Source of the DNA: an uncultured Bacteroidales bacterium | Lineage (GTDB): Bacteria; Bacteroidota; Bacteroidia; Bacteroidales; Bacteroidaceae | Assembly: GCA_902763865.1 (NCBI GenBank) | Contig: CACWTR010000002.1 | Span: forward strand, 12,343-76,342 | DNA length: 64,000 nt | Reading direction: 5' to 3' | Shown here: positions 1-64,000 of the stretch, in pieces | Position numbering within the stretch: position 1 is the first letter of the stretch | How the letters are laid out: each line of letters opens with the position of its first letter | Translations under genes and position numbers: made by a program | The notes under the pieces: generated by a model | Databases searched by the model: none | The model's input: the letters and a program-made list of their open reading frames with translations, nothing else | Told to the model about the DNA's origin: nothing

Positions 1-22
1 TTAACTTCTTTAACTTCCCACG
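1..22. repeat. edge-truncated arm of a hairpin built from GAAGTTAAN 9-mers
   Basis: TTAACTTCTTTAACTTCCC is the reverse complement of GGGAAGTTAAAGAAGTTAA, the same unit as the arms at 43878-43991. Confidence 0.4.
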
Positions 23-76
23 TATGAAATGGTTTATCTCTGTCTTGTAAAAGTTGCATCGTCACGTTATAAAACT

Positions 77-166
77 ATTTTCATGGTTTGAAAATCAATT
101 TTCACGTCATGAAAATATATTTTCACGCTTTGAAAATTAATTTTCACGTCGTGAAAATAGTTTTCC
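77..166. repeat. array of four phased 21-bp palindromic units ATTTTCA-N5-TGAAAAT plus a half unit
   Basis: Units start at 77, 98, 119 and 140, an exact 21-bp period. Each unit is a perfect 7-5-7 palindrome. A half site TTTTCC lies at 161-166. Confidence 0.9.
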
Positions 167-264
167 TTCCTGTCCCTTCGGGTTTGTTCTCTTGTTCTTT
201 CAGTTTTTCCATTGTCTTGCTGCAAGGTTGGCACCATGCATTGGTTCGTTTAAGTTTTCTGCTG

Positions 265-272
265 CAAAGGTA
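265..272 (-). promoter_or_regulatory. candidate Bacteroidota -7 box (TACCTTTG on minus strand) pointing left
   Basis: CAAAGGTA on the plus strand is TAnnTTTG in reverse. The GCTGCAAAGnTACG context recurs at 53180 and 59251. Confidence 0.4.
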
Positions 273-324
273 CGACAATTAGGAAATATCCTCCAAATTT
301 CTTGTTTATTTCGGAAAATATCAC

Positions 325-332
325 TAATTTTG
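325..332 (+). promoter_or_regulatory. candidate -7 box TAATTTTG for the Lrp/AsnC gene
   Basis: Matches TAnnTTTG, 70 nt upstream of the ATG at 402. Confidence 0.4.
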
Positions 333-401
333 CGTCGTCAGAAGAATATCTATCCAATCGGAGCTTCGTGAAGAGGCTCCGACAGAATAACATTCCAAAT
401 T

Positions 402-866
402 ATGGCAGAAACACTGGACGAAACCGACCGGCAGATACTGAAAACGCTGCAGAAAAACGCCAAATTGACCACCAAAGAGCTTGCCGATGCCGTGAATTTG
501 ACGCCCACTCCGGTCTTTGAAAGGCAGAAGCGCCTGGAACGCCGCGGCTATATCCGCAAGTACGTGGCGGTCCTCGACCCCGAGCGGCTCGGGCTGGGGC
601 TGCTCGTCTTCTGCAAGGTGAAGCTCAAGCAAATCAACCACGAGATAGCCGACAGCTTCGTCAGGCAGATTCAGCACCTGCCCGAAGTGGCGGAGTGCTA
701 CAACACGAGCGGTGCATACGACTATTTGTTAAAGGTACGCGCGCGCGACATGAAGCACTATCAGGAGTTTATTCTCCACAAGCTGGGCGAGATCGAGAAC
801 CTTGCCTCCATAGAGAGCACCTTCGTCATGAGCGTAGTCAAGCAGGACAGCGGCATCGCCTTCTGA
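402..866 (+). CDS. Lrp/AsnC-family transcriptional regulator
   Basis: 154-aa ORF. N-terminal HTH (DRQILKTLQKNAKLTTKELADAVNLTPTPVFERQKRLERRGYI) followed by an AsnC-type ligand-binding fold pattern. Confidence 0.9.
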   Translation: MAETLDETDRQILKTLQKNAKLTTKELADAVNLTPTPVFERQKRLERRGYIRKYVAVLDPERLGLGLLVFCKVKLKQINHEIADSFVRQIQHLPEVAECYNTSGAYDYLLKVRARDMKHYQEFILHKLGEIENLASIESTFVMSVVKQDSGIAF

Positions 867-926
867 CCGCTTTTTCCGTGCCACGCGATTAAACCTTTTG
901 CCTTGCCGGGCGTCATAATTAGTGGT

Positions 927-3896
927 ATGGGAAGGATTGTCCGCTACATCGTCCTGTTGTTGCTCCTGATGGCTACGGCCTTCATGATGAGCGCACAGGC
1001 ACAGAGACCGCAGACGGCGCTGCTCAACATCCGCGGCACCGTCTTCGAGAACCAGTCGCTGCAGCCGATGGAAGGTGCTGCCGTGAAGCTGCTGGGCGAG
1101 CGCGACTCGATGATAGCCGGCGTCACGACGAAGCAGAACGGCCAGTTCCTGCTGCCCGGCATCCCCGCTGCCACCTACACGCTGCAGGTGTCCTTCATGG
1201 GCTTCAAGACGCAGAAGTTCAAGCTGACGCTGCCGCAGAAGTCGGGTAATTTCAAGGTGGCCGACGTCATGATGCGCGAGGATGCCACGGTGATGGCCGA
1301 AGCCGTCGTCGAAGGCAAACTGCCGGAAATGACCGTCGTAGATGACACGGTGGCCTACAACGCCGATGCCTTCAAGCTGCCCGAAGGGTCGATGGTGGAG
1401 GACCTCATCAAGAAGCTGCCCGGCATCGTGCAGGACGAGAACGGAGGCTTCACCTTCAACGGCAAGAGCATCAGCCAGATTCTGGTCGATGGCAAGGAGT
1501 TCTTCGGAGGCAACCGCAACATGGTGCTGCAGAACCTGCCCGCTGAAATCGTCGATAAGGTGAAGGCCTACGACCGCAAGAGCGACATGGCACGCATCAC
1601 CGGCATTGATGACGGCAACGAAAGGACAGTGCTCGACCTCGCCATCAAGAAAGACAAGAAGAAAGGCTTCTTCGGCAATGCCGACGGCTCGTACGGCACC
1701 CGCGACCGCTACAACGGACGTCTGAACGCCAACACGTTCCGCGGGGACCAGAAGTTCAGCGTCGTGGGCAATGCCAACAACACGCAGGGCAACGGCCTGA
1801 CGGACCGCCAGACCATAGGCGCCACAATGAATTGGGAGAAGCGCAACGAGAAGGCCGACGGCACCACAAGCGAGCTGGAACTGAACGGCAGCGCCAGCGG
1901 CAACTTCCAGCAAAGCAGCAGCGCCTCGCAGTCCAACACCCAGAACTTCGAGCTCAGGAACTCGGCCTATTCGGCCAGCAAAAACTACAACAGCAACCGT
2001 TCCGGCAGTTTCGACTTCCAGTACAAAGTGGAATGGAAGCCCGACTCGACGTGGAACATCCTCTTCCGCCCCGAATTCAGCTACGGCAAGAACAGCGGCT
2101 CCGGCGGCAACGAGTCGGCCACCTGGAACGACGACCCCTTCCAGTTCTCCGCCACACCCCTGGACGACTACCGCCGACTGGCCAGCAGCATCGGCGTGAA
2201 CCATCGCGTGAGCGCCAACTCGAGCCGCTCGCGCGACATCAACGCATCCGCCTCCCTGCAGGTCAACAAACGGCTCGGGAAGCCCGGACGCAACGTCACC
2301 CTCAACCTGGGCGGCGGCTACGGCGACTCCGACAACAGCAGCAACAACTACTCGCAGACCGACTACTACCTCATCCAGGCACTCAACGGCGGCGACTCCA
2401 TCTACCATAAGGCACAGTTCAACCAGGGGGACCAGTACAACTACAACTTCAGTGCCCGCGTCAGCTACAGCGAGCCCATCGCCTACCAGACCTTCCTGCA
2501 GCTGACCTACAACTACCGATACTCCTTCCGCGACAACAACCGCGACGTCCGCTCCATCTTCGACCCCTACAACGACATGCTGGGCGTCAGTGCCGACAAC
2601 TACGACCAGTTCCGCGACAGCCCCTACGCCCTCCCCGACAGGCAGCAGTGCAGCTATACCCGCAACATCGGGCAGAACCACGACGTCCGCCTCCAGCTGC
2701 GCATGAACAAGACGCGCTACAGGCTGACCGTCGGAGCCAACGTGCAGCCGCAAGTCAGCAGGGTCGATTACCAGAAGGGGCGCATCGACACGCTCCTGCG
2801 CCGCACCGTCGTCAACGCATCCCCCGTCGTCAACTTCCAGTACAAGTTCAGCCGCCAGGAGCAGCTCGAGTTCCGCTACAATGCCGACACGGGATGGCCC
2901 AACATCACCGACATGATTCCCGACACGCTCTCCGACGCCAACCCCCTCAACATCCGCATAGGCAACGCCGGACTCAAACCCAGCTTCACACAGCACATCA
3001 GCTTCGACTACCGCAAGTCCATCCCTGACCTGCAGCGCACAATGGCCGTCAACCTGCAGTTCCACACGACACGCAACGGCACAACCAACCGCACCGAGTA
3101 CAACGAAGTGACGGGTGGGCGCATCACCATGCCCGTCAACGTCAACGGCAACTGGAACGCCTCCACCTCCTTCAACTTCAATACGGCACTCGACCGGAAC
3201 AAGCACTGGCACATCAACACAAACACCCGGGCCAGCTTCTCCAACGCAGTCGGCTACCTCTACAGGAGCAAGGACAAGATGACGGTAGAGAACCAAACGC
3301 GCAGCGGCAACTTTAGCCAATGGGCACGCCTCACGTTCCGGAAGGACTGGGAAAGCGGCTGGCAGGTCGAGGCAAACGTCAACGGCTACTTCCGGTATAA
3401 CCTCAACCGGAGTACAAACGCCACAGCCTCGAACCTCGACAACTACAACTTCAACTACGGCGGAAGCTTTGTCATCACCACTCCCTGGGGTATGACCATC
3501 AGCAGCGACATCAGCCAGCAGAGCAGAAGAGGGTATTCCGATGAGGCCATGAACACCAACCACCTCATCTGGAACGGCAGCATCAGCCAGCGCTTCTTGC
3601 CTCGCAGACAGCTGACCATCAGCTTGCGGGCCGTGGATATTCTCGACGAGCGCGACGACGTGAACCGCAGCATCAGCGCCACAAGCCGCACCGACACGCG
3701 GAACGAGATGGTTCGCAGCTACGTCCTCCTCTCAGCCAACTGGCACTTCGGACGCTTCGGCGGACGCGGACAGAGAGGTGGCAATCGCGGCGGAGATGAC
3801 GGAGACCGCGGCGGCGAAAGCCGAGGCTCCCGTGGCGGAGACGGGCCCCGCGGCGGCTTCGGAGGCGGTGGCTTCGGCGGCGGCAGAGGGCATTGA
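927..3896 (+). CDS. outer-membrane beta-barrel protein (CarboxypepD_reg-like plus plug-like N-terminus, OMP_b-brl_3 type) with an RGG-rich C-terminal tail
   Basis: The ATG at 927 gives a signal-like MGRIVRYIVLLLLLMATAFMMSAQA. IRGTVFENQSLQPMEGAAVKL matches a regulatory-like domain. The rest is a long Asn/Ser/Tyr-rich barrel. The last ~45 aa are Arg/Gly repeats. Confidence 0.8.
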   Translation: MGRIVRYIVLLLLLMATAFMMSAQAQRPQTALLNIRGTVFENQSLQPMEGAAVKLLGERDSMIAGVTTKQNGQFLLPGIPAATYTLQVSFMGFKTQKFKLTLPQKSGNFKVADVMMREDATVMAEAVVEGKLPEMTVVDDTVAYNADAFKLPEGSMVEDLIKKLPGIVQDENGGFTFNGKSISQILVDGKEFFGGNRNMVLQNLPAEIVDKVKAYDRKSDMARITGIDDGNERTVLDLAIKKDKKKGFFGNADGSYGTRDRYNGRLNANTFRGDQKFSVVGNANNTQGNGLTDRQTIGATMNWEKRNEKADGTTSELELNGSASGNFQQSSSASQSNTQNFELRNSAYSASKNYNSNRSGSFDFQYKVEWKPDSTWNILFRPEFSYGKNSGSGGNESATWNDDPFQFSATPLDDYRRLASSIGVNHRVSANSSRSRDINASASLQVNKRLGKPGRNVTLNLGGGYGDSDNSSNNYSQTDYYLIQALNGGDSIYHKAQFNQGDQYNYNFSARVSYSEPIAYQTFLQLTYNYRYSFRDNNRDVRSIFDPYNDMLGVSADNYDQFRDSPYALPDRQQCSYTRNIGQNHDVRLQLRMNKTRYRLTVGANVQPQVSRVDYQKGRIDTLLRRTVVNASPVVNFQYKFSRQEQLEFRYNADTGWPNITDMIPDTLSDANPLNIRIGNAGLKPSFTQHISFDYRKSIPDLQRTMAVNLQFHTTRNGTTNRTEYNEVTGGRITMPVNVNGNWNASTSFNFNTALDRNKHWHINTNTRASFSNAVGYLYRSKDKMTVENQTRSGNFSQWARLTFRKDWESGWQVEANVNGYFRYNLNRSTNATASNLDNYNFNYGGSFVITTPWGMTISSDISQQSRRGYSDEAMNTNHLIWNGSISQRFLPRRQLTISLRAVDILDERDDVNRSISATSRTDTRNEMVRSYVLLSANWHFGRFGGRGQRGGNRGGDDGDRGGESRGSRGGDGPRGGFGGGGFGGGRGH

Positions 3897-3968
3897 CAGT
3901 CCCGAATCGGCAGATTGCGCCGTTGGTCGCCTTGGCTTCAGCCCGTAGCAGCAAGGGCAGGACAGGTC

Positions 3969-4655
3969 TTACTGCTCAACGACCATGCGGATGATGACGA
4001 CGTCGGAAAGTGGACGGTCGTTCTTGTCCGTCTCAACCTCTTGTATCTTCTTGACCACTTTCATGCCCTCGATGACTTCGCCAAAGACGGTGTAGGTGCC
4101 GTCGAGGTGAGGTGTGCCTCCGCGCATGACATAGTCATCGACCATGTAGGGCGTAAGCTCCACGCCTCTCTCTTCGAGGATGGGCCGTACTTTTCGTATG
4201 TCGGCGGGAGCCTGCTTCTTTCCATAGACGATGTAGAACTGGCAGCCGCTGCTCCTCATTTCCGGATTGACATCGTCGGGCTCGCGTGCCGCAGCCAGTG
4301 CTCCCCGCCAGTGATACCAGTAGGGCAGGCAGATTTCGGCAGGAATCGTGTAGCCTATGTCGCCTTCGCCCAGCAGCTTGCCGGGTTCGGCTCCGCGGCT
4401 GTCGGGGTCGCCGCCCTGTATCATGAAGTCCTTGATGCAGCGATGGAAGAGTGTGCCGTCGTAGAATCCCTGTCGTGCAAGCTTGAGGAAGTTCTTGCTG
4501 TGCAGGGGAGTGTCGTCGGAGAGGGCGACACGGATTTTGCCCATGTTCGTTTCGATGCGGACGACGTGACGTTTCTCCTTGGGCTTGGCTTCGGCAGAGA
4601 GGATGCCAAGGCTGAGGAGGACGGTGACGATGAGGAACAGGTGATTATGTTTCAT
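3969..4655 (-). CDS. cyclophilin-type peptidyl-prolyl cis-trans isomerase, secreted
   Basis: FHRCIKDFMIQGGDP signature. The Met at 4655 gives signal peptide MKHNHLFLIVTVLLSLGILSA. It overlaps the upstream gene stop by 11 nt. Confidence 0.9.
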   Translation of the reverse strand: MKHNHLFLIVTVLLSLGILSAEAKPKEKRHVVRIETNMGKIRVALSDDTPLHSKNFLKLARQGFYDGTLFHRCIKDFMIQGGDPDSRGAEPGKLLGEGDIGYTIPAEICLPYWYHWRGALAAAREPDDVNPEMRSSGCQFYIVYGKKQAPADIRKVRPILEERGVELTPYMVDDYVMRGGTPHLDGTYTVFGEVIEGMKVVKKIQEVETDKNDRPLSDVVIIRMVVEQ

Positions 4656-5745
4656 AGCGTTTGATGATATTTGCAACTTCTTTGCCACATAGGTTTATGT
4701 TATAGTATTGTTCCGCCAGTCTGCGGCCACGTCTGCCCATCGCCTCGGCTTCTTCGGGGTGTGCGGCTATGTGGCGGAGCCTGTCCTTCCAGCCCTCCAC
4801 GTCGCCCGGTTCAAGCCAGAAGCCGCAGCCCTCTGCCTCGATGTCCATCGGCATCTGCGGGTTGCGCGTGCACAGGATGGGCAGTCCCAGGGCCAAGGCT
4901 TCGACTACGGTGGTCAGCCCTACGGTGTAGTTGCTCTTCTGGCAGCAGATGCAGACGCAGCGGCTTCGTGCCACCAGCTGCGCTATCTCGTGGGGGATGG
5001 GGCGGTCGCCGTAGTGGAGGTCGATGTTGGGACCGATGAGTCGGAGTCCTTCGAAGTAGGCTTGCCGCCGCTTCTCGGCGAAGAGCGTCAGGGACAGTCC
5101 CGTCTCGTGGAACGCTTGGAGCAGTGTTTCATAGTCGCGCAGCTCTTTGCCGGTGGAGATGAAGGGGCAGGGGGCAGGGGGCAAGGGGCATGAGGATTGC
5201 TGAGGGGAATTGTGTTCTCTTGTCCCTTGCTCCTTGCTTCTTGTTTGCTCCTTCATTCTGTCGTAGTACTCCAGGTCGGCTCCCCAGTGCACCATGCTCA
5301 TGCGCCGCGGGTCGGCCTTCTTGGAGAGAAGGCTGTCCTGCATGAGTTTCCGGGAGAAGAAGATCATGTGGTCCATGCCCCGGTAGAAGCAGCGTGCCAG
5401 TGCCTCGCGCAGAGGATTGCGGGCGCGGACGATGGGCTGGTGGTGCCATACGACGATGGGGTGGCGGTAGAGCTTCATGGCCCGCAGCAGGATGATAGGC
5501 TCGATGCCGTAGGTGTGGGTGGCGTAGAGGACGTCGTAGTGCTTGCGGCAGGTGAGGATTTTCCATGTGGCTCGGAGCATGTCGCGCAGCCGTCGGTAGG
5601 TATGCTTCTGGTGGTGCCAAACGACGTCGATACCGCTGTCGGCCAGTTGCAGAGCCCCGTAGAGGAAATGCGAGGGAAAGGTCCCTTGCCTCCATTCCCT
5701 GACGATGCGCTCCGTGTCCTGCGTATGATAGAAATAGACGGTCAT
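4645..5745 (-). CDS. GT-B fold glycosyltransferase (family 4-like)
   Basis: 366-aa ORF with a C-terminal GT1/GT4-like Rossmann region (GLTTVVEALALGLPILCTRNPQMP). ATGA start/stop overlap with the flippase gene. Confidence 0.8.
   Translation of the reverse strand: MTVYFYHTQDTERIVREWRQGTFPSHFLYGALQLADSGIDVVWHHQKHTYRRLRDMLRATWKILTCRKHYDVLYATHTYGIEPIILLRAMKLYRHPIVVWHHQPIVRARNPLREALARCFYRGMDHMIFFSRKLMQDSLLSKKADPRRMSMVHWGADLEYYDRMKEQTRSKEQGTREHNSPQQSSCPLPPAPCPFISTGKELRDYETLLQAFHETGLSLTLFAEKRRQAYFEGLRLIGPNIDLHYGDRPIPHEIAQLVARSRCVCICCQKSNYTVGLTTVVEALALGLPILCTRNPQMPMDIEAEGCGFWLEPGDVEGWKDRLRHIAAHPEEAEAMGRRGRRLAEQYYNINLCGKEVANIIKRYET
5164..5254. repeat. imperfect palindromic G-rich/C-rich element inserted in frame in the glycosyltransferase gene; contains a four-run G-tract
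   Basis: Left arm GGGGCAGGGGGCAGGGGGCAAGGGGCA (5164-5190). Right arm TTGTCCCTTGCTCCTTGCTTCTTGTTTGCTCCTTC (5220-5254) is the complement type of GGAGCAAGG units. Translated as KEQTRSKEQGTREHNSPQQSSCPLPPAPCPF. Confidence 0.8.
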
Positions 5746-7184
5746 CTGTGCCTGTTAAATATATAATGTATGGTTTCGCGCATGATTTTTGCGCCGCTCA
5801 CCCACATGATGCCGGCGTAGAGCACCGAGGCGATGAGGATGCGGCTCAGGAGCAACAGCCACAGGCTTCCGATGCCTCGGGTGAGCCACCATGTAGCTCC
5901 GAGCACAAGGAGGGTGAAGCCGAGGAACGGCATCGTGTCCTTCAGGGCTTCCGCGAAGGTGAGGCCCGTCAGTCGCCGTGCCCACCACTGCCAAATCAGT
6001 AGCCAGGCTATGTTGAGCGTGACGAAGTAGATGACCATCGGCAGCAGTCCATAAGGGTAGAGCAGCAGCAGTCCGGCCCAGACGGCCAGGCACTGTGCAA
6101 TGGTGCACCCCATGTTGATGCCGCTTCGGCCCCGGCTGATGGTCAGGTTGCTGTAGAGGGTCGTGATGGGGACGAAGGCTCCGTGGATGCAGAGCAGGGA
6201 GAGCAGCATACCGCTCTCGCGCCACTTCTCGCCTCCGGCCAGCAGGATGAACTCCTGCGCCACCAGCCCCAGGCCGAGCATGGCGGGGAAGCTGACGAAG
6301 CTGACGAAGCGCAGCATCTTGCGGAAGACCTGGCGGTAGCGTCCCGTCTCGTCTGCCACCTGAGCCAGTGTGGGCTGTGCCACGCCCGTCACCATCGAGT
6401 TTATCGTGCCGGAGGCCATGTCGCTCCATTTGCGTGCCGTGGAATAGACGCCGGCGGTGTGGTCGCCGAAGAACTTGCCCAGCAGGACGGAGAAGGCGTG
6501 CAGGTTGCAGATGTTCACAATGTTGGTGAGCATCAGCTTGCTGCTGAAGCCGAACATCTTCCATGCGGGGGCAAGGGTCCGCGGTGCTGTCGGCCTCCAC
6601 GGAGAGAAGTGCCAGGCCGCCAGTTGCGTGACGAGGACGAAGCAGACGGCCTGCGCCACGATGGCCCAATGGGCAAAGCCCTGCACGGCCATCGTCACGC
6701 CGACAATGCCGGAGACGAACATGGCGGAGAGCGAGCAGATGCTTGTCTGCCGCACCATCAGGTGGCCGAAGAGGTAGGCGCGCTGCACCGTGCCGAGTCC
6801 GGAGAGCAGGAAGCCGAGGAAGAGCACCCGCGCAAGCGGCGTCAGGTCGCTGTCCCCGTAGAAGTCGGCAATCAGGGGCGCACAGAACCAGAGGACGGCG
6901 TAGAGCGTAAGGCTGACCAGGATGTTGAACCAGAAGACGGAGTTGTACTCCTCGTGGGTCGGCTCTTTCCTGTTGCAGAGGGCTGCAATGAAGCCGCTCT
7001 CCTGCAAGGCACTGGCCAGGGCTGCAAAGATGTTCAGCATCGCCACCTTGCCCTGGTCCGCCGGCGTCAGGTAACGCAGCAGGACCAGCCCGAACACGGC
7101 GCCCATCAGCTGCATAAGGCCGTTGGACATTCCGCCCCAGAGTATGCCTTTCGCTGTCCTTTCTTTCAGAGAATTCTCTTCCAT
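5742..7184 (-). CDS. Wzx-like polysaccharide flippase (MOP superfamily)
   Basis: Multi-TM ORF. The start MEENSLKERTAKGILWGG at 7184 is preferred over the track start at 7223. Tight operon with the GT4 gene. Confidence 0.8.
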   Translation of the reverse strand: MEENSLKERTAKGILWGGMSNGLMQLMGAVFGLVLLRYLTPADQGKVAMLNIFAALASALQESGFIAALCNRKEPTHEEYNSVFWFNILVSLTLYAVLWFCAPLIADFYGDSDLTPLARVLFLGFLLSGLGTVQRAYLFGHLMVRQTSICSLSAMFVSGIVGVTMAVQGFAHWAIVAQAVCFVLVTQLAAWHFSPWRPTAPRTLAPAWKMFGFSSKLMLTNIVNICNLHAFSVLLGKFFGDHTAGVYSTARKWSDMASGTINSMVTGVAQPTLAQVADETGRYRQVFRKMLRFVSFVSFPAMLGLGLVAQEFILLAGGEKWRESGMLLSLLCIHGAFVPITTLYSNLTISRGRSGINMGCTIAQCLAVWAGLLLLYPYGLLPMVIYFVTLNIAWLLIWQWWARRLTGLTFAEALKDTMPFLGFTLLVLGATWWLTRGIGSLWLLLLSRILIASVLYAGIMWVSGAKIMRETIHYIFNRHR

Positions 7185-7326
7185 TGCCCTGCAAAAGTCA
7201 CGAAAGAACGAGAGAAGGGCCAATTACATTTGAGCTTTTCCGGGTACAAGTAACTTCGGCAGAGCCAAAGAAACGGAAGAAGCTGAAACTGTCCGCCGCA
7301 GTCATTCGTTTCGCAGATGCTCTTTG

Positions 7327-8481
7327 CTACAGAATCTGATGATACAGGTCGATGATGTCCTGTTTGCTGACGGGACGCGGATTGCCTGGTGTGCAGACAT
7401 CGTTGATGGCTTGCTCGGCCAGCGCCTCTATGTCCTTCTCGGCAATACCGAGGTCGCTGAGCCGTTTGTTGGTGCCGACCATTGCACTCAGCTCTTCGAT
7501 GGCCTTGCATGCGGCTTCGGCAGCCTCGTCGGTGGTCATCGTGGGCTGATAGACGCCACAGGCCTTGGCTATCTCCACATATTTCTGCTTGGCGGCTGGC
7601 ATGTTGAAGCGCATCACGGTGGGCAGCAGCATGGCACAGGCCACGCCATGGGGCACGTCGAAGAGGGCACTCAGCGGATGCGCCATACCATGATCCACGC
7701 CCAGACCTACATTCGAGAAGGCCATGCCGGCCACGTACTGGGCCACAGCCATTCCGTCGCGCCCCACAGGGTTCGTGGGCTCATTGACAGCCACGGGCAG
7801 GTACTTGTGTATCATCTCGATGGCCTTCACCTCGAACATGTCGCTCAGCTCCCAGGCAGCCTTCGTGATGAGTCCCTCGATGGCATGTGTCATGGCATCC
7901 ATGCCGGTGGCTGCCGTGAGGCTCTTGGGCAGAGAATACATCAGTTCGGCATCGATAATGGCCACGCAGGGGATGTCGTTCGGATCGACGCAGACCATCT
8001 TAGCCTGGCGCGACTCATCGATGATGACGTAGTTGATGGTCGTCTCGGCTGCTGTGCCGGCTGTGGTGGGCAGGGCGATGATGGGCAGCGACTTCTTCTT
8101 CGTGTCTGCCACGCCCTCCAGCGAGACGATGTCGTCGAACTCGGGGTTGTTCACCACGATGCCGATGCCCTTGGCCGTGTCCATCGACGAGCCGCCGCCG
8201 ATAGCCACGATGAAGTCGGCCTGTGCGCGCTTGCAGGCCTCGATGCCGTTCTTCACGTTGGTCACGGTGGGATTGGGCTTCACATCGTCGAATATCTCGT
8301 AGGCGATACCGGCCTCATCCATCACATCGAGCACCTTCCGGGCCACGCCAAACTGCATCAGACCTTTGTCTGTGACTACGAGGGCCTTGCGGAATCCGAA
8401 TCTTTTCACTACTCCAGGCAGCTCCTTCCGGGCGCCAGGACCGAAGTACGATACTTCGTTAAGAATAAATCTGTTTACCAT
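7327..8481 (-). CDS. fucO: iron-containing alcohol dehydrogenase, lactaldehyde reductase-like
   Basis: GGGSSMDTAKG and HGMAHPLSALFDVPHG motifs. Start MVNRFILNE at 8481. Confidence 0.85.
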   Translation of the reverse strand: MVNRFILNEVSYFGPGARKELPGVVKRFGFRKALVVTDKGLMQFGVARKVLDVMDEAGIAYEIFDDVKPNPTVTNVKNGIEACKRAQADFIVAIGGGSSMDTAKGIGIVVNNPEFDDIVSLEGVADTKKKSLPIIALPTTAGTAAETTINYVIIDESRQAKMVCVDPNDIPCVAIIDAELMYSLPKSLTAATGMDAMTHAIEGLITKAAWELSDMFEVKAIEMIHKYLPVAVNEPTNPVGRDGMAVAQYVAGMAFSNVGLGVDHGMAHPLSALFDVPHGVACAMLLPTVMRFNMPAAKQKYVEIAKACGVYQPTMTTDEAAEAACKAIEELSAMVGTNKRLSDLGIAEKDIEALAEQAINDVCTPGNPRPVSKQDIIDLYHQIL

Positions 8482-8683
8482 AGTTTTAGATGTTTTCGGG
8501 TGTAAAGTTACGAAAAAAACACCAATCCCCAAAATTTTTCAGTTTAATTCGTGGCTTTTTGAGAGCAAGTGCGGTGCTTTCAATAATTTTGCCACTTCTG
8601 CATCGAGCAGAGGCTGTTCCGACCTGGCCAGGAGAACGAACCCTTCCACAAGAGGATGTGTCAAAACAATGAAGAAGTTTCCA

Positions 8684-8770
8684 AACCACGAATTGCACGA
8701 ATTACACGAATTTATAATTAGCTGGCAAACAGCAGTTGAATAATTCGTGTAATTCGTGCAATTCGTGGTT
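8684..8770. repeat. perfect 29-bp inverted repeat whose arms are three tandem CACGAATTR 9-mers
   Basis: AACCACGAATTGCACGAATTACACGAATT (8684-8712) pairs exactly with AATTCGTGTAATTCGTGCAATTCGTGGTT (8742-8770). The loop is 29 nt. Confidence 0.95.
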
Positions 8771-8814
8771 AAAGCAAAAAAGGGGGCTGTGCCATTCGTT
8801 CTGACACAGCCCCC
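8771..8814 (-). terminator. Rho-independent-type terminator read on the minus strand
   Basis: 10-bp stem GGGGGCTGTG (8782-8791) / CACAGCCCCC (8805-8814). On the minus strand it is followed by TTTTTTGCTTT. Confidence 0.5.
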
Positions 8815-8839
8815 TGAAATGCGGTTCATCATCTCACGA

Positions 8840-8914
8840 CACGTCAAAACGGGTTGTTTCGCATGTGAAACAATTTGTTTCCTCTGTGGAAACAAAAAGT
8901 TTCGTGAAGGAAAC
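8840..8914 (-). repeat. ~75-nt dispersed element: three tandem GTTTC-N6-7-GAAAC palindromic units plus a CCCG-N4-GACGTG flank (inverted copy)
   Basis: The reverse complement aligns unit by unit with 43763-43838, including GAAACAATTGTTTCAC and GAAACAACCCG....GACGTG. Confidence 0.8.
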
Positions 8915-9061
8915 ATTAATCGATACCACTTGGAGTTTAATGACTTAATGCGTTCAATGCACAATTATACCCTGGGGACTGCCTGATTTACGCAGGTACG
9001 CGATAATCAGTCAATGAATAAATAATTCTAACTTGTGCCTTGATTTTTCACATGTCTTTTG

Positions 9062-9069
9062 TAACTTTG
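9062..9069 (+). promoter_or_regulatory. candidate -7 box TAACTTTG for the WYL gene
   Basis: TAnnTTTG match 23 nt upstream of the ATG at 9092. Confidence 0.45.
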
Positions 9070-9091
9070 CACCAAATTAACGAATTTTGCT

Positions 9092-10024
9092 ATGGCAAAG
9101 AACCGCCTGCGCCTGAGCGAAGCGAAGAACCTTATCAACAAATATGTTTGGCTGGTGGACACCATCTATAGGGCCCGACGAATCACCTTCGAGGAAATCA
9201 ACCAGAAGTGGCTCGACCAGGAGATGGACACGAAGCCCATACCCATCCGCACCTTCCACAAATGGAAGATTGCGGCCGAGGACATGTTCAACCTCGTCAT
9301 CGAGTGTGAGCGCAAAGGCGGCTACCATTATTATATAGATAATGTGGAGGAAGTCAGGCGCGGAGGGCTTCGCAGCTGGCTGCTCAAGACCATCTCCGTC
9401 AGCAACCTGCTGCTGGACAGCCAGTCCATCAAGGACCGCATCCTCCTCGAGGATGTTCCTTCAGGGCAGGACGATTTGGCGCTCATCCTCGAAGCGATGA
9501 AGACGAACACCCAGCTTCGCATCACCTACCAAAGCTATTGGCGCGAAGAGAGTTACACATTCAACGTCCATCCCTATTGCGTGAAGCTCTTCAAGCAACG
9601 CTGGTATCTGGTTGCACTCAGCCCGCACCTCAACCGCATCATGATTTATGCCCTCGACCGCATCTTCGACATCGCCAAGCTCGACGGCGTGACCTTCACG
9701 ATGCCCGACGACTTCTACCCCGAGGACTTCTTCTACAACTACTACGGCATCATCGCCGGCACCAAGCGTAAGCCTGAAAAGGTCAGACTGAAGGTTTCCG
9801 CAAGCCAAGCAAACTACCTCCGCTCCCTGCCGCTCCACGACACCCAAGAGGAAACGGAAAGGAACGAAGCTTTCAGCATCTTCACCCTTCGCATCTGTCC
9901 CGAATTCGACTTCTATCAGGAGATTCTGTCGAATGGCGAAGATGTCGAAGTGCTCGAACCAATCTGGCTCCGTAAGGAGATAGCAGGAATGATAAACAGA
10001 ATGTGGAACAAATATAACAAGTAA
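9092..10024 (+). CDS. WYL-domain transcriptional regulator (HTH-WYL-WCX architecture)
   Basis: N-terminal HTH-like region (IPIRTFHKWKIAAEDMFNLVIECERKGGYHYYI). WYL core FKQRWYLVAL. C-terminal extension. First gene of the island. Confidence 0.85.
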   Translation: MAKNRLRLSEAKNLINKYVWLVDTIYRARRITFEEINQKWLDQEMDTKPIPIRTFHKWKIAAEDMFNLVIECERKGGYHYYIDNVEEVRRGGLRSWLLKTISVSNLLLDSQSIKDRILLEDVPSGQDDLALILEAMKTNTQLRITYQSYWREESYTFNVHPYCVKLFKQRWYLVALSPHLNRIMIYALDRIFDIAKLDGVTFTMPDDFYPEDFFYNYYGIIAGTKRKPEKVRLKVSASQANYLRSLPLHDTQEETERNEAFSIFTLRICPEFDFYQEILSNGEDVEVLEPIWLRKEIAGMINRMWNKYNK

Positions 10025-10035
10025 AAATTTCATTT

Positions 10036-10731
10036 ATGTACATGACAATCAGCGACGTAACCCTAAAATATCTTTGTCAAAAGTATCGCCATGACATTGG
10101 ATTGGGTACAAACAAATTCCTTCCTGGTATAAAAATCCGCTATGTAGCAGCAAACAAACATTTCGGCTATGCCTATTTCGGAGATTTTTTCTTCTTTGGC
10201 GATGACTTTTATGTTTGGGAGAAAGACGACAAATATGCAGCAGACCATAATCAGGACATCGTTGAGGAAGTATTTGGCGATGAATGCAAAGGGCGTGGCT
10301 ATGCCCGCAGAGTCATATTTGCCGGTGTTTTGACGGATTTTACCGACGACAATGGAGAAGGAATATACACTGGTGATGTTATAAAGGTAGAAATGAAGGA
10401 CGAATACACAAGATATTTTGCTGTTGGAGCCTGGAGTTATGAAGATGGCAAAGGAGAGTATTGCTTCATCCTCGACAACCACAATTGGTCGTTGGAAGAT
10501 TGTCAGAGGCAGCATTATCAGATGACACGTGTGGGCACAGTGTTTTATCAGTTGGACGCGAGTGATTCAATTCGGGTCAACCATCGTGTCATGAACTTTA
10601 ATAGATGGAGAGATACAGAAGAAGACAGGCTGCAAAAAGTCTTAATGGCAAAATACACACCCAACTTCGACCAGGAATTCTGGAGATATAGAGGACTTGA
10701 AATACTGGGAGTAGAATTTGACTGGAAATAA
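10036..10731 (+). CDS. hypothetical protein with a YopX-like motif; paralog of 11998-13050
   Basis: Shares IRY..FGYAYFGDF, FAGV.T.F.D.NG..IYTGDVI and RVGTVF with the second copy. The D.NG..IY.GD(I/V) pattern recalls phage YopX proteins. AT-rich. Confidence 0.6.
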   Translation: MYMTISDVTLKYLCQKYRHDIGLGTNKFLPGIKIRYVAANKHFGYAYFGDFFFFGDDFYVWEKDDKYAADHNQDIVEEVFGDECKGRGYARRVIFAGVLTDFTDDNGEGIYTGDVIKVEMKDEYTRYFAVGAWSYEDGKGEYCFILDNHNWSLEDCQRQHYQMTRVGTVFYQLDASDSIRVNHRVMNFNRWRDTEEDRLQKVLMAKYTPNFDQEFWRYRGLEILGVEFDWK

Positions 10732-10744
10732 AATAATTATAACT

Positions 10745-11290
10745 ATGAAAACAGAAAAAATTAACATCGGACAAATTGGAGAAACAGCTGTAGTATTGGA
10801 ACTTCTCAAGAAGGGTTTTGACGTTATCAACATCAATAATTCCTATCAGAATTACAAGAATGCAGATTTAATTTGTATGAATCATGGTACAGGAAAGAGT
10901 GTGATGATACAAGTCAAGACGGGTACATCTCATAATATTTTGGTAGGTTTTACATCAGAATTGGATGGCACAGTTCCTAAATTAGAAGAAAAAGTGATAG
11001 GGCCATGGGTGTTTGTTTTTATGAATAAGCATGATTATGGCATGAAGTTTTATGTGCTGACTAGAGAAGAAACCATAGAACTTATTAAAACAAGCTGCGA
11101 TTGGTATGCAAATGAATGGAACCGCCAGTTGAAAAATAAACCATTAATCGGTGTTGAGGTGGATTGGCTGGAAGCAAAACCTTCTGTAGCTTCAAAGCCA
11201 AATGCTAAGAAACAACATTCTGAGTATAAGAGTACGTTGTGTCAAACATCAGAGAACAAGTGGGAGAAAATAATAGGTTTACTATATTGA
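10745..11290 (+). CDS. PD-(D/E)xK-fold nuclease-like protein (Hjc/restriction-endonuclease-like core)
   Basis: GQIGETAVVLELLKKGFDV ... ADLIC ... VMIQVKTG gives E / D / QxK spacing typical of the fold. ATG at 10745 (the track TTG start at 10718 is less likely). AT-rich. Confidence 0.55.
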   Translation: MKTEKINIGQIGETAVVLELLKKGFDVININNSYQNYKNADLICMNHGTGKSVMIQVKTGTSHNILVGFTSELDGTVPKLEEKVIGPWVFVFMNKHDYGMKFYVLTREETIELIKTSCDWYANEWNRQLKNKPLIGVEVDWLEAKPSVASKPNAKKQHSEYKSTLCQTSENKWEKIIGLLY

Positions 11291-11795
11291 TGTAAACGGA
11301 GATAAGAAGGAATTTGCAGCAATAGATTTTGAGACCGCCAATAATGAGCGCAGTTCGGTTTGCTCTGTTGGGGTGGTTATCGTTCGTAACGGCGAGATAG
11401 TCGATTCGTTCTACTCCCTCATTCAGCCCGAGCCGAACTACTACAACTATTGGTGTTCACAGGTTCATGGCCTTTGCCGGGAAGACACAGAAGATGCCCC
11501 CATCTTCCCTGATGTCTGGGCACAGATAGAGCCGCTGATAGAGGGTCTGCCCCTTGTGGCCCACAACAGGCCCTTCGACGAGAGTTGCCTCAAAGCCGTC
11601 TTCCGCGTCTATCGGATGGACTATCCCGACTATGAGTTCCTCGACACACTTTGTGTCTCCCGTCGCAAGTTCCCTTCCCTGCCGAACCACCAGTTGCAGA
11701 CCGTCGCCCAGGCCTGCGGCTTCTGCATGAAGAACCACCACCACGCCCTCGCCGACGCCGAGGCATGTGCCTGGATAGCAAGGGAGATACTGTAA
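11286..11795 (+). CDS. DEDDh (DnaQ/epsilon-like) 3'-5' exonuclease; start codon non-canonical or lost
   Basis: Exo I AIDFETAN (11319-11342), Exo II LVAHNRPFDESCL and Exo III HHALADAEA are all intact. The frame is open only from 11277, with no ATG/GTG/TTG before Exo I. ATT at 11286 overlaps the upstream TGA. Confidence 0.75.
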   Translation: MDVNGDKKEFAAIDFETANNERSSVCSVGVVIVRNGEIVDSFYSLIQPEPNYYNYWCSQVHGLCREDTEDAPIFPDVWAQIEPLIEGLPLVAHNRPFDESCLKAVFRVYRMDYPDYEFLDTLCVSRRKFPSLPNHQLQTVAQACGFCMKNHHHALADAEACAWIAREIL

Positions 11796-11922
11796 CGACA
11801 AACAAAGTGCTCATCGAAAAGAGCAGAAATTAGCAAAAGCGCTCATCCAAATGAGCAATTTTACAGAAAGAATACAAAGTAGATATTGTGAATAACGTGC
11901 AAAATATACACGATAAAGATAG

Positions 11923-11997
11923 CAAGAGGAACTCTCTCTTGGACTTCGCAAGGAGAAATTGAATAGAATGTGGAATAAAAAGAAAAATAAAGAAACT
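11923..11997 (+). pseudogene. remnant of the 3' end of a second WYL-regulator gene
   Basis: Translates QEELSLGLRKEKLNRMWNKKKNKET. The intact WYL C-terminus is WLRKEIAGMINRMWNKYNK. AGAATGTGGAAYAAA is shared. Confidence 0.6.
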
Positions 11998-13050
11998 ATG
12001 GATTTCCATTTCAACAAGTTTAGCTTTTGGGGCATTCAAGATTTATGCCGTACTCATTACAGAGAAATCTTGCAACGCAAGAATTTAAAGTCTGTTATTG
12101 ATGGTAGAAAAGTGCGTTTCATTGATCCACTTGGCGAATTCTGCTATGCAGACTTTGGTGATTTCTATAACGGTAGCATGGGTACAATGATGCTTGTCAC
12201 ACGCGAGAAAAAGTACGCACAGTTTCATGAACCTGATGAGCTATCTAATACTCTATGGTCAACTATTCCTGTGTTTTATGCAGGCGTTGAGACCAAATTT
12301 AGAGATGAAAATAATAACATGATTTTTACAGGTGATGTGGTGACATATAAAGGATGGACATCAATGGTTAGATTTTTTGGTGATTATACAAGGCCTGGAT
12401 TAGCAGGGGATAATTGTGAAATACTTTTTGAAGATTTAGAACCAATTCATAAGATAGGGACTGTCTTTTCAGATATACCCATCTCGCTACCTCGAGGCTT
12501 TGATTATAATTTTTTCCAATGGCCATTAGAACGTTTTGTTCCTCAAGGAATCAGTATTGATGAAATGATTGCAAGAGCGCAGAAATCATACAAAAAACCG
12601 CATTTCGCAGATGAATTGCCAAAGTTGAAACGATGGAAACGCAATGTATATGAAAATATCGCCGAGACTTTGACACAAGATGATATTCTTGTTTACTTTA
12701 TAGGCGATGAGGTGGAAGATGAAGAGTATGGCGTGTACAATGAGATTCTTGCTGATTATATACCTGAATCATTCAAGGGGAAAGAACTTACACTCCATTT
12801 GCCAGAAGATAAATGGGAACTGAAGAGTTGGAAGGAGCTGATTAATGATTTCTTATTGACAGCTCATTTTAACCCTGACAAAAGATATGTGTTCTGCGAT
12901 TTCAGAAAGCAACTCGGAATAACCAAAAGGATTGAACATGCATTCGCTATGACGTTCTATGATTGGTATGAGTACAATATCCCTAATGTTGCTCTGCCAT
13001 TATGGATATACATATGCCATGTAGGACATGATTGTATAGGACGCGATTGA
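11998..13050 (+). CDS. hypothetical protein, YopX-like paralog 2 with a long C-terminal extension
   Basis: VRF..FCYADFGDF, FYAGVETKFRDENNNMIFTGDVV and KIGTVF align with 10036-10731. The ATG at 11998 (MDFHFNKF) is preferred over the TTG at 11959. Confidence 0.7.
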   Translation: MDFHFNKFSFWGIQDLCRTHYREILQRKNLKSVIDGRKVRFIDPLGEFCYADFGDFYNGSMGTMMLVTREKKYAQFHEPDELSNTLWSTIPVFYAGVETKFRDENNNMIFTGDVVTYKGWTSMVRFFGDYTRPGLAGDNCEILFEDLEPIHKIGTVFSDIPISLPRGFDYNFFQWPLERFVPQGISIDEMIARAQKSYKKPHFADELPKLKRWKRNVYENIAETLTQDDILVYFIGDEVEDEEYGVYNEILADYIPESFKGKELTLHLPEDKWELKSWKELINDFLLTAHFNPDKRYVFCDFRKQLGITKRIEHAFAMTFYDWYEYNIPNVALPLWIYICHVGHDCIGRD

Positions 13051-13095
13051 GAAATCCTTGCCGATGCAGAAGCATGTGCATGGAAGCAAGGATGA
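13051..13095 (+). pseudogene. remnant of the 3' end of a second DEDDh exonuclease gene
   Basis: In frame right after the TGA of the previous ORF: EILADAEACAWKQG*. The intact gene reads ALADAEACAWIAREIL*. The nine identical residues differ only at synonymous third positions, shifted to A/T. Confidence 0.65.
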
Positions 13096-13142
13096 AACGA
13101 TGAGTTATTATCAAAAATGTTTGGAAGAATTATAATAAGTTG

Positions 13143-13150
13143 TATCTTTG
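13143..13150 (+). promoter_or_regulatory. candidate -7 box TATCTTTG upstream of the DUF262 operon
   Basis: TAnnTTTG match ~195 nt upstream of the ATG at 13346. Confidence 0.4.
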
Positions 13151-13345
13151 CAAAGGAAAACTAAACAACAAACACTATGAGTAAAGTATTTCGCATTACA
13201 CCCAAACGCATTAAGCGGGCAAATGGGAACGGTGCTGACAATGACAATCACATTCAACACAGAATCATACACCAACTACCCTGTTTTATAACGGGGAAGC
13301 CAAAATCCAAAAGAAATATATGTACTTAAATTAATCAGCCGAAAA

Positions 13346-15301
13346 ATGGTAAAAAACAATATTTTATATAGTATCAAGAATCTTTTCTCTAAAGAAGGAG
13401 GATTCTTAAATGAAGGAGAGTATTTCAATATTCCGGAATATCAGCGTGGCTACAAATGGTCGGCACAAAATATCACAAAACTTTTGGATGATATAAGCTC
13501 CTTTGAGACCAATGGGGATTCTGAGAAATTTTATTGTCTTCAGAACATAACGATTGTTTACAATGAGAATAAAGGAGAATATAATGTTGTGGATGGTCAA
13601 CAGCGACTAACAACGCTTACAATACTTCTATCCTATTTTGATTGCTACGACTTGATAAAAAACAAATTACGTTATTCTATTCGAGAAGACACTCGTACTT
13701 TTCTTGAAGAATATATCTACAAGAATCGGAAAGAAGAATGGAAGTCATGGAATTCAGACTGGAATTCATTTATACAGTTAAAACCAGAATGTGATTTTCA
13801 GGATATTTTTTATATATTTACAGCATATAATACTATTGCAAAATGGTTCTCGAACCATGATGTCAATGGGTTCCTAGAAAAGCTTCTTCACAATGTTGAT
13901 ATCATAGTTAACCAACCAAAGACTAAGGATGAGACAAAACTATTTGCCAACTTGAACGGCGACAAAGTTTCCCTAGATGGTGCCGACATCGTTCGAGCAA
14001 TGATTGTTACACATGTAGCAAAAGAAGAGTCCGATGAGATTAGGGATGAGGACAAATTGCTTGTAATGCTTAACGAGCGTCGGGTAAGAATAGGCATGAC
14101 ACTTGATAATATTACTAGATGGTGGACAATTAAAGATCATGTTGACTATTACAAGCCATTTATTAAAGGCATTAAATCGGCAGAGGGGGAGGTCTTGAAA
14201 TTTGATGAAAATGATAATGCAATTAATCGCCTTTACAAGCTTTACATTGCTACCCAGAACTATACTCAGAAAAACCTTACCATAAGTCTTGAAAAGTTTG
14301 AGCATCCTTATCCAGATAACTCTTTTTCTGTTTTGTATGAAAAACTGGTGTGGTTGCAGCGTCTAATTGAGTCTTGGTATGATGATAAAGTTCTTTATCA
14401 TCTTATTCCCTTCTGCATTATATATTGTAAAAAGACTTTTTTCTGGATGGTAGATACATGGAAGGAATCCACTAGAAAAACATTCGAAGAGAGGTTGAAA
14501 GAGGTAATTCGGGAATGGATTGAATCTATGAAAGAACAAAGGCTTTATAGTAAAGAACTATCTAGTACAGAAAATCCAAACGAGACTATGATTAGTGATA
14601 ATGCGACTCTCTCGTTGGCAGAAGACAATGAAAAACTTGCAAGTACCGAGAATTGGTATGAGAGTTCTTATTTGGAGCCGGTTCTAGTTCTTTTGGATAT
14701 CATAGCCATTTGTAAGTCTGAATCCAAGGATAAATTGCCTCCATTGTTTTTTGTAGCTTTCAAAGAAGACGAAGAACACATTTTCCCTCAAACTCCTATA
14801 GAGAAAATCAATCAATCCGAATACACCCGTCAAACAAATAAACTAAGGAAATACATTGATATAGTAAACGATTACATACAGAAAGCCAATGAATCCCCAA
14901 TTGAATTTGATGAGGCTGATACTCATTGGGATGATGAAAAATGGCGAGAAGAACAGCGAAAACGTTACAATGAAATAATCCTTAAATACATGCCGATTAA
15001 TTCTTTAGGAAACATGGCTCTTCTAAATGAATCTGTGAATAGAGGCTACGGTAACGATTTCTTTACTGAGAAAAGAATTGATGTGATGAAGGCTTATCGA
15101 GTAGGGGGATACATTAGGCCGCATGTTATGGATGCATTTAACAAACAGTTTTTAGAAAGGTCCGATTTAGACGATGACTTTTCTAGAATGAAATGTTGGG
15201 AGAAAGAAGACATCTTGGCACGCAGAGAATATATGGTTAGAACAATATGTGATTTTTTAAATATTCAACTTAAAGATAAAAAGAATGAAACAGACCAATA
15301 A
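13346..15301 (+). CDS. GmrSD-like DUF262 (ParB-like NTPase/nuclease) plus DUF1524 (His-Me finger) protein
   Basis: N-terminus FNIPEYQRGYKW ... VVDGQQRLTTLTILL. C-terminus EEHIFPQTP ... NSLGNMALLNESVNRGYGN. Confidence 0.85.
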   Translation: MVKNNILYSIKNLFSKEGGFLNEGEYFNIPEYQRGYKWSAQNITKLLDDISSFETNGDSEKFYCLQNITIVYNENKGEYNVVDGQQRLTTLTILLSYFDCYDLIKNKLRYSIREDTRTFLEEYIYKNRKEEWKSWNSDWNSFIQLKPECDFQDIFYIFTAYNTIAKWFSNHDVNGFLEKLLHNVDIIVNQPKTKDETKLFANLNGDKVSLDGADIVRAMIVTHVAKEESDEIRDEDKLLVMLNERRVRIGMTLDNITRWWTIKDHVDYYKPFIKGIKSAEGEVLKFDENDNAINRLYKLYIATQNYTQKNLTISLEKFEHPYPDNSFSVLYEKLVWLQRLIESWYDDKVLYHLIPFCIIYCKKTFFWMVDTWKESTRKTFEERLKEVIREWIESMKEQRLYSKELSSTENPNETMISDNATLSLAEDNEKLASTENWYESSYLEPVLVLLDIIAICKSESKDKLPPLFFVAFKEDEEHIFPQTPIEKINQSEYTRQTNKLRKYIDIVNDYIQKANESPIEFDEADTHWDDEKWREEQRKRYNEIILKYMPINSLGNMALLNESVNRGYGNDFFTEKRIDVMKAYRVGGYIRPHVMDAFNKQFLERSDLDDDFSRMKCWEKEDILARREYMVRTICDFLNIQLKDKKNETDQ

Positions 15302-17051
15302 TGCATTCCTAAAGGATGAAAATATATTAACTCTTTTCTCTTTGAATAATTTAATTATTCCAGAGATTCAACGTGAATATGTTTGGGGAAGAAACACAAA
15401 TGTTCTTGAAAAATTCTTAAACGACCTCAAAGAGAGTGCTGATGTATGCGATACATGCCATCATGTGCATGGGAATAATAATATCAATATAGGATTCTTG
15501 TACTCATATAAACCACCATACGTCAAACTAGAAAATGATAGATATCTTGATGAATTTCTTATTGATGGACAACAACGAATTACTACAATCTTTCTTTTGC
15601 TTCTAACCCGTGCTGTGGTTGAAAACAGAGTAGAGGATTTCTGCAACATTATTAGATATGACGAAGCAGGTAAACATATGAGTTTTAGCTACAAAGTCCG
15701 CAACCTAACCCAAGACTTCCTATTAATGCTGATTCGCCATATAATAGAACACCCATACAAAGAAACGCTAAATTTCTTCCTTACAAAGGAGTATCCCTTT
15801 TGGTTTTTGGCAGAATATAATGAAGATCCAACCATCGCTGCTATGGCGAGTGCAATTAGTTCTATGTTGAAGATATTCCCATCTAATGAATACTATTTCG
15901 ACTATTTACTTGAAAGCGTTCATTTTTGGCATTTTAAAACCGAAGCTACTTCCCAAGGAGAAGAACTCTATATCAGTATGAATTCTCGTGGAGAACAACT
16001 ATCCAGTAATGAAACACAAAAAGCTGCATCCCTGCCCCCAAAAGATCAAATTATTTGGGGCAGGAAATGGGAAGAGTGGCAAACATTTTTCTGGAGGAAT
16101 CGTAATAAAGAAGCGGTAAACATTAATGCTGACAAGGGTCTCAATCAGTATTTAAGTTGTATCGATTCTCTAGAAAGATTTAGATATGAATTATCAACAA
16201 AAGACACAGTATCTGAAGAATACCTTGGTAATTTTCATGCAGACATTAAAGACATAGATATTTACATGGATGCCTTGCGTTTTATATGCGACAAAAAGAA
16301 TTTCAAACTTGATTCTTATTCCTATCAAGAATGGTATGATTCATTTATGGCTGACATATGGACGGAGCTGAATAAAAACGAAAGCAGTTGGTATGTTTCT
16401 AAATCTACCTATAATAACGATGCCATAGCGAAGAATAAAGCTATGCTGTTCTGGTCGTGGATGTATTATTATAAATTGAAACGTGATAACACCATTGATT
16501 CATCAGAAATGTTAAGGCTGATGCATTTCTACTATGTCAGGTATCATTGCTATAAAAGATCCGCAAGACCGCTCTTCTCTATTGTTGAGGATGTGGCAAA
16601 AAACGGCTTTTGTGTGTTTAAACAACTTAACGGCAATAATGAAGTAATTGATGATGAAGACAAGGAAGGTGAAACTGACTCAAGATTGTTTAGCAATGAA
16701 GAAATAGTTCTTTCAAAAATATTCAATTTGAATCCAACCAGTCCTTTTGCTTTAGAAGCATCATGCTGGAAATTGCAAGATTTACCTTATTTAAAGGACG
16801 GCAAGAAAGTCGGAGGGAATACTATTAATGAGTTTCTTAATTATATTGCCATAGATAATGAACAAAAAGCTATCCAGGATATGGATACTTTATATTCAGA
16901 CTTCAAATCACTTTTTGATAATGCCGAGAACTTCAACAAAGTGAAAAGCTTATTACTATTTTATTGCGACGATAATGGAGATCCGTTCTGGCAGCGACAA
17001 TCTCCATACTATTATAGTAATTATGAATGCAGTTCAAAAAAAGAATCGTAA
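15285..17051 (+). CDS. second DUF262-domain protein (no DUF1524 motif seen)
   Basis: LIIPEIQREYVWGR ... LIDGQQRITTIFLLLL ... MNSRGEQLS. The start overlaps the previous stop by 17 nt. It ends just after an A7 tract. Confidence 0.8.
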   Translation: MKQTNNAFLKDENILTLFSLNNLIIPEIQREYVWGRNTNVLEKFLNDLKESADVCDTCHHVHGNNNINIGFLYSYKPPYVKLENDRYLDEFLIDGQQRITTIFLLLLTRAVVENRVEDFCNIIRYDEAGKHMSFSYKVRNLTQDFLLMLIRHIIEHPYKETLNFFLTKEYPFWFLAEYNEDPTIAAMASAISSMLKIFPSNEYYFDYLLESVHFWHFKTEATSQGEELYISMNSRGEQLSSNETQKAASLPPKDQIIWGRKWEEWQTFFWRNRNKEAVNINADKGLNQYLSCIDSLERFRYELSTKDTVSEEYLGNFHADIKDIDIYMDALRFICDKKNFKLDSYSYQEWYDSFMADIWTELNKNESSWYVSKSTYNNDAIAKNKAMLFWSWMYYYKLKRDNTIDSSEMLRLMHFYYVRYHCYKRSARPLFSIVEDVAKNGFCVFKQLNGNNEVIDDEDKEGETDSRLFSNEEIVLSKIFNLNPTSPFALEASCWKLQDLPYLKDGKKVGGNTINEFLNYIAIDNEQKAIQDMDTLYSDFKSLFDNAENFNKVKSLLLFYCDDNGDPFWQRQSPYYYSNYECSSKKES

Positions 17052-17461
17052 GATGTCAGGCATTTCTGAATTTTTATAGAGAATATAGAGAAAAAAAGAA
17101 TCTCGATATGATGCTGGTTGAGAAAAGAAATATATTCTTCTCAGAATTTCGTGTTTTCAATTTCGATGAAGTGCAAGTCCCCTCGATGAAACATATAGTT
17201 ATCGTTTATGATGCTATATTGTCAAATAACTCAAATTTTACGCAGGTTTGGAATAACGACTCTTTGGCATTTAGTGATAATATTACAGAAGAGGATATAT
17301 CAAAAAAACAATATCTGTATAGGAGTCAAATAAAATTATGGAGTCTTAAACGATATTTTGGTTCTAATTATCAAGAAATTGTACTTCCAAAAGGATGGCG
17401 TCAAAATTTAACCGAGGAATATTCAAATATCTCTTTTGAGTTTTTGAATTATGATAATTAA
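17027..17461 (+). CDS. hypothetical 144-aa ORF, possibly the frameshifted C-terminus of the preceding DUF262 protein
   Basis: Overlaps the previous ORF by 25 nt across A7 (17036-17042). No recognisable motif. Same AT-rich composition. Confidence 0.45.
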   Translation: MQFKKRIVRCQAFLNFYREYREKKNLDMMLVEKRNIFFSEFRVFNFDEVQVPSMKHIVIVYDAILSNNSNFTQVWNNDSLAFSDNITEEDISKKQYLYRSQIKLWSLKRYFGSNYQEIVLPKGWRQNLTEEYSNISFEFLNYDN

Positions 17462-17476
17462 CGTCGAATTTAAATT

Positions 17477-17989
17477 ATGACCACCTTCATCTCCAACTCC
17501 GACCACTACAAAGAGGTGCTGTCGCGGGTGAAGGCCGTGAAGCACACGCTTTGGATTGGGACTGCCGACATTAAAGACCTTTACGTTGAGATGGGCAAGG
17601 AAACAAAACCTTTCTTGGCTCTCATTGCCCAGCTCATTCGGAAGGGTGTGGAGGTGCGGCTGATTCATGCAAAGGAGCCTGGGCCGAACTTCAGGGAAGA
17701 CTTCGACAAGTACCCTGTTCTATATGATCGCTTGGAGCGTGTGCTTTGTCCACGAGTCCACTTCAAAATGCAAGTCTTTGACTGCAAGGAGGTGTATGTG
17801 GGTAGCGCGAACCTTACTGGTGCCGGCATCGGAATGAAGACAGACAACAAGCGAAACTTCGAGGCTGGCATCCTGACCGATGACCCGGAAATCGTGGAGC
17901 AGGCCATGAACCAGTTCGACGAAGTATGGATAGGGAAACATTGCAAGATCTGCAAACGAAGAGACTTCTGCCTTGACCCAATCGCATAA
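17477..17989 (+). CDS. single-HKD phospholipase D-family (Nuc-like) nuclease
   Basis: HFKMQVFDCKEVYVGSANLTG fits HxK-x4-D-x6-GSxN. C-terminal HCKICKRRDFC Cys cluster. 15 nt after the previous ORF. GC-richer than its upstream neighbours. Confidence 0.85.
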   Translation: MTTFISNSDHYKEVLSRVKAVKHTLWIGTADIKDLYVEMGKETKPFLALIAQLIRKGVEVRLIHAKEPGPNFREDFDKYPVLYDRLERVLCPRVHFKMQVFDCKEVYVGSANLTGAGIGMKTDNKRNFEAGILTDDPEIVEQAMNQFDEVWIGKHCKICKRRDFCLDPIA

Positions 17990-18018
17990 ATCTTTTCGAT
18001 AAAAGTTCACTTCCTTTC

Positions 18019-18052
18019 GACCTCTGCCCCTAAACGGCAGAGGTCTTTGCTT
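18019..18052 (+). terminator. hairpin plus weak T-tract after the PLD gene
   Basis: GACCTCTGCC (18019-18028) / GGCAGAGGTC (18036-18045), followed by TTTGCTT. Confidence 0.5.
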
Positions 18053-18094
18053 ACTTCGCACTCAGATTCGTTTAATCTCAAAAGACAAAGTAAG

Positions 18095-19735
18095 ATGGCT
18101 ACGAAAAAGAAGATGGACTTGCTCACGGCTGTGGAGCAGATTGTGGACAAAGCAAAGGGTTCGGGACTCAGCAGCGAGTTCTATCGCAAGGCTGACAAAT
18201 ACATTAAATATGTGTCAGAAAGGTTAGATATGACAAAGGAACAATGCGTCATGATGGCTTTGTTTATCGACAATAGCCACGACGACACTATCCTAATCAG
18301 CGAATTGGGTAAGTTCCTTGAGTGCCGCACAACCCGACTCATCAAGTACATGGCTGAGATTGATGTTCTGGAGAAACGTGAATATGTCAGATGCAACCGA
18401 AACCGTGGCATCAGCTACAAAGTTCCCATGGAAGTGATTGAGGCCTTCAAGAACAACGAGAAGTTTGTGGCGAAAGACTGCTCCGGGCTTTCGTGTTCGG
18501 AGCTTTTCGGTGAGATAGAAAGTCTTTTTGAGAGAAGGGATGAAAAGGATATAACGTACGTGGCTCTGGTGGAAAAGATGAATCATCTGTTTGACAGCAA
18601 CAAGCAACTTCTGTATGTTCAGAAGGTGAAAAGCTATAATTTCTGCAAAGATGACGAGATGATGCTGATTCTCTTTTCACATCTGTTCGTCAACAACTGC
18701 GATGATAACATCGGATTTCACGACATCGACTTCCTCTTTGATAGCAAAAGGCATTGGAGGTTAGAAAAAGCTAGCTTTGAAAAAGGTGACCACATTCTTC
18801 TGGAAGAGCATCTCATAGAGAACAATAACAGTGATGGCTTCTCTGACAGGGTGTCCTTCCGAATGACTAATCAGGCAAAACGGGAGCTTTTCAGCGAGCT
18901 CGGCTTGGCTGCTTTAAGGAAGAACGCCCAGCGAAGAGACATCATCAAGTCGGAGAAAATCGCTCCGAAGAAACTCTTCTATGGCGAGAAAGTCGGCGAA
19001 CAAATTGCGGAATTAGAGAAACTACTGGAGGAAGAAACCTACAACGGGATTCGTACACGCATGAAGGAGACTGGCTTCCGTTGCGGCTTCACTTGCCTTT
19101 TCTATGGTGAGCCAGGAACGGGCAAGACAGAGACCGTGCTTCAGTTGGCAAAGCAGACTTGCCGAGACATCATGCAGGTGAACATCTCGCAGATCAAGAG
19201 CATGTGGGTTGGCGAAAGCGAGAAGAACATCAAGCAGCTCTTCGACGACTATCGGGCAAGGGCTATGGAAAGCGAGCTTACGCCCATCCTGCTCTTCAAC
19301 GAGGCCGATGCCATCATCAACAAACGTCGGGAAGGAGCCGAGAGAGCCGTTGATAAGATGGAGAACTCCATTCAGAACATCATCCTCCAGGAGATGGAAA
19401 CGCTCGACGGCATCCTCATCGCCACAACGAACCTCGCTCAGAACATGGACAAAGCCTTCGAGCGCCGCTTCCTCTACAAGATAAAGTTCGAGAAGCCGAC
19501 CATAGAAGCCCGCATGAGCATGTGGCACGAAATGATTCCTGCCCTCGGAGAGGAAGACTCGCGGGCTTTGGCTTTGAAGTACGACTTCAGCGGCGGTCAG
19601 ATAGAGAACATCGCCAGGCATTATGTCATCGGCAACATCTTGCACGGATGCTCCGATGATATCGTGAAGGAACTCTCTGCTTATTGCGACAGCGAGAAAT
19701 TGCAATCGAAGGAAACACGTAGAATTGGGTTCTGA
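18095..19735 (+). CDS. AAA+ ATPase with an N-terminal winged-helix-like domain
   Basis: Walker A GEPGTGKT. Walker B ILLFNEADAI. CDC48/FtsH-type AAA core. N-terminal ISELGKFLECRTTRLIKYMAEIDVLEKREYV looks wHTH-like. ATG at 18095 (MATKKKMD). Confidence 0.85.
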   Translation: MATKKKMDLLTAVEQIVDKAKGSGLSSEFYRKADKYIKYVSERLDMTKEQCVMMALFIDNSHDDTILISELGKFLECRTTRLIKYMAEIDVLEKREYVRCNRNRGISYKVPMEVIEAFKNNEKFVAKDCSGLSCSELFGEIESLFERRDEKDITYVALVEKMNHLFDSNKQLLYVQKVKSYNFCKDDEMMLILFSHLFVNNCDDNIGFHDIDFLFDSKRHWRLEKASFEKGDHILLEEHLIENNNSDGFSDRVSFRMTNQAKRELFSELGLAALRKNAQRRDIIKSEKIAPKKLFYGEKVGEQIAELEKLLEEETYNGIRTRMKETGFRCGFTCLFYGEPGTGKTETVLQLAKQTCRDIMQVNISQIKSMWVGESEKNIKQLFDDYRARAMESELTPILLFNEADAIINKRREGAERAVDKMENSIQNIILQEMETLDGILIATTNLAQNMDKAFERRFLYKIKFEKPTIEARMSMWHEMIPALGEEDSRALALKYDFSGGQIENIARHYVIGNILHGCSDDIVKELSAYCDSEKLQSKETRRIGF

Positions 19736-19779
19736 TTGCAAATTATTTACAGATGGCTTGGATGTAAGGGAAAATGTCG

Positions 19780-19787
19780 TAACTTTG
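19780..19787 (+). promoter_or_regulatory. candidate -7 box TAACTTTG for the Fic gene
   Basis: TAnnTTTG match 18 nt upstream of the ATG at 19805. Confidence 0.4.
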
Positions 19788-19804
19788 CAAAAAGTTCATG
19801 AACT

Positions 19805-20803
19805 ATGGAGGAAAATAAGATAATAATCTATCAGACAGAGGACGGACAGACGCAGATTGATGTCAGGCTGGAGAATGAGACTGTATGGCTTACGCAAGCT
19901 CAGATGGCTGAACTGTTTCAGAAGGACAGAACAGTGATAACTCGTCATATTAACAATGTATTTAAGGAAGGAGAATTGGAGAAAGAAGAGGTATGTGCAA
20001 AATTTGCACACACCACTCGACATGGAGCTTTGACGGGTAAAACACAAATGCAAGAGACTGTTCTATACAACCTTGATGTTGTCATTTCCGTTGGCTATCG
20101 TGTAAAGAGCAAGCGCGGCACAGCTTTCCGCATCTGGGCTCGTAAGATTCTGAAAGACTACCTCATCAAAGGCTATGCCATGAACGAGCGTATTCGCAAA
20201 GAGCAGATAGGTGAGCTTCGTCAGCTGGTCGGAATGCTTGGGCGTGCCGTACAAAGCCAGCCTCTGCTCTCCAGCGATGAAACGAATGCCCTCTTCGAAG
20301 TGGTGACGGACTACACTTATGCCCTCGACACGCTCGACAACTACGACTACGAGCGCCTGACCATCGAGAAGACCACGAAGGAAGAACCCTTTCATGCCAC
20401 CTACGAAAATGCTATGAAAGAGATTCGTCGCCTTCGCGAGAAGTTTGGGGGCTCAGTCTTGTTCGGCAACGAGAAGGACGACTCTTTCAAGAGCAGCATC
20501 GGACAGATATACCAGACCTTCGGCGGCGAAGAACTCTATCCCAGCGTAGAGGAGAAAGCCGCCATGCTCTTGTATCTCGTCACCAAGAACCACTCCTTCA
20601 GCGACGGAAACAAACGCATCGCAGCCACCTTGTTCCTCTGGTTCCTCAACAACAACGGCATTCTCTATCGCAAAGACGGCTCAAAACGTCTCGCCGACAA
20701 CACCCTTGTAGCCCTGACCCTGATGATTGCCGAGAGCAAGACAGAAGAAAAGGACGTGATGGTAAAGGTTGTGGTGAACCTGATTAATCAGAGGAATAAT
20801 TAA
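19805..20803 (+). CDS. RhuM-like N-domain plus Fic/Doc-family protein
   Basis: N-terminus IIIYQTEDGQTQIDVRLENETVWLTQAQMAELF is RhuM-like. C-terminus HSFSDGNKRIAA is a Doc-type Fic motif. Confidence 0.85.
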   Translation: MEENKIIIYQTEDGQTQIDVRLENETVWLTQAQMAELFQKDRTVITRHINNVFKEGELEKEEVCAKFAHTTRHGALTGKTQMQETVLYNLDVVISVGYRVKSKRGTAFRIWARKILKDYLIKGYAMNERIRKEQIGELRQLVGMLGRAVQSQPLLSSDETNALFEVVTDYTYALDTLDNYDYERLTIEKTTKEEPFHATYENAMKEIRRLREKFGGSVLFGNEKDDSFKSSIGQIYQTFGGEELYPSVEEKAAMLLYLVTKNHSFSDGNKRIAATLFLWFLNNNGILYRKDGSKRLADNTLVALTLMIAESKTEEKDVMVKVVVNLINQRNN

Positions 20804-20853
20804 AAAAACAAATGTGAATTGCAGGAATTCTTATAAAATTACTAATTAAATCT

Positions 20854-22005
20854 ATGAGTAAGGTGATTACAGAGAAGAGAGAAAAGTATGCCAACTGGGT
20901 AAAAAGAGTTTGTGACTTCATAAGTCAAATTGGTCCTCAATTAAATCTTCCTGTTGGAGCGATGCAATCAGACATTTCTGAAGCAATAGAGAATGATATT
21001 AATATCATGTTCCTTGGCCATGACCCGCATGAAGTACCGAAGGAAGACTATAAATTTGAAGATGGAGATTATATTAAAGAACGTTTTGAGACAGGAAATC
21101 CTTGTTGGGGGGACAGAAATGCCAAATGGCCTATCTGGAAAAATCTACGTGATAATTTTATAAGTGTTTATGGGGAATCTTCGCTTATGGATGACACAAA
21201 ACATATGGTCTTTACTAATGCTGTTTTCTTCACTGGAGACAATATAAAGTTAGTATTAGATCAAATTGGTACGAGTGTCGAATGGAAATGCTTAGATTAT
21301 ACGAATGAATTGATATTTGACATTCTTTATCCCAAGATTCTTGTTTGCTTCTCTGTAAGTGATGTGTTCGATAAACTTATCAAAACGATAAATAGAAAAA
21401 GCGAAAATAAACTAACTGTTCATCGATTCAAACCTTATAATATCAAACACATTTGTGCATTAACACAATATAATGGGACTATTATTTTAGGAATTCCACA
21501 CCCAAGTGGTGCTCATGGCATATTCGGTTCGTTACCTGCAATTGTACGTATCATTAACGATTTGTCAAAGGGTGATAAAATAGAGAACATCGTTGCAACT
21601 AAGAATCTGTTCCTTAATTCTCAAGAGAAGAATCAATCTGTGATTCCAAGAATAGATAAAACGAATATTGTACAACAAGTTATATCATCAGGCTATCTTG
21701 AGGCCTATGAAGAAAAGAACCATAGGTATAAACTGAATGAAATATACGGCATAACGATAACCGATACACGAAAAGGTTATATAGCAATAAGACATATTAA
21801 ATATGATTATAAAGGTTATGCCAACACTCAAGATAAAGAAGTACTTGCTATTAAGGATATGTTGAAAGGACGGAAATACAATACTTCTGAAAATGCTTGG
21901 ATAGGGGAAAAAACATTTTCTCAGTTTGGCAATAACGATAACGAGATTATAGAACGAATTTGCAAGGAAATAAAAGAACTTAAAGAAGTAATCCAGAAGA
22001 TGTAG
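20854..22005 (+). CDS. hypothetical protein with a uracil-DNA-glycosylase-superfamily-like N-domain and an unknown C-domain
   Basis: Element order matches the UDG fold: IMFLGHDPHE (compare family-1 GQDPYH), MVFTNAVFF, CLDYTNELIFDILYPKILVCFS, ILGIPHPSGAHG (compare HPSP). AT-rich. From recall only. Confidence 0.5.
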   Translation: MSKVITEKREKYANWVKRVCDFISQIGPQLNLPVGAMQSDISEAIENDINIMFLGHDPHEVPKEDYKFEDGDYIKERFETGNPCWGDRNAKWPIWKNLRDNFISVYGESSLMDDTKHMVFTNAVFFTGDNIKLVLDQIGTSVEWKCLDYTNELIFDILYPKILVCFSVSDVFDKLIKTINRKSENKLTVHRFKPYNIKHICALTQYNGTIILGIPHPSGAHGIFGSLPAIVRIINDLSKGDKIENIVATKNLFLNSQEKNQSVIPRIDKTNIVQQVISSGYLEAYEEKNHRYKLNEIYGITITDTRKGYIAIRHIKYDYKGYANTQDKEVLAIKDMLKGRKYNTSENAWIGEKTFSQFGNNDNEIIERICKEIKELKEVIQKM

Positions 22006-22024
22006 TTTTCTTCAAATAATAACA

Positions 22025-22066
22025 CTTTTCACGCTTTGAAAATAACTTTTATGACGCGTCGTGCGA
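22025..22066. repeat. truncated (about 1.5 unit) copy of the 21-bp ATTTTCA-N5-TGAAAAT array
   Basis: CTTTTCACGCTTTGAAAAT (22025-22043) matches unit 3 of the 77-166 array at 18 of 19 positions. A degenerate unit follows 21 bp later. The CGTCGTG..GTTTT flank is similar. Confidence 0.7.
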
Positions 22067-22241
22067 GGTTTTGTCTTTCGCCCCCATCGGTTATGGAAAA
22101 AGAGGGCAGCAGTTTCGTGCCGAAGACTTCCGGCTGCCGCTACCGGCTGCGCAGACCGGAGGAAAAGGCTCTCTGGAGGACGTTTCGCCATAAAAGGCCA
22201 AATAATTCTGCATTCTTTACGGCTTATTCCTCTTTTTTTTG

Positions 22242-22249
22242 TATCTTTG
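22242..22249 (+). promoter_or_regulatory. candidate -7 box TATCTTTG for ntpD
   Basis: TAnnTTTG match 40 nt upstream of the ATG at 22289. Confidence 0.45.
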
Positions 22250-22288
22250 TACCCGCAAATTGACCATCGCAGAAACGGTACATAAACA

Positions 22289-22897
22289 ATGGCAATAAAG
22301 TTTCAATATAACAAGACCTCGCTGCAACAGATCGAGAAAGCCCTGAAGATGCGGCAGCGCACACTGCCCATCATCAAGAGCAAGGAGACTGCCCTCAGGC
22401 TGGAGGTGAAGAAATGCAAGGTGGAGGCCGACGAGCTGGAGCGCAAGCTGCAAAGTCAGATAGAAGGCTACGAGCGCATGTATGCCCTGTGGGGAGAGTT
22501 CGATGCCTCGCTCGTCAGCCTCGACGACGTGGAGCTCGGCGTCAAGAAGATTGCCGGCGTGCGCGTCCCCGTGCTCAGTAACATTACGCTGAAGGTGAAG
22601 CCCTTCGGCCTGTTCAGCGCACCGAAGTGGTACTTCGACGGCATCAAGCTCCTGCAGGGCCTCGCCAAGACCGCCGTGGAGCGCGAGTTCGTCTTCGCAA
22701 AGCTCCACCTGCTGGAGCACGCCCGCAAGAAGACCACTCAAAAGGTGAACCTCTTCGAGAAAGTGCAGATACCCGGCTATCAGGAAGCCGTCAGGAAGAT
22801 AAAACGTTTCATGGAAGACGAGGAGAACCTCTCCAAGTCGTCGCAGAAGATACTGAAGTCACTTCAGGAGAAAAGAAAGGAGGATGACGCAGCATGA
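22289..22897 (+). CDS. ntpD: V-type ATP synthase subunit D
   Basis: 202-aa coiled-coil ORF (MAIKFQYNKTSLQQIEKALKMRQRTLPIIKSKETALRLE). Overlaps the next gene by 4 nt. Confidence 0.85.
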   Translation: MAIKFQYNKTSLQQIEKALKMRQRTLPIIKSKETALRLEVKKCKVEADELERKLQSQIEGYERMYALWGEFDASLVSLDDVELGVKKIAGVRVPVLSNITLKVKPFGLFSAPKWYFDGIKLLQGLAKTAVEREFVFAKLHLLEHARKKTTQKVNLFEKVQIPGYQEAVRKIKRFMEDEENLSKSSQKILKSLQEKRKEDDAA

Positions 22898-24783
22898 TTG
22901 AGAAAATGAAGAAGCTCACCTTCCTGGTGACCGAGAAAGAATACGACGGCTTCATCGCCGGCCTGAGGGAACAGGGCGTGGTGCACGTGCAGCAGTTGCG
23001 TGCAGGCCGTACCAGCCCCGCCCTGCAGCAGGCACTCGACCTGCGGACGCGCTATCAGCAGGCACTCAGCTACCTCGATATATCGCTCAAGGCGTGGGAG
23101 AAAGAGGAGCAGGGAGCAGGGAGCAAGGAGCAAGAGAACAGCAAGACAAAGCAGCAAGGCACTGTTCTGCTCGATTATGTCGAGCAGCTCAAGGCCGAGG
23201 AAGTCAGCCTGCGCCACGAGATAGACGAAGCAGAGAAGAACGCCGAGAGGATGGAGCCCTGGGGCAACTTCGAGTGGGAAAGCATCCACCGCGTGCAGCA
23301 GGAGACCGGCATGAAGGTATGGTTCTACGCCTGCGCCGCCAAGTCCTTCCAGCCGGATTGGGCCGAGAAGTACTTTGCCATACCCATCGACGACTACCGC
23401 AAGCGTACCTACTTCCTCGCCTTCTCCGATGAGGAACCTGACATCAAGGCCGAGCGCCTGGAACTGCCCGAAGGCTCGCTCAGCCAGTACCGCCAGCAGG
23501 CAGCAGAGGCAAGGAAGGCTCTCCAGGAGAACCACGATGCCATCTGCACCATCGCCCGCCAGTGCCGCGACACCCTTGAGCGGGGCTTGCAGCAGGCTCA
23601 GGGCGAGATACAACTCAGGCAAGTGGAGCTCTCGGATGAGGCGATAGCCGACGGAGCCGTCCGCCTCATGGTGGGATGGACCCTGGCCGACAAAGCAGGC
23701 GAGCTCACACGCTGGCTCGACGAGAAGCAAGTCTATTACGAACTGGAGGACCCTGCCTTCGAGGACGACGTGCCCGTCAAGATAACCAACGACAGCTACT
23801 CGAGCCTCTTCGAACCCATCCTCAGGATGTACTCCCTGCCTAACTATCGCGACATCGACCCCAGCATCTTCTTCGCACCCTTCTTCATGCTCTTCTTCGG
23901 ACTCTGCCTCGGCGACGGCGGCTACGGACTTCTCGTACTGCTGGGCGGCATCTGGCTTGCCCTGAAAGGCAGCAACGAGAAGATGAAGAGCTACGGACGC
24001 CTGGGCATCTGGCTCGGACTGGCAACAGTCGTCTGCGGACTGCTCACGGGCACCGTCTTCGGCATCGACCTGACACAGCAGGACTGGGCCGTGCTGGCAC
24101 CCGTCAAGCCCTACTTCATCAACCCTAACGGCATGGGACTCCTCTTCGGCTACTCCCCCATGATGGTCATCTCCGTCATCATCGGCTTCGTACAAGTGCT
24201 GCTCGGCATGGTGCTGAAGGCTTGCAAGGCATGGAAGAACTACGGCTTCGCCTATTCCATCGGCACGTTCTCGTGGGTAGTGTTCCTGCTGTCTGTCGTC
24301 GCCCTCATGTGTATGCCCTCCGACGGAAGTATGCCTGAGTACCTCAGATACATTCCCTACGCCATCATCCTCATCAGCACCATAGGCATCTTCCTCTACA
24401 ACAACCCGTCGGCCTACAAGAATCCTATTACCGGTCCGCTCCTGAACATCGGCGGAGGCATCTGGGCAACCTACGGAATGTCAACAGGACTGCTGGGCGA
24501 CCTGCTCAGCTACATCCGCCTCTTCGCCCTCGGACTGACGGGCGGCGTGCTGGGCGGCGTGTTCAACTCGCTGGCCTTCGACCTCACCTCCAGCCTGCCT
24601 TGGTTCGTCCGCTGGCTCCCGATGGTGATCATCCTGCTTGCAGGCCACGGCATCACCTTCGCCCTGAGCATGATAAGCGCCTTCGTACATCCCATGCGAC
24701 TCACCTTCGTGGAGTTCTTCAAGAACGCAGACTTCAGCGGCGGAGGCAAGGAATATACTCCCTTCAAGGCAGTGAAAGGCTAA
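22894..24783 (+). CDS. ntpI: V-type ATP synthase subunit I
   Basis: 629 aa. Soluble N-domain plus a C-terminal multi-TM domain with LSYIRLFALGL (conserved Arg helix). Confidence 0.85.
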   Translation: MIEKMKKLTFLVTEKEYDGFIAGLREQGVVHVQQLRAGRTSPALQQALDLRTRYQQALSYLDISLKAWEKEEQGAGSKEQENSKTKQQGTVLLDYVEQLKAEEVSLRHEIDEAEKNAERMEPWGNFEWESIHRVQQETGMKVWFYACAAKSFQPDWAEKYFAIPIDDYRKRTYFLAFSDEEPDIKAERLELPEGSLSQYRQQAAEARKALQENHDAICTIARQCRDTLERGLQQAQGEIQLRQVELSDEAIADGAVRLMVGWTLADKAGELTRWLDEKQVYYELEDPAFEDDVPVKITNDSYSSLFEPILRMYSLPNYRDIDPSIFFAPFFMLFFGLCLGDGGYGLLVLLGGIWLALKGSNEKMKSYGRLGIWLGLATVVCGLLTGTVFGIDLTQQDWAVLAPVKPYFINPNGMGLLFGYSPMMVISVIIGFVQVLLGMVLKACKAWKNYGFAYSIGTFSWVVFLLSVVALMCMPSDGSMPEYLRYIPYAIILISTIGIFLYNNPSAYKNPITGPLLNIGGGIWATYGMSTGLLGDLLSYIRLFALGLTGGVLGGVFNSLAFDLTSSLPWFVRWLPMVIILLAGHGITFALSMISAFVHPMRLTFVEFFKNADFSGGGKEYTPFKAVKG

Positions 24784-24800
24784 AAGGTGAAAGAGAGGCT

Positions 24801-24861
24801 GGTCAGAGGTTAGAATACCTTTGGCCCCTCAGCTTCCCAAACTATCCTCTAACCTCTAACT
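24801..24861. repeat. hairpin with CTCTAAC-type short tandem units downstream of ntpI
   Basis: AGAGGTTAGA (24805-24814) pairs with TCTAACCTCT (24848-24857). The right arm is CCTCTAACCTCTAAC. Confidence 0.5.
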
Positions 24862-25074
24862 CCTCACCACTAACCACAAGAAGATTGAAATCTGAAAAAG
24901 AAGTTTAATTAAATAATCATTAATCCCTCATAAGACACACTTCTTCCGTTCACGACGAAAACAGGCGAAGTCTAAAACAGCAAGCTACATATTATATATA
25001 TAATAAGGTATAAGGTTGCAAAGCCCAACGTCGCCCGTCGAATTGAGAACCACGAATTGTGGATTATGAACTAA

Positions 25075-25533
<459 letters not shown>

Positions 25534-25564
25534 GAAACACAAACCACTAAAACAAAAAAACAAC

Positions 25565-26479
25565 ATGAAACCAACATTATTCCTCCTTGCTGCAGGAATG
25601 GGCAGCCGCTATGGCGGCCTCAAGCAGCTCGACACGCTCGGCCCGCAAGGTCAGAGCATTATGGACTACAGCATTTACGACGCAGTCCAGGCCGGCTTCG
25701 GCAAGATCGTATGGGTCATCCGTCGCGACTTTGAAGAGCAGTTCCGCACACAAATCCTCGCCAAGTACGAGGGACACGTTCCCTGCGAACTCTGCTTCCA
25801 GAGCCTCGACGCACTGCCCGAAGGCTTCACCGTTCCCGAAGGCCGACAGAAACCCTGGGGTACCAACCACGCTGTCCTCATGGGTAAGGACATCATCAAG
25901 GAACCATTCGCCGTGCTCAACTGCGACGACTTCTACGACCGCGACGCCTTCCGCGTAATGGGGAAGTTCCTGAGCGAACTGCCCGAAGGAAGCACCGGCA
26001 AGTATGCAATGGTCGGCTTCCGCGTGGATAACACCTTGAGCGAGAGCGGCACCGTGAGCCGCGGCATCTGCGAGAACGACGAGAAGACTCACCTCCTGAC
26101 TGGCGTCGTGGAGCGCACAAAGATTGAACGCAGGGACGGCGTGGTGCAGTACCTCGACGAGAACGACCAGTGGGTCAGCATCCCCGACACGACACCTGTC
26201 AGCATGAACTTCTGGGGCTTCACACCCGACTACTTCGAGTACAGCGAGGCTTACTTCAAGCAGTTCCTCTCCGACCCGAAGAACCAGGCAAACCTGAAGA
26301 GCGAGTTCTTCATCCCCTTGATGGTCGATCACCTCATCAAGACCGGCAAGGCAACCTGCGAGGTTCTCGACACGACCAGCAAGTGGTTCGGCGTCACCTA
26401 TCCCGAGGACCGTCCGGAGGTTGTTGCCAAGCTCGCTGCCCTGCACAAGGCAGGTCAGTACCCTGACAAGATGTTCTAA
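25565..26479 (+). CDS. sugar-phosphate nucleotidyltransferase family protein
   Basis: LLAAGMGSRYGGLKQL N-terminal NTP-transferase signature. Confidence 0.75.
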   Translation: MKPTLFLLAAGMGSRYGGLKQLDTLGPQGQSIMDYSIYDAVQAGFGKIVWVIRRDFEEQFRTQILAKYEGHVPCELCFQSLDALPEGFTVPEGRQKPWGTNHAVLMGKDIIKEPFAVLNCDDFYDRDAFRVMGKFLSELPEGSTGKYAMVGFRVDNTLSESGTVSRGICENDEKTHLLTGVVERTKIERRDGVVQYLDENDQWVSIPDTTPVSMNFWGFTPDYFEYSEAYFKQFLSDPKNQANLKSEFFIPLMVDHLIKTGKATCEVLDTTSKWFGVTYPEDRPEVVAKLAALHKAGQYPDKMF

Positions 26480-26491
26480 ACCTTCCACTTC

Positions 26492-26584
26492 AACCACGAA
26501 TTACACGAATTGCACGAATCAAGGAATGCATGATAACTGGTAACTTCATCTTTTTTTCTCGTGCAATTCGTGTAATTCGTGGTT
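26492..26584. repeat. second copy of the CACGAATTR 9-mer hairpin (26-bp perfect arms), terminator position
   Basis: AACCACGAATTACACGAATTGCACGA (26492-26517) pairs exactly with TCGTGCAATTCGTGTAATTCGTGGTT (26559-26584). Lies between the stop at 26479 and the start at 26607. Confidence 0.9.
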
Positions 26585-26606
26585 TTATTGATTATAGCAG
26601 TTTGAT

Positions 26607-27950
26607 ATGAAACGCTTCGCTTTCCTCTTCCTTACCTTTCTGCTGACGCTTATGTCGGCAGCACAGGACCTTGTCATCAGCGACGAGACGCGCCGCATAC
26701 GCGAGGACTTCCAGGACCGCAAGTTTGGCATCTTCATCCATTGGGGCATCTATTCCATGCTGGCCGACGGAGAGTGGGTGATGCACAACCGCAGCATCAA
26801 CCGCGACGAGTACGCCAAGCTCGCCGGAGGCTTCTGTCCCTCCTGGTTCAATGCACGCGAATGGGTGCAGCTCTTCAAGGAGGCCGGAGCACAGTACGTC
26901 ACCTTCACCAGCCGCCACCACGACGGCTTCTCCATGTGGGAGACCAAGGCAAGCCCCTACAACATCGTCGAGGCCACGCCTTACGGACGCGACGTGGTGA
27001 AGTCCCTGGCCGAGGCGTGCAGAGAGTACGGACTGAAGCTTCACTTCTACTACAGCCACATGGACTGGCAGCGCCTTGACTACCCGACAGGCAGCTGCCG
27101 CAACTGTCCGCACGACCCCACCACAAGCAACTGGGACAGTTATTATGCCTTCATGAACATGCAGCTTACAGAACTGCTGACTAACTACGGGCCGATAGGA
27201 GCCATCTGGTTCGATGGCATGTGGGACCACAAGGAGAAGGAGTTCGACTGGCGACTCGACGAGCAATACGCCCTCATCAAGCGTCTGCAGCCCAAGTGCA
27301 TGATAGGTAACAACCATCATGGAGCTCCTATCGGCGTCGAGGACTTTCAGCTCTTCGAGCAGGACCTGCCGGGACAGAACACGGCAGGCTTCAGCGGAGA
27401 GCAGAAGGTGGCACAGCTCCCCCTTGAGACCTGCATGACGATGAACAACACATGGGGCTACAGCATTACGGACAAGAACTACAAGAGCGGCGACGAACTC
27501 ATCCGCCGCCTCGTGCAGGCAGCAGGCATGAATGCCAACTTCCTGCTGAACATAGGACCACGTCCCGACGGTCAGCTGCCAGACGAGGCTGTCGAGAGGC
27601 TGAAGCACATCGGAGCCTTCATGAATGCCAACGGTTCGAGCATCTACGGCACACGCGGCGGCTGCGTTCCCCCGCAGCCTTGGGGCGTCACGACACAAAA
27701 GGGGAAGACACTCTACATTCATATCCTGAACAAAGAGAAAGACGGCAAGGTGCTCAACGAGGGCCTGGAACGTATCAACGGCGGCCCGCTTTCCTTCTTC
27801 CTGCCCCTGAGCCAACACAGCCTCTCGAAGGTCGTCCTGCGCAGCGACGGCTCTGCTCTGCAGTTCCAGCGCGAGGGGGAGGGCTACCGCATCTTCCTGC
27901 CCAAGCATCCCGACACTGTGGACTGCATCCTGACGGCTGCCTTGCAATGA
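26607..27950 (+). CDS. alpha-L-fucosidase (GH29)
   Basis: FGIFIHWGIYSMLADGEW and HHDGFSMWETK motifs. Signal peptide. Confidence 0.9.
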   Translation: MKRFAFLFLTFLLTLMSAAQDLVISDETRRIREDFQDRKFGIFIHWGIYSMLADGEWVMHNRSINRDEYAKLAGGFCPSWFNAREWVQLFKEAGAQYVTFTSRHHDGFSMWETKASPYNIVEATPYGRDVVKSLAEACREYGLKLHFYYSHMDWQRLDYPTGSCRNCPHDPTTSNWDSYYAFMNMQLTELLTNYGPIGAIWFDGMWDHKEKEFDWRLDEQYALIKRLQPKCMIGNNHHGAPIGVEDFQLFEQDLPGQNTAGFSGEQKVAQLPLETCMTMNNTWGYSITDKNYKSGDELIRRLVQAAGMNANFLLNIGPRPDGQLPDEAVERLKHIGAFMNANGSSIYGTRGGCVPPQPWGVTTQKGKTLYIHILNKEKDGKVLNEGLERINGGPLSFFLPLSQHSLSKVVLRSDGSALQFQREGEGYRIFLPKHPDTVDCILTAALQ

Positions 27951-28041
27951 AGGAGCAAGGGGCAAGGAGCAGGGGCGAGGAGCATGGAGCAGGGACGAGG
28001 AGCAAGGAGCAGGGACGAGGAGCAAGGAGCAGGGGCGAGAG
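27951..28041. repeat. ~20-nt tandem repeat AGCAAGGAGCAGGGRCGAGG, about 4.5 copies
   Basis: Read directly: alternating AGCAAGG and AGCAGGGRCGAGG blocks fill the fucosidase-udk spacer. Confidence 0.9.
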
Positions 28042-28043
28042 AA

Positions 28044-28077
28044 ATAGTAAATAGTAAATAGTCAAATCGTAAATAAC
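28044..28077. repeat. intergenic copy of the GTAAAT element (7+7+8+7 unit structure)
   Basis: ATAGTAA ATAGTAA ATAGTCAA ATCGTAA ATAAC. The coding copies at 48619, 53442, 53494 and 61079-61194 have the same unit architecture. Confidence 0.8.
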
Positions 28078-28081
28078 GAAG

Positions 28082-28693
28082 ATGTACATCATCGGCATAG
28101 CCGGCGGCACCGGTTCCGGCAAGACAACAGTCGTGAAGAAGATTCTGGAGACGCTTCCCATAGACCGCGTTGCACTCATTCCGCAAGACTCCTACTACAA
28201 CGACACAACCCATCTCACGGTGGAAGAGCGCAAGCGCATCAACTTTGACCATCCCGATGCTTTCGACTGGAAACTGCTCACGCAGCAGATACAGGCCTTG
28301 CGGCGGGGGGAGAGTATCGAGCAGCCCACCTACAGCTATCTCATCAGCAACCGCCTGCCCGAGACGGTGCACGTGGAGCCTTGCGAGGTCATCATCATCG
28401 AGGGCATCATGGCTTTGTGGAAGAAGCAGCTTCGCGACCTCATGGACCTGAAGATATTCGTCGATGCAGACTCCGACGAGCGCCTTATCCGCGTCATTCA
28501 GCGCGACACCGTGGAGCGCGGACGTACCACGCAGATGGTGCTCGACCGCTATCTCGATGTCCTGAAACCTATGCACGAGGAGTTCATCGAGCCTACGAAG
28601 CGCTACGCCGACCTCATCATTCCGCAGGGCGGGGCTAACCGGCAGGCCATCGAGATAATGCGCACATACATTATTCACAGGATTAAGCCATGA
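28082..28693 (+). CDS. udk: uridine kinase
   Basis: GIAGGTGSGKTT P-loop, QDSYY and NFDHPDAFD motifs. Confidence 0.9.
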   Translation: MYIIGIAGGTGSGKTTVVKKILETLPIDRVALIPQDSYYNDTTHLTVEERKRINFDHPDAFDWKLLTQQIQALRRGESIEQPTYSYLISNRLPETVHVEPCEVIIIEGIMALWKKQLRDLMDLKIFVDADSDERLIRVIQRDTVERGRTTQMVLDRYLDVLKPMHEEFIEPTKRYADLIIPQGGANRQAIEIMRTYIIHRIKP

Positions 28694-29835
28694 GCCCGCT
28701 GAGGCTGATTGGGCTCGTCAGCTTCTTTGTTTTGTTTTCTGCCTGTTCCGGCAGGAAGAGCTCCCCGGCAGAGGAACAGCGGAGCCTCTTTGGTGAATCC
28801 GCCGATACCTTGCAGTTCTACGACCTGCACGAGATTCAGAGCAGCGGTACGATTATTGCCGGCACCCTGAGCGGACCGGACACCTACTACGAGTACCACG
28901 GCAAGGAGATGGGCGTGCAGTTCGAGCTTGCCGAAGCCTTTGCGGGAAGTATCGGCGTGAGGCTCCAGATGGAGATTTCTCCCGACACGGCCAGCCTGCT
29001 GCAGAAGCTGGAGCGGGGTGACATCGACTTCATTGCCCTTGAAATGCCTGAATGGAAGACGCGCAAGGACGAGACCCTGCTGCGTGCGGCCATTGCCGAG
29101 TGGTGGGACCCTGAGCGCGTCCGGCAGATAAAGGACTCCGAACACAAACCGACATATACGGTCCGCCGTCGCATGCGTCCGGTCATGCAGGATGCTGCGC
29201 ACGGCATCATCTCTGCCTACGACGACCTCTTCCGCCGTTACAGCAGCGCGGCGGGGTGGGACTGGCGCCTGCTTGCCGCTCAGTGCTATCAGGAGTCGGG
29301 CTTCGACCCGCAGGCCGTGTCGTCGATGGGCGCGATGGGCCTCATGCAGCTCATGCCCGCCACGGCTGACGCCCTGGGTGTCCCCGAGGACAAGCGTTTC
29401 GACCCGGAGCACAACATTTCTGCCGCTGCCCGATACATCAGGAAGGTCAGTCAGTCCTTTGCCGACATTCAGGACGGCGAGGAGCGAATCCGTTTCACCC
29501 TGGCTGCCTACAACGGCGGGGCCGGTCACGTGCAGGATGCACAGCTGCTGGCCCGCAAGGCGGGGAAGAACCCGCACCTGTGGCAGGACGTGGCTCCCTT
29601 CATCCTGTTGCTTTCCGAGCCCCGGTACTATCGCGACCCCGATGTCCTCTACGGCTATATGCGCGGCAGCGAGACGGAGGCCTATGTCCGCCTCGTCATG
29701 GAGCGTTGGAGCCAGTACCGCGGCAGCGCACGTTCCTTCAGTCATGGCAGCACGCCTGCCCCGGCCAAGAGAAGCCTGCAAGACGGCGAGTACAAGAGCC
29801 AGGTGAAAACAGCCGAGGAGATGGTCAACTACTGA
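28690..29835 (+). CDS. MltF-like lytic transglycosylase (solute-binding-like domain plus SLT domain)
   Basis: CYQESGFDPQAVSSMGAMGLMQLMPATA SLT catalytic region. 4-nt overlap with udk. Confidence 0.8.
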   Translation: MSPLRLIGLVSFFVLFSACSGRKSSPAEEQRSLFGESADTLQFYDLHEIQSSGTIIAGTLSGPDTYYEYHGKEMGVQFELAEAFAGSIGVRLQMEISPDTASLLQKLERGDIDFIALEMPEWKTRKDETLLRAAIAEWWDPERVRQIKDSEHKPTYTVRRRMRPVMQDAAHGIISAYDDLFRRYSSAAGWDWRLLAAQCYQESGFDPQAVSSMGAMGLMQLMPATADALGVPEDKRFDPEHNISAAARYIRKVSQSFADIQDGEERIRFTLAAYNGGAGHVQDAQLLARKAGKNPHLWQDVAPFILLLSEPRYYRDPDVLYGYMRGSETEAYVRLVMERWSQYRGSARSFSHGSTPAPAKRSLQDGEYKSQVKTAEEMVNY

Positions 29836-29842
29836 GACGAAG

Positions 29843-29910
29843 CCAGTACTCACGCGGGAAAACTGCAGTACTCCCGCGGTGGTACTGGAGTTTTCTCGCG
29901 GGAGTACTGG
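29843..29910. repeat. 68-nt compound hairpin (CGCGGGAAAACTSCAGTAC family) between convergent genes
   Basis: The outer stem CCAGTACTC/GAGTACTGG is perfect. The inner 19-bp stem has 2 mismatches. Second copy at 52229-52295. Confidence 0.85.
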
Positions 29911-29953
29911 GGTATGTTCACGGGCCGGACGTTGGAATCACGGCATCTCTGTG

Positions 29954-31966
<2,013 letters not shown>

Positions 31967-31992
31967 TCATAGTCATTGTTTCTCTCTGTGTC

Positions 31993-33162
31993 TCACTGCG
32001 CGCTCACCTGCGTAGGGCTCCATTCGTTGCGCCAGCGGACGACGGGCTTCCCGTCCTCGAACTCAATGGGGAGCCAGATGTAGCGTGCATCAATCGGATG
32101 GCGCGGGCGCCAGACGTCGGCCATGAAGATGAAGCGTGAGTTGAAGGCGGGGAGCGGCGAGTCGAGCGTCAGGACATAGGTGCTCTGTCCGCCGAAGGTC
32201 TTCTCAGCTTTCGGGCCTCGACACGGGTTGGGGTGCTGAGTCCAAGGCCCCCAGATGCTGGGTGCCGAGAACATGCGGGCCTCGTTGGGTTCCCAGCCTG
32301 TGCAGCCGGAGGTGATCATCCAGTAGGTGCCTTCGTGCTTGAAGATGGCCGGTGCCTCGTTGTGGCCTGCGGGGGCGATGCGCGTGTAGCGTCCGGTATG
32401 GTGCAGGTAGTCGGCTGTCAGCTCGGCGATATGCAGGGTCAGGTTGTCCTCCGACGAGAAGATGTGGTAAGCCTTCCCGTCGTCGTCAACGTAGAGCGTC
32501 ATGTCGCGCGACATCTGGCCCGTGCCGAAGTCGCGCTTCACGAAGAGTCCCTGTGCCACAGCCTTGAGCCAGTCGGGAGTCCAGGCTTGTTTGAAGTGGT
32601 CAGCGTTGAGGGTGTCAACGACGGCCAGTTCCTGCTCCCCGAACTCGACGGGCCATGTGCCGGCATCGGCCCGCTGCGAGTAGAGGAACTTGTAGGGGCC
32701 TTCCGGACGGTCTGCCACGGCCACCCCGTAGCGGGCTGCATCGTAGCCTCGGCCCTTCAGCTCGAGGTGGAACCACATGCAGAACTTTCCCGTCACATTA
32801 TTATATATCACCTTTGGCCGCTCCAGGGTGCAGCCCCTCTCGATGTCGTGTCCGCGCTCGTCCGTCACGCTGAGCGCCACGCCGCAGTTACGCCAGTGGA
32901 GCAGGTCCTCCGATGCGTAGCAGGTCACGCCGACCAAGGCGCTGCTGGTGTGCTCCGACTTGTGTTCGCCGAACCAGTAGAAGGTGCCGTCGTGCTTCAG
33001 TATGCCGCCGCCGTGGGCGTTGATGTGCTGACCGTCCTGGTCGGGCCAGACTTCTCCGGAGCGGATGGACGATACGTTCTCCTGCACTTGTCCGCAGGCA
33101 ACCGACGGAAGGAAGAGGAATGCCGTCAGCAAAAGAATGTTTTTGAATGATGTTTTCTTCAT
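31993..33162 (-). CDS. glycoside hydrolase family 43
   Basis: [17 protein letters not shown] and propeller-blade repeats. Start [12 protein letters not shown] at 33162. Confidence 0.8.
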
Positions 33163-33183
33163 GATGAACAAGATAATGACGCT

Positions 33184-33191
33184 ACAAAGAT
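33184..33191 (-). promoter_or_regulatory. candidate -7 box (TATCTTTG on minus strand) for the GH43 gene
   Basis: CAAAGATA on the plus strand, 22 nt upstream of the start at 33162. Confidence 0.45.
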
Positions 33192-33276
33192 ACGAAAAAG
33201 TCACGTACAAATACAAATAAAGGAACAACTTTGTAGATTAAATGTCCAATGTCTTTGTGTTTTCACCCATTTGCGC

Positions 33277-33284
33277 TACCTTTG
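33277..33284 (+). promoter_or_regulatory. candidate -7 box TACCTTTG for pfkA
   Basis: 29 nt upstream of the ATG at 33313. Confidence 0.45.
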
Positions 33285-33312
33285 CAGAAGAATTACAATT
33301 CACAGTAACATT

Positions 33313-34278
33313 ATGACAATAGGAATTCTGACTTCAGGCGGCGATGCTCCCGGCATGAATGCTGCCATCCGCGCCGTGACACGTGCAGGCATCTACAATG
33401 GTTTTAGGATTAAAGGCATCTATCGAGGCTATGAAGGACTCATCCGAGGCGAGGTGAAGGAGTTCACCACCGAAGACGTGAGCGGCATCATTACCCGTGG
33501 CGGTACCATACTGAAGACGGCCCGCTGCAAGGACTTTATGACCGTGGAGGGCAGGCAAAAGGCCTACGAGACCTGCCGCATGGAGGAAATCGACGCCCTG
33601 ATAGTCATTGGCGGCAACGGCTCGCTGACCGGTGCCTGGAACTTCGGTACAGAATTCAACTTCCCCGTCATCGGCTTGCCCGGCACCATCGACAACGACC
33701 TCTACGGCACGGATGCAACTATTGGCTACGACACGACGATGAACACCATCATGGAGTGTGTAGATAGAATCCGCGACACGGCGAACTCCCACGAGCGTAT
33801 CTTCTTCGTCGAGGTTATGGGACGCGATGCGGGCTTCCTGGCTCAGAATTGCGCCATCGCCTGTGGCGCCGAGGCTGCCATCGTGCCCGAAGAAACGACC
33901 GACGTCGATCAGCTGGCTGCCTTCATGGGCCGCGGAATACGTAAGTCCAAGAAGTCGTGCATCGTCATCGTGTCGGAAAGCCCCAAGTGCGGTGCCCTCT
34001 ACTATGCAGAGCGCGTGAAGAATGAATTCCCGAACTTCGACGTCCGTGTCTCCATTCTGGGCCATCTGCAGCGAGGCGGCAGCCCGTCGGCTCGCGACCG
34101 CATCATGGCCAGCTGCATGGGAGCCGGTGCCATCGAAGCCATCAAGCAGGGCCAGCGCAACATCATGGTGGGTTATCGCAACAATGAAATCGTCTATGTG
34201 CCCTTCACGGAGTGCATTCGTACCGACAAGCGCTTCGACAAGCGCCTCATTACGGTGCTCGACGAGCTGAGCATCTGA
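33313..34278 (+). CDS. pfkA: ATP-dependent 6-phosphofructokinase
   Basis: [27 protein letters not shown] and MGR motifs. Confidence 0.9.
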
Positions 34279-34321
34279 GCCCCGCGCCTTTGTGCAGGAC
34301 CGGCAGAAGCTCCTACACGTC

Positions 34322-35227
34322 CTACATCCCAAGCATCAGGAACCAGTCGCGCAAGAAACCCTTGTACCGGTTCTGTGAGTCGGCTATCAGCAGAAGCTGG
34401 TGGGTCGTGGCTTGGCACATGCCTTCGTAGTTGCCGAACCGTCGGCTTGTCAGGGTAAGGCGTGTGCGAAACTCCCGAAGAAGCCTCTTCTGCAGGATGG
34501 GCTCGTCCGTCAGCGTCACCTCGTAGATGCGGATGACTGTGGAAGCACCAAGCCTGAGCCGCGGAATACGAATCTGGCGTTCAAGCACCAGCAGCCTCCC
34601 GTCCCTGAGGATGCAGAGTGCAGACACGCCTTGCCGGTACTTCCTTAACGGCTCGTCGGGGCGGTACATGTAGCATCGTCCGGGTTTCAAGTCATCGCCG
34701 AAAGTTTGTATGCGGAGCAGCGAGTCACCCCTCAAAGGTCTCTCGCTGGTCGTGAAGAACAGATGCCGCCTCTCATCATAGGCCAGCGACTCCAGCCCGT
34801 AGTTGCTGTCGGCCTCCTTGAACATTGCGGGCATGTCCAGTCGTCGCCCCGTCCGCCGTCCGTCCAGTTCGTATTCATACACCTCGTTGTCCTGTTCTCC
34901 CGAGATAAAGACGGTGTTCGTGGAAGGCCGGTAGCAGATGCCCTCGCCGTCTCTGCCGGGCAGTCCGCATGAGCGGAACCCTTCGTTCTCCAGGCTGGCA
35001 ATGTTTCCCTTGATGCTGTCGATGGAGATGTGCAGGATAAAGAACCCGTCTTCCTCCGACTTGTCGCTCACCACCGCATAGCGTCCATTCCCCAGGGGTG
35101 TTATCCCGCTGTAGTTGCCCGGCGGCAGTGCTTTGTGGAAACGCTGGGGCTTCTGTGCCGTCAGCATCGTGCACCAAAGCACGGACAGCAGCAGTAGGCA
35201 ATATGTCTTGATGTGTACTGTTGGCAT
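34322..35227 (-). CDS. secreted beta-propeller-like protein (esterase-like activity of phytase family, by recall)
   Basis: Signal peptide. Motifs GDGEGICY, YGLESLAYD. Weak recall-based assignment. Confidence 0.5.
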   Translation of the reverse strand: MPTVHIKTYCLLLLSVLWCTMLTAQKPQRFHKALPPGNYSGITPLGNGRYAVVSDKSEEDGFFILHISIDSIKGNIASLENEGFRSCGLPGRDGEGICYRPSTNTVFISGEQDNEVYEYELDGRRTGRRLDMPAMFKEADSNYGLESLAYDERRHLFFTTSERPLRGDSLLRIQTFGDDLKPGRCYMYRPDEPLRKYRQGVSALCILRDGRLLVLERQIRIPRLRLGASTVIRIYEVTLTDEPILQKRLLREFRTRLTLTSRRFGNYEGMCQATTHQLLLIADSQNRYKGFLRDWFLMLGM

Positions 35228-35245
35228 GGTCTTGTCCTTTCCTCG

Positions 35246-38200
35246 TTACTTGGATACGATATGCCCGAAGCGGCTGTGCAGCCACTGGAACGGCATGTAG
35301 AGGACAGGCACGACGAACAGGAGGGCAATGGTGCCTACCAGCATGCCGCCGGCACATCCTACGCCCAGCGAGACGTTGCCGTTGGCTCCCACACCCTGCG
35401 AGAAGACTAAGGGCAGCATGCCGAAAATCATGGTGAGCGAGGTCATCAGTATGGGACGAAGCCGCACCCTTGCTGCCGACATTGCAGCCATCGTGATGCT
35501 CATGCCCTGTCGGTGTCGCTCGGTGGCATATTCCGTGAGCAGAATGGCCGTCTTAGCCAGCAGGCCGATAAGCATGATGAGGCCCGTCTGCATGTAGATG
35601 TTGTTCTCCAGCCCCCACATCCGCGAGAAGAGGAAACTGCCCAGCAGACCGAAGGGTACGCTCAGGATGACAGCCATCGGGATGAACAGACTCTCGTAGA
35701 GCGCACAGAGGATAAGGTAGATGAACAGGACGCAGATGATGAAGATGACGGCTGTCGTGTTGCCCAGCGATGCTTCTTCCCTCGACATGCCTCCGAACTC
35801 GTAGCCGTAGCCTTCGGGCAGCACCTTGGCGGCAGTGCGGCGAATGGCTTCCAGTGTCTGGCCGCTGCTGTAGCCGTCGGCTGTTTGTCCCATGACGGCA
35901 ATGCTGCTGAAGAGGTTGAAGCGATTCAGCCCCTCGCTGCCATAGACGCGTTCCATCGTGATGTACTGCGTAATGGGAATCATCTGCCCGCTCGTGCTGC
36001 GGACACGCATGTTCGAGAGCGCTGCTTCGTCGAGACGGTACTCCGGCGATGCCTGGACGATGACGCGGTAGAGCTTCGTGAAGCGGGTCAGGTTGCTGCT
36101 GTACGTGCCTCCCACATAGCCCGACAGGACACGTAGCACGGCCTGAGGCGAGACGCCGTCGCGCTTGCATCGGGCAGCATCCACCTCCACGCGGTACTGC
36201 GGGTACTTGGTGTCGAAGGTGGTGAAGGCGCGTGAGATGGCTGGTTCCTGGTTGAGGGAGTCAATCAGCAGGCGGGTGTAGCGCATCAGGTCCTCTATGC
36301 GTCCGCCTTTGCGGTCCTGGACGTGCAGTTCGAAGCCGCTGGTGGCTCCGTAGCCGGATATCATGGGACGGGTGCTGACGCGAATCTGAGCTTGTGTGAT
36401 GTCGGCTGTGCGGCGGTAAATCTCTTCGATGACGGAATTGATGTCGTCGCCTTCTCCCTTGCGCTCGTCCCAGTTCTTGAGGCGGATGTTGAAGGAGCCA
36501 GCCGACGAGGACTGGTCGAAGGTGGAGCCGCGACCGATGGTCATGTTGTAGAGGCGGAACTGCGGGATGTCCTTGATGCGACGCTCCACCTCGCGTGTTA
36601 TCTTGCCCGTCACGGCCATGCTCGTGCCGGGAGCACACTGCACGTTGACGTTGATGGAGCCCATGTCCTCGTTGGGCACAAAGCCCGTCCGCGTCGTCTT
36701 GAGCATATAGCCCAGCAGGATGCAAACCAGCACGACCGACACCCAAGGCAACCAGCGATGGCGGAAGATGCGGAGCACTCCGCGCTGGTACTTGACAACG
36801 ATGCGGTGGAATCCAACATTGAATGCCTCGTGGAAACGTGTCGAGAAGGTGGTGTCGCCCTCCCTTCGCGGACGCAGCATCAAGGCGCAGAGAGCCGGCG
36901 AGAGTGTCATGGCATTGATGGTGGAGATGATGACTGCAATGGCCATCGTCACGCCGAACTGTGTGTAGAAGACGCCTGTCGTGCCGTCCACGAAGCAGAC
37001 GGGAATGAAGACGCTCATGAAGACGATGGTTGTCGTGACGAGGGCTGAGGTAAGTCCCTTCATGGCATCGATGGAGGCCAGGTAGGGCGACTTGTAGCCC
37101 TCGTCGAACTTCGCCTGCACTGCCTCCACGACGACGATGGCATCGTCAACCACCGTGCCTATCACCAGGACGAGGGCAAAGAGGGTGAGCAGGTTCAGGC
37201 TGAACCCGATGAAGTAGAGTACGGCAAAGGTTCCTATCAGGCTGACCACAATGGCGAGCGACGGGATGAACGTGCTCTTGAGGTCTTGCAGGAAGAGATA
37301 GACGACGAGCACGACCAGGAGGATTGCCTCGAACAGTGTTCGCACCACGTTGCGGATGCTGGCATCGAGGAAGTCCTTCGTGCTCATGACGTCCACGAGT
37401 TCCATGCCCGGCGGCAGTTCTTTCCTTATCTCTTCTGCCGTCTCGTCGATGAGCGTGATGATTTCGTTGGCATTCGAGCCCGGTGTCTGTGCTATCATGC
37501 AATTGGCACCGGCATGTCCGTTGGTGCTGTTCCGGAAGGTGTAGTTCTGGATGCCGAGCTCTACGCGTGCCACGTCCTTCAGTCTTAGGACGCTGCCGTC
37601 GGGCAGGGACTTGATGACGAGGTTCTCGTAGTCACGTTCCTCTTCGTAGCGGCCCCGGTATTTCAGGACGTACTGGAATGTGTTCTCGGCATCGGCGCCC
37701 AGCGTGCCGGTCGGTGCCTCGATGTTCTGTTCGTCGAGCACGGCATCGATGTCCGAGGGCATGAGTCCGTAGGCAGCCATCCGCAGCGGGTCGAGCCAGA
37801 TGCGCATGCTGTAGCTGGCTCCCCACACGTTTACCTCGCCTACGCCCGGCACTCGCGAAAGGCGCGGCTCGATGTTTATCTTCATGTAGTTTGTCAGGAA
37901 GTCCGTGTCGTAGGCATCCGTCGGACTGTAGAGCGAGAGGCTTTTGATGTTGCTTGTCTGTCGCTTGCGTACCGTCACGCCGCTGCGCGTCACGTCGGCT
38001 GGCAGTTGCCCTTGCGTCGAGGCTACGCGGTTCTGTACGTTCACCATTGCCATGTCGGCATCCGTGCCTTGCTTGAAGAAGATGCTGATGTTGCCCGAAC
38101 CCGTGTTGCTGGCCGAGGATGTCATGTACATCATGTTCTCCACTCCGTTCAGGCTTTCTTCCAGGGGGATGATGACGCTCTTCTGCACCGTCTCGGCATT

Positions 38201-38359
38201 GGCGCCCGTGTAGTTTGCACGCACGCTGACCGTGGGCGGTGCTATTTCGGGGAACTGCTCGATGGGCAGGTTCAGCAGCCCTATCAGCCCCAGCACAACG
38301 ATGAATACCGATATCACGCCCGACAGGATGGGCCGGTCTATGAATAGCTTAGGAGTCAT
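35246..38359 (-). CDS. RND efflux transporter permease (AcrB/HAE1-like)
   Basis: 1037 aa. N-terminus MTPKLFIDRPILSGVISVFIVVLGL. 12-TM RND layout. Confidence 0.9.
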   Translation of the reverse strand: MTPKLFIDRPILSGVISVFIVVLGLIGLLNLPIEQFPEIAPPTVSVRANYTGANAETVQKSVIIPLEESLNGVENMMYMTSSASNTGSGNISIFFKQGTDADMAMVNVQNRVASTQGQLPADVTRSGVTVRKRQTSNIKSLSLYSPTDAYDTDFLTNYMKINIEPRLSRVPGVGEVNVWGASYSMRIWLDPLRMAAYGLMPSDIDAVLDEQNIEAPTGTLGADAENTFQYVLKYRGRYEEERDYENLVIKSLPDGSVLRLKDVARVELGIQNYTFRNSTNGHAGANCMIAQTPGSNANEIITLIDETAEEIRKELPPGMELVDVMSTKDFLDASIRNVVRTLFEAILLVVLVVYLFLQDLKSTFIPSLAIVVSLIGTFAVLYFIGFSLNLLTLFALVLVIGTVVDDAIVVVEAVQAKFDEGYKSPYLASIDAMKGLTSALVTTTIVFMSVFIPVCFVDGTTGVFYTQFGVTMAIAVIISTINAMTLSPALCALMLRPRREGDTTFSTRFHEAFNVGFHRIVVKYQRGVLRIFRHRWLPWVSVVLVCILLGYMLKTTRTGFVPNEDMGSINVNVQCAPGTSMAVTGKITREVERRIKDIPQFRLYNMTIGRGSTFDQSSSAGSFNIRLKNWDERKGEGDDINSVIEEIYRRTADITQAQIRVSTRPMISGYGATSGFELHVQDRKGGRIEDLMRYTRLLIDSLNQEPAISRAFTTFDTKYPQYRVEVDAARCKRDGVSPQAVLRVLSGYVGGTYSSNLTRFTKLYRVIVQASPEYRLDEAALSNMRVRSTSGQMIPITQYITMERVYGSEGLNRFNLFSSIAVMGQTADGYSSGQTLEAIRRTAAKVLPEGYGYEFGGMSREEASLGNTTAVIFIICVLFIYLILCALYESLFIPMAVILSVPFGLLGSFLFSRMWGLENNIYMQTGLIMLIGLLAKTAILLTEYATERHRQGMSITMAAMSAARVRLRPILMTSLTMIFGMLPLVFSQGVGANGNVSLGVGCAGGMLVGTIALLFVVPVLYMPFQWLHSRFGHIVSK

Positions 38360-38386
38360 GGATGTTCAATGGTCAATGTTCAATGG

Positions 38387-39478
38387 TCAGTGTCCGACGG
38401 GCAGTCCTTCGCGCATCAGTCCGGCTCCTTCGCTGATGATGGTGTCGCCTTCCCCGAGGCCGCTTTCCACGATGTAGCTGGTGCCGTCGTCCAGCGGGGC
38501 TACGCTAATCTCTGTCTGCTTTGTCTTGCCTTCTTCCACGCGATAGACGAATACCTTGTTCTGCAGCTCGAAGGTGGCAGTCTGCGGTATCACGATGACG
38601 TCTTTGCGAACAGTGGAGACGACCACCGTCCCCGTGCCCCCGTTGCGCAGCAGATGGTTTTTGTTGGGGAAGACGGCTCGCAGGGCGACGGCCCCCGTCT
38701 GTGCATCCACAATGCCGCTTACGGCATCCACTCGTCCCTTCTCGCTGTACTCCTTGCCATTGGAGAGCAGAAGCGACACGTCGGGCATTCCCTCCATGAA
38801 GGCTTCCAGACTGCCGTATTGCAGGGTGAGGTCGGTCACTTCGCGCTCGCTGAGACTGAAATAGACCCACATCTCGCTGTCGTCGCATACGGATATGAGA
38901 GGTTCGCTGATGTTCGAGCTCACCAGGGCACCGACGTGGTAGGGAATCATGCCTGCCACTCCGCTAACGGGGCTCTTGATGGTCGTGTAGCTCAGCTGCC
39001 ATCTGGCATTGCTGACCTGAGCCTCGGCCTGTGCCACTCCGGCTTGTGCCGAGAGCAGCGACTGGTAGGCCGTCTGCAGTTCGAAGTCGCCGATGACCTG
39101 CTGGTCGCGCAGCTGTTTCTTGCTGTCGTAGGTGAGGCGGGCCGACTGCTCGGCTGCCTTTGCCGACTTCAGGGCTGCCTCTGCCGTGCTCAGGGCTGCC
39201 TGAAAGGGAACCTGGTCGAGCACGAAGAGCGTCTGTCCCTTGTGCACGCTCTGACCTTCACCAATCAGGATTTTGGTGATGAGGCCGCTCACTTGCGGAC
39301 GTATCTCCACGATGTCGCGTCCCTTCATGGTGGCGCTGTAGCGGGCATTGACGGCCTGGTCCGTGCGCTCCACCTTCATGGTCCTGTAGGCGAGGGCTGC
39401 CTTCTCCTGCTTCTTCTCCTGGCAGGAGACGAGTCCGAGGAGGACCGGCAAGAGGGCATAAGCAATCTTCTTTACCAT
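38387..39478 (-). CDS. RND efflux periplasmic adaptor (membrane fusion protein)
   Basis: Lipobox LGLVSC. Coiled-coil hairpin plus barrel-sandwich pattern. Directly upstream of the RND pump. Confidence 0.85.
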   Translation of the reverse strand: MVKKIAYALLPVLLGLVSCQEKKQEKAALAYRTMKVERTDQAVNARYSATMKGRDIVEIRPQVSGLITKILIGEGQSVHKGQTLFVLDQVPFQAALSTAEAALKSAKAAEQSARLTYDSKKQLRDQQVIGDFELQTAYQSLLSAQAGVAQAEAQVSNARWQLSYTTIKSPVSGVAGMIPYHVGALVSSNISEPLISVCDDSEMWVYFSLSEREVTDLTLQYGSLEAFMEGMPDVSLLLSNGKEYSEKGRVDAVSGIVDAQTGAVALRAVFPNKNHLLRNGGTGTVVVSTVRKDVIVIPQTATFELQNKVFVYRVEEGKTKQTEISVAPLDDGTSYIVESGLGEGDTIISEGAGLMREGLPVGH

Positions 39479-39544
39479 ATTATATATATAATGTATGTGT
39501 GCTGATCGATTCCGTGTCGGGTTGCCCCGTCTGTCGGGCCCCTT

Positions 39545-40444
39545 TCAGACGAGGTGGCCGATGATTTGCTCGCGGTCGCCGGGCAGGTAGTCGATGACGG
39601 GAATCTCAATCATCGTGTAGGCTCCGGGCTGCTGTCTCATCGTGGCGCGGGCGGCACACACGAGCACCTGGGCCGTGAGGGCGGGGTTGTTTATCTTCAT
39701 GTTGAACTCGAAGAGCTGGTTGTGGGTCTGGCCGCTCACGCCCTTGCGGACGAGGTTCACACCGTGGCCCACGTCGTTCAGTGCATCTACGCTCTCCACC
39801 TGGAAGACGTGTGTCTCGTCGTTTGCGAAGTAGGGATCGGCCTTGACAGCCTTCGTCACTTCCTCGAGGCTTGCCCCTTCCTCCAGCTCGACATACACCA
39901 TGCGGCGGTGGATGCCTTCGCCCACGGGGATGGTCATCGAGAGGGCATCCCGGACGCCTGCCTTGCTGCGGACGCAGACGCTGTGGCCCATCGAGCGTCC
40001 GGGACCGAAGTTGGTGTAGGTGATGCCTTTGGGAGCAAGAGCCTCCATCAGGGTGCGGACAATGCTGTCGCTGCCCGGGTCCCAGCCTGCCGAGATGATG
40101 CTGACGGCTCCGTGCTGCTTGGCGGCTGCCGAGAGCGAGCGGCGAAGGTCGAGGATGGACGTGTGGATGTCGAAGCTATCTACTGTGTTGATGCCCAGCG
40201 CCAGGCACTTGAGGGCGTGCTCCTCGACGGAACGCGTCGGCGTAGCCAAGATGGCTACATCGACCTTCCCCAGCTCCGCGATATCCTTCACTACGGCATA
40301 GCCTGCCAGTTCTGCCGGCTTGTCAGCTCCGCCGTTGCGACGGACAATGCCTGCAATCTCCATGTCGGGAGCTGCCTGCAAAGCCTGCACGGTGTAGCGC
40401 CCGATGTTGCCGTAACCGACAACTGCAATTCTCAATTTCTTCAT
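39545..40444 (-). CDS. ddh: meso-diaminopimelate D-dehydrogenase
   Basis: MKKLRIAVVGYGNIGR Rossmann start at 40444. Full-length similarity to Ddh by recall. The track extension to 40630 reads through repeats. Confidence 0.85.
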   Translation of the reverse strand: MKKLRIAVVGYGNIGRYTVQALQAAPDMEIAGIVRRNGGADKPAELAGYAVVKDIAELGKVDVAILATPTRSVEEHALKCLALGINTVDSFDIHTSILDLRRSLSAAAKQHGAVSIISAGWDPGSDSIVRTLMEALAPKGITYTNFGPGRSMGHSVCVRSKAGVRDALSMTIPVGEGIHRRMVYVELEEGASLEEVTKAVKADPYFANDETHVFQVESVDALNDVGHGVNLVRKGVSGQTHNQLFEFNMKINNPALTAQVLVCAARATMRQQPGAYTMIEIPVIDYLPGDREQIIGHLV

Positions 40445-40503
40445 GTCTCTTATTTTTTGTTTGGTATTGATGCTTCGTGGGTCAGTGCCTCGTGAGGTGT
40501 TCA

Positions 40504-40569
40504 TTGCTTCATCGCCATGAAGCAATTGCTCCATCGCGATGAAGCAATCACTCCATCGCGATGAAGCAA
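40504..40569. repeat. three tandem 22-bp palindromic units (TTGCTYCATCGCNATGAAGCAA) in the ddh upstream region
   Basis: Units at 40504-40525, 40526-40547 and 40548-40569. The first is a near-perfect palindrome. Confidence 0.9.
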
Positions 40570-40748
40570 CGAACTCGACGCGAGGGGTCCGCTTCCTCCT
40601 CGTCTTGCCCCCTCCCGTTTCTCGGTACATGTCCTCTCCATATACATATTATATTATGTATGGCTATTCGATGATGGGGGGATTCCCATCGTGAACGTCA
40701 TTCCATCACTTCCGGAGCTTTTAGTCAGTATTATCCTGATTTCGTTTG

Positions 40749-40756
40749 CAAAGATA
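40749..40756 (-). promoter_or_regulatory. candidate -7 box (TATCTTTG on minus strand), about 300 nt upstream of ddh
   Basis: CAAAGATA on the plus strand within TTTGCAAAGATACAGC. Confidence 0.35.
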
Positions 40757-41046
40757 CAGCTTTTTGTCGAAATGAACAACAAAATGTACACTTTTTCACT
40801 CACTTAGGCCAAATCCGAAGGGAAAAAGCGTCTCCCGGCAGGTTCGCGAGCCTGAATCGGCAGGCAGGAAGTTCTCCGTTGGAAACAACGCATGTACAGA
40901 GGGAAAAACACTTTTTGGGAAACTTTTTGTTTCGCGTCAAGTAGTCACTGCGTTGAGGTTCAGCAGAATAAGATTTCGTTTTGGAAAACTTTTCATTTTG
41001 CGATGATTTTTTCTTGTTTTGTTTTGGTCAAGTCGGAAAAGTTTCC

Positions 41047-41054
41047 TATCTTTG
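41047..41054 (+). promoter_or_regulatory. candidate -7 box TATCTTTG for nrdD
   Basis: 56 nt upstream of the ATG at 41110. Preceded by GGAAAAGTTTCC and GAAAACTTTTC palindromes. Confidence 0.45.
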
Positions 41055-41109
41055 TACTCGTTTTCAGTGAGCAACTACAAAAGTCACATTAAAACACACC
41101 ATACCCATC

Positions 41110-43269
41110 ATGATCGTAATCAAGAGAGACGGCTCTCATGAAGAGTTCAACAGAGCCAAAATCAAGAACGCCCTTATCGAAGCGTTAAGGTCCGTCAACA
41201 AGATGGACGAGGAGAAAATCAAGAGTGTTGCCACCGACCTGAGCGAAAGCATTTCCGTGCGCGACGGATTCACCGTGGAGGAGATTCAGAACCGCGTGGA
41301 GATGGCACTGATGCAGAACGGCTACTACGACGAGGCAAAGTCCTACATCCTCTATCGCCACAAGCATGCCGAGGCCCGCTTCATCAAGGAGCGCATCGAC
41401 TACATGAACGAGTACAGCCACACCAGCGACAACGCCGCCACCGCCTCCGAAACCGATGCCAACGCCAATGTCACGATGAAGAACGTGGCCAACCTGGAGG
41501 GCGAAGTCTATAAGACCACCAACCGCGTCATACAGCGACAGCGTATGAAGGACAAGCTCAACCAGATGTTCCCCGAAGTGTCCAAGCAGTACGAAATCGA
41601 CTTGAACCACCACATTATCTACACACACGACGAAGCCTCCACGCCCGTGCTCAAGCAGTACTGCATGGCCGTCAGCCTCTATCCCCTCATGACCGAGGGC
41701 GTAGGCAACATCGACGGCGTCACGCCCGGACCGCCAAACGACCTCCAGTCCTTCTCGGGGCAGATCACGAACCTCACCTTCCTCCTCTCCTCGCAGTGCA
41801 AGGGAGCCGTAGCCTTCGGCGAGTACTTCATCGTGCTGAACTACTACATCATCTCCGAGTTCGGGCAGCAGTGGTACGACCACCTCGAGGACATCGCCAC
41901 CACAAGCATCTGCCTCCAGCAGCGCACCGTGCGGGACCACATCCTGAAAGCCTTCAAGCAGTTCATCTGGGGCATCAACCAGCCGGCAGGCAACCGCTCC
42001 TACCAGTCACCCTTCACCAACGTCTCCTACTACGACCACACCTACTTCCAGAGCCTCTTCGCCGACTTCTGCTACCCCGACGGCACCAAACCCGAATGGA
42101 AAGCCATCGACACCCTGCAGCGCATGTTCATGAAGTGGTTCAACAAGCTGCGCCTCAAGCAGCTCCTCACCTTCCCCGTCGAGACAATGGCTATGGTGTA
42201 TGACCCCGAGACGAAGGACATCATCGACAAGGACTACAAAGACTTCACAGCCGAGATGTACGCCGAGGGACACTCCTTCTTCACCTACATCTCCGACAGC
42301 GCCGACTCCCTGGCCTCCTGCTGCCGACTCAAGAACGAACTCACGGAGAACACCTTCAACCCCACGTCCGGACTGACAGGCGTCATGACTGGCTCCTGCA
42401 ACGTCATCACCCTGAACATCAACCGCATCGTACAGGACGCCAAGCGCACCGTCTCCGGAACAGAAGGCAACTTCGACTTCTACGCCTTCCTCCGCCTCTA
42501 CCTGACCACCATCCTGGAGCGCGTCTATAAGTACCACATCGCCTACAAGTCCATGCTCTACGAAATGGAAGACCGCGGCATGTTCGCCGCATCCAACGGC
42601 GGATACATCTACATCAGCAAGCTCTACTCCACCATCGGCATCAACGGACTGAACGAAGCAGCACGATTCCTCGGACTGACCGTAGGCAACAACCCCGAGT
42701 ACATACAGTTCCTGCAACTCATACTCGGCACCATCAAGGAGGAAAACAAACGCCACAGCATCCACGACAAGAAGAAACCCTACCTCTTCAACTCCGAGGT
42801 CGTCCCCGCAGAAGGACTCGGCGGAAAGAACTACCGATGGGACAAGGAGGACGGCTACTGGGTGCCCGAGGACGAGAACCTCTACAACTCCTACTTCTAC
42901 GACGCACACGACGACACCCGGGTGCTCGACAAGTTCATCCTCCACGGACGACAGACCTACCAATACACCGATGGCGGCAGCGCACTCCACTGCAACCTCC
43001 AGGACCACCTCTCGAAGGAACAGTACCTCAAGCTCATTGACTTCGCCATCGAGAACGGCACGTCCTACTACACCTTCAACATCCCCAACTCCAAGTGCGA
43101 GGACTGCGGCCACATCATCAAGAAGCCCATCGAAGTGTGCCCCTGCTGCGGCAGCAACAACATCACACAATACACCCGCATCATCGGCTACCTCCGTCCC
43201 ATCCCCGCCTTCGGCAAGGACCGCCAGATAGAGGCCGCCAAGCGCACCTACAGCTGCAGCCTCGGATGA
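41110..43269 (+). CDS. nrdD: anaerobic ribonucleoside-triphosphate reductase
   Basis: N-terminal ATP-cone (MIVIKRDGSHEEFNRAKI). C-terminal Zn ribbon CEDCGH...CPCCG. Glycyl-radical motif TRIIGYL. Confidence 0.9.
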   Translation: MIVIKRDGSHEEFNRAKIKNALIEALRSVNKMDEEKIKSVATDLSESISVRDGFTVEEIQNRVEMALMQNGYYDEAKSYILYRHKHAEARFIKERIDYMNEYSHTSDNAATASETDANANVTMKNVANLEGEVYKTTNRVIQRQRMKDKLNQMFPEVSKQYEIDLNHHIIYTHDEASTPVLKQYCMAVSLYPLMTEGVGNIDGVTPGPPNDLQSFSGQITNLTFLLSSQCKGAVAFGEYFIVLNYYIISEFGQQWYDHLEDIATTSICLQQRTVRDHILKAFKQFIWGINQPAGNRSYQSPFTNVSYYDHTYFQSLFADFCYPDGTKPEWKAIDTLQRMFMKWFNKLRLKQLLTFPVETMAMVYDPETKDIIDKDYKDFTAEMYAEGHSFFTYISDSADSLASCCRLKNELTENTFNPTSGLTGVMTGSCNVITLNINRIVQDAKRTVSGTEGNFDFYAFLRLYLTTILERVYKYHIAYKSMLYEMEDRGMFAASNGGYIYISKLYSTIGINGLNEAARFLGLTVGNNPEYIQFLQLILGTIKEENKRHSIHDKKKPYLFNSEVVPAEGLGGKNYRWDKEDGYWVPEDENLYNSYFYDAHDDTRVLDKFILHGRQTYQYTDGGSALHCNLQDHLSKEQYLKLIDFAIENGTSYYTFNIPNSKCEDCGHIIKKPIEVCPCCGSNNITQYTRIIGYLRPIPAFGKDRQIEAAKRTYSCSLG

Positions 43270-43718
43270 AGTACGTCGATGTAAAGGAAGTCTTTGCCGA
43301 AATTCCGGACGAGATAACCCTGGCTGTCAGCATCAGCGGCTGCCCCATCCGCTGCCCCGGATGCCACAGCCGCTATCTCTGGGACGACGTGGGCGAGCCC
43401 CTCACCGCCGAGGCACTGGCCGACATGCTCCGCAGCCACGCCGGAGTGACATGCCTTTGCCTGATGGGAGGCGACCAGGACCCCGCCCTCATCGACAGCC
43501 TCGCCCGTTGGGTGAAGGAGAACACCAGCATCCGCACAGCCTGGTACAGCGGACGCACCAAGCTCCCGCCCGAAATCAGCCCCCGCCACTTCGACTACCT
43601 CAAGACCGGACCCTACGACCCTGCCCGCGGACCACTGAACGTCCGCACCACCAACCAGCGCCTCTACCGCGTGGAAGGCGGCACCCTCACCGACATCACC
43701 CACCGCTTCTGGCGCTAA
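43266..43718 (+). CDS. nrdG: anaerobic RNR activating protein (radical SAM)
   Basis: GCPIRCPGCHS cluster motif. ATGA overlap with nrdD. Start MKYVDVKE at 43266. Confidence 0.85.
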   Translation: MKYVDVKEVFAEIPDEITLAVSISGCPIRCPGCHSRYLWDDVGEPLTAEALADMLRSHAGVTCLCLMGGDQDPALIDSLARWVKENTSIRTAWYSGRTKLPPEISPRHFDYLKTGPYDPARGPLNVRTTNQRLYRVEGGTLTDITHRFWR

Positions 43719-43762
43719 GCCGCCCCCTTCTTCCCTTTCACGCCAACGCGTGTATTCGGTTT

Positions 43763-43838
43763 GTTTCCCCGTGCGAAACGATTTGTTTCTCGCGGGGAAA
43801 CAATTTGTTTCACGCAGGAAACAACCCGCCTCGACGTG
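43763..43838 (+). repeat. second copy of the ~75-nt GTTTC/GAAAC triple-palindrome element
   Basis: GTTTCCccgtgcGAAAC, GTTTCtcgcgggGAAAC, GTTTCACgcaGGAAAC, then AACCCGcctcGACGTG. Aligns with the reverse complement of 8840-8914. Confidence 0.8.
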
Positions 43839-43877
43839 ACATCCGATGCCGAATAATTTGTTAGAACTTCAAGTTTC

Positions 43878-43991
43878 GGAAGTTAATGAAGTTAATGAAG
43901 TTCAAGGACGATACCAATGGGATGTGGTGTACTTTCAGCCTTGAATCGGACCGCAAAACTATTGTCCTTTAACTTCCCTAACTTCCCTTAA
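43878..43991. repeat. imperfect hairpin whose arms are tandem GAAGTTAAN 9-mers
   Basis: GGAAGTTAATGAAGTTAATGAAGTTCAAGGAC (43878-43909) against GTCCTTTAACTTCCCTAACTTCCCTTAA (43964-43991). Confidence 0.7.
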
Positions 43992-44120
43992 AAGCACAAT
44001 AACCGAAACTTAAATTAGTACATTGAATATCTCAGCGTGTATTATATGAAGAATGTCCTAAAATGCATCCAAAATCACGCTATTCTCTACAAATCTTATC
44101 GTTAATTGAAAAAAAATATC

Positions 44121-44128
44121 TACCTTTG
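44121..44128 (+). promoter_or_regulatory. candidate -7 box TACCTTTG, 267 nt upstream of the GLUG-repeat gene
   Basis: TAnnTTTG match. Confidence 0.35.
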
Positions 44129-44394
44129 CAGCCGAAGGGCTGCGAAAACGATAAGACAAGAGGGAACTTGGAACAAGCATTGTTCTCCTTACGCAATATC
44201 GGCTTAACATGAAAATAGCAAATAGAGAAATATATATACCTATGGCAACAGCAATAAAAGCAATACCGACGCTTTATGGTAAAGAAGCTCGCCGTGCGGG
44301 CGTGTAAATTTACGGTTTTCCTTGCTTTCGGGCAAGGGAGGCCGCATTGTTTTTTAGTGTCAATGAATAAACAACAAATAAAAATAAACACAAT

Positions 44395-47300
44395 ATGAGA
44401 ACCAAACAATTATTTCTGATCCTCACCCTGCTCTGCACCGTGGTGCAGGGAGCGTGGGCACAAAACTTTGACGTGTGGGACGGCGTGACGACGAAGAAGC
44501 CGTCGGGTTACTATGATGATCCTGAAGATGATTGGTATATAACAATTAACTCGGCGGCCGAACTCGCCTTTGTAATGCAAAACTACAAGCCTGATCCCAC
44601 TTATGAATTTTATAATTTGCCGTGGCCTCCTTTTGTGCTTGGTTCAGTAGTTAGCAGGGCCAGTTGTGAGGTGAACTTCATACTGAACGCCGATGTCGAT
44701 ATGACAGCTGGAACGTGGATACCTATTGGCACTAATTGGGAGGAGAAAAGGTTTTACAAGCGTTTCTACGGCAACGGCCACACCGTCCGCCTCAAAATAG
44801 ATGGTGCCACCGACAACTACCAGGGCATGTTTGCTGTGGTTAATGGTTTGGTCACGAATCTTCGCGTGGACGGCAGGATCTCTTGCGGCAACGCGCGCTT
44901 GGTGGGCGGCATCTGCGGCTATAACACGGGCACGATAGAAAACTGTTGGGTGAGCGCTGACGTGGAAAGTAATCACTGGAACGTTTATCACTATGCCGAT
45001 TTGGGTGGTGTCTGCGGTTGGAATGATGGTACGGTCAAATACTGCTGCATGACGGGCAACGTGAAGAACACGGCAAAGAACGCCGGCGTGGGCGGAATAG
45101 TGGGTAGCAACTACGGCACCGTCCAGCACTGCACCTTCTACGGCGACGTCTCGGTGGACTACACCCAAAACAATAAATACGTAGGCTACCAGACAAAAAC
45201 GATGGAGAATTGTTTCGATGTCTTCAATCAGGGCGAATACGATGCTGACGGAAATATGAGTCTTTATCGCCGTGCCATCAAATATCCCTATGCCCTCAAA
45301 CTTACAAGTGCGGGCAGTTCCACCTACGTGGTCAGTGCCGGCGGGGAAGAAGGCGCTTCTGCAACACGCTCTGGTGAGACCGTCACGCTCACCAAATCCG
45401 GAACATTCGATATGGTAAGAGTAGAAATCAAGGATGCCGACGGTAACGATATTTCCACTACTGGCGACATCAACGGCACACTGACGTTCACCATGCCGAA
45501 AAGGGATGTCTATATCGCGGCTTACTCCTGGTCTGACTGGCCCACGCAGGGCACAGGCACGTCGGACGACCCCTACCTCATCAGCAACGCCGAGGAGTGG
45601 AAACGCTTCGCCAACAACGTCAGCCTCGGGCGCGACTACAGCGGACAATACATCAAGCTGACTAACGACATCAGCGTATCGGCCATGGCGGGGGGCAGCG
45701 AGACCAACGCGTTCAAAGGCACCTTCGACGGCGCGGACCATACGCTGACCTTCAACGCGACGGGCCAGACGGAGAAGTTCATCGCCCCGTTCCGCTGCGT
45801 GGGCGGCACTGCCACCATCAAGAACCTCAAGACGGCGGGGCGCATCAGCAGCAACAATATGTATGCAACCGGCTTGATTGCGTCTATCGAGAAATCTAAT
45901 GAGAACAGCCCCTCTATCACTGTTGAGAACTGCCAGTCGTCGATGGCAATCAACAACAGTGGCAGCGGAGACCTGACCCTCAGCGGCCTTGTGGGTCGCA
46001 TTGAAAACGCCACTCTCACCATCCGCGGCTGCGTGTTCGACGGCAGCTTGTCGGGCAGCAGCGCCACGGGCAATGCCGGTTTCGTGTCGTGGGTCGCTCC
46101 CCATAGCAACGTCATCGTCGAGGACTGCCTCTTCGCACCCAGCAGCCTCAGCACGAGCACAGACCTGTGCGCCACCTTTGCCCGCAAAGACGCTGACGCA
46201 AGTGCTGTGGTGACAATCGCCAGATGCTACAGCACACAGGCTCTCGGAGAGCGGCAGGGCATTCTCTGCATCTGCACCACCAGTGCGCCGAGCCAGCTCG
46301 GCAGCCTGGTGCACGACTACGGCAAGCTACAGGCATACGAAAACGGCCTGTATTACAACGGCAACTACTACCTCTCTCCCACCACCAGCACCAACGCCGG
46401 CACGGAGGGCGACCCCTACATCATCGCCCACGAAGCCGACTGGGAATCCTTCGTCCTATGGATTAAGGAAAAAGGCGACAGTTTCACCGGCGAGTACGTG
46501 CAGTTGGCAACCGACATCACCGTATCGACAATGGTGGGCACCAGCGAGATTCCCTTCAGCGGCATATTCCTCGGCAACGGCCACACCATCACCGCTAACA
46601 TTTCCGACGCCAGCAACGATGGCACCGCCCTGTTCCGCAACATCAAAGGTGCCACCATCAAGGACCTCACCGTGGCAGGCACCATCACCGGCGGCTTGCA
46701 CGCGGCAGCCATCGTGGGTATTGCGAGAGGCACGGGCAACAGCATCCGGAACTGCGTGGCCACGGCCAACGTCAGCGGCGGCACGCACATCGGCGGCATC
46801 CTGGGCCACGCCACCAACAGCGACATCGCCATCAGCGGCTGCGTCTTCAGCGGCACGATGACGGGCGGCGCTACGGCCAAGGGAGCCATCGTCGGATGGG
46901 GCGACAACGGCGGCACCAAGAGCGTCACCGACTGCCTCTACCTGATGGCCAACGGCCAGAACACCGCGAATCTCGATTTTGTGCGGCAGTACGAAGGCAC
47001 CGTCAGCGTGACCAACAGCTACAAGACCACCAGCGCCGGAACCTATGGCACGCATTGTTTCTCCTTCACCTTTCCCCCTGCCCCTCTCGGCAACCCGAGA
47101 CAGGACTACGGCGGGCTGACGGCCTACGAGGACGCCATCTTCTACGACGGCACATACTACTTGGCTCCCGCCACCCTCAGCGGCAGCGGCACGGAGAAAG
47201 CCCCCTACCTCATCTGCAACACATTCGAGTGGGACTCCTTCGTCCGTTACGTGAACAGCGGCACCACTTACAGCGGGCAGTACGTGAAACTGGCGGAAGA

Positions 47301-48744
47301 CATCAGCGTCTCGACGATGGTGGGCACAAGCGAGGCCAGTTCGTTCCAAGGCACGTTCCTGGGCGGCGGCTACACGCTTACCTTCACACAGGGCTCATCG
47401 TCGGCAGCTTTCGGCGAAGAGAACTGCGCCCCATTCCGCTATGTCAAAAATGCCACCATACAGAACCTCAGGTTGATGGGCGACATCTATACCTCCCGTA
47501 AGTTCGCCGGCGGACTCGTCGCTTGTTGCATCGGTACGACGAACATCATCGGCTGTCAGGTGGGTACCCTCATTTACAGCAGCGTCTCGGGCGACGGCAC
47601 CCACGGCGGCATCGTGGCCATGCCGCAGTCAGGCAGCACGCTGAACATCGAGGGCTGCGTGTATGACGGCCACCTGCTGACCAACAGCGGCACCAACAGT
47701 TGTGGCGGCTTCGTAGGCTGGCACAACGGCGCAACCATCAGCGTCAGCAATTCGCTCTATGCCCCCGCCAGCAGCATACTGACGGGCTGGACAGCCATCA
47801 ACGTCCACACCACCTTCACTTTCGTGCGCGGAGGCAACCCCACCATCACTAACTGCTACTTCACGAGGGCTCTCGGCGCGGAGCAGGGCACGCAATGCTT
47901 CCCTGCCGCCGTCGAACCGACCGCCCTCGGCAACTTGGTGAAGGAATACGGCGTGCTGAAGGTTTACCAGAGCGGCGTCTTCTACGCCGGCACATACTAC
48001 ATGGCTCCCGCCAGCATCAGCCTGGCCGACAACGGCGACAACAGCACCACTATCAGCGAGGCGCACGGCTACTTGGCCGACGTGACACTCCAAGGTCGCA
48101 CGCTCTACAAGGACGGCAAGTGGAACACGCTGTGCCTGCCCTTCAGCCTGGACAATTTCACCGGTACACCCCTCGAGGGAGCCACGGTGAAGACCCTCGC
48201 ATCGACCAGCTTCAGCGGCGGCACGCTGACGATGAACTTCACCGACGACGTGACCAGCATAGAAGCTGGCAAACCGTATATCGTGATGTGGGCCGCCGGC
48301 ACTGACATCGTTGACCCCATGTTCAATGGCGTCACCATCAGCAATGCCACTGCCAACGCCGAGACCGACTATGTCGATTTCATTGGCACCTACAGCCCCA
48401 TCAGCATCTACACCGCCGGCAAGACCAACCTCTACCTCGGCGCTGACAACACGCTCTACTATCCGACGGCCACCGACTTCAAGGTGAATACCTGCCGTGC
48501 CTACTTCCAGCTGAAGCAGGGCCTCACCGCCTCCCCTAACCCCTCCCAAGGAGGGGGGAACCAAGTCCGCGCCTTCGTGCTCAACTTTGGCGACGATGAG
48601 CCCACCGCCATCAAGGAAATGGTAAATCGTAAATCGTCAAATGGTAAATCCGCCTGGTACACGCTCGATGGTCGCATGCTCACTGGCAAGCCCTCGCGCG
48701 CGGGCATATATATAAATAATGGTAAGAAGGTCGCGATTAAGTGA
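44395..48744 (+). CDS. 1449-aa T9SS-secreted surface protein with GLUG-motif repeats
   Basis: Signal peptide. Repeated LVGGICGYNTGTIENC / LGGVCGWNDGTVKYC / VGGIVGSNYGTVQHC. Three ~280-300-aa modules each opening G(T)(S/E)xxPY(L/I)I. C-terminal sorting domain WYTLDGRMLTGKPSRAGIYINNGKKVAIK. Confidence 0.8.
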   Translation: MRTKQLFLILTLLCTVVQGAWAQNFDVWDGVTTKKPSGYYDDPEDDWYITINSAAELAFVMQNYKPDPTYEFYNLPWPPFVLGSVVSRASCEVNFILNADVDMTAGTWIPIGTNWEEKRFYKRFYGNGHTVRLKIDGATDNYQGMFAVVNGLVTNLRVDGRISCGNARLVGGICGYNTGTIENCWVSADVESNHWNVYHYADLGGVCGWNDGTVKYCCMTGNVKNTAKNAGVGGIVGSNYGTVQHCTFYGDVSVDYTQNNKYVGYQTKTMENCFDVFNQGEYDADGNMSLYRRAIKYPYALKLTSAGSSTYVVSAGGEEGASATRSGETVTLTKSGTFDMVRVEIKDADGNDISTTGDINGTLTFTMPKRDVYIAAYSWSDWPTQGTGTSDDPYLISNAEEWKRFANNVSLGRDYSGQYIKLTNDISVSAMAGGSETNAFKGTFDGADHTLTFNATGQTEKFIAPFRCVGGTATIKNLKTAGRISSNNMYATGLIASIEKSNENSPSITVENCQSSMAINNSGSGDLTLSGLVGRIENATLTIRGCVFDGSLSGSSATGNAGFVSWVAPHSNVIVEDCLFAPSSLSTSTDLCATFARKDADASAVVTIARCYSTQALGERQGILCICTTSAPSQLGSLVHDYGKLQAYENGLYYNGNYYLSPTTSTNAGTEGDPYIIAHEADWESFVLWIKEKGDSFTGEYVQLATDITVSTMVGTSEIPFSGIFLGNGHTITANISDASNDGTALFRNIKGATIKDLTVAGTITGGLHAAAIVGIARGTGNSIRNCVATANVSGGTHIGGILGHATNSDIAISGCVFSGTMTGGATAKGAIVGWGDNGGTKSVTDCLYLMANGQNTANLDFVRQYEGTVSVTNSYKTTSAGTYGTHCFSFTFPPAPLGNPRQDYGGLTAYEDAIFYDGTYYLAPATLSGSGTEKAPYLICNTFEWDSFVRYVNSGTTYSGQYVKLAEDISVSTMVGTSEASSFQGTFLGGGYTLTFTQGSSSAAFGEENCAPFRYVKNATIQNLRLMGDIYTSRKFAGGLVACCIGTTNIIGCQVGTLIYSSVSGDGTHGGIVAMPQSGSTLNIEGCVYDGHLLTNSGTNSCGGFVGWHNGATISVSNSLYAPASSILTGWTAINVHTTFTFVRGGNPTITNCYFTRALGAEQGTQCFPAAVEPTALGNLVKEYGVLKVYQSGVFYAGTYYMAPASISLADNGDNSTTISEAHGYLADVTLQGRTLYKDGKWNTLCLPFSLDNFTGTPLEGATVKTLASTSFSGGTLTMNFTDDVTSIEAGKPYIVMWAAGTDIVDPMFNGVTISNATANAETDYVDFIGTYSPISIYTAGKTNLYLGADNTLYYPTATDFKVNTCRAYFQLKQGLTASPNPSQGGGNQVRAFVLNFGDDEPTAIKEMVNRKSSNGKSAWYTLDGRMLTGKPSRAGIYINNGKKVAIK
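48619..48650 (+). repeat. in-frame copy of the GTAAAT element inside the GLUG-repeat gene
   Basis: ATGGTAA ATCGTAA ATCGTCAA ATGGTAA ATC, translated MVNRKSSNGKS immediately before the T9SS domain. Confidence 0.8.
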
Positions 48745-48836
48745 GAATAAAGCAGGGCTCGCTCATGCTTTATCGAGCGTGAGCGAGCTCGAACAAAATT
48801 CAAAGTAGTGATTAAGTAGACAAGGAGGACACAACG

Positions 48837-49019
48837 ATGAAGAAAACATATTTGCAGCCCACGATGATGGTTGTCACGCTACAGCAGCAAAGCATCATCT
48901 GCACCAGTAGCGATATGAATCGTGTCAACAGCAATGCCGACCTCGACTACGGTGGCGGCGGCAGCGGCCCAGCCCGTGCCCGCAGCTACGGCGGCACCGA
49001 TTGGGACAACGAATGGTAA
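48837..49019 (+). CDS. small hypothetical protein (60 aa)
   Basis: AAGGAGGA 7 nt upstream. Core-like GC. MKKTYLQPTMMVVTLQQQSIICTSS N-terminus and acidic/aromatic C-terminus DWDNEW. Followed by structured repeats. Confidence 0.45.
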   Translation: MKKTYLQPTMMVVTLQQQSIICTSSDMNRVNSNADLDYGGGGSGPARARSYGGTDWDNEW

Positions 49020-49043
49020 CACAACACGTGAATTCGACGACAT

Positions 49044-49138
49044 TAATTAATGATAATTATATGAGCTATTACGTGGTAATTCGTGTTTTACCTTTAACAT
49101 ATAATTACCATCAATGACCCATTAATTATCATTAATTA
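49044..49138. repeat. nested inverted repeats; the right arm is a tandem ATTAATTATC 10-mer
   Basis: TAATTAATGATAATTA (49044-49059) pairs with TAATTATCATTAATTA (49123-49138). Inner GGTAATT (49075-49081) pairs with AATTACC (49103-49109). Confidence 0.8.
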
Positions 49139-49156
49139 TCGGTTTAGGAGGTCTTT

Positions 49157-49240
49157 AACAACGGATTTAACGGATTTAACGGATTGTGTTATACAGGTGT
49201 AGCATAAATCCGTATAATCCGTTAAATCCGTTGTTTTTAT
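49157..49240 (+). terminator. 29-bp-arm hairpin built from AACGGATTT 9-mers, followed by a T-tract
   Basis: AACAACGGATTTAACGGATTTAACGGATT (49157-49185) against AATCCGTATAATCCGTTAAATCCGTTGTT (49207-49235), then TTTTAT. Confidence 0.65.
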
Positions 49241-49485
49241 ATATAATGGTCTTTTGAAGGAAGCGCACTCCCGCTATTTGAGATTTAGTCGTCCTTCGGA
49301 CGAGAAATTGAACAAATCTTTTCAAGTCAAACAAATCAAGGCATAGAAATACAGCCTGTCAGATTTGAACAGATTTGCCAGAAAGTGCTGAAAAATTTCG
49401 GGAATATGATTATCCTTCCAAGTCTGGTGTATGATTTTAGGTATCCTTATCATGTTCATCCCCCTTTCTTGTACTCACATTCTTC

Positions 49486-50364
49486 TTAGAGTCTTCGGAC
49501 AGTCGCGTTAATGGAAGTGCCGCCAGCCTCCCATGCTATCTTGATTCGTCTGAGGGCGGGATTCCCGTCGTCCGTGTCGTAGTCGATGTTATAGCGTATA
49601 AGAACGATATGTTGGTCGGATATCAGTCGGGCTCTACCCTTGAATTTTGTTATGTGAAGAGTCTGACTGTCAAAATAGGTCACACCCGTAACCTCGCCTA
49701 CATCGTACTTCCTGCCGTCATACTTAAAAAGTCGAGTTTCCCTGTTCCTGTCAAAGACGAAACGATAGACACCCCGACCGGAAGCGTCAACAACGTGATA
49801 CGCAGAAATATCGTAATATGCGACTGTCGTGTTATATTGTTTTAAGGGATACAATGGTTCTGCCAAATGAACCCGTAATTTGATGTTTGGTAAGAGCGTC
49901 CCTATGGGAACCTGATATGTCCATGGTGCCCAAATCGGATTTAATCTGGCAAACGCTCTGAGGTACTTTCCCAAATAGATGCTGTCATTGCGAAAGAGTT
50001 TGTATGGTTCTTCGCAGGTGAAGTCGCTCGTTGATTCATAAAAGCCGGGATATGACTCATCGAAGGTGATACCCGCTTTAGCCGGGATAGTGCATCTGAC
50101 AGATAACGGAGCCAGAGAGTCTCGCAGGAAGATCGCGTCTATCTGATACGTCCCCTCCTTGTATTGCATCCTGTCTTCCTGAAACTGTGCGATGACTTGC
50201 TTCAGCAACTTTTTGGGGTGCTTGACAGGCTTGATGGAAAGCAAACTGATAGAATCCTCCTTTACAAGAGATAAGGAGAAATCTTCCAAATTCGTTTGAG
50301 CCATAACCGTTATTACAGAAATCAAAGAAGACAAGAATAAAAATAAAATGATGCGCCTATTCAT
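49486..50364 (-). CDS. secreted hypothetical protein, paralog of 51353-52165
   Basis: Signal peptide. Shared LSIKPV..P..LL..V......M pattern with the paralog. AT-rich. Confidence 0.65.
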   Translation of the reverse strand: MNRRIILFLFLSSLISVITVMAQTNLEDFSLSLVKEDSISLLSIKPVKHPKKLLKQVIAQFQEDRMQYKEGTYQIDAIFLRDSLAPLSVRCTIPAKAGITFDESYPGFYESTSDFTCEEPYKLFRNDSIYLGKYLRAFARLNPIWAPWTYQVPIGTLLPNIKLRVHLAEPLYPLKQYNTTVAYYDISAYHVVDASGRGVYRFVFDRNRETRLFKYDGRKYDVGEVTGVTYFDSQTLHITKFKGRARLISDQHIVLIRYNIDYDTDDGNPALRRIKIAWEAGGTSINATVRRL

Positions 50365-50453
50365 AGGTCTAATTATCTAATCCTAACTATACAGACGATA
50401 TTCTTCGGGAATCACAAAATACCCACTAAAAAATCGGCAGAGAATCGTGAAGG

Positions 50454-51209
50454 CTACTCGATGATGATATCCTTCCGTCTGCGCCAATGAGGCCAAGAGT
50501 ATGCTCTAGGTTTACCGTCATCTGGGCCGAAGGTATCGACGTAGCGGTCGTAAAGACCATCCAGCACCATCGGAATCGGAATGTTCAGCTGCCTCATCTG
50601 CTCTTTCAACTCATTTCTTGTCATCGGACCGAAAAGATCGTATGATTTTTGGCTTGCTATCCAATAATCTACTTTACGACTTGTAAACACTCTCTCCTGT
50701 CCTGCATAGGTATATTCACCCATTAGAAGTGAGAGTGTGTCACGTGTTTTGTCCTTATCATTGACAAGATGTTCATGTCCCAAAATCCTGCCAGGTATCT
50801 TGCTCTCCAGCACCATCCAGTTTCCTTGTCTCCCGTATGCACTGATATATCCGATATCAACGTAGGCATAATCACTGCCAAAACAGTACAAGGTATCTAC
50901 CCTGCCGGATATGCGATGTACACGGACAGGGAAACATGGCCAAAGGCGTATGGATTCTTCCCAGGCAGAGTCTGATTTTAGAATCATATCCTCTCTGTTT
51001 TTGCAGAACAGGTTATGACAGGTAATGTTATATCTTTTTGCAGGGTTGACATCTTCTTTTATGCTTACGCTGTCGCTCTGGTTGACAAACAATTCTCTAC
51101 CGTCTGACCAATCATCATCCTCCATATAAAAGAAGGTGACACCTTTTGGATTATAGTCGCAGCCTACGAGTAGTAGAATGGCATATAAACGAATAAGACG
51201 AGTTATCAT
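50454..51209 (-). CDS. hypothetical lipoprotein
   Basis: Lipobox LLLVGC near the N-terminus. No family motif recognised. Confidence 0.6.
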   Translation of the reverse strand: MITRLIRLYAILLLVGCDYNPKGVTFFYMEDDDWSDGRELFVNQSDSVSIKEDVNPAKRYNITCHNLFCKNREDMILKSDSAWEESIRLWPCFPVRVHRISGRVDTLYCFGSDYAYVDIGYISAYGRQGNWMVLESKIPGRILGHEHLVNDKDKTRDTLSLLMGEYTYAGQERVFTSRKVDYWIASQKSYDLFGPMTRNELKEQMRQLNIPIPMVLDGLYDRYVDTFGPDDGKPRAYSWPHWRRRKDIIIE

Positions 51210-51352
51210 ATCAAAGATAAGTTACTTGTAGGATGAATTAATTATGTACTATCGTCATATCCATGCACTTGGTTTCGCCACAAATTTCCTAATAATATGT
51301 GAAATATACAAGCATTTTGCAGGAAATCTCGTTATCGAGCACGAAAATGTTC

Positions 51353-52165
51353 CTATTCAGCCAACCGTATGGAAACTTTGTGTATGACAAACCTGTTCCA
51401 TACGGCTAATTCAGTGTAATTCTGCAATACAGGTGCCCCGTTTTCCTCTCCGTAGTCACACCGGCATAAACCACGGTGCCTGTTTACGAAACGGTCACAG
51501 TTGATTTGCGTAAGCCGTAGGGTTTCACGGTCCAAGTACCATTTGATATTGCTGCCTATTTTCATACCCCGGAGATTCCTGTCCTCCAGTTCCTTCTTGT
51601 CAAAATGTATACGATATATGCCCCTGCCGGTCTCGTCTTCTATGCTGTAGGCTGTCACATTATAAATTTTTTTGATTGACTTATGGATGGCCTTCAACTT
51701 GCGATCTGAAAACATGCGCGTGAGAGACAAGGCCGTACCACACCATTCTACATACATGTCGTTTGTGTAGGGTCCGCCAACCGCTAATTCCACATCCAGA
51801 CTGTCATCCAGAGTTATGATAAACGGTCCTTCGAAGTGCAAGGGACCTTCTTCACACTGTTGGATTTCTATGCCGTTGTCATCTTCTACGGTAAACGTGC
51901 GATTTACAGACAGCCTGGGCGGAGTCCTGATGTTCAGTGTTGCCTCCAGCTGATATTCCCGTCTTGAATGCTTCTGCTGCATGTCCTTCTCGAGCCGTTC
52001 CAGTACACGCATCAACAGCCCCAGCGGGTCCTCCACAGGCTTGATGGAAAGAGTGCTCATATAGTCCTCCTTCTCGACAAAGAATAAGGAGTCAAGCGGA
52101 TTCTGCCCTAAGGCTGCCCCCGGCACCCAGGCCAGGAGCAGCAGGATGGAGAGTAGGTGTTTCAT
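51353..52165 (-). CDS. secreted hypothetical protein, paralog of 49486-50364
   Basis: The start MKHLLSILLLLAWVPGAALG at 52165 is preferred, because the track start at 52237 reads into the hairpin repeat. Confidence 0.65.
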   Translation of the reverse strand: MKHLLSILLLLAWVPGAALGQNPLDSLFFVEKEDYMSTLSIKPVEDPLGLLMRVLERLEKDMQQKHSRREYQLEATLNIRTPPRLSVNRTFTVEDDNGIEIQQCEEGPLHFEGPFIITLDDSLDVELAVGGPYTNDMYVEWCGTALSLTRMFSDRKLKAIHKSIKKIYNVTAYSIEDETGRGIYRIHFDKKELEDRNLRGMKIGSNIKWYLDRETLRLTQINCDRFVNRHRGLCRCDYGEENGAPVLQNYTELAVWNRFVIHKVSIRLAE

Positions 52166-52228
52166 ATCAAGTGCAAAGATAATGTATTTTTTAGAAGTGC
52201 CTGTTTGCATTTTCCTGTGCCCTTTCGT

Positions 52229-52295
52229 CAGTACCATCGCGGGAAAACTCCAGTACCACCGTGGGAGTACTGGAGTTTTCCCGCGGTGGTATTGG
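52229..52295. repeat. second copy of the CGCGGGAAAACTCCAGTAC hairpin family
   Basis: Perfect 19-bp arms at 52238-52256 and 52268-52286 with an 11-nt loop. Confidence 0.9.
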
Positions 52296-52313
52296 CGGAA
52301 GTACGTGCTGCGT

Positions 52314-53078
52314 TTACTTCATCACCCGCTTCTTCCTCCCTTCAATGTAGATGCCGTGCGTAGGCTTGCCGGGAAGACGGCGCCCTTGCAGGTCGTAGAT
52401 AGCTCCGATACTCTTCTCTTGTTGCCCATCACTTTTCATTTCCCTGATGCCAGTTACAGTCTGTGAAGTCTTCCAGTACTCGTCATGGTCAAAGATGGTT
52501 TGGCCGTTCAACTCACAGGTTTTCAAATAACTGTACCCGCCAACCCACCATGTCCCGATGCCTTCGCAGAGGCTTGTCAGGTTGCCTACACCTGTTAAGA
52601 GGCCGACACCTTCAATCCATTGGCAAGAGCAGTAGTCGTCTTCGGCAGGAACCCACTCTATCACCGTCCAATACTCACTCCGATATTTGACAGACCACTT
52701 CTTTGTGACAGTCAACTCAAATGGACCGATATTGACAACAGCTCCCGGCTCGCAGGAAAAGTCATACAAAAGTTTGGGCGTCGTACTGCCCGACGCAATG
52801 TAAAACACCTTTCCGCCTTCTTCGTACAATGCTCCCTTATATAGGTGTTCAATGGGGGCGGCGGCGGGGGGGTTACTTGTAACATAGAGCTTCACGCACT
52901 GGCGGTAAGCTATCGCTGTGTCGCCCTCAAGACAGAAAACTTCTTCCCATGTTGATACTCCCGTGGAGTTCTCTTTATGATAAGTCCACACCTTTCCATC
53001 TTCTACGAGCGGATGATTGATTTGTGCCGTGGCACTCATGCATGCCACCAGACATACACCAAAAAGAAACTGTTTCAT
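52314..53078 (-). CDS. T9SS C-terminal-domain protein of unknown function
   Basis: Signal peptide. C-terminus IYDLQGRRLPGKPTHGIYIEGRKKRVMK. Shares EGGKVFY / WIEGVG patterns with 54013-55236. Confidence 0.7.
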   Translation of the reverse strand: MKQFLFGVCLVACMSATAQINHPLVEDGKVWTYHKENSTGVSTWEEVFCLEGDTAIAYRQCVKLYVTSNPPAAAPIEHLYKGALYEEGGKVFYIASGSTTPKLLYDFSCEPGAVVNIGPFELTVTKKWSVKYRSEYWTVIEWVPAEDDYCSCQWIEGVGLLTGVGNLTSLCEGIGTWWVGGYSYLKTCELNGQTIFDHDEYWKTSQTVTGIREMKSDGQQEKSIGAIYDLQGRRLPGKPTHGIYIEGRKKRVMK

Positions 53079-53107
53079 AGTATTGTCTTTTAATAGGATT
53101 ATGATTG

Positions 53108-53115
53108 CAAAGATA
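53108..53115 (-). promoter_or_regulatory. candidate -7 box (TATCTTTG on minus strand) for 52314-53078
   Basis: CAAAGATA on the plus strand, 30 nt upstream of the start at 53078. Confidence 0.45.
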
Positions 53116-53219
53116 CGAAATTATTCAATACACTTACTCATGTTTTTTTACTTTTAGGGTTAATAATTGTGTTTGTCGCTGCAAAGTTACGGTGATTTTT
53201 CTCTTGCTGCAGGCGGTTC

Positions 53220-53372
53220 TCACGCTCCTGCCGGATGAGATCCTGATAATAAGCCCCCCTTCGTTTCTTGCAAGTCGATGTACGCCCTTTCTATGCATTC
53301 GTAAGCTGAATCCAGGTATGTAAGGGACGATGCCGCATCATGTTCCTTGGCCGACAGGATGGCGTGTCTCAT
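53220..53372 (-). pseudogene. internally deleted remnant of a TPR-HTH regulator paralog
   Basis: Minus-strand MRHAILSAKEHDAASSLTYLDSAYECIERAYIDLQ... joins the start (MRH) to the segment matching AILSAKDNDASSFLAYSDSSYECMRKMYTQ of 59419-61008. Confidence 0.55.
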
Positions 53373-53395
53373 AGAGTATTATCGTCCGGATAGGG

Positions 53396-53781
53396 CTATT
53401 CGCAGACTTTCCTACCGTTCTTTATGTAGATACCCTTGATGGATTTACCATTAGACCATTTACCATTTACCATTTTTCCGGTGAGGTCGTAGCAATTACC
53501 ATTTGACGATTTACCATTTACCATTTCCTCCCCTATCCTCGGAGAGGGAACGGGGGTGATGCCATCGATGATGTCGGTCTGCCCGTGTCGCTCCGCTGAA
53601 CGTAGGCCTTATAGTATAACGTATCGCCCAGGAAGTAGCAGGTGTTGTCCATGTGGACGAACACCATCTCCTACGGCAGTACAGCCGCCTGCCTCTTGGC
53701 GAGGTTGTCCAGCCCCGGCTCCTGGGCAAAAGCTGAAATACAAACTGCAAGTAACAGTGTGGTGATGCTTGTGTATCTCAT
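53396..53781 (-). pseudogene. chimeric gene remnant: signal peptide, in-frame TAG, frameshift, then a T9SS domain identical to the M60 gene tail
   Basis: MRYTSITTLLLAVCISAFAQ...AAVLP, then TAG at 53671-53673, then EMVFVHMDNTCYFLGDTLYYKAYV. A different frame gives QTDIIDGI...KGIYIKNGRKVCE*. The first 76 nt from 53396 are identical to those from 61033. Confidence 0.75.
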
Positions 53782-54012
53782 ATATTCATGTCCTTCTGTA
53801 TATATAACGTCGCAGGGCGGCATTTGTAACACGATTGCCGACGTTTTTTCTTATTTCAGGCACATCCGAGAAATTGTCACACCGAAAACACAACATTAAA
53901 TCCTCCACGACACCTTCCTTCGTGATGAAAGCTTCCATGATTTCCTTTTTCAGTCAAGTTACTATGTTTGGCGTTTCCGACTGCAAACATAGTAGCTTGA
54001 CTATATCTTGCC

Positions 54013-55236
54013 TTAATGCTCTATGACCTTCCTGCCGTCCCTGATGTAGATGCGTGACCCACCAACCCCCGTTATGGGGAGAAAGATTAGACGGCGACCA
54101 TTCAGGTCATAACAGTTCCCTGCAGCATTGGCTGTGGTCTTGATGACACTGATGCTTTTCTCTTGAGTTGATGGCACTACGGAGTTCATAGAAGTGGCTA
54201 TAGGCCCCTTGCATTCCAGAGTCATGTACTCATCTTCTGGCATCCTTACTTGATATACACCAGCCTTGAAGCCGGGAATCTTTGCTTCATAGCACACATC
54301 TTCTCCATATTGTGTATCTGAATTACTGTACATTTTCATCATTACGTCTATACAATCGTCTTCTATCAGGCATTCTGCATACAAACATGTAGGAATAGCG
54401 TCAACGGACTTTACGCCACACAAATGCAGCGTATCGGCGATGAATTCACATGTTTTGATGTCAGTTTTACCTATCATGTCTGCTCTCTCTGCCTTGTAGT
54501 TATCGGTGTTGACATGGGGATACATAAAAAGATTCACGCCATATGCAATTGAGACACTTGCAGAGGAGGGCTTAAGTCCCGTCTTGGCGAAAACCTTGTT
54601 CCTTTCCATAAGGAAGTACGGCGTAATGCCCCAGTTCTTTGATCCCAGACCTTCTACCCATGTCTCTTCCTCACCTGTCTGCTCGGACACCAACGTCATC
54701 TCCGTTGTTGTGAAGGTATAGTAAAAGAAACCACGATATCTGTCTTCACCCACTCTGCGTTTCTCTGTTACGACATAGGTCACTCCGCTTGCATCAGTAA
54801 ACTCGTCCCCTACTTTCAGACTATAGTCAACAATCACAATCTCTCTGCACTCTTCCGGCAGAAGGCAGAAGACTTTGTCTCCTTCCTGCCTGTAATATAG
54901 TGTGTCTGTATATTCGCTGCCGTATGGCCTTATTGCCGACATAAGCAGAAAATCATCCCCTAACAAATCATCCTTCTCCTCATATCCACACACTACCGGG
55001 ACATAGTCTTTGTCCATTATCAAAGTGTCACCCGCCAGCCTGTAGTCGAAGTTGACAAATCTTCCATCCTCGTCCTCGACATGCAGGAGCCAGAACTTGG
55101 GGAATTTCTCCAGCATGGATTTTGACACATGATGGAAAATGGTTGGAAAACCCGTATATGGAGGCAGGACAGCATCTGCCTTGGCCGTAAGTAAGGACCA
55201 TGCCATTATAATCAGTATTAAGAAGTTCTTTTTCAT
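54013..55236 (-). CDS. T9SS C-terminal-domain protein of unknown function
   Basis: Signal peptide. C-terminus CYDLNGRRL...RIYIRDGRKVIEH. 3 nt after the C25-like gene. Confidence 0.7.
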   Translation of the reverse strand: MKKNFLILIIMAWSLLTAKADAVLPPYTGFPTIFHHVSKSMLEKFPKFWLLHVEDEDGRFVNFDYRLAGDTLIMDKDYVPVVCGYEEKDDLLGDDFLLMSAIRPYGSEYTDTLYYRQEGDKVFCLLPEECREIVIVDYSLKVGDEFTDASGVTYVVTEKRRVGEDRYRGFFYYTFTTTEMTLVSEQTGEEETWVEGLGSKNWGITPYFLMERNKVFAKTGLKPSSASVSIAYGVNLFMYPHVNTDNYKAERADMIGKTDIKTCEFIADTLHLCGVKSVDAIPTCLYAECLIEDDCIDVMMKMYSNSDTQYGEDVCYEAKIPGFKAGVYQVRMPEDEYMTLECKGPIATSMNSVVPSTQEKSISVIKTTANAAGNCYDLNGRRLIFLPITGVGGSRIYIRDGRKVIEH

Positions 55237-55239
55237 TGT

Positions 55240-57498
55240 CTACCTGTCTTGAAATTTGAAGTTCTTGTCGATTCGTGTTCCTGCATGCAACTCCAAACGC
55301 TTACCATTAATGGTAATGTGAGAATTTTGTATGTTTACTTCACCTTCAGGTTTTGTGGCTGTGACGTTATTGCCGACATATATAGTATTCCCCCTGTAAT
55401 CTCTTATTTCACCTTGGATATATTCGTTCTGAATATACACATCTTTTGTATAATCCCATATAAATGGTATATAGTTATGTCTGTCCAGGCAGATTATAAT
55501 ACTGTCTGATGGGTTGGCATACGCCGCGTGACATCCATAGTACGACTTCACATCTTCTGTTGTTTTATCGTAAAACGTAATCTTGCAATTGCCGTCTTCC
55601 ACGGACACAAAGATACTGTCTCCGCGCGAATAAACCAAAGGCTCGGAAAACTTTCTGGGCTTATCTGTATAAATCTGCATCGAGGGGTCGCCAAAACAAT
55701 GGAACAGCTTTTTCGTTATATTCACCCAAAAGACTCCATCGCTCTCACGGTAGTTGACATAGGTCTCTGCCATCCTTTTTAATCCCTGGTCAAGAATCTG
55801 TCCTAACTCGTATGTCGGAGTTGGAGTGGGAGAATAACCAGAATAACAATACAACGGGTATTGGGGTTGAAGGCCTGGCCAAATAGCATCGAACATACCT
55901 AATGCCATTGCATCATTGTAACCAGAGAAACTTAACTCTGTTGGCGCATAAATTCCCACACATCCGCCATCTGCCTTTTTCAAAAAAACTTCGGAAAAAC
56001 AATCCGTAGGGCGGTTATACTTACCTGTACTGCAGTTTATACTAAAGACTACCGGTTGTTTGTTCCCATTTTGAAGCATTTTTATTTGTGGCGATAAGAA
56101 AAGCGGACTACTCCACATGCTTACTGCTCCGTGATCTCGATGAAAGACATAGAGCATTCCGTTGTTGATATGCGACATGATTCCAGTAAAGCCACCGCTC
56201 CATGAAAAATTACTTGATGTCAATTCTATAGGCAAAGCTTCTCCATTACCGTAAAGAGTACTCCATTTCAGTGATGTACTACTAGACTTCTTTACATACT
56301 GCCTATAAATCTGATATCCCTGAGACAAGACATGCTCACGTATGTTTTCCGAAGTCATTAGATAACATACATCTTCATATCCGTCATTGTTGTTGTCCTG
56401 AAACACAGAGCAGTTTAATCCGGAATGATAAAAACTATCATCATTTGGTGGATTCTTTTCGTACTGAATTATTTTGTTGAGAATAGTTGAAACTTCTAGT
56501 GGACTATCAGCAGGAATACGTCCATGAAAGATTTGGGGAATACTGTCTGCATCGGGTAGGCAGTAGTTAAAATCTGTCACTGCTGTTGTAAATATGGTGT
56601 CGTTATCACTCACATAGCTATACCCAAAGGTATCTGCAGGAACATCTTCAACTCCTCCCACAATCAGTAGATAGTCATTTTTGATGCTGTCCTGTTCGAA
56701 ATGGTCCTGTATATACCTTTTGACAGAATCCGTAGTCCATGTACCTTTGGGGCGTGTTGCCAAGTATACATTGAAGCCTTTCTGCTTTTTCCATTCCACG
56801 AAGTCATTAAGGCTACTTTCATATTCTGTTGTGGTAATAATCAGATAGTGCCTCTCATCCTTTTCCGTGACATCTACGTCACTTCGGCCAGACATTTTGT
56901 TTTGAATAATTCTTTTAGCAAAACTCGTCTTGCTTCCCTTGTACTCGTAATTATCCCCTGAATATGTCAACTTATACCTTATAAAAGTATACCTTCTAAC
57001 AGTATTCGTCTGATAATTATATTTCACAGGCGATATTGACACAGTAATAAGGGCATCATTTCTGTTTTGATATACGCCATGACTCTGTATGGCATTCGAA
57101 GGGTAAAAACCTGTGTAGAATGCAATGCTATGTTTTTGGATACCTATGTCCTCATCAGGGAATATTGGCAGTGATGGAGACAAGACAAACGTTGTGTCAA
57201 CGTATGCACTATCCAGCACACTTACAGTTATGTTACAGTCATTAGGGACAAGGAATGTGTCGTTGCGAAATGGTATACATGGTTCTCCTTCTCCGTCGCT
57301 AAGTCCGAAGCCTTCGTACCTTATATATTTGGTATCTTCATAATACTCAGAGTCTACAATCTCCGGATTATCGAATGTGTATGTCACAATTATGCCATCC
57401 GACACCTCTTCGACGGTTCTTGCTGGTTTATGCCCGTACGTAGTTGCAGCCGATGGCAGACTCATGCATATCATGAGGATTATAACGATTTTTTTCAT
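55240..57498 (-). CDS. peptidase C25 (gingipain)-like cysteine peptidase
   Basis: Propeptide-like N-domain. Candidate catalytic His in YVFHRDHGAV and Cys in VVFSINCSTGKY. No T9SS tail seen. Confidence 0.65.
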   Translation of the reverse strand: MKKIVIILMICMSLPSAATTYGHKPARTVEEVSDGIIVTYTFDNPEIVDSEYYEDTKYIRYEGFGLSDGEGEPCIPFRNDTFLVPNDCNITVSVLDSAYVDTTFVLSPSLPIFPDEDIGIQKHSIAFYTGFYPSNAIQSHGVYQNRNDALITVSISPVKYNYQTNTVRRYTFIRYKLTYSGDNYEYKGSKTSFAKRIIQNKMSGRSDVDVTEKDERHYLIITTTEYESSLNDFVEWKKQKGFNVYLATRPKGTWTTDSVKRYIQDHFEQDSIKNDYLLIVGGVEDVPADTFGYSYVSDNDTIFTTAVTDFNYCLPDADSIPQIFHGRIPADSPLEVSTILNKIIQYEKNPPNDDSFYHSGLNCSVFQDNNNDGYEDVCYLMTSENIREHVLSQGYQIYRQYVKKSSSTSLKWSTLYGNGEALPIELTSSNFSWSGGFTGIMSHINNGMLYVFHRDHGAVSMWSSPLFLSPQIKMLQNGNKQPVVFSINCSTGKYNRPTDCFSEVFLKKADGGCVGIYAPTELSFSGYNDAMALGMFDAIWPGLQPQYPLYCYSGYSPTPTPTYELGQILDQGLKRMAETYVNYRESDGVFWVNITKKLFHCFGDPSMQIYTDKPRKFSEPLVYSRGDSIFVSVEDGNCKITFYDKTTEDVKSYYGCHAAYANPSDSIIICLDRHNYIPFIWDYTKDVYIQNEYIQGEIRDYRGNTIYVGNNVTATKPEGEVNIQNSHITINGKRLELHAGTRIDKNFKFQDR

Positions 57499-57511
57499 GG
57501 TAGAGTGGAAT

Positions 57512-58813
57512 TTATTCTGAGACTATCATCCTTCTTGTCACACTCACCTTCCCATCCACTACGAGCGTGTAGATATACATTCCTGCAGTGAGGTCGCGGG
57601 CATAGACGGTAATGTTTGTCTCACCGCGTTCGGTGACTGAAATGTTCTGCACCTGCTTCCCGCTCATGTCATAGATGAAGATACTGGCCTTCTGCATCTG
57701 CTCGGGGATGTTAAGGCTGATTACCGTGCTTTCACTGAACGGATTGGGCTTGTTCTGGTCCATCCTAACCATATCAACGTCGGAAACATTATCCTCAATG
57801 GCCGTTGTTTCTGTTTTTGCCTTTGCTTTCTTCGTAGAGGTTCCTTCTAATGCTGCAACCTTTGCCGAGAGTTCCTTGATGCTCTGAACCAGCAGGGGTA
57901 CCATTTCCACATAGTTGATGCTGACATTGCCGTTGGCATCCTCATAAACAAGTTCTGGATAGACAGCCTTGAGCTGCTCTGCATCAAGGCCGTACTGGAT
58001 TGGGGAAAGATGCTGTTCTGGCTCTGCGTCCGCCGTCTCTTCAAGTGCCGTCTCTCCGAGTGCTTCAAGTTCTTCCTGCGACATATTATCTATATCTATA
58101 TAAGCGTCAGTCGTTGTCACCGAGTGTGTATTTTTATTCACAGATTCCCCTGAAGGGTCATATCTGAGATACTGCAATGTCTGGACCTGACTTAGTTTGT
58201 CACTCACACTTTCATTGCCATCATACATTACAGCAGACACTTTCTGAATACCAGATGTTATACTTGTCACAGGAGTAAGTATGGATGCCACGACTCCGTT
58301 AGTCACGCAAACCATACCGTTGAAGAACCCAGCATATTTACCTGGCCGATACGAAAAATCCGGATTGCCTGCTACCTCAGAGCCATATATGCCTGCAAAG
58401 TTCGTGAAATCTCCTGACCCAGATGACGGACTACCCATAAGACCTGCCCCTGTGTAGGCATTGTTTGAATATCCCGCCAAGCCTATCGCATATTGCGAAT
58501 TACTTGAACCACTGAGGCCTCTTGCCATGTATTTCCCTCCATAGGCATTCCCTGAAGCATTGTAAACATTTAGATATGCACCAGTAACATGGTCGCTGTA
58601 ATTTGCGAAATCCAACAAATATAATCCATATCTTTTCGTAATAGCAGAACATCGAATTGCTGCATCTTCACTTCCATTTGTTCCAACGGAAAGCATGGAC
58701 TTTGGCGAGTAGGTAGTGGCGACTCCCACCCGTCCCAGGGAATCTACTAACAGTTGTGCATTGATGTTCACGCTAGCTACTGCCAGAGACATCATAATAA
58801 GTATCTTTTTCAT
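57512..58813 (-). CDS. tail-fibre-like protein with S74-type intramolecular chaperone domain and T9SS sorting domain
   Basis: LSPIQYGLDAEQLKAVYPELVYEDANGNVSINYVEMVPLLVQSIKELSAKVAALEG, then NKPNPFSESTVISLNIP...MYIYTLVVDGKVSVTRRMIVSE. Confidence 0.7.
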   Translation of the reverse strand: MKKILIMMSLAVASVNINAQLLVDSLGRVGVATTYSPKSMLSVGTNGSEDAAIRCSAITKRYGLYLLDFANYSDHVTGAYLNVYNASGNAYGGKYMARGLSGSSNSQYAIGLAGYSNNAYTGAGLMGSPSSGSGDFTNFAGIYGSEVAGNPDFSYRPGKYAGFFNGMVCVTNGVVASILTPVTSITSGIQKVSAVMYDGNESVSDKLSQVQTLQYLRYDPSGESVNKNTHSVTTTDAYIDIDNMSQEELEALGETALEETADAEPEQHLSPIQYGLDAEQLKAVYPELVYEDANGNVSINYVEMVPLLVQSIKELSAKVAALEGTSTKKAKAKTETTAIEDNVSDVDMVRMDQNKPNPFSESTVISLNIPEQMQKASIFIYDMSGKQVQNISVTERGETNITVYARDLTAGMYIYTLVVDGKVSVTRRMIVSE

Positions 58814-58846
58814 GATAATAGCATTATTTGGGTTGTGTCAGGTGTT

Positions 58847-59212
58847 TTATTCTTTCTCGAATTCACCTTCGTAGATGGTGCTGTCCTCCAGGGTGTAGGT
58901 AATGGTATAGCTGCCATCTTCAAGGTTTGTGACGTCGGTGGAGAACTGTGTGCTGTCGAAGACTGTTTCCGTCTGTGAAATCAGCGTGTCGCCCAGTGCA
59001 TCCTTAATGGCTACATGAACATTTCCCAGGTACTCACTTACATTAGTTCTGCAAATGCTGCTGTCAATACTGGCAATTATGACCGGCATCTCGGAACGAG
59101 GTTCATTCGTGTGACCTTCCTTTTTCATTTCAAGAACAATGTCCTTTGCAGAGACAACCGATAGTGAAAACAAAGTCATCATTGCAGCGACAAATAAGAA
59201 TAACTTTTTCAT
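58847..59212 (-). CDS. small secreted DUF3244-like protein
   Basis: 121 aa. Signal peptide. C-terminal ...LEDGSYTITYTLEDSTIYEGEFEKE pattern. Confidence 0.6.
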   Translation of the reverse strand: MKKLFLFVAAMMTLFSLSVVSAKDIVLEMKKEGHTNEPRSEMPVIIASIDSSICRTNVSEYLGNVHVAIKDALGDTLISQTETVFDSTQFSTDVTNLEDGSYTITYTLEDSTIYEGEFEKE

Positions 59213-59253
59213 GGATTTTGCGATTTTAAGTTAATAATAATGTTTTGTCGCTG

Positions 59254-59261
59254 CAAAGATA
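59254..59261 (-). promoter_or_regulatory. candidate -7 box (TATCTTTG on minus strand) for the DUF3244-S74-C25 operon
   Basis: CAAAGATA within GTCGCTGCAAAGATACGG, 42 nt upstream of the start at 59212. Confidence 0.45.
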
Positions 59262-59418
59262 CGGCGGTTTCTACGTATGTTGTTCTTTATTTAGGTTAGT
59301 TTTTCACTTTCGTACATTCGCCTATAGCACAACGACTTATAGCCTCTTCCGTGCAGGGGAGAGGTTAGTTTTTTTCCCAGCCAGCAAGTCTTTTGCTTAA
59401 AAAGGGGCTAAAGAGCGG

Positions 59419-61008
59419 TTAGAAGTTGGCTATAAATTGCTTGAAGGACATGCTCTTGTCGGGAATGTCCAGCCGTTCCTTGAAGCCGACAAGTTTCTGC
59501 TTCAGGGAGACCTCGGCAATGCCGTAGATGTTGGCAAGACTCTTGATGGAGAAGTCGAGCCGTACCAACATGCAGAACTGAAAGTCCTTTTCGCGAAGAT
59601 CGGGATAGGCCCGCCTCAGACGCTCCGGAAAGCCGTCGCTTGTGACACTGAGGAAGGTAGCTATCTCCTTCCAGTCTTCCGGAGCAAGGGTGATGTGCTT
59701 GCCGGCTTTCTTTTTCTCCTCGAGACGCTTGTGGAAGTTATACTTTTCCATCACCATCTTCCGCATCAGGGCAAGCTGGGCATTCTTGTGTGCCATCTCC
59801 ATCTCGTGCTGTTCGCGTGCAAACTGCTCGCGAAGCAGATATTTTTCCCGCTCCCGCCTGGCTTTGTTCCTTACATTAATATATATGTACACACCTATCA
59901 TGAGCACAACGGTCAGAAGTAAGAGACTGCACAGGATGAATATCCGCTTGTGATATATTTCCGCTTCCTGCCGCCGGTTTTCCTTCTCCAGGCGTATTAG
60001 GTCCTGATAATAGTCCGACTTGACTTTCAATGCCTGGGTGTACATTTTTCTCATGCATTCGTAAGAAGAGTCGGAATATGCCAGGAACGAGGAAGCATCG
60101 TTATCTTTTGCCGACAGGATGGCAAGATTCCTATAGGCCAGATACTGGCGTTCGTAATCATCTTCACGGATAATAGCAGAGTACAACTCATTTGCCTGAC
60201 GGACGGAGTCTGCATCTGCATAGCAACTTGCCAGACGCGATGCGAGATTCACGTTCCTCGTTGGGGAGATATCCCATGCCGCTTTTACCAGAGACAATGC
60301 CTGGGGATAATCGTCCTGCTTGGTGAACAGCAGAGACTTATCCTGCAACACATCACTCATCAGGCAGGAATCGCCAATCACCTCTGCTTCCATAAGAGCC
60401 CTGTCCATGAAATAAAGAGCCGAGTCATCCCTGTTACAAAGCAAATAAGCATCTCCAATATCCAACAAAAGGAGAATCTTGTTTGTGACTTTGGGAGGGC
60501 AGTGTTCGGAATAGACCTGATAGGCTTTCTTGCTGTACTCCAGGGCCAGGGCTGCATCGGAGTACCTGATTTCCTTAGCCAGCTTGTTGAGTGCCAGATA
60601 GAGTGTGTAGTACTCCCCGCGCTCCTCTGCATAGTGTGCAGCGGTGCGCAGGCAGTCATCGCCCTGCTTGACGCTGTCTGCCATGATGTAGTACTTCCCC
60701 ATGTAGAGTTGGCAGCGGGCAAAGAGGGAGTCCTCGGGGTGGCGGCTGTAGTAGCTGTAGGCAATGCGGAGCAGGGAGTCGCTTGCGACATCTATTCCGC
60801 TCTTGTCTTGGGCCATGGAATATACCAGGGCATAGCAGGCAAGCGTCTCGCCGGAAAGGTGGCGGCGGTTGATGCCTTGCAGCAGATGGAGCGCGCTGTC
60901 GGGCTGTTCCTCTATGAGCAGCTCAGCCTGACGGACAATCCGGCCCGCGTGCCTGCCACAGGATGCAAGCATCAAACCTGCCAGAAGAAGCCCGATAGTG
61001 TGTCTCAT
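59419..61008 (-). CDS. TPR-repeat lipoprotein with one TM helix and a C-terminal LuxR/sigma-r4-like HTH (putative regulator)
   Basis: Lipobox LMLASCG. TPR-like repeats. TM helix IFILCSLLLLTVVLMIGVYIYI. C-terminus LREKDFQFCMLVRLDFSIKSLANIYGIAEVSLKQK. Confidence 0.7.
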   Translation of the reverse strand: MRHTIGLLLAGLMLASCGRHAGRIVRQAELLIEEQPDSALHLLQGINRRHLSGETLACYALVYSMAQDKSGIDVASDSLLRIAYSYYSRHPEDSLFARCQLYMGKYYIMADSVKQGDDCLRTAAHYAEERGEYYTLYLALNKLAKEIRYSDAALALEYSKKAYQVYSEHCPPKVTNKILLLLDIGDAYLLCNRDDSALYFMDRALMEAEVIGDSCLMSDVLQDKSLLFTKQDDYPQALSLVKAAWDISPTRNVNLASRLASCYADADSVRQANELYSAIIREDDYERQYLAYRNLAILSAKDNDASSFLAYSDSSYECMRKMYTQALKVKSDYYQDLIRLEKENRRQEAEIYHKRIFILCSLLLLTVVLMIGVYIYINVRNKARREREKYLLREQFAREQHEMEMAHKNAQLALMRKMVMEKYNFHKRLEEKKKAGKHITLAPEDWKEIATFLSVTSDGFPERLRRAYPDLREKDFQFCMLVRLDFSIKSLANIYGIAEVSLKQKLVGFKERLDIPDKSMSFKQFIANF

Positions 61009-61032
61009 AATGTGTCCCCGTCGCATAGCAGA

Positions 61033-64000
61033 CTATTCGCAGACTTTCCTACCGTTCTTTATGTAGATACCCTTGATGGATTTACCATTAGACCATTTAC
61101 CATTTAGCCATTTACCATTTACCATTTTTCCGGTGAGGTCGTAGCATTTACCATTAGACCATTTACCATTATTCCATTTACCATTTACCATTTCGTCATC
61201 TGAGCATTGACCACCTGGCATTTCTTCGCAGGGAAGGGCCTTGAGGCCGTCGATGATGTCGTCGGTGAGGTCGCCGACGATGGTGCCGAGCTTTGCCCAC
61301 GGGGATGACTGGTACTTGGCGAGGGCACTGGCATAGACGTGGATGGTGGGGTTGCTGTTGAAGACGTAGCTGGCGAGGGTGGGGGGCGTGAGTGCCTTGA
61401 CATAGACGTCCTTGACGGGTGAGTTGTAGAAGACGCCTTGGCCGAGGCTGGAGACTTTCTTGCCGAGGATGACCGTGCCCAGCATGTTGCTGCCGCCGAA
61501 GGCTTCGAGGCCAATGGAGGTGACGGCGTCGGGAATCTCTATCATCCTGAGGCCGGAGAAGCGGAAGGCTCTGTCGCCTATCTTCGTCAGCTTCAGGGGC
61601 AGACGCATGGCGACGAGCCCGAGGAAGCTGTCGAAGGCGTAGGCTCCCATCTGGTTGAGTGTGGTGGCGTAGCTTTGGTAGTAGGTGGCGGAACCGCTTA
61701 CCACTTTGGCATCCGTGAGGTCGATGGATGCCAGGTTGCCTTCGCCGAGTAGCTGGCGCAGATAGCGGATGTCCCTGCCGTTGATGTTGCCGCTGATGGT
61801 CACCTTTATGGCCTGGGCGGAAAGGGAGTCGGCGAGGACGCCTGCCTTGGGCATGACTACGTACTCTGCTCCGTTGCCTGCCAGGGCGATTTCGTGGAGC
61901 GAGCCGTCGGCATCGAGGGAATAGAGTTTAGAGTTTAGGGCTGAGAGTTGAGAGGGAGGGATGCAGAAGTTCTTTGCATTGGCAGCGAACAGGATGCTGC
62001 CGAATTCGTCGAGTGCCATGAAGCCGAGGCCCCCTTCGCCCTCGAGGGCATAGAGCGAGTCGGCTTGCAGGTAGGTGTATTCCGACGGCTGGCATGCTCC
62101 GGGCAGGTAGCTGGTGAACTGCCCCACGTTGCCGCACTGACCGACCTGGTCGGAGTCCCGTCGCCGCTGTCCTGCCGTGGTGAGGAAGCCGGTGGTGGGG
62201 ACGTGCTCCACGCGGTCTTCGATGAAGAGTATCTCGCGGTTCTTCGTGGGGTACCGGGCTATCTCGGCCAGTGTAGCGTCGATGTCGGCCTGTCGGATGG
62301 TGAGCGAGTGGGCGCCGTAGTCGTTGACGGTATAGCTGGAGAGCGGTTCGAAGAAACCCCAGATGCGGAAGAAGTCGGTGAGGTCCTCTCCGGCCACTTC
62401 GCAGACCTTGCGCACGAACTTCAGCGCACCTCCGCCCGTGGAGCTGTAGAGCGTGAGGGGGTCACTGCGCAGTGCGTTGAAGAGGGTGGGGTAGAAGGCT
62501 GTGTTCCGCTGGGCGAGGTGGTAGTAGAGGTAGAGTTGCCAGTACATGCGCATCTGGCTGCTGAGGGGCCGGGTAAAGAAGGGTTCGTGGTGCAGGTATT
62601 CGTTCATGACGGTGGAGAGCGGCGCCCCGTCGGATGCGACAAGGCCCGTGTGGAAGCGAATGTAGTTGGAGAAGAGGTTGTTCGAGACTTCGGTGCCTCC
62701 CTCTACAGTAATGGGCCCCTGATTGTTGTGTCCGCATTCGTGGGCGGCGCACCAGTCGTCGAAGCTTGCGGTCCGGGTCACGTTGAAGGAGCTTTCCACG
62801 CAGCCGTTGTACATGGTCCGGAAGGATGCCGAGTTGGCATATCCGCCATCGGTGGGTTCGCCTTCGACGGCGAAGTTCGGGTTGTTGTAGTAGAGCGGGA
62901 AGAGTGCTTCGCCGCCCGAGAGGTAGAACGGTGCTCCGGCCCGCTGCCCGGAGGCGACGCTCTGGCAGATGCCGGCCAGTTCCTTCTCCCAGACGGTGAG
63001 GCTGTCGAACCAGCAGATGCTTTTGTCGATGCTCTTGGGCCAGACCTGCCGGTAGGTGCTTGTCTTGAAGTTGAAGAGTGCCTGTCCGCCCTTGACGGTG
63101 AAGCGCTCGTGGGTGGCGGCAGCGAGGATGGACTGGTAGTCGGCATCGTTGCGTCGTGCCACGTCGTAGAACCCGTTGACGGTGCCGCCTTCGACGTGAA
63201 TCCGGATGTCGGGCCACTCGTTCAGGGTCTTCTTCATCGACTTTGTGTCGGCCACGTAGATGATGTAGAAGAGTGCGCCGTCCTTGCCATCCACGATGTT
63301 GAGTCCCTTCCGGAGCATCTTGCCCTGTGTGGCGGCGGTGACGAGGTCGTTGCCCTGACAGCCGGCGATGTAGAGTGTGGCGCCAGCCGGCACGTCGGTA
63401 TCGACGAAGACGTAGAGGGGGTCGTAGCCCTTCGTGTAGATGCCTGTGGGACCTCCCATGTAGGAGCCGCCGGTGGTGCGCAGCTTGCTGTTCCAGTAGG
63501 CGGCGTCGCTGTAGGGCTTGTAGGATTGGATGCGGAAGTCCTGCTCGTACTTGGCCCAGCTGCCGTTCTTCACTTTCAGCGCGATGCCGACCATGTAGGC
63601 GGGCATGCCGGCATCGGTCATGGCTGCGGTCAGCTCTTCGTCGGTAGCGGCCTGGTATTCGGGCCTGAGCCGTGTGCATGCTGCGTCCTCGAAGAAGTTG
63701 CCGGCCAGCTCGGCGGCGATGGCGCTGGAGTCTGACTCCTCGGGGTAGTACTTTTCCAGGTTGCCGACGATGGTGCCGTACTGCTTCCATGCGGATGCCT
63801 TGTAATCAGCCAGGACGCTGGTATAGACGCGCACTGTCGGCTTGGCCGTGAAGATGTAGGCTGCCAGTGCCGGCGGCGTCTTGGGCTTGGAGGAGACGGT
63901 GGTGATGTTCGGTGAGTTGTAGAAGACGGCCTGGTCGAGCTGCGAGACGCGGCGACCGATGACAACCGACTTGAGTGCATTGCAGTTGGCAAAGGCTGCG
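61033..64000 (-). CDS. M60-like (enhancin-type) metallopeptidase with BspA-type LRRs and a T9SS tail; 5' end outside the window
   Basis: HECGHNNQ zincin motif. LRR_5-type repeats before and after. The frame is open to the window edge beyond the track start at 63834. Tail KGIYIKNGRKVCE. Confidence 0.8.
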   Translation of the reverse strand, partial: AAFANCNALKSVVIGRRVSQLDQAVFYNSPNITTVSSKPKTPPALAAYIFTAKPTVRVYTSVLADYKASAWKQYGTIVGNLEKYYPEESDSSAIAAELAGNFFEDAACTRLRPEYQAATDEELTAAMTDAGMPAYMVGIALKVKNGSWAKYEQDFRIQSYKPYSDAAYWNSKLRTTGGSYMGGPTGIYTKGYDPLYVFVDTDVPAGATLYIAGCQGNDLVTAATQGKMLRKGLNIVDGKDGALFYIIYVADTKSMKKTLNEWPDIRIHVEGGTVNGFYDVARRNDADYQSILAAATHERFTVKGGQALFNFKTSTYRQVWPKSIDKSICWFDSLTVWEKELAGICQSVASGQRAGAPFYLSGGEALFPLYYNNPNFAVEGEPTDGGYANSASFRTMYNGCVESSFNVTRTASFDDWCAAHECGHNNQGPITVEGGTEVSNNLFSNYIRFHTGLVASDGAPLSTVMNEYLHHEPFFTRPLSSQMRMYWQLYLYYHLAQRNTAFYPTLFNALRSDPLTLYSSTGGGALKFVRKVCEVAGEDLTDFFRIWGFFEPLSSYTVNDYGAHSLTIRQADIDATLAEIARYPTKNREILFIEDRVEHVPTTGFLTTAGQRRRDSDQVGQCGNVGQFTSYLPGACQPSEYTYLQADSLYALEGEGGLGFMALDEFGSILFAANAKNFCIPPSQLSALNSKLYSLDADGSLHEIALAGNGAEYVVMPKAGVLADSLSAQAIKVTISGNINGRDIRYLRQLLGEGNLASIDLTDAKVVSGSATYYQSYATTLNQMGAYAFDSFLGLVAMRLPLKLTKIGDRAFRFSGLRMIEIPDAVTSIGLEAFGGSNMLGTVILGKKVSSLGQGVFYNSPVKDVYVKALTPPTLASYVFNSNPTIHVYASALAKYQSSPWAKLGTIVGDLTDDIIDGLKALPCEEMPGGQCSDDEMVNGKWNNGKWSNGKCYDLTGKMVNGKWLNGKWSNGKSIKGIYIKNGRKVCE
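61079..61194 (-). repeat. two in-frame blocks of the GTAAAT element flanking the CYDLTGK strand of the T9SS domain
   Basis: The minus strand reads ATGGTAA ATGGTAA ATGG(C/A)(T/A)(A/T)A ATGGTAA ATGGTCTA ATGGTAA twice. Translated MVNGKWNNGKWSNGK and MVNGKWLNGKWSNGK. Confidence 0.85.

Follow-up and report, generated by a model that had tools for sequence, protein, structure and literature searches.

The window, a 64,000-nt stretch of the chromosome of an uncultured rumen Bacteroidales, carries an island (about 8622–22223) between a fucO-like gene and ntpD, and every ORF of this island lies on the + strand (Table 1). The first-pass annotation had counted eleven ORFs here; there are thirteen, two of which (15285–17051 and 17027–17461) are a single gene split by a 1-nt deletion. 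Its domain calls hold well for the WYL, DEDDh, DUF262-pair, HKD/PLD, AAA+ and Fic proteins, are weaker for the PD-(D/E)xK-like protein (sub-threshold YraN matches) and the UDG-like protein (family matches only), and had left two YopX-like genes (10036–10731 and 11998–13050) unnamed.

The compositional mosaic described in that annotation is clear from a 1-kb window profile, in which the core DNA has a mean G+C content of 0.593 (sd 0.023, minimum 0.534), whereas the island falls to 0.32–0.51; overall, the island is put at 32–55% and the core at 59%. Its five single-line hand counts are exact to rounding (51.7, 56.7, 31.7, 26.7 and 61.7%). Pooled values are 0.49 for the genes shared between strains (the scaffold), 0.35 for the cassettes and 0.59 for the core; the scaffold is thus the G+C-richer part, and the cargo the AT-rich part.

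Table 1. Features of the fucO–ntpD interval and its flanks (window coordinates)
Feature	Position	Strand	Remarks
fucO-like Fe-dependent alcohol dehydrogenase, left flank	7327–8481	-	Pfam Fe-ADH + ADH_Fe_C
189-bp segment, window-type variant only	8622–8810		other variants fuse 8621 directly to 8811
Three consecutive GTTTC-N6-7-GAAAC inverted repeats	8856–8914	+	150–230 bp upstream of WYL gene
Bacteroidetes-type -7 promoter box TAACTTTG	9062–9069	+	30 nt before WYL start codon
Scaffold gene 1, wHTH-WYL-WCX transcription regulator, 310 aa	9092–10024	+	Pfam WYL 9.5e-15, WCX 4.1e-13
Cassette 1 gene a, YopX-like protein (YopXa), 231 aa	10036–10731	+	Pfam YopX 6.3e-5, barely above cut-off
Cassette 1 gene b, putative PD-(D/E)xK (YraN-like) nuclease, 181 aa	10745–11290 (ORF from 10718)	+	
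Scaffold gene 2, DEDDh (DnaQ-like) 3'-5' exonuclease	11304–11795 (canonical-start ORF 11373–11795)	+	Pfam RNase_T 3.6e-18
Probable remnant of WYL gene 3' end (..LRKE..NRMWNK..)	11940–11994	+	fused upstream of YopXb; direct repeat D3
Cassette 2 gene a, YopX-like paralogue (YopXb), 350 aa	11998–13050	+	
TAnnTTTG promoter box ahead of type IV restriction operon	13143–13150	+	
Cassette 2 gene b, GmrSD DUF262+DUF1524 nuclease, TgvB-like member	13346–15301	+	Pfam GmrSD_N 2.8e-29
Cassette 2 gene c, DUF262-only partner, TgvA-like	15285–17461	+	ORF 15285–17051 GmrSD_N only
Scaffold gene 3, single-HKD PLD-family (Nuc-like) nuclease, 170 aa	17477–17989	+	Pfam PLDc_2 2.3e-13; DrmC-like matches
Terminator-like hairpin after PLD	18019–18045	+	10-pair stem, T-rich tail
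AAA+ ATPase, 546 aa	18095–19735 (alternative start 18047)	+	Pfam AAA 6.6e-25; PADLOC IetA 1.2e-28
TAnnTTTG promoter box	19780–19787	+	25 nt before RhuM-Doc gene; also direct repeat D5
Scaffold gene, RhuM-Doc/Fic fusion, 332 aa	19805–20803	+	Pfam RhuM 8.6e-21, Fic 9.5e-12
Cassette 3, 383-aa protein, UDG-superfamily-like N-terminal domain, C-terminal domain without assignment	20854–22005	+	
ntpD, V-ATPase subunit D, right flank with native promoter	22224–22897 (gene 22289–22897)	+	Pfam ATP-synt_D 1.7e-37

Scaffold genes, cassettes and regulatory elements

When the AF2 model of the WYL protein (pLDDT 79) was searched with Foldseek, all 32 significant matches belonged to the same regulator class, among them DriD (1.5e-13), PafBC (1.6e-11), CapW (1.7e-7) and BrxR (8e-7). 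Both sequence and fold place it nearer to DriD, an activator, than to BrxR and CapW, which are repressors, so that regulation of either sign is conceivable. In 28 of 34 loci the WYL ATG is preceded, at 23–31 nt, by a TAnnTTTG box, which we take to be the -7 promoter consensus of Bacteroides. The segment around the box of the restriction operon (13117–13234) is 77% identical to the upstream region of a different GmrSD pair in the conspecific variant V2, ntpD has its native box (TATCTTTG) at 22242, and the terminator-like hairpin falls in a module (17483–18219) common to the variants.

The GTTTC-N6-7-GAAAC repeats keep their arms while their loops differ in all six conspecific variants, were not found in the other 28 WYL upstream regions examined, and arise in 0–1% of shuffled sequences; they are candidate operator or insulator sites. 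They lie unusually far from the WYL promoter and are confined to this species, so that an operator role is tentative. In the 189-bp segment at the left edge, CACGAATT units form a perfect 29-nt inverted repeat (8684–8712 / 8742–8770). This palindromic element is a dispersed one, with a second copy at 26495–26581 and another in the related locus L101. The segment also holds a G+C-rich hairpin (8781–8815).

The DEDDh gene has an intact frame and shares 97% amino-acid identity with its undamaged counterpart in variant V3 (163 aa). Its ATG is changed to AAG, and no canonical in-frame start occurs before the GTG at 11373, past catalytic motif I. The PLD protein has more than 570 metagenome relatives at 85–95% amino-acid identity. 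The AAA+ protein combines an IetA-like C-terminal ATPase domain with an N-terminal half without assignment; homologues come straight after PLD in four other loci, and at a greater distance downstream in four more. The RhuM-Doc/Fic fusion shows an HSFSDGNKR motif in its translation, a full-length match to PADLOC PDC-S23 (3.8e-143) and a PHROG match to a Doc-like toxin (5.8e-18), and is predicted to be a toxin-type defence effector.

The window holds three cassettes: a pair of YopX-like and PD-(D/E)xK-like proteins, a YopX-like protein with a GmrSD pair, and a UDG-superfamily-like protein. For the putative nuclease of cassette 1, the YraN matches are all sub-threshold (E about 4e-4), phrog_5018 matches at 2.6e-5, a D...QVK motif can be seen by eye in the translation, and no match was found in the PDB. 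In cassette 2, YopXb matches YopXa at 29% (tblastn), has no Pfam or PHROG match, and is 40–48% identical to proteins directly after WYL in V2, L148 and L175. The adjoining GmrSD nuclease has a GmrSD_C match of 6e-4, below the Pfam cut-off, visible QR and DGQQR motifs, and relatives at 77–85% that bear a precomputed PF07510. The PADLOC run proposed in the first-pass annotation returned HEC-06 and SspE N-terminal matches for this protein, besides those to the AAA+ and RhuM-Fic proteins. The cassette 3 protein has 124 homologues, and 25 of 36 members of its family match Pfam UDG (best E=1.8e-5); the window protein itself gave no match, and the fold search with its AF2 model (pLDDT 79) gave no significant match. 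The sole recognisable restriction module in the island is type IV (modification-dependent), a class for which no methyltransferase is required.

The DUF262-only partner carries a 1-nt deletion at an A-run (17036–17042), giving ORFs of 588 and 144 aa. Against the undamaged partner in L190 (731 aa), these align to residues 1–584 (82%) and 583–720 (58%); the identical lesion is present in L001, L003 and L011. With DEDDh startless and this partner frameshifted, the window copy may be partly inactive.

Variation at the site and the reach of the scaffold

The exact fucO and ntpD proteins occur on 21–23 conspecific rumen-metagenome contigs (fucO on 23, and in all conspecific variants), with flanks 98.4–99.5% identical to the window and at least five different cargo sets at the site. 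In sister species (L022–L026), a polysaccharide-synthesis gene directly abuts ntpD, fucO is missing between PST and ntpD, and homology to the window starts again at 22224–22234. The site is thus variable within the species and empty in sister species. The comparison of the fucO–ntpD interval yielded both the empty site and the alternative cargo that the first-pass annotation had sought. Had relatives carried the same gene set at uniform composition, or had all functions been housekeeping ones, its reading would have been refuted; the results are the opposite.

Aligned by blastn, the variants resolve into sharply delimited blocks, shared or unshared, whose junctions fall at gene boundaries. WYL (94–97% nucleotide identity) always adjoins fucO, RhuM-Fic always adjoins ntpD, and PLD is common to all variants (90–97%). 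The variable segments (10021–11305, 11796–17482 and 20846/20910–22223) coincide almost to the base with the AT-rich cassettes delimited earlier by eye (10036–11290, 11800–17461 and 20804–22005); exactly the G+C-richer genes are common to the variants, and exactly the AT-rich blocks are variable. Among the conspecifics, cassette 1 gene a and cassette 3 are found in the window only, V3 retaining the first 56 nt of the latter. L156 and L176 have the cassette 1 pair too (78–82% aa), placed between their WYL and DEDDh genes, an extra insertion point that takes cassettes.

The scaffold genes diverge most at the ends that face the cargo: mismatches per 100 nt are 0–3 in the core, about 19 at the WYL 3' end, 13 in the first 100 nt of DEDDh and 11–15 in the first 300 nt of PLD. 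In other variants a deletion scar joins 18219 to 19672 within the AAA+ gene, an N+C remnant of which persists in V2, V3, L021 and L101. These gradients and scars suggest that exchange proceeds by homologous and illegitimate recombination, and the gene-precise junctions could also be compatible with some site-specific process. The RhuM-Fic allele of the window shares 94% identity with its counterpart in L101, from another species (flank 85–88%), and only 84–85% with those of the conspecific variants. The probable WYL remnant before YopXb shows collinear short matches to the WYL 3' ends of many loci (E=0.003), in keeping with the position of YopXb-like genes directly after WYL elsewhere.

The conserved genes form a scaffold extending far beyond this species; here the order is WYL, DEDDh, slot 1, PLD with its terminator, AAA+, RhuM-Doc, slot 2. 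Of the 25 related loci that are informative, 19 have PLD preceded by WYL and DEDDh, in various chromosomal contexts with housekeeping flanks. The 35 slots show 29 architectures, with 95 of 96 slot genes co-oriented and DUF262 proteins in 25 slots; minimal (WYL-DEDDh) states also occur. Across loci, scaffold GC3 follows host GC3 (r=0.69–0.77) whereas that of the cargo remains near 0.40 throughout (r=0.12), these loci being non-independent and host composition crudely estimated. The order is not universal, since relatives of GmrSD1 show permuted orders in two of three contexts and DEDDh is missing from two of six WYL lineages.

A probable defence hotspot and its alternatives

Taken together, these data make it likely that the island is a chromosomal phage-defence hotspot, not mobile by itself, in which a conserved, co-oriented scaffold offers slots for strain-variable AT-rich cassettes exchanged by recombination; the cassette-exchanging hotspot proposed in the first-pass annotation is thereby supported by the multiple cargo sets at a fixed site, the empty site and the defence-type cargo. 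The defence roles are predicted from domain homology and gene context. A decayed prophage, ICE or transposon inserted between fucO and ntpD seems highly improbable. The low G+C content, two proteins of the phage-associated YopX-like family, the palindromic mini-element at the left edge of this variant and an IS (rve) about 4 kb downstream of PLD in one unrelated locus would suit such an origin. However, domain searches of the island ORFs gave no integrase or transposase, the window contains no tRNA, and a repeat search gave no significant flanking direct repeat, as had been noted by eye; tRNAs are absent from the 35 related loci as well, megablast of the island found no match among 50,697 phage or 72,556 plasmid records, and PHROG matches are minimal. 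The variation is also internal to the island rather than all-or-none, and amelioration has brought the scaffold genes closer to the composition of each host.

It is distinctly unlikely that WYL, DEDDh, the DUF262 pair and PLD make up one modular type IV restriction system, with exchangeable DUF262 sensors, shared DEDDh/PLD effectors and WYL control, instead of several systems that act independently. The genes share one orientation and are closely packed, overlapping or with short gaps, with a promoter ahead of the pair and a terminator after PLD; in L021 and L174 the downstream PLD copy comes directly after a GmrSD-like pair, and L174 has a second pair upstream of the other PLD copy, with one further gene in between; a bare WYL-DEDDh-PLD trio exists; and DEDDh and PLD are conserved like core genes (84–95% aa) while WYL and the pairs diverge. 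However, pair and PLD persist where DEDDh is startless, as here, or reduced to its last 112 bp, as in V2, unrelated cargo (PDDEXK_4 and Mrr_cat, for example) is found ahead of PLD as well, most pairs already have their own DUF1524-like nuclease, GmrSD1 relatives have permuted or distant scaffold genes, and the tested two-protein GmrSD system TgvAB works as a two-gene unit (PMC11411939). We also consider it rather unlikely that the main role of WYL-DEDDh(-PLD) is in DNA damage or repair, as an operon of the DriD/PafBC type, beside which defence genes accumulate since insertions are tolerated, a reading that is compatible with a defence hotspot. The closest solved WYL relatives, DriD and PafBC, are ssDNA-activated damage-response regulators, but CapW and BrxR share the fold and CapW binds ssDNA too (9c5g); WYL-DEDDh stands alone among core genes in one lineage and 19 loci have a DnaE-like polymerase downstream of PLD, but DEDDh is dispensable in two variants and WYL-DEDDh almost always accompanies defence cargo in the sampled loci.

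In the hotspot that we favour, cassettes would be exchanged by homologous recombination with crossovers within the scaffold genes, which would serve as portable homology between species too, and illegitimate deletions and insertions would add to the turnover. The WYL protein may sense a nucleic-acid ligand, which for its closest solved relatives is ssDNA, and may control island transcription from the Bacteroidetes-type promoters; the GmrSD pair would cleave modified phage DNA, and the Doc-like, PLD and AAA+ proteins would act as independent effectors, in a copy that is probably partly decayed.

WYL regulators of the BrxR family co-localise with defence islands, type IV enzymes included (PMC9122601), and the GmrSD pair of the window is like TgvAB in joining one DUF262+DUF1524 nuclease to one DUF262-only partner. 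Hotspots of exchanged defence cassettes are already known; the present one has an unusually clear internal scaffold.

Composition and strain-variable content of the fucO–ntpD interval

From the 1-kb G+C profile, it is clear that the compositional island proposed in the first-pass annotation is real. The core of the window has a mean G+C of 0.593 (sd 0.023, minimum 0.534), whereas values between about 8.6 and 22.2 kb fall to 0.32–0.51, and every ORF of this island lies on the + strand. The five single-line G+C counts made earlier by hand were exact to rounding on recomputation. When G+C is pooled, the genes shared among strains (the scaffold: WYL, DEDDh, PLD and RhuM-Fic) reach 0.49, compared with 0.35 for the strain-variable cassettes, and the AT-rich cassettes that had been placed between GC-richer genes coincide with the blocks left unshared by blastn. 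A second low-G+C stretch of the window encodes a C25 (gingipain-like) peptidase, a T9SS sorting-domain protein, a TPR protein and several further ORFs without a Pfam match. Considered as a defence island, it appears instead to be an unrelated cell-surface/T9SS island.

The fucO–ntpD interval was compared across relatives, as the annotation had proposed, and contains alternative cargo in conspecifics and an empty site in sister species. Conspecific copies were taken from public assemblies, mostly rumen metagenomes, as contigs encoding the exact ntpD (21) or the exact fucO (23) protein. Their flanks are 98.4–99.5% identical to the window, which makes these contigs conspecific with it. The identical fucO and ntpD proteins enclose at least five different gene sets. 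Variant V1 has the window-type cargo, V2 has Nmad2/Nmad3 with two other GmrSD proteins, V3 has DUF2441, PDDEXK_4 and a DUF6557 gene set, V4 carries yet other cargo past WYL on a contig that stops shortly after, and V5 has an Mrr_cat nuclease. The ntpD scan of GTDB genomes places the host in an uncultured Bacteroidaceae/Prevotellaceae lineage of the rumen. In five sister species (ntpD 96–97% identical), a polysaccharide-synthesis gene (PST) directly abuts ntpD across an intergenic region of 0.4–1.5 kb (L022–L026). This junction is the empty site, and it lacks fucO too. Island variants of their own occur at ntpD in UBA4336 (L021), the sixth relative, and in L101, a metagenome contig.

The defence-type content of the window island comprises GmrSD, a DrmC-similar PLD, an IetA-like AAA+, PDC-S23 and the WYL regulator, and that of the other variants Mrr_cat, PDDEXK_4 and Nmad2/3. 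The locus is a defence island and hotspot, with strain-variable content at one site, an empty site in relatives and enrichment in known or candidate defence genes. The earlier reading of a cassette-exchanging hotspot is supported by at least five cargo sets with defence-type genes at this one site.

At the left border, the G+C of the fucO-like gene resembles that of the host and all strains have an identical copy, yet the gene is missing at this position in the five sister species, relative to which the inserted DNA includes fucO. On the other side, ntpD, ntpI and ntpK begin a transcription unit of their own, and the genes upstream are oppositely oriented. The V-ATPase operon of this clade therefore seems divided, as neither ntpA nor ntpB adjoins these genes.

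Features of the island, its surroundings and related loci (window positions unless another locus is named; identities of shared blocks are to the conspecific variants)
Feature	Locus	Coordinates	Remark
Inserted DNA relative to sister species	window	~7282–22223	fucO included
fucO-like gene	window	7327–8481	− strand
Unshared block	window	8622–8810	
Palindromic element	window	8622–8810	left edge of island
Shared block, WYL module	window	8811–10020	94–97%
Unshared block	window	10021–11305	
PD-(D/E)xK-like gene	window	10745–11290	
Shared block, DEDDh	window	11306–11795	94–96%
Unshared block	window	11796–17482	
YopXb	window	11998–13050	
GmrSD1	window	13346–15301	DUF262 + predicted DUF1524
GmrSD2 + orf144	window	15285–17461	DUF262-only
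Single-base deletion	window	17036–17042	between GmrSD2 and orf144
Shared block, PLD + downstream region	window	17483–18219	90–97%
Unshared block	window	18220–19671	
Shared block, RhuM-Fic	window	19672–20845/20909	84–85%
Unshared block	window	20846/20910 to ~22223	
orf383 (UDG-like)	window	20854–22005	
Shared block, core	window	from 22283	
ntpD	window	22289–22897	
ntpD, ntpI, ntpK	window	22289–25533	
Palindromic element, second copy	window	26495–26581	
Second low-G+C stretch	window	49400–61100	− strand; G+C 0.39–0.51
Palindromic element	L101	8177–8269	
ACGTG tandem repeats	L022	9800–9893	empty PST–ntpD intergenic
ACGTG tandem repeats	L025	9622–9671	empty PST–ntpD intergenic
ACGTG tandem repeats	L026	9524–9573	empty PST–ntpD intergenic
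DnaE-like gene	L147	3251–5710	downstream of PLD
bpMoxR/vWA/YgjP trio and four-gene set	L136	7759–9321	with neighbours
DMP19 gene	L186/L187	9304–9789	directly upstream of WYL homologue

Junctions, scars and the proposed exchange of cassettes

Block limits were taken from blastn of the window against the conspecific variants, and the junctions fall at gene boundaries. One lies at the stop codon of WYL; DEDDh has one 2 nt inside its start codon and another directly after its stop; the next lies 6 nt past the start of PLD, and the last a little upstream of the native ntpD promoter. Sister-species homology restarts at ~22224 and takes in this promoter; V2 and V3, which have a different promoter allele, align again from 22283, 6 nt short of the ATG of ntpD. 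Scars and lesions are present as well. The window DEDDh has AAG in place of ATG, with the rest of the frame intact and 97% identical to V3, and no canonical in-frame start precedes its catalytic motif I. The DEDDh remnant of V2 is the last 112 bp, V3 retains the first 56 nt of orf383, and in other variants position 18219 is joined to 19672, which leaves a short ORF combining the two termini (N and C) of AAA+. A stretch ahead of YopXb is a probable remnant of the WYL 3′ end. Junction sequences and a repeat search revealed no motif shared across the cassette junctions, and a common recombination motif there was rejected.

Two repeat families were seen around these borders. A dispersed palindromic element of ~87 bp, with arms of three CACGAATT units and a loop that differs among copies, lies at the left edge of the island in the window-type variant only and looks MITE- or REP-like. 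Tandem repeats of ~22 bp with an ACGTG core occupy the empty PST–ntpD intergenic region of three sister species, and a homologous array directly follows the DEDDh stop in V2, V3, V5, V6, L102 and L103, though not in the window. The array may be bound by a regulator. It was rejected as a general attachment site, since it is found, at empty sites and after DEDDh, only in the clade of this species, is missing from the window variant and other taxa, and also occurs at unrelated places; we have treated it as ancestral intergenic sequence.

The core has 0–3 mismatches per 100 nt among the variants. This figure climbs to ~19 at the 3′ end of WYL, to 13 over the initial 100 nt of DEDDh and to 11–15 over the initial 300 nt of PLD, and the high-mismatch ends of these three genes are the ones that face the cargo. 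The most divergent stretch is the N-terminal RhuM part of RhuM-Fic, with 27–47 mismatches per 100 nt. The window allele of this gene shares 94% identity with its counterpart in L101, which is another species (flank identity 85–88%), but 84–85% with those of conspecific variants. These gradients and the cross-species allele fit homologous recombination, in which crossovers inside the scaffold genes would swap the cassettes and other lineages would serve as donors; illegitimate deletions would contribute to cassette turnover. In addition, scaffold GC3 tracks host GC3 (r=0.69–0.77), whereas cargo GC3 is ~0.40 whatever the host (r=0.12), the loci being non-independent and the host estimate crude. 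This trend suggests a long-resident scaffold supplied from a common AT-rich cargo pool.

The island could instead be what is left of a decayed mobile element, but this is unlikely. No tyrosine or serine recombinase domain and no flanking repeats marking an integron or integrative element occur in the island, and tRNA genes are found neither in the window nor in the related loci; the domain scan, tRNA search and repeat search thus agree with the first-pass annotation, which had seen no integrase, tRNA or flanking direct repeat. Besides lacking recombinase, att and tRNA features, the island has no match among phage or plasmid records, and its variation is internal rather than all-or-none.

Predicted restriction and regulatory proteins

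Most of the earlier domain calls were upheld by scans, namely WYL with WCX, DEDDh/RNase_T, GmrSD_N with a weak GmrSD_C, GmrSD_N only, a single-HKD PLD, AAA+ and RhuM-Fic. For the two DUF262 proteins GmrSD_N scores 2.8e-29 and 1.1e-22, and both translations contain the QR/DGQQR motifs (EYQRGYKW/VDGQQRLTT and EIQREYVW/IDGQQRITT). In one member GmrSD_C reaches 20.1 bits, under the 23-bit Pfam cut-off; the strings EEHIFPQ and GNMALLNESVN are visible in it, and relatives at 75–82% identity carry precomputed PF07510. The products of GmrSD2 (588 aa) and orf144 (144 aa) align to residues 1–584 and 583–720 of an intact 731-aa partner from a related island, and on this alignment they are evidently one gene that has been split by a single-base deletion. 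Three independent contigs share this exact lesion. An assembly error was rejected on the basis of the A7 tract, which is the same in three contigs, and phase variation is not supported, since comparison with intact relatives points to the deletion of a single G with the tract length unchanged. The shorter GmrSD2 call in L003 is a gene-calling difference only, the DNA being identical.

TgvAB of the Vibrio cholerae island VPI-2, a type IV restriction system of the GmrSD family, has been tested: it is modification-dependent, has two proteins and requires both genes (PMC11411939). Like TgvAB, the window pair consists of two adjacent DUF262 genes with QR and DGQQR motifs, one of them bearing a DUF1524 His-Me nuclease (putative in the window), and involves no methyltransferase. 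The likeness is one of shared domains and motifs, and the gene order is reversed here, with the putative nuclease-bearing member first. In contrast to TgvAB, which lies in a type I R-M operon, the pair lies within the WYL/PLD scaffold, and its DUF262-only partner is not intact but frameshifted by the 1-nt deletion. From its TgvAB composition we infer that the pair encodes modification-dependent restriction, so that the sole recognisable restriction module would be of a class that needs no methyltransferase.

The PLD protein matches PLDc_2 (2.3e-13) and the PLDc active-site motif (7e-4), with HFKMQVFDCKEVYVGSAN in its translation; with ~170 aa and a single HxK(x)4D(x)6GSxN motif, it is a predicted PLD-superfamily (Nuc-like) nuclease. 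Its resemblance to DrmC raised DISARM as a candidate, but domain scans detected DrmA helicase, DrmB (DUF1998) or methylase in no island ORF. The AAA+ protein obtains an NCBIfam IteA score of 90, far under the cut-off of 510, and the IetAS system is not apparent, there being no IetS protease domain and the neighbours being PLD and RhuM-Fic. In HMM-level scans of the island proteins with PADLOC, RhuM-Fic matched PDC-S23, a candidate family, at full length (E=3.8e-143, residues 1–330 versus model positions 1–326 of 327); RhuM-Doc fusions have been predicted as toxins in multi-level defence loci and R-M neighbourhoods (PMC3710099). Two calls are less secure. For the PD-(D/E)xK-like protein, the call comes from sub-threshold YraN matches only. 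The UDG-like reading of orf383 is partly supported: the window protein itself has no Pfam match, but 25 of 36 members of its family match PF03167 (Pfam UDG, best 1.8e-5). The AF2 model of orf383 (pLDDT 79) gave no significant PDB fold match by Foldseek, with UDG at rank 11 (E 0.27); read by eye, its strings FLGHDPHE and IPHPSG resemble UDG motifs A and B. Neither the orf383 nor the PD-(D/E)xK-like sequence has a match in the PDB.

The WYL protein contains Pfam WYL and WCX, and its AF2 model has an N-terminal helix-helix-helix plus beta-hairpin. All 32 significant Foldseek matches belong to the wHTH-WYL-WCX class, with DriD the best (E=1.5e-13), followed by PafBC, CapW and BrxR (8e-7). Judged by this model, it is a transcription regulator of the DriD/PafBC/CapW/BrxR class. 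At the sequence level, phmmer against the PDB gave DriD and PafBC at E 0.009–0.06 and no BrxR or CapW chain at E<=1. DriD and CapW bind ssDNA via the WYL domain (PDB titles; PMC10853764).

A Bacteroidetes-type TAnnTTTG box precedes the WYL ATG by 23–31 nt in 28 of 34 loci, similar boxes lie ahead of GmrSD1, RhuM-Fic and ntpD in the window, and a terminator-like hairpin is present 3′ of PLD. A sigma-70 promoter scan returned 42 sites versus 34 expected, this model being uninformative for Bacteroidetes. Three GTTTC...GAAAC inverted repeats occur 120–200 bp upstream of the WYL −7 box, and were rejected as a conserved WYL operator because they are confined to this species. Because of its fold class, the TAnnTTTG boxes and the hairpin after PLD, the WYL protein is predicted to be a ligand-responsive regulator of several co-directional transcription units.

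BrxR-family regulators are found at the head of defence islands, and type IV enzymes make up 17.6% of BrxR-associated systems (PMC9122601). As in islands headed by BrxR or CapW (PMC9122601, PMC9122589, PMC9122588), a wHTH-WYL-WCX regulator here heads co-oriented defence genes, and type IV enzymes are common partners. Unlike in those islands, the fold is nearer to DriD/PafBC (E 1e-13) than to BrxR (8e-7), no promoter-adjoining operator was found, and the regulator is paired with DEDDh, 'exonuclease' occurring 0 times in the text of PMC9122601.

A scaffold of rumen and gut Bacteroidales and its relation to known systems

One metagenome scan with the PLD protein gave >570 relatives at 85–95% identity, and 80 loci were fetched for gene-order counts. 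In 19 of the 25 informative loci, PLD is preceded on its own strand by WYL and DEDDh. The DEDDh-to-PLD slots (n=35) measure 2.3–6.4 kb and comprise 29 architectures, with 95 of 96 slot genes co-oriented. DUF262 proteins are present in 25 of these 35 slots, usually as a pair of one DUF1524-bearing and one DUF262-only member. In other taxa the scaffold is flanked by housekeeping genes or an AbiE module. When loci were sampled around WYL homologues, the scaffold was seen in all its states: WYL-DEDDh with nothing but core genes around it, a bare trio of WYL, DEDDh and PLD whose empty slot measures 214 bp, loaded scaffolds, and WYL with other genes after it. Close GmrSD1 relatives (77–85%) reside in islands with the same modules, but the order is permuted in two of three contexts; the scaffold is thus a strong tendency and not a rule. 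We found no description of the WYL-DEDDh(-PLD) scaffold in the literature.

Modules recurring downstream of PLD include an 819-aa DnaE-like polymerase, a DUF6557 four-gene set and a MoxR-vWA-YgjP-peptidase trio, and none of the recurrent modules that were compared with PADLOC 2.0 is represented there. The DnaE-like protein, seen in 19 loci (L147, L164 and L171, for example), has PHP, Pol III alpha and finger domains and no C-terminal domains. The trio of bpMoxR AAA+, vWA and YgjP-like metallopeptidase and the four-gene set (~213 aa, the DUF6557 protein of 345 aa, 146 aa and 105 aa) recur in L136, L120 and L166, among others. Two PLD copies occur in one island in L174, L021 and L149. The downstream copy comes directly after a GmrSD-like pair in L021 (with a 278-aa gene in addition) and L174, and one further gene separates the other L174 copy from the pair upstream of it. 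Such paired copies could stem from unequal crossing-over between PLD anchors or form a functional pair-plus-PLD unit. In one Bacteroidales lineage, a gene for the DNA-mimic protein DMP19 lies directly upstream of the WYL homologue.

It is possible that these genes form one modular system, in which variable DUF262 sensors would work with constant DEDDh and PLD effectors; against this, DEDDh has been lost in two variants, PLD also follows unrelated cargo, and the DUF262 pairs have their own nuclease. PLD was rejected as the sole nuclease of the DUF262 pairs, most of which have a DUF1524-like domain of their own. We consider it rather improbable that the WYL-DEDDh-PLD trio is an autonomous, ancient Bacteroidales unit that is more than insertion-tolerant, acting as a modular type IV chassis or a docking platform. 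As a chassis, the trio may be the constant part of a modular type IV restriction system whose DUF262 sensor pairs are swapped like specificity subunits; as a platform, its conserved genes, and perhaps its nucleases, may promote integrase-free capture of defence cassettes. Both versions are compatible with the bare trio, the minimal pair, the 29 architectures in 35 slots and the gene-precise junctions. A primary role of WYL-DEDDh in DNA damage would be compatible with the main reading of a hotspot that exchanges defence cassettes.

Hotspots without mobility genes are already known, and the exchange of their cargo is still largely unexplained. The present locus is a tractable case, with short conserved anchors inside the island, crossover gradients within these anchors and anchor alleles found in more than one species. 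It is most useful as a clear natural system in which to study cassette exchange without an integrase, and as a starting point for finding new defence genes. The scaffold that it marks is widespread among Bacteroidales of the rumen and gut and easily searchable, and further defence systems could be sought in it; the locus also offers a large natural series of GmrSD variants made of two proteins.

The closest concept is the E. coli Immigration Control Region (ICR; hsd-mcrBC-mrr; Sibley & Raleigh 2004), where restriction genes vary like cassettes between conserved framework genes, with signs of frequent homologous exchange and no demonstrated mobile-element mechanism (PMC4498929). Alternative cassettes among conserved genes and signatures of homologous exchange are common to both. 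However, the genes are non-homologous, the ICR framework flanks the variable region whereas the regulator and nucleases are interspersed inside it here, and in a clade of family level the present scaffold is found at various chromosomal positions. The core defence hotspots of the E. coli pan-genome (PMC10121019) and of Pseudomonas aeruginosa (cDHS, PMC10250203), some of them without identifiable mobilisation, also hold strain-variable defence systems at a fixed site between core genes, but are defined by their flanking core genes only. The locus thus differs from these systems in three traits, namely the interspersed internal anchors, the strict co-orientation and the recurrence of WYL-DEDDh(-PLD) at different chromosomal sites.

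Follow-up and report, generated by a model that had tools for sequence, protein, structure and literature searches.

Defence islands governed by WYL-domain regulators are known, mostly from Proteobacteria. Among the regulators that combine a WYL with a WCX domain, CapW and DriD are documented to sense single-stranded DNA (ssDNA) (PMC11662680, PMC10853764), and ssDNA-sensing WYL repressors of defence systems have been described (PMC11662680, PMC9122601). Relatives of BrxR co-localise with diverse defence islands (PMC9122601), and DriD and PafBC are activators of the damage response (PMC10853764). Conserved genes that frame interchangeable defence cargo are also a property of the P2/P4 hotspots and of hotspot 5 of the SXT ICE.

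Here, we analyse a locus in a window of 64,000 nucleotides from an uncultured rumen Bacteroidales bacterium, in which a sequence-only reading had placed a candidate four-gene module at positions 9092-11795. Four tightly packed open reading frames are indeed present there on the plus strand, with gaps of 11 nt between the WYL gene and a YopX-like gene and of 13 nt between the latter and a nuclease-like gene. They do not behave as a single module, since the two pairs of genes occur apart and sister strains hold the WYL and exonuclease genes without the other two. We therefore favour, with a probability of roughly 0.6, the reading that 9092-11795 forms the head of a defence island that varies between strains, and that two independent units are nested in it as a composite. 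One unit would be a conserved backbone pair, the gene for a WYL-domain transcription factor and that for a DnaQ-like DEDDh exonuclease; with PLD and RhuM-Fic genes, this pair would frame slots where cargo genes get exchanged. The other would be a low-GC mobile cassette, in which a gene for a YopX-like beta-barrel protein is followed by one for a PD-(D/E)xK nuclease and which occupies precisely the space from the WYL stop to the exonuclease start. On the available sequence and structure comparisons, it is plausible that this cassette, rather than the four genes as one unit, is a candidate new small defence system.

The WYL regulator and its promoter

The first gene of the island backbone (9092-10024, plus strand; GC 0.53) encodes a protein of 310 aa with a WYL domain (PF13280, residues 129-194; 54.8 bits against a Pfam cutoff of 21.8, E 9.5e-15) and a C-terminal WCX domain (PF25583, residues 228-304; 49.9 bits against 23.9, E 4.1e-13), a combination that it shares with BrxR, CapW, DriD and PafBC. 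Alignment A3 shows conservation of residues 1-118, and this N-terminal part gave no Pfam or PDB sequence match and no recognised HTH match. When a profile of 14 WYL homologs was compared with the PDB, it matched DriD (E 3e-10 to 1e-9) and PafBC (E 1e-9); no match at E <= 0.1 was named BrxR or CapW, and three were named only "WYL domain-containing protein". The earlier assignment of this regulator to the BrxR/CapW type is thus not borne out, whereas its position at the head of a cluster in a defence-gene neighbourhood is. Like known WYL-WCX regulators of defence, the protein heads a defence-gene island, and its own promoter contains a conserved palindrome; by sequence, it is closest to DriD and PafBC. 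It differs from the known WYL-WCX regulators in belonging to a Bacteroidales lineage with Bacteroidetes-type promoters, and a DEDDh exonuclease very commonly accompanies it, an association that PMC9122601 does not mention.

The promoter region (9030-9069, plus strand) was delimited by aligning 47 distinct upstream regions of WYL genes and by a search for -7 boxes. It contains an imperfect palindrome, AACTTGTG-N11-CACATGTC, at 9030-9056, followed by a Bacteroidetes-type -7 box, TAACTTTG, at 9062-9069. The block containing the palindrome is the most conserved stretch among the 47 regions, overlaps the -33 region of the promoters, and falls into two sequence classes that go with two classes of WYL protein. 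The palindrome is thus a candidate operator of the WYL gene. Further upstream, and outside the module, lies a MITE/REP-like hairpin insertion of 189 bp (8622-8810) with a perfect 29-nt inverted repeat (8684-8712/8742-8770) and a folding z of -9.2. It is missing from all six sister-strain alleles compared, whose blastn alignments pass directly from 8621 to 8811, and it marks the allele of the window strain; a related repeat is found at 26495-26520.

A low-GC two-gene cassette

The extent of the cassette (10022-11305, plus strand) was set by comparison with alleles that do not have it. At the same chromosomal site, sister strains of the same species carry the WYL and exonuclease genes without the middle genes (L160, L161, L163 and L165). 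The alignments of L078, L160, L163 and L165 with the window run to about 10015-10020 and resume at 11306-11307, so that 10022-11305 is extra sequence in the window. On either side, nucleotide identity to the sister strains is 94-97% for the WYL gene, up to about 10015-10021, and 94-96% for the exonuclease gene from 11306 on. The GC content of the cassette is 0.35-0.42, compared with 0.53 and 0.57 in the flanking backbone. Filled and empty alleles that differ by a precise intergenic insertion, as in the window versus L160, L163, L165 and L078, are also known for free-standing homing endonuclease genes. Variation within the species extends to the whole site, as strains with an identical lactaldehyde reductase gene have six different islands there, all of which begin with a WYL gene.

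The same independence of the two pairs is observed across genomes. Among 73 informative metagenomic loci anchored on the exonuclease, the WYL gene directly adjoins it in 40, and an insert separates the two in 8, half of which (4/8) carry a YopX-like gene. Conversely, in 53 species genomes whose loci were fetched via the nuclease alignment, almost all of them Bacteroidales, the gene immediately upstream of the nuclease gene is YopX-like in 29, whereas 9 have a WYL gene and 6 the exonuclease. The insertion contexts of the cassette are diverse, and many cassettes stand alone between housekeeping genes such as those for RecJ, ABC-F and zinc alcohol dehydrogenase. In hosts with flanks of about 0.55-0.62 GC, the nuclease gene keeps a GC content of 0.41-0.43 and its YopX-like neighbour one of 0.40-0.46. 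The complete four-gene order nevertheless recurs in at least six species-level genomes (L025-L028, L031, L032), including the cultured Segatella bryantii DSM 11371 (L025), and in several further metagenomic contexts. This is far beyond chance, and the objection that the order might not be conserved in other genomes, which the sequence-only reading had raised against itself, does not hold. The four genes are not, however, inherited together as one system, because the WYL and exonuclease genes often adjoin without the middle genes.

The YopX-like protein (10036-10731, plus strand; 231 aa) is a short form without an A1S_2505 domain. It scores 23.4 bits for Pfam YopX (PF09643) against a cutoff of 22.4, which makes the match marginal, and its relative P0108 stays below the cutoff at 17.8. 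An AF2 model (pLDDT 94) gave a clearer picture: in a Foldseek search of BFVD, viral models named "YopX protein" made up most of the top matches (best E 7.9e-4, prob 1.0). Pfam and BFVD therefore agree with the initial YopX-like call. A search of the PDB returned nothing significant (best E 0.24), and the YopX-family entry 2ox7 was matched at a prob of only 0.63; for this fold, the viral predicted-structure library alone was informative. With the YopX family (SPbeta YopX, EF1440/2ox7) the protein shares the central beta-barrel, including the G-x-x-I-Y/F-T-G-D motif. In contrast to phage YopX, it is chromosomal and carries extra helical regions, one N-terminal and one that forms a C-terminal tail; moreover, its relatives are often fused to A1S_2505, and a nuclease gene follows it. 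To our knowledge, no function has been assigned to YopX itself.

The YopX-like family is small and comprises 153 representatives at the 50% identity level. Its loci are chromosomal, and a tblastn search of 50,697 phage records gave no match. Longer relatives carry the A1S_2505 (phage) domain, for which we found no solved structure, at the N- or C-terminus. Directly downstream of the YopX-like gene lies the PD-(D/E)xK gene, a GIY-YIG-like gene (weak match) or, in L159, Nmad2/Nmad3. Three YopX-like subtypes (short, A1S-fused and ORF5-type) fill the same slot between WYL and exonuclease genes. Swappable partners and A1S_2505 fusions are the kind of modularity that is typical of conflict systems.

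The nuclease-like protein (10745-11290, plus strand; 181 aa with a C-terminal extension) scores below the family cutoffs, with 14.6 bits for PDDEXK_5 (cutoff 26.1) and about 19 bits for YraN models (cutoffs 109-199). Its AF2 model (pLDDT 90) has the alpha-beta-beta-beta-alpha-beta core fold, and Foldseek matched it to I-Ssp6803I (2ost, E 2.5e-4), Hjc and the SPARDA nuclease, with E 8e-4 for 4tkd and E 1e-3 for 1gef. The proposal of a small Hjc-like PD-(D/E)xK protein is thereby supported at the level of fold. Like Hjc, I-Ssp6803I and the SPARDA DREN domain, it combines this core with a Glu in the first helix, an Asp in strand 2 and x-K in strand 3; in 29 homologs, E13, D41 and Q56-V-K58 are invariant. 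It departs from these enzymes in its sequence-profile scores, in an extra C-terminal domain of roughly 70 residues, and in having Gln for the second acidic residue, so that catalysis is not assured. Mrr-type enzymes use D...QxK. A phage genome collection contained one match to the nuclease, 38% identical, on an unannotated 5.5-kb faecal fragment.

In other loci, the nuclease is preceded instead by an unrelated protein of about 185 aa. A "GVE(F/V)DW" motif is found at the C-terminus of the YopX-like protein, in the C-terminal domain of the nuclease and at the N-terminus of this alternative partner. We rejected it as a common interaction module, since no relationship emerged when the profile of the ~185-aa family was compared with that of the YopX-like family (prob 0.2).

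The exonuclease and the downstream island

The second backbone gene (reading frame 11277-11795, plus strand) matches Pfam RNase_T with 77.9 bits (E 1.7e-21), and its closest solved relatives are the exonuclease domains of DinG and PolC. The Exo I (AIDFE), Exo II (HNRPFD) and Exo III (H-ALAD) motifs are all in frame, as had been claimed for an intact DEDDh exonuclease, but the start codon is lost. The ancestral ATG at 11304-11306, which all relatives read in the context ATG-[A/C][G/A]A-GAT-TTT-GCA, is AAG here. After the TAG at 11274-76, no ATG, GTG or TTG occurs before the GTG at 11373, and this first usable start is 3' of Exo I (D at 11325-27, E at 11331-33). Seven independent contigs of the same species extend to the start of the exonuclease gene (L001-L007), and each of them has the AAG lesion. 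Judged from the reading frame, the exonuclease is probably not made in active form in this strain. The 5' 60-70 nt of the gene are low in GC, whereas the rest is at 0.57; across loci, its GC content ranges from 0.43 to 0.60. The protein is about 85-99% identical across many contigs, a range obtained with search patterns that favoured close relatives.

Immediately downstream, the sequence-only reading had noticed a second, decayed copy of the WYL/YopX-like/exonuclease order. We find that the 3' ends of a WYL gene (11962-11991, aligning locally to 9995-10025) and of an exonuclease gene (13056-13091, aligning to 11747-11783) flank an intact YopX-like paralog (11998-13050, 350 aa from ATG 11998), all on the plus strand. 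The paralog is of the ORF5-type with a C-terminal extension; it scores E 2e-70 with an HMM from alignment A2, which includes the gene's own sequence, and gene calling yields the 350-aa form on 13 contigs. Its relatives lie between WYL and exonuclease genes in L031, L032, L088, L105, L110 and L141. Next follows a DUF6140 pseudogene (13177-13329, plus strand) with two frameshifts, revealed by three-frame comparison with the intact gene of L009. An intact DUF6140 gene follows the exonuclease in many relatives, and DUF6140 occurs in 15 loci.

The remaining cargo (13346-22005, plus strand; assigned with Pfam and PADLOC) comprises two GmrSD/DUF262 genes, a 144-aa ORF, the PLD gene, an IetA-like AAA ATPase, RhuM-Fic and a 383-aa ORF. 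The promoter-like -7 boxes nearest upstream of the cargo gene blocks are at 13143 and 19780. The PLD gene (17477-17989) belongs to the backbone. The window shares it, and some 90 nt beyond its stop codon (17483-18082), with sister strains and L078, as it does RhuM-Fic. The regulator, exonuclease, PLD and RhuM-Fic genes frame exchangeable cargo in hundreds of Bacteroidales contigs from rumen and gut. Thus, as in the P2/P4 and SXT hotspots, conserved framing genes surround interchangeable defence genes, and different alleles occupy one site within a species (PMC9122126 for P2/P4). Unlike those hotspots, which are framed by other genes, the locus showed no phage, satellite, ICE, integrase, tRNA or att repeats: the window has no tRNA gene, 8500-22100 holds no integrase-like ORF, and there are no flanking direct repeats beyond promoter motifs. 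The remnants at 11962-11991 and 13056-13091 make it look as if cargo were exchanged by homologous recombination in the backbone genes.

The locus is a hypervariable island with GmrSD, PLD, Mrr and RhuM-Fic genes, and the surroundings of both units contain GmrSD, PLD, PDDEXK_4, Mrr_cat, RhuM-Fic, AbiE, AbiL and R-M genes. We describe, rather than quantify, the defence enrichment downstream of the exonuclease, because the upstream control in the PADLOC counts also holds defence genes (AbiE and PDC-S02) and is therefore not clean. In PADLOC-DB v2, the YopX-like protein matched no family and the nuclease one, at E 0.0099, and no model fits either. The literature on YopX and defence, A1S_2505, DUF6140 and WYL in Bacteroides/Bacteroidales contained no description of the arrangement, in keeping with the initial impression that the combination is not a named defence system. 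The backbone framing exchangeable cargo, the YopX-like/nuclease cassette within it and the swapping of components appear undescribed in the libraries and papers searched.

Alternative readings and implications

Under the composite reading, the WYL protein would bind the palindrome over its own promoter, and its WYL domain would sense ssDNA or another infection or damage signal and change downstream transcription, as in CapW, BrxR and DriD. The cassette would be a self-contained two-component conflict system, with the YopX-like protein as sensor or adaptor and the PD-(D/E)xK protein as DNA-cutting effector; in relatives, the exonuclease would trim the 3' ends of DNA that arises in the course of the response. 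Counting against this explanation are the failure of both cassette proteins to match a PADLOC model, the lack of a clean control for the defence context, the Gln in the (D/E)xK motif, the stand-alone cassettes between housekeeping genes and an exonuclease that evolves slowly for a defence gene.

A first alternative is a DNA-damage-response or repair unit, in which a DriD/PafBC-like activator senses ssDNA and induces a proofreading-type exonuclease, and a phage-derived recombination pair (YopX-like protein and Hjc-like resolvase) was recruited to the regulon. The best solved relatives of the WYL profile, the strong conservation and variable GC content of the exonuclease, the match of the nuclease model to Holliday-junction resolvases (as which JGI names some relatives), and stand-alone cassettes next to RecJ in six loci are all consistent with it. 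We nonetheless consider it unlikely, as the locus differs between strains of one species and is full of restriction-type genes, the cassette is low in GC and patchy, the locus was kept while its exonuclease was inactivated, and the family is small, the 53 species-genome loci fetched via its partner nuclease being almost all from Bacteroidales. Low GC, scattered distribution and a precise intergenic insertion flanked by conserved genes, filled in some alleles of one species and empty in others, could also indicate a selfish homing cassette, whose PD-(D/E)xK protein cuts cassette-less alleles (e.g., the WYL-exonuclease junction) and spreads by repair, with the YopX-like gene as passenger or helper. 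The best structural match is a PD-(D/E)xK homing endonuclease, I-Ssp6803I, and the GIY-YIG-like alternative partner belongs to another homing-endonuclease family. So many unrelated insertion contexts would not be expected of a site-specific homing enzyme, and a target-site signature was not found. Two conserved genes with swappable partners, both proteins being strongly conserved, also speak against homing, which we rate lower still.

Least probable of the three alternatives is that the four genes form one integrated defence system under WYL control, with three effector genes that depend on one another. In its favour are the recurrent four-gene order, the three YopX-like subtypes in the same slot, the operon-like spacing, and representative P0244, a fusion of WYL and YopX-like proteins, which may be a read-through artefact. 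Both pairs are, however, far commoner apart than together, sister strains have the backbone pair without the cassette, and in the window the exonuclease has lost its start while the cassette is intact.

Returning to the composite of two units, a broader view, which is tentative and in our estimate improbable as a whole, would be that YopX-like proteins with interchangeable nucleases (PD-(D/E)xK, GIY-YIG-like, Nmad2/3) form a new small anti-phage or anti-plasmid family in Bacteroidales. In this scenario, the WYL/DEDDh-exonuclease pair would be a sensor and signal-processing head, the exonuclease shaping the ssDNA signal read by the WYL domain, and would control multi-slot islands in which recombination within the conserved backbone genes exchanges the cargo. 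If this is true, the widespread phage YopX fold would for the first time be assigned a function. The complete module in cultured Segatella bryantii DSM 11371 makes these ideas testable. The components of the cassette are swapped like the sensors and effectors of known immune systems, and, should the cassette prove to be anti-phage, it would represent a new system from an under-sampled phylum and a first approach to the function of YopX, a protein common in phages.

Gene order and the two gene pairs

The Bacteroidales chromosome in the window has a GC content of ~60%, and near-identical copies of its flanking lactaldehyde reductase are assigned to Bacteroidaceae or Bacteroidales MAGs. A lower-GC island extends from ~8.5 to 22.1 kb. 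All on the plus strand, the island carries genes for a WYL/WCX protein (9092-10024, from Pfam), a 231-aa YopX-like protein (10036-10731, from Pfam and an AlphaFold model), a 181-aa nuclease-like protein (10745-11290, from an AlphaFold model and Foldseek matches), and a DEDDh exonuclease frame (11277-11795, Pfam RNase_T). A second YopX-like gene (11998-13050) follows and then, in order, two GmrSD/DUF262 genes, a PLD-family gene, an IetA-like AAA ATPase gene, RhuM-Fic, and a 383-aa ORF. Seventeen contigs carry the identical four-gene stretch, those with names coming from rumen metagenome studies. The window holds a second lower-GC stretch at 48000-60000 (0.42-0.49 vs about 0.60 around it).

The sequence-only reading proposed the first four genes as a single defence module and made this depend on conservation of their order. 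The order WYL, YopX-like, nuclease, exonuclease does recur within unrelated metagenomic flanks, and six species-representative genomes keep it, among them that of the cultured Segatella bryantii DSM 11371 (L025), whose ortholog of the two middle genes lies at 7272-8534. However, the single unit had to be corrected. In a nuclease-anchored survey of 53 species genomes, the gene just upstream was YopX-like in 29 and encoded an unrelated ~185-aa protein in 8, while WYL was present in only 9 and the exonuclease in only 6. An exonuclease-anchored survey of 80 metagenomic loci, 73 of them informative, found WYL directly adjoining the exonuclease in 40, an insert between the two in 8 (with a YopX-like gene in 4 of these inserts), and no WYL in 25. 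These surveys show that WYL with exonuclease and YopX-like with nuclease are two independent pairs.

Same-site alleles and base composition

Within the species, six different islands occupy the site on contigs with an identical lactaldehyde reductase gene, and WYL stands first in all of them. It is followed by the exonuclease, DUF2441, PDDEXK_4, PLD and, farther on, RhuM-Fic in L160 and L161; by the exonuclease, an 81-aa ORF, and Mrr_cat in L163; by the exonuclease in L165; and by a 319-aa protein in L162. In L159, the series is WYL, a YopX-like gene of the 11998-13050 kind, Nmad2 and Nmad3 (nucleotide-modification-associated domains), a 112-bp exonuclease stub, two GmrSD genes, and PLD. These sister alleles match the window DNA at 94-97% identity through the WYL gene, and the four that bear the exonuclease realign from 11306 through that gene, with 10022-11305 missing. 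A further locus, L078, also lacks 10022-11305 and reveals a second insertion in the window at 11792-19759, between the exonuclease and RhuM-Fic. The segment 17483-18082 (the PLD gene plus ~90 nt past its stop) is common to L159, L160, L161, and L163 at 90-93%; directly 3' of the PLD gene, this shared block contains a strong hairpin (18020-18050, GACCTCTGCC ... GGCAGAGGTC then TTTG).

Base composition agrees with this picture of insertion within the species. The backbone genes have GC contents of 0.53 (WYL), 0.57 (3' part of the exonuclease), and 0.52 (PLD), and the two middle genes 0.42 and 0.35. Nuclease homologs stay at 0.41-0.43 in hosts whose flanks are about 0.55-0.62, and the GC of the exonuclease varies from 0.43 to 0.60 from locus to locus. 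Altogether, it comes close to being shown that the regulator, exonuclease, PLD, and RhuM-Fic form a conserved backbone framing slots with exchangeable cargo, and that the two middle genes are one cargo cassette of this island.

Two repeat elements were also seen. In the cassette-less L160 and L165, the gap between WYL and the exonuclease holds a GC-rich inverted repeat made up of GGAGCAAGG units (about 12480-12600 of the reverse-complemented locus). It could be a terminator or attenuator, which suggests something other than simple co-transcription of the exonuclease in these alleles. A 189-bp insertion at 8622-8810, found only in this strain's allele, has a 29-nt inverted repeat that is perfect and consists of three CACGAATT-type 9-mers, forms a long hairpin (z = -9.2), and looks like a MITE/REP-type element; a similar repeat lies at 26495-26520, after a gene ending at 26479.

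Properties of the encoded proteins

The YopX-like label for 10036-10731 is right for the central beta-barrel, given a marginal Pfam YopX score (23.4 bits, cutoff 22.4) together with the resemblance of its confident AlphaFold model (34 homologs, pLDDT 94) to numerous viral models that bear the YopX name (best E 7.9e-4); the PDB yielded no significant neighbour. For the nuclease-like protein, sequence-profile matches all fell below cutoff. Its model (pLDDT 90) matches the PD-(D/E)xK homing endonuclease I-Ssp6803I, archaeal Hjc, and the SPARDA nuclease domain, and E13, D41, and Q56-V-K58 are invariant across 29 homologs. The PD-(D/E)xK call holds for the fold, but Gln takes the place of the second acidic residue.

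The partners of both proteins vary. The gene after a YopX-like gene encodes a PD-(D/E)xK protein, a protein of 298 aa that weakly matches GIY-YIG, or Nmad2/Nmad3. The YopX-like domain is also repeatedly fused, at its N- or C-terminus, to the A1S_2505 phage non-structural protein domain (NF049995; family representatives P0108, P0343, P0266, P0277, P0280, P0305, and P0353), for which neither a Pfam match at E <= 0.01 nor a solved relative was found. The nuclease's alternative upstream partner (loci L037, L047, L048, L053, L055, L067, and L035) is a conserved ~185-aa family with the motif PL..EYEGW..REYWDD..EW and no Pfam match. These findings suggest that cassette components recombine in the manner of conflict-system parts. 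Separately, on 64 contigs of up to 108 kb, fragments of 69 aa match part of the 10036-10731 product (P0423 and others) at 90% identity or more, which suggests that other strains commonly retain truncated remnants of the cassette.

The exonuclease frame has a strong RNase_T match and a damaged start. Every relative begins with ATG-(A/C)(G/A)A-GAT-TTT-GCA, where the window reads GAT-AAG-AAG-GAA-TTT-GCA. No ATG, GTG, or TTG occurs between the upstream stop (11274-76) and a GTG at 11373, which falls beyond the Exo I Asp and Glu. Since all seven same-species contigs reaching the exonuclease start (L001-L007) share the lesion, assembly error is ruled out, and the window gene is probably silent or yields a truncated, inactive product. 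The "second decayed copy" noticed downstream was correctly recognized: 3' stubs of a WYL gene (11962-11991) and an exonuclease gene (13056-13091) flank the second YopX-like gene and resemble scars left where two islands of the same family recombined. Beyond them, a DUF6140 gene (13177-13329) is disrupted by frameshifts at two points; 15 related loci have an intact copy of 73 aa behind the exonuclease, and no literature on this family was found.

The regulator scores 54.8 bits for Pfam WYL and 49.9 bits for WCX. It had been taken for a BrxR/CapW type; by profile search, its WYL-WCX part lies nearest DriD and PafBC, with no entry named BrxR or CapW among the matches. Upstream regions of WYL genes share a strongly conserved block over the -33 position, 5' of a TAnnTTTG -7 box, which reads AACCTCTGCCAC(A/G)NTTTGGCG in most loci and AACTTGTG-N11-CACATGTC in the window class. 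The two block classes correlate with two WYL protein classes, which fits a candidate autoregulatory operator. The WYL (9061-9089) and RhuM-Fic (19779-19807) promoters have a 29-nt block in common (76% identity, -7 box included), with the perfect palindrome AGTTCATGAACT in the RhuM-Fic copy, and may share regulation.

Interpretation and alternatives

Sensing of ssDNA is documented for WYL-WCX regulators such as CapW and DriD (PMC11662680, PMC10853764), and WYL-WCX regulators are associated with diverse defence islands (PMC9122601). The WYL protein would govern transcription from its promoter when it senses ssDNA or damage, the cassette may act as a two-component system of YopX-like sensor or adaptor and nuclease effector, and the exonuclease, in strains with an intact copy, would process 3' DNA ends. 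GmrSD/DUF262, PLD, PDDEXK_4, Mrr, RhuM-Fic, AbiE, AbiL, and R-M genes occur in the neighbourhoods of both pairs, a list of occurrences rather than a measured enrichment.

A true four-gene system could account for the recurrent order, yet with WYL so often directly adjoining the exonuclease, we consider it unlikely. That the cassette is a selfish element of the homing type would suit the I-Ssp6803I match, and we consider it unlikely given the many unrelated contexts of insertion. A damage-repair regulon would suit the kinship with DriD and PafBC and is likewise unlikely, the neighbourhoods being as described. We favour the exchangeable cargo cassette in a conserved backbone.

WYL-headed defence islands are of an already known kind. 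The pairing of WYL with a DEDDh exonuclease in Bacteroidales, the backbone with several slots, and the cassette of YopX-like protein and nuclease appear new, none being described in PADLOC or the literature searched. With the four-gene framing corrected, the candidate system is concrete and testable, since it is present in a cultured strain.
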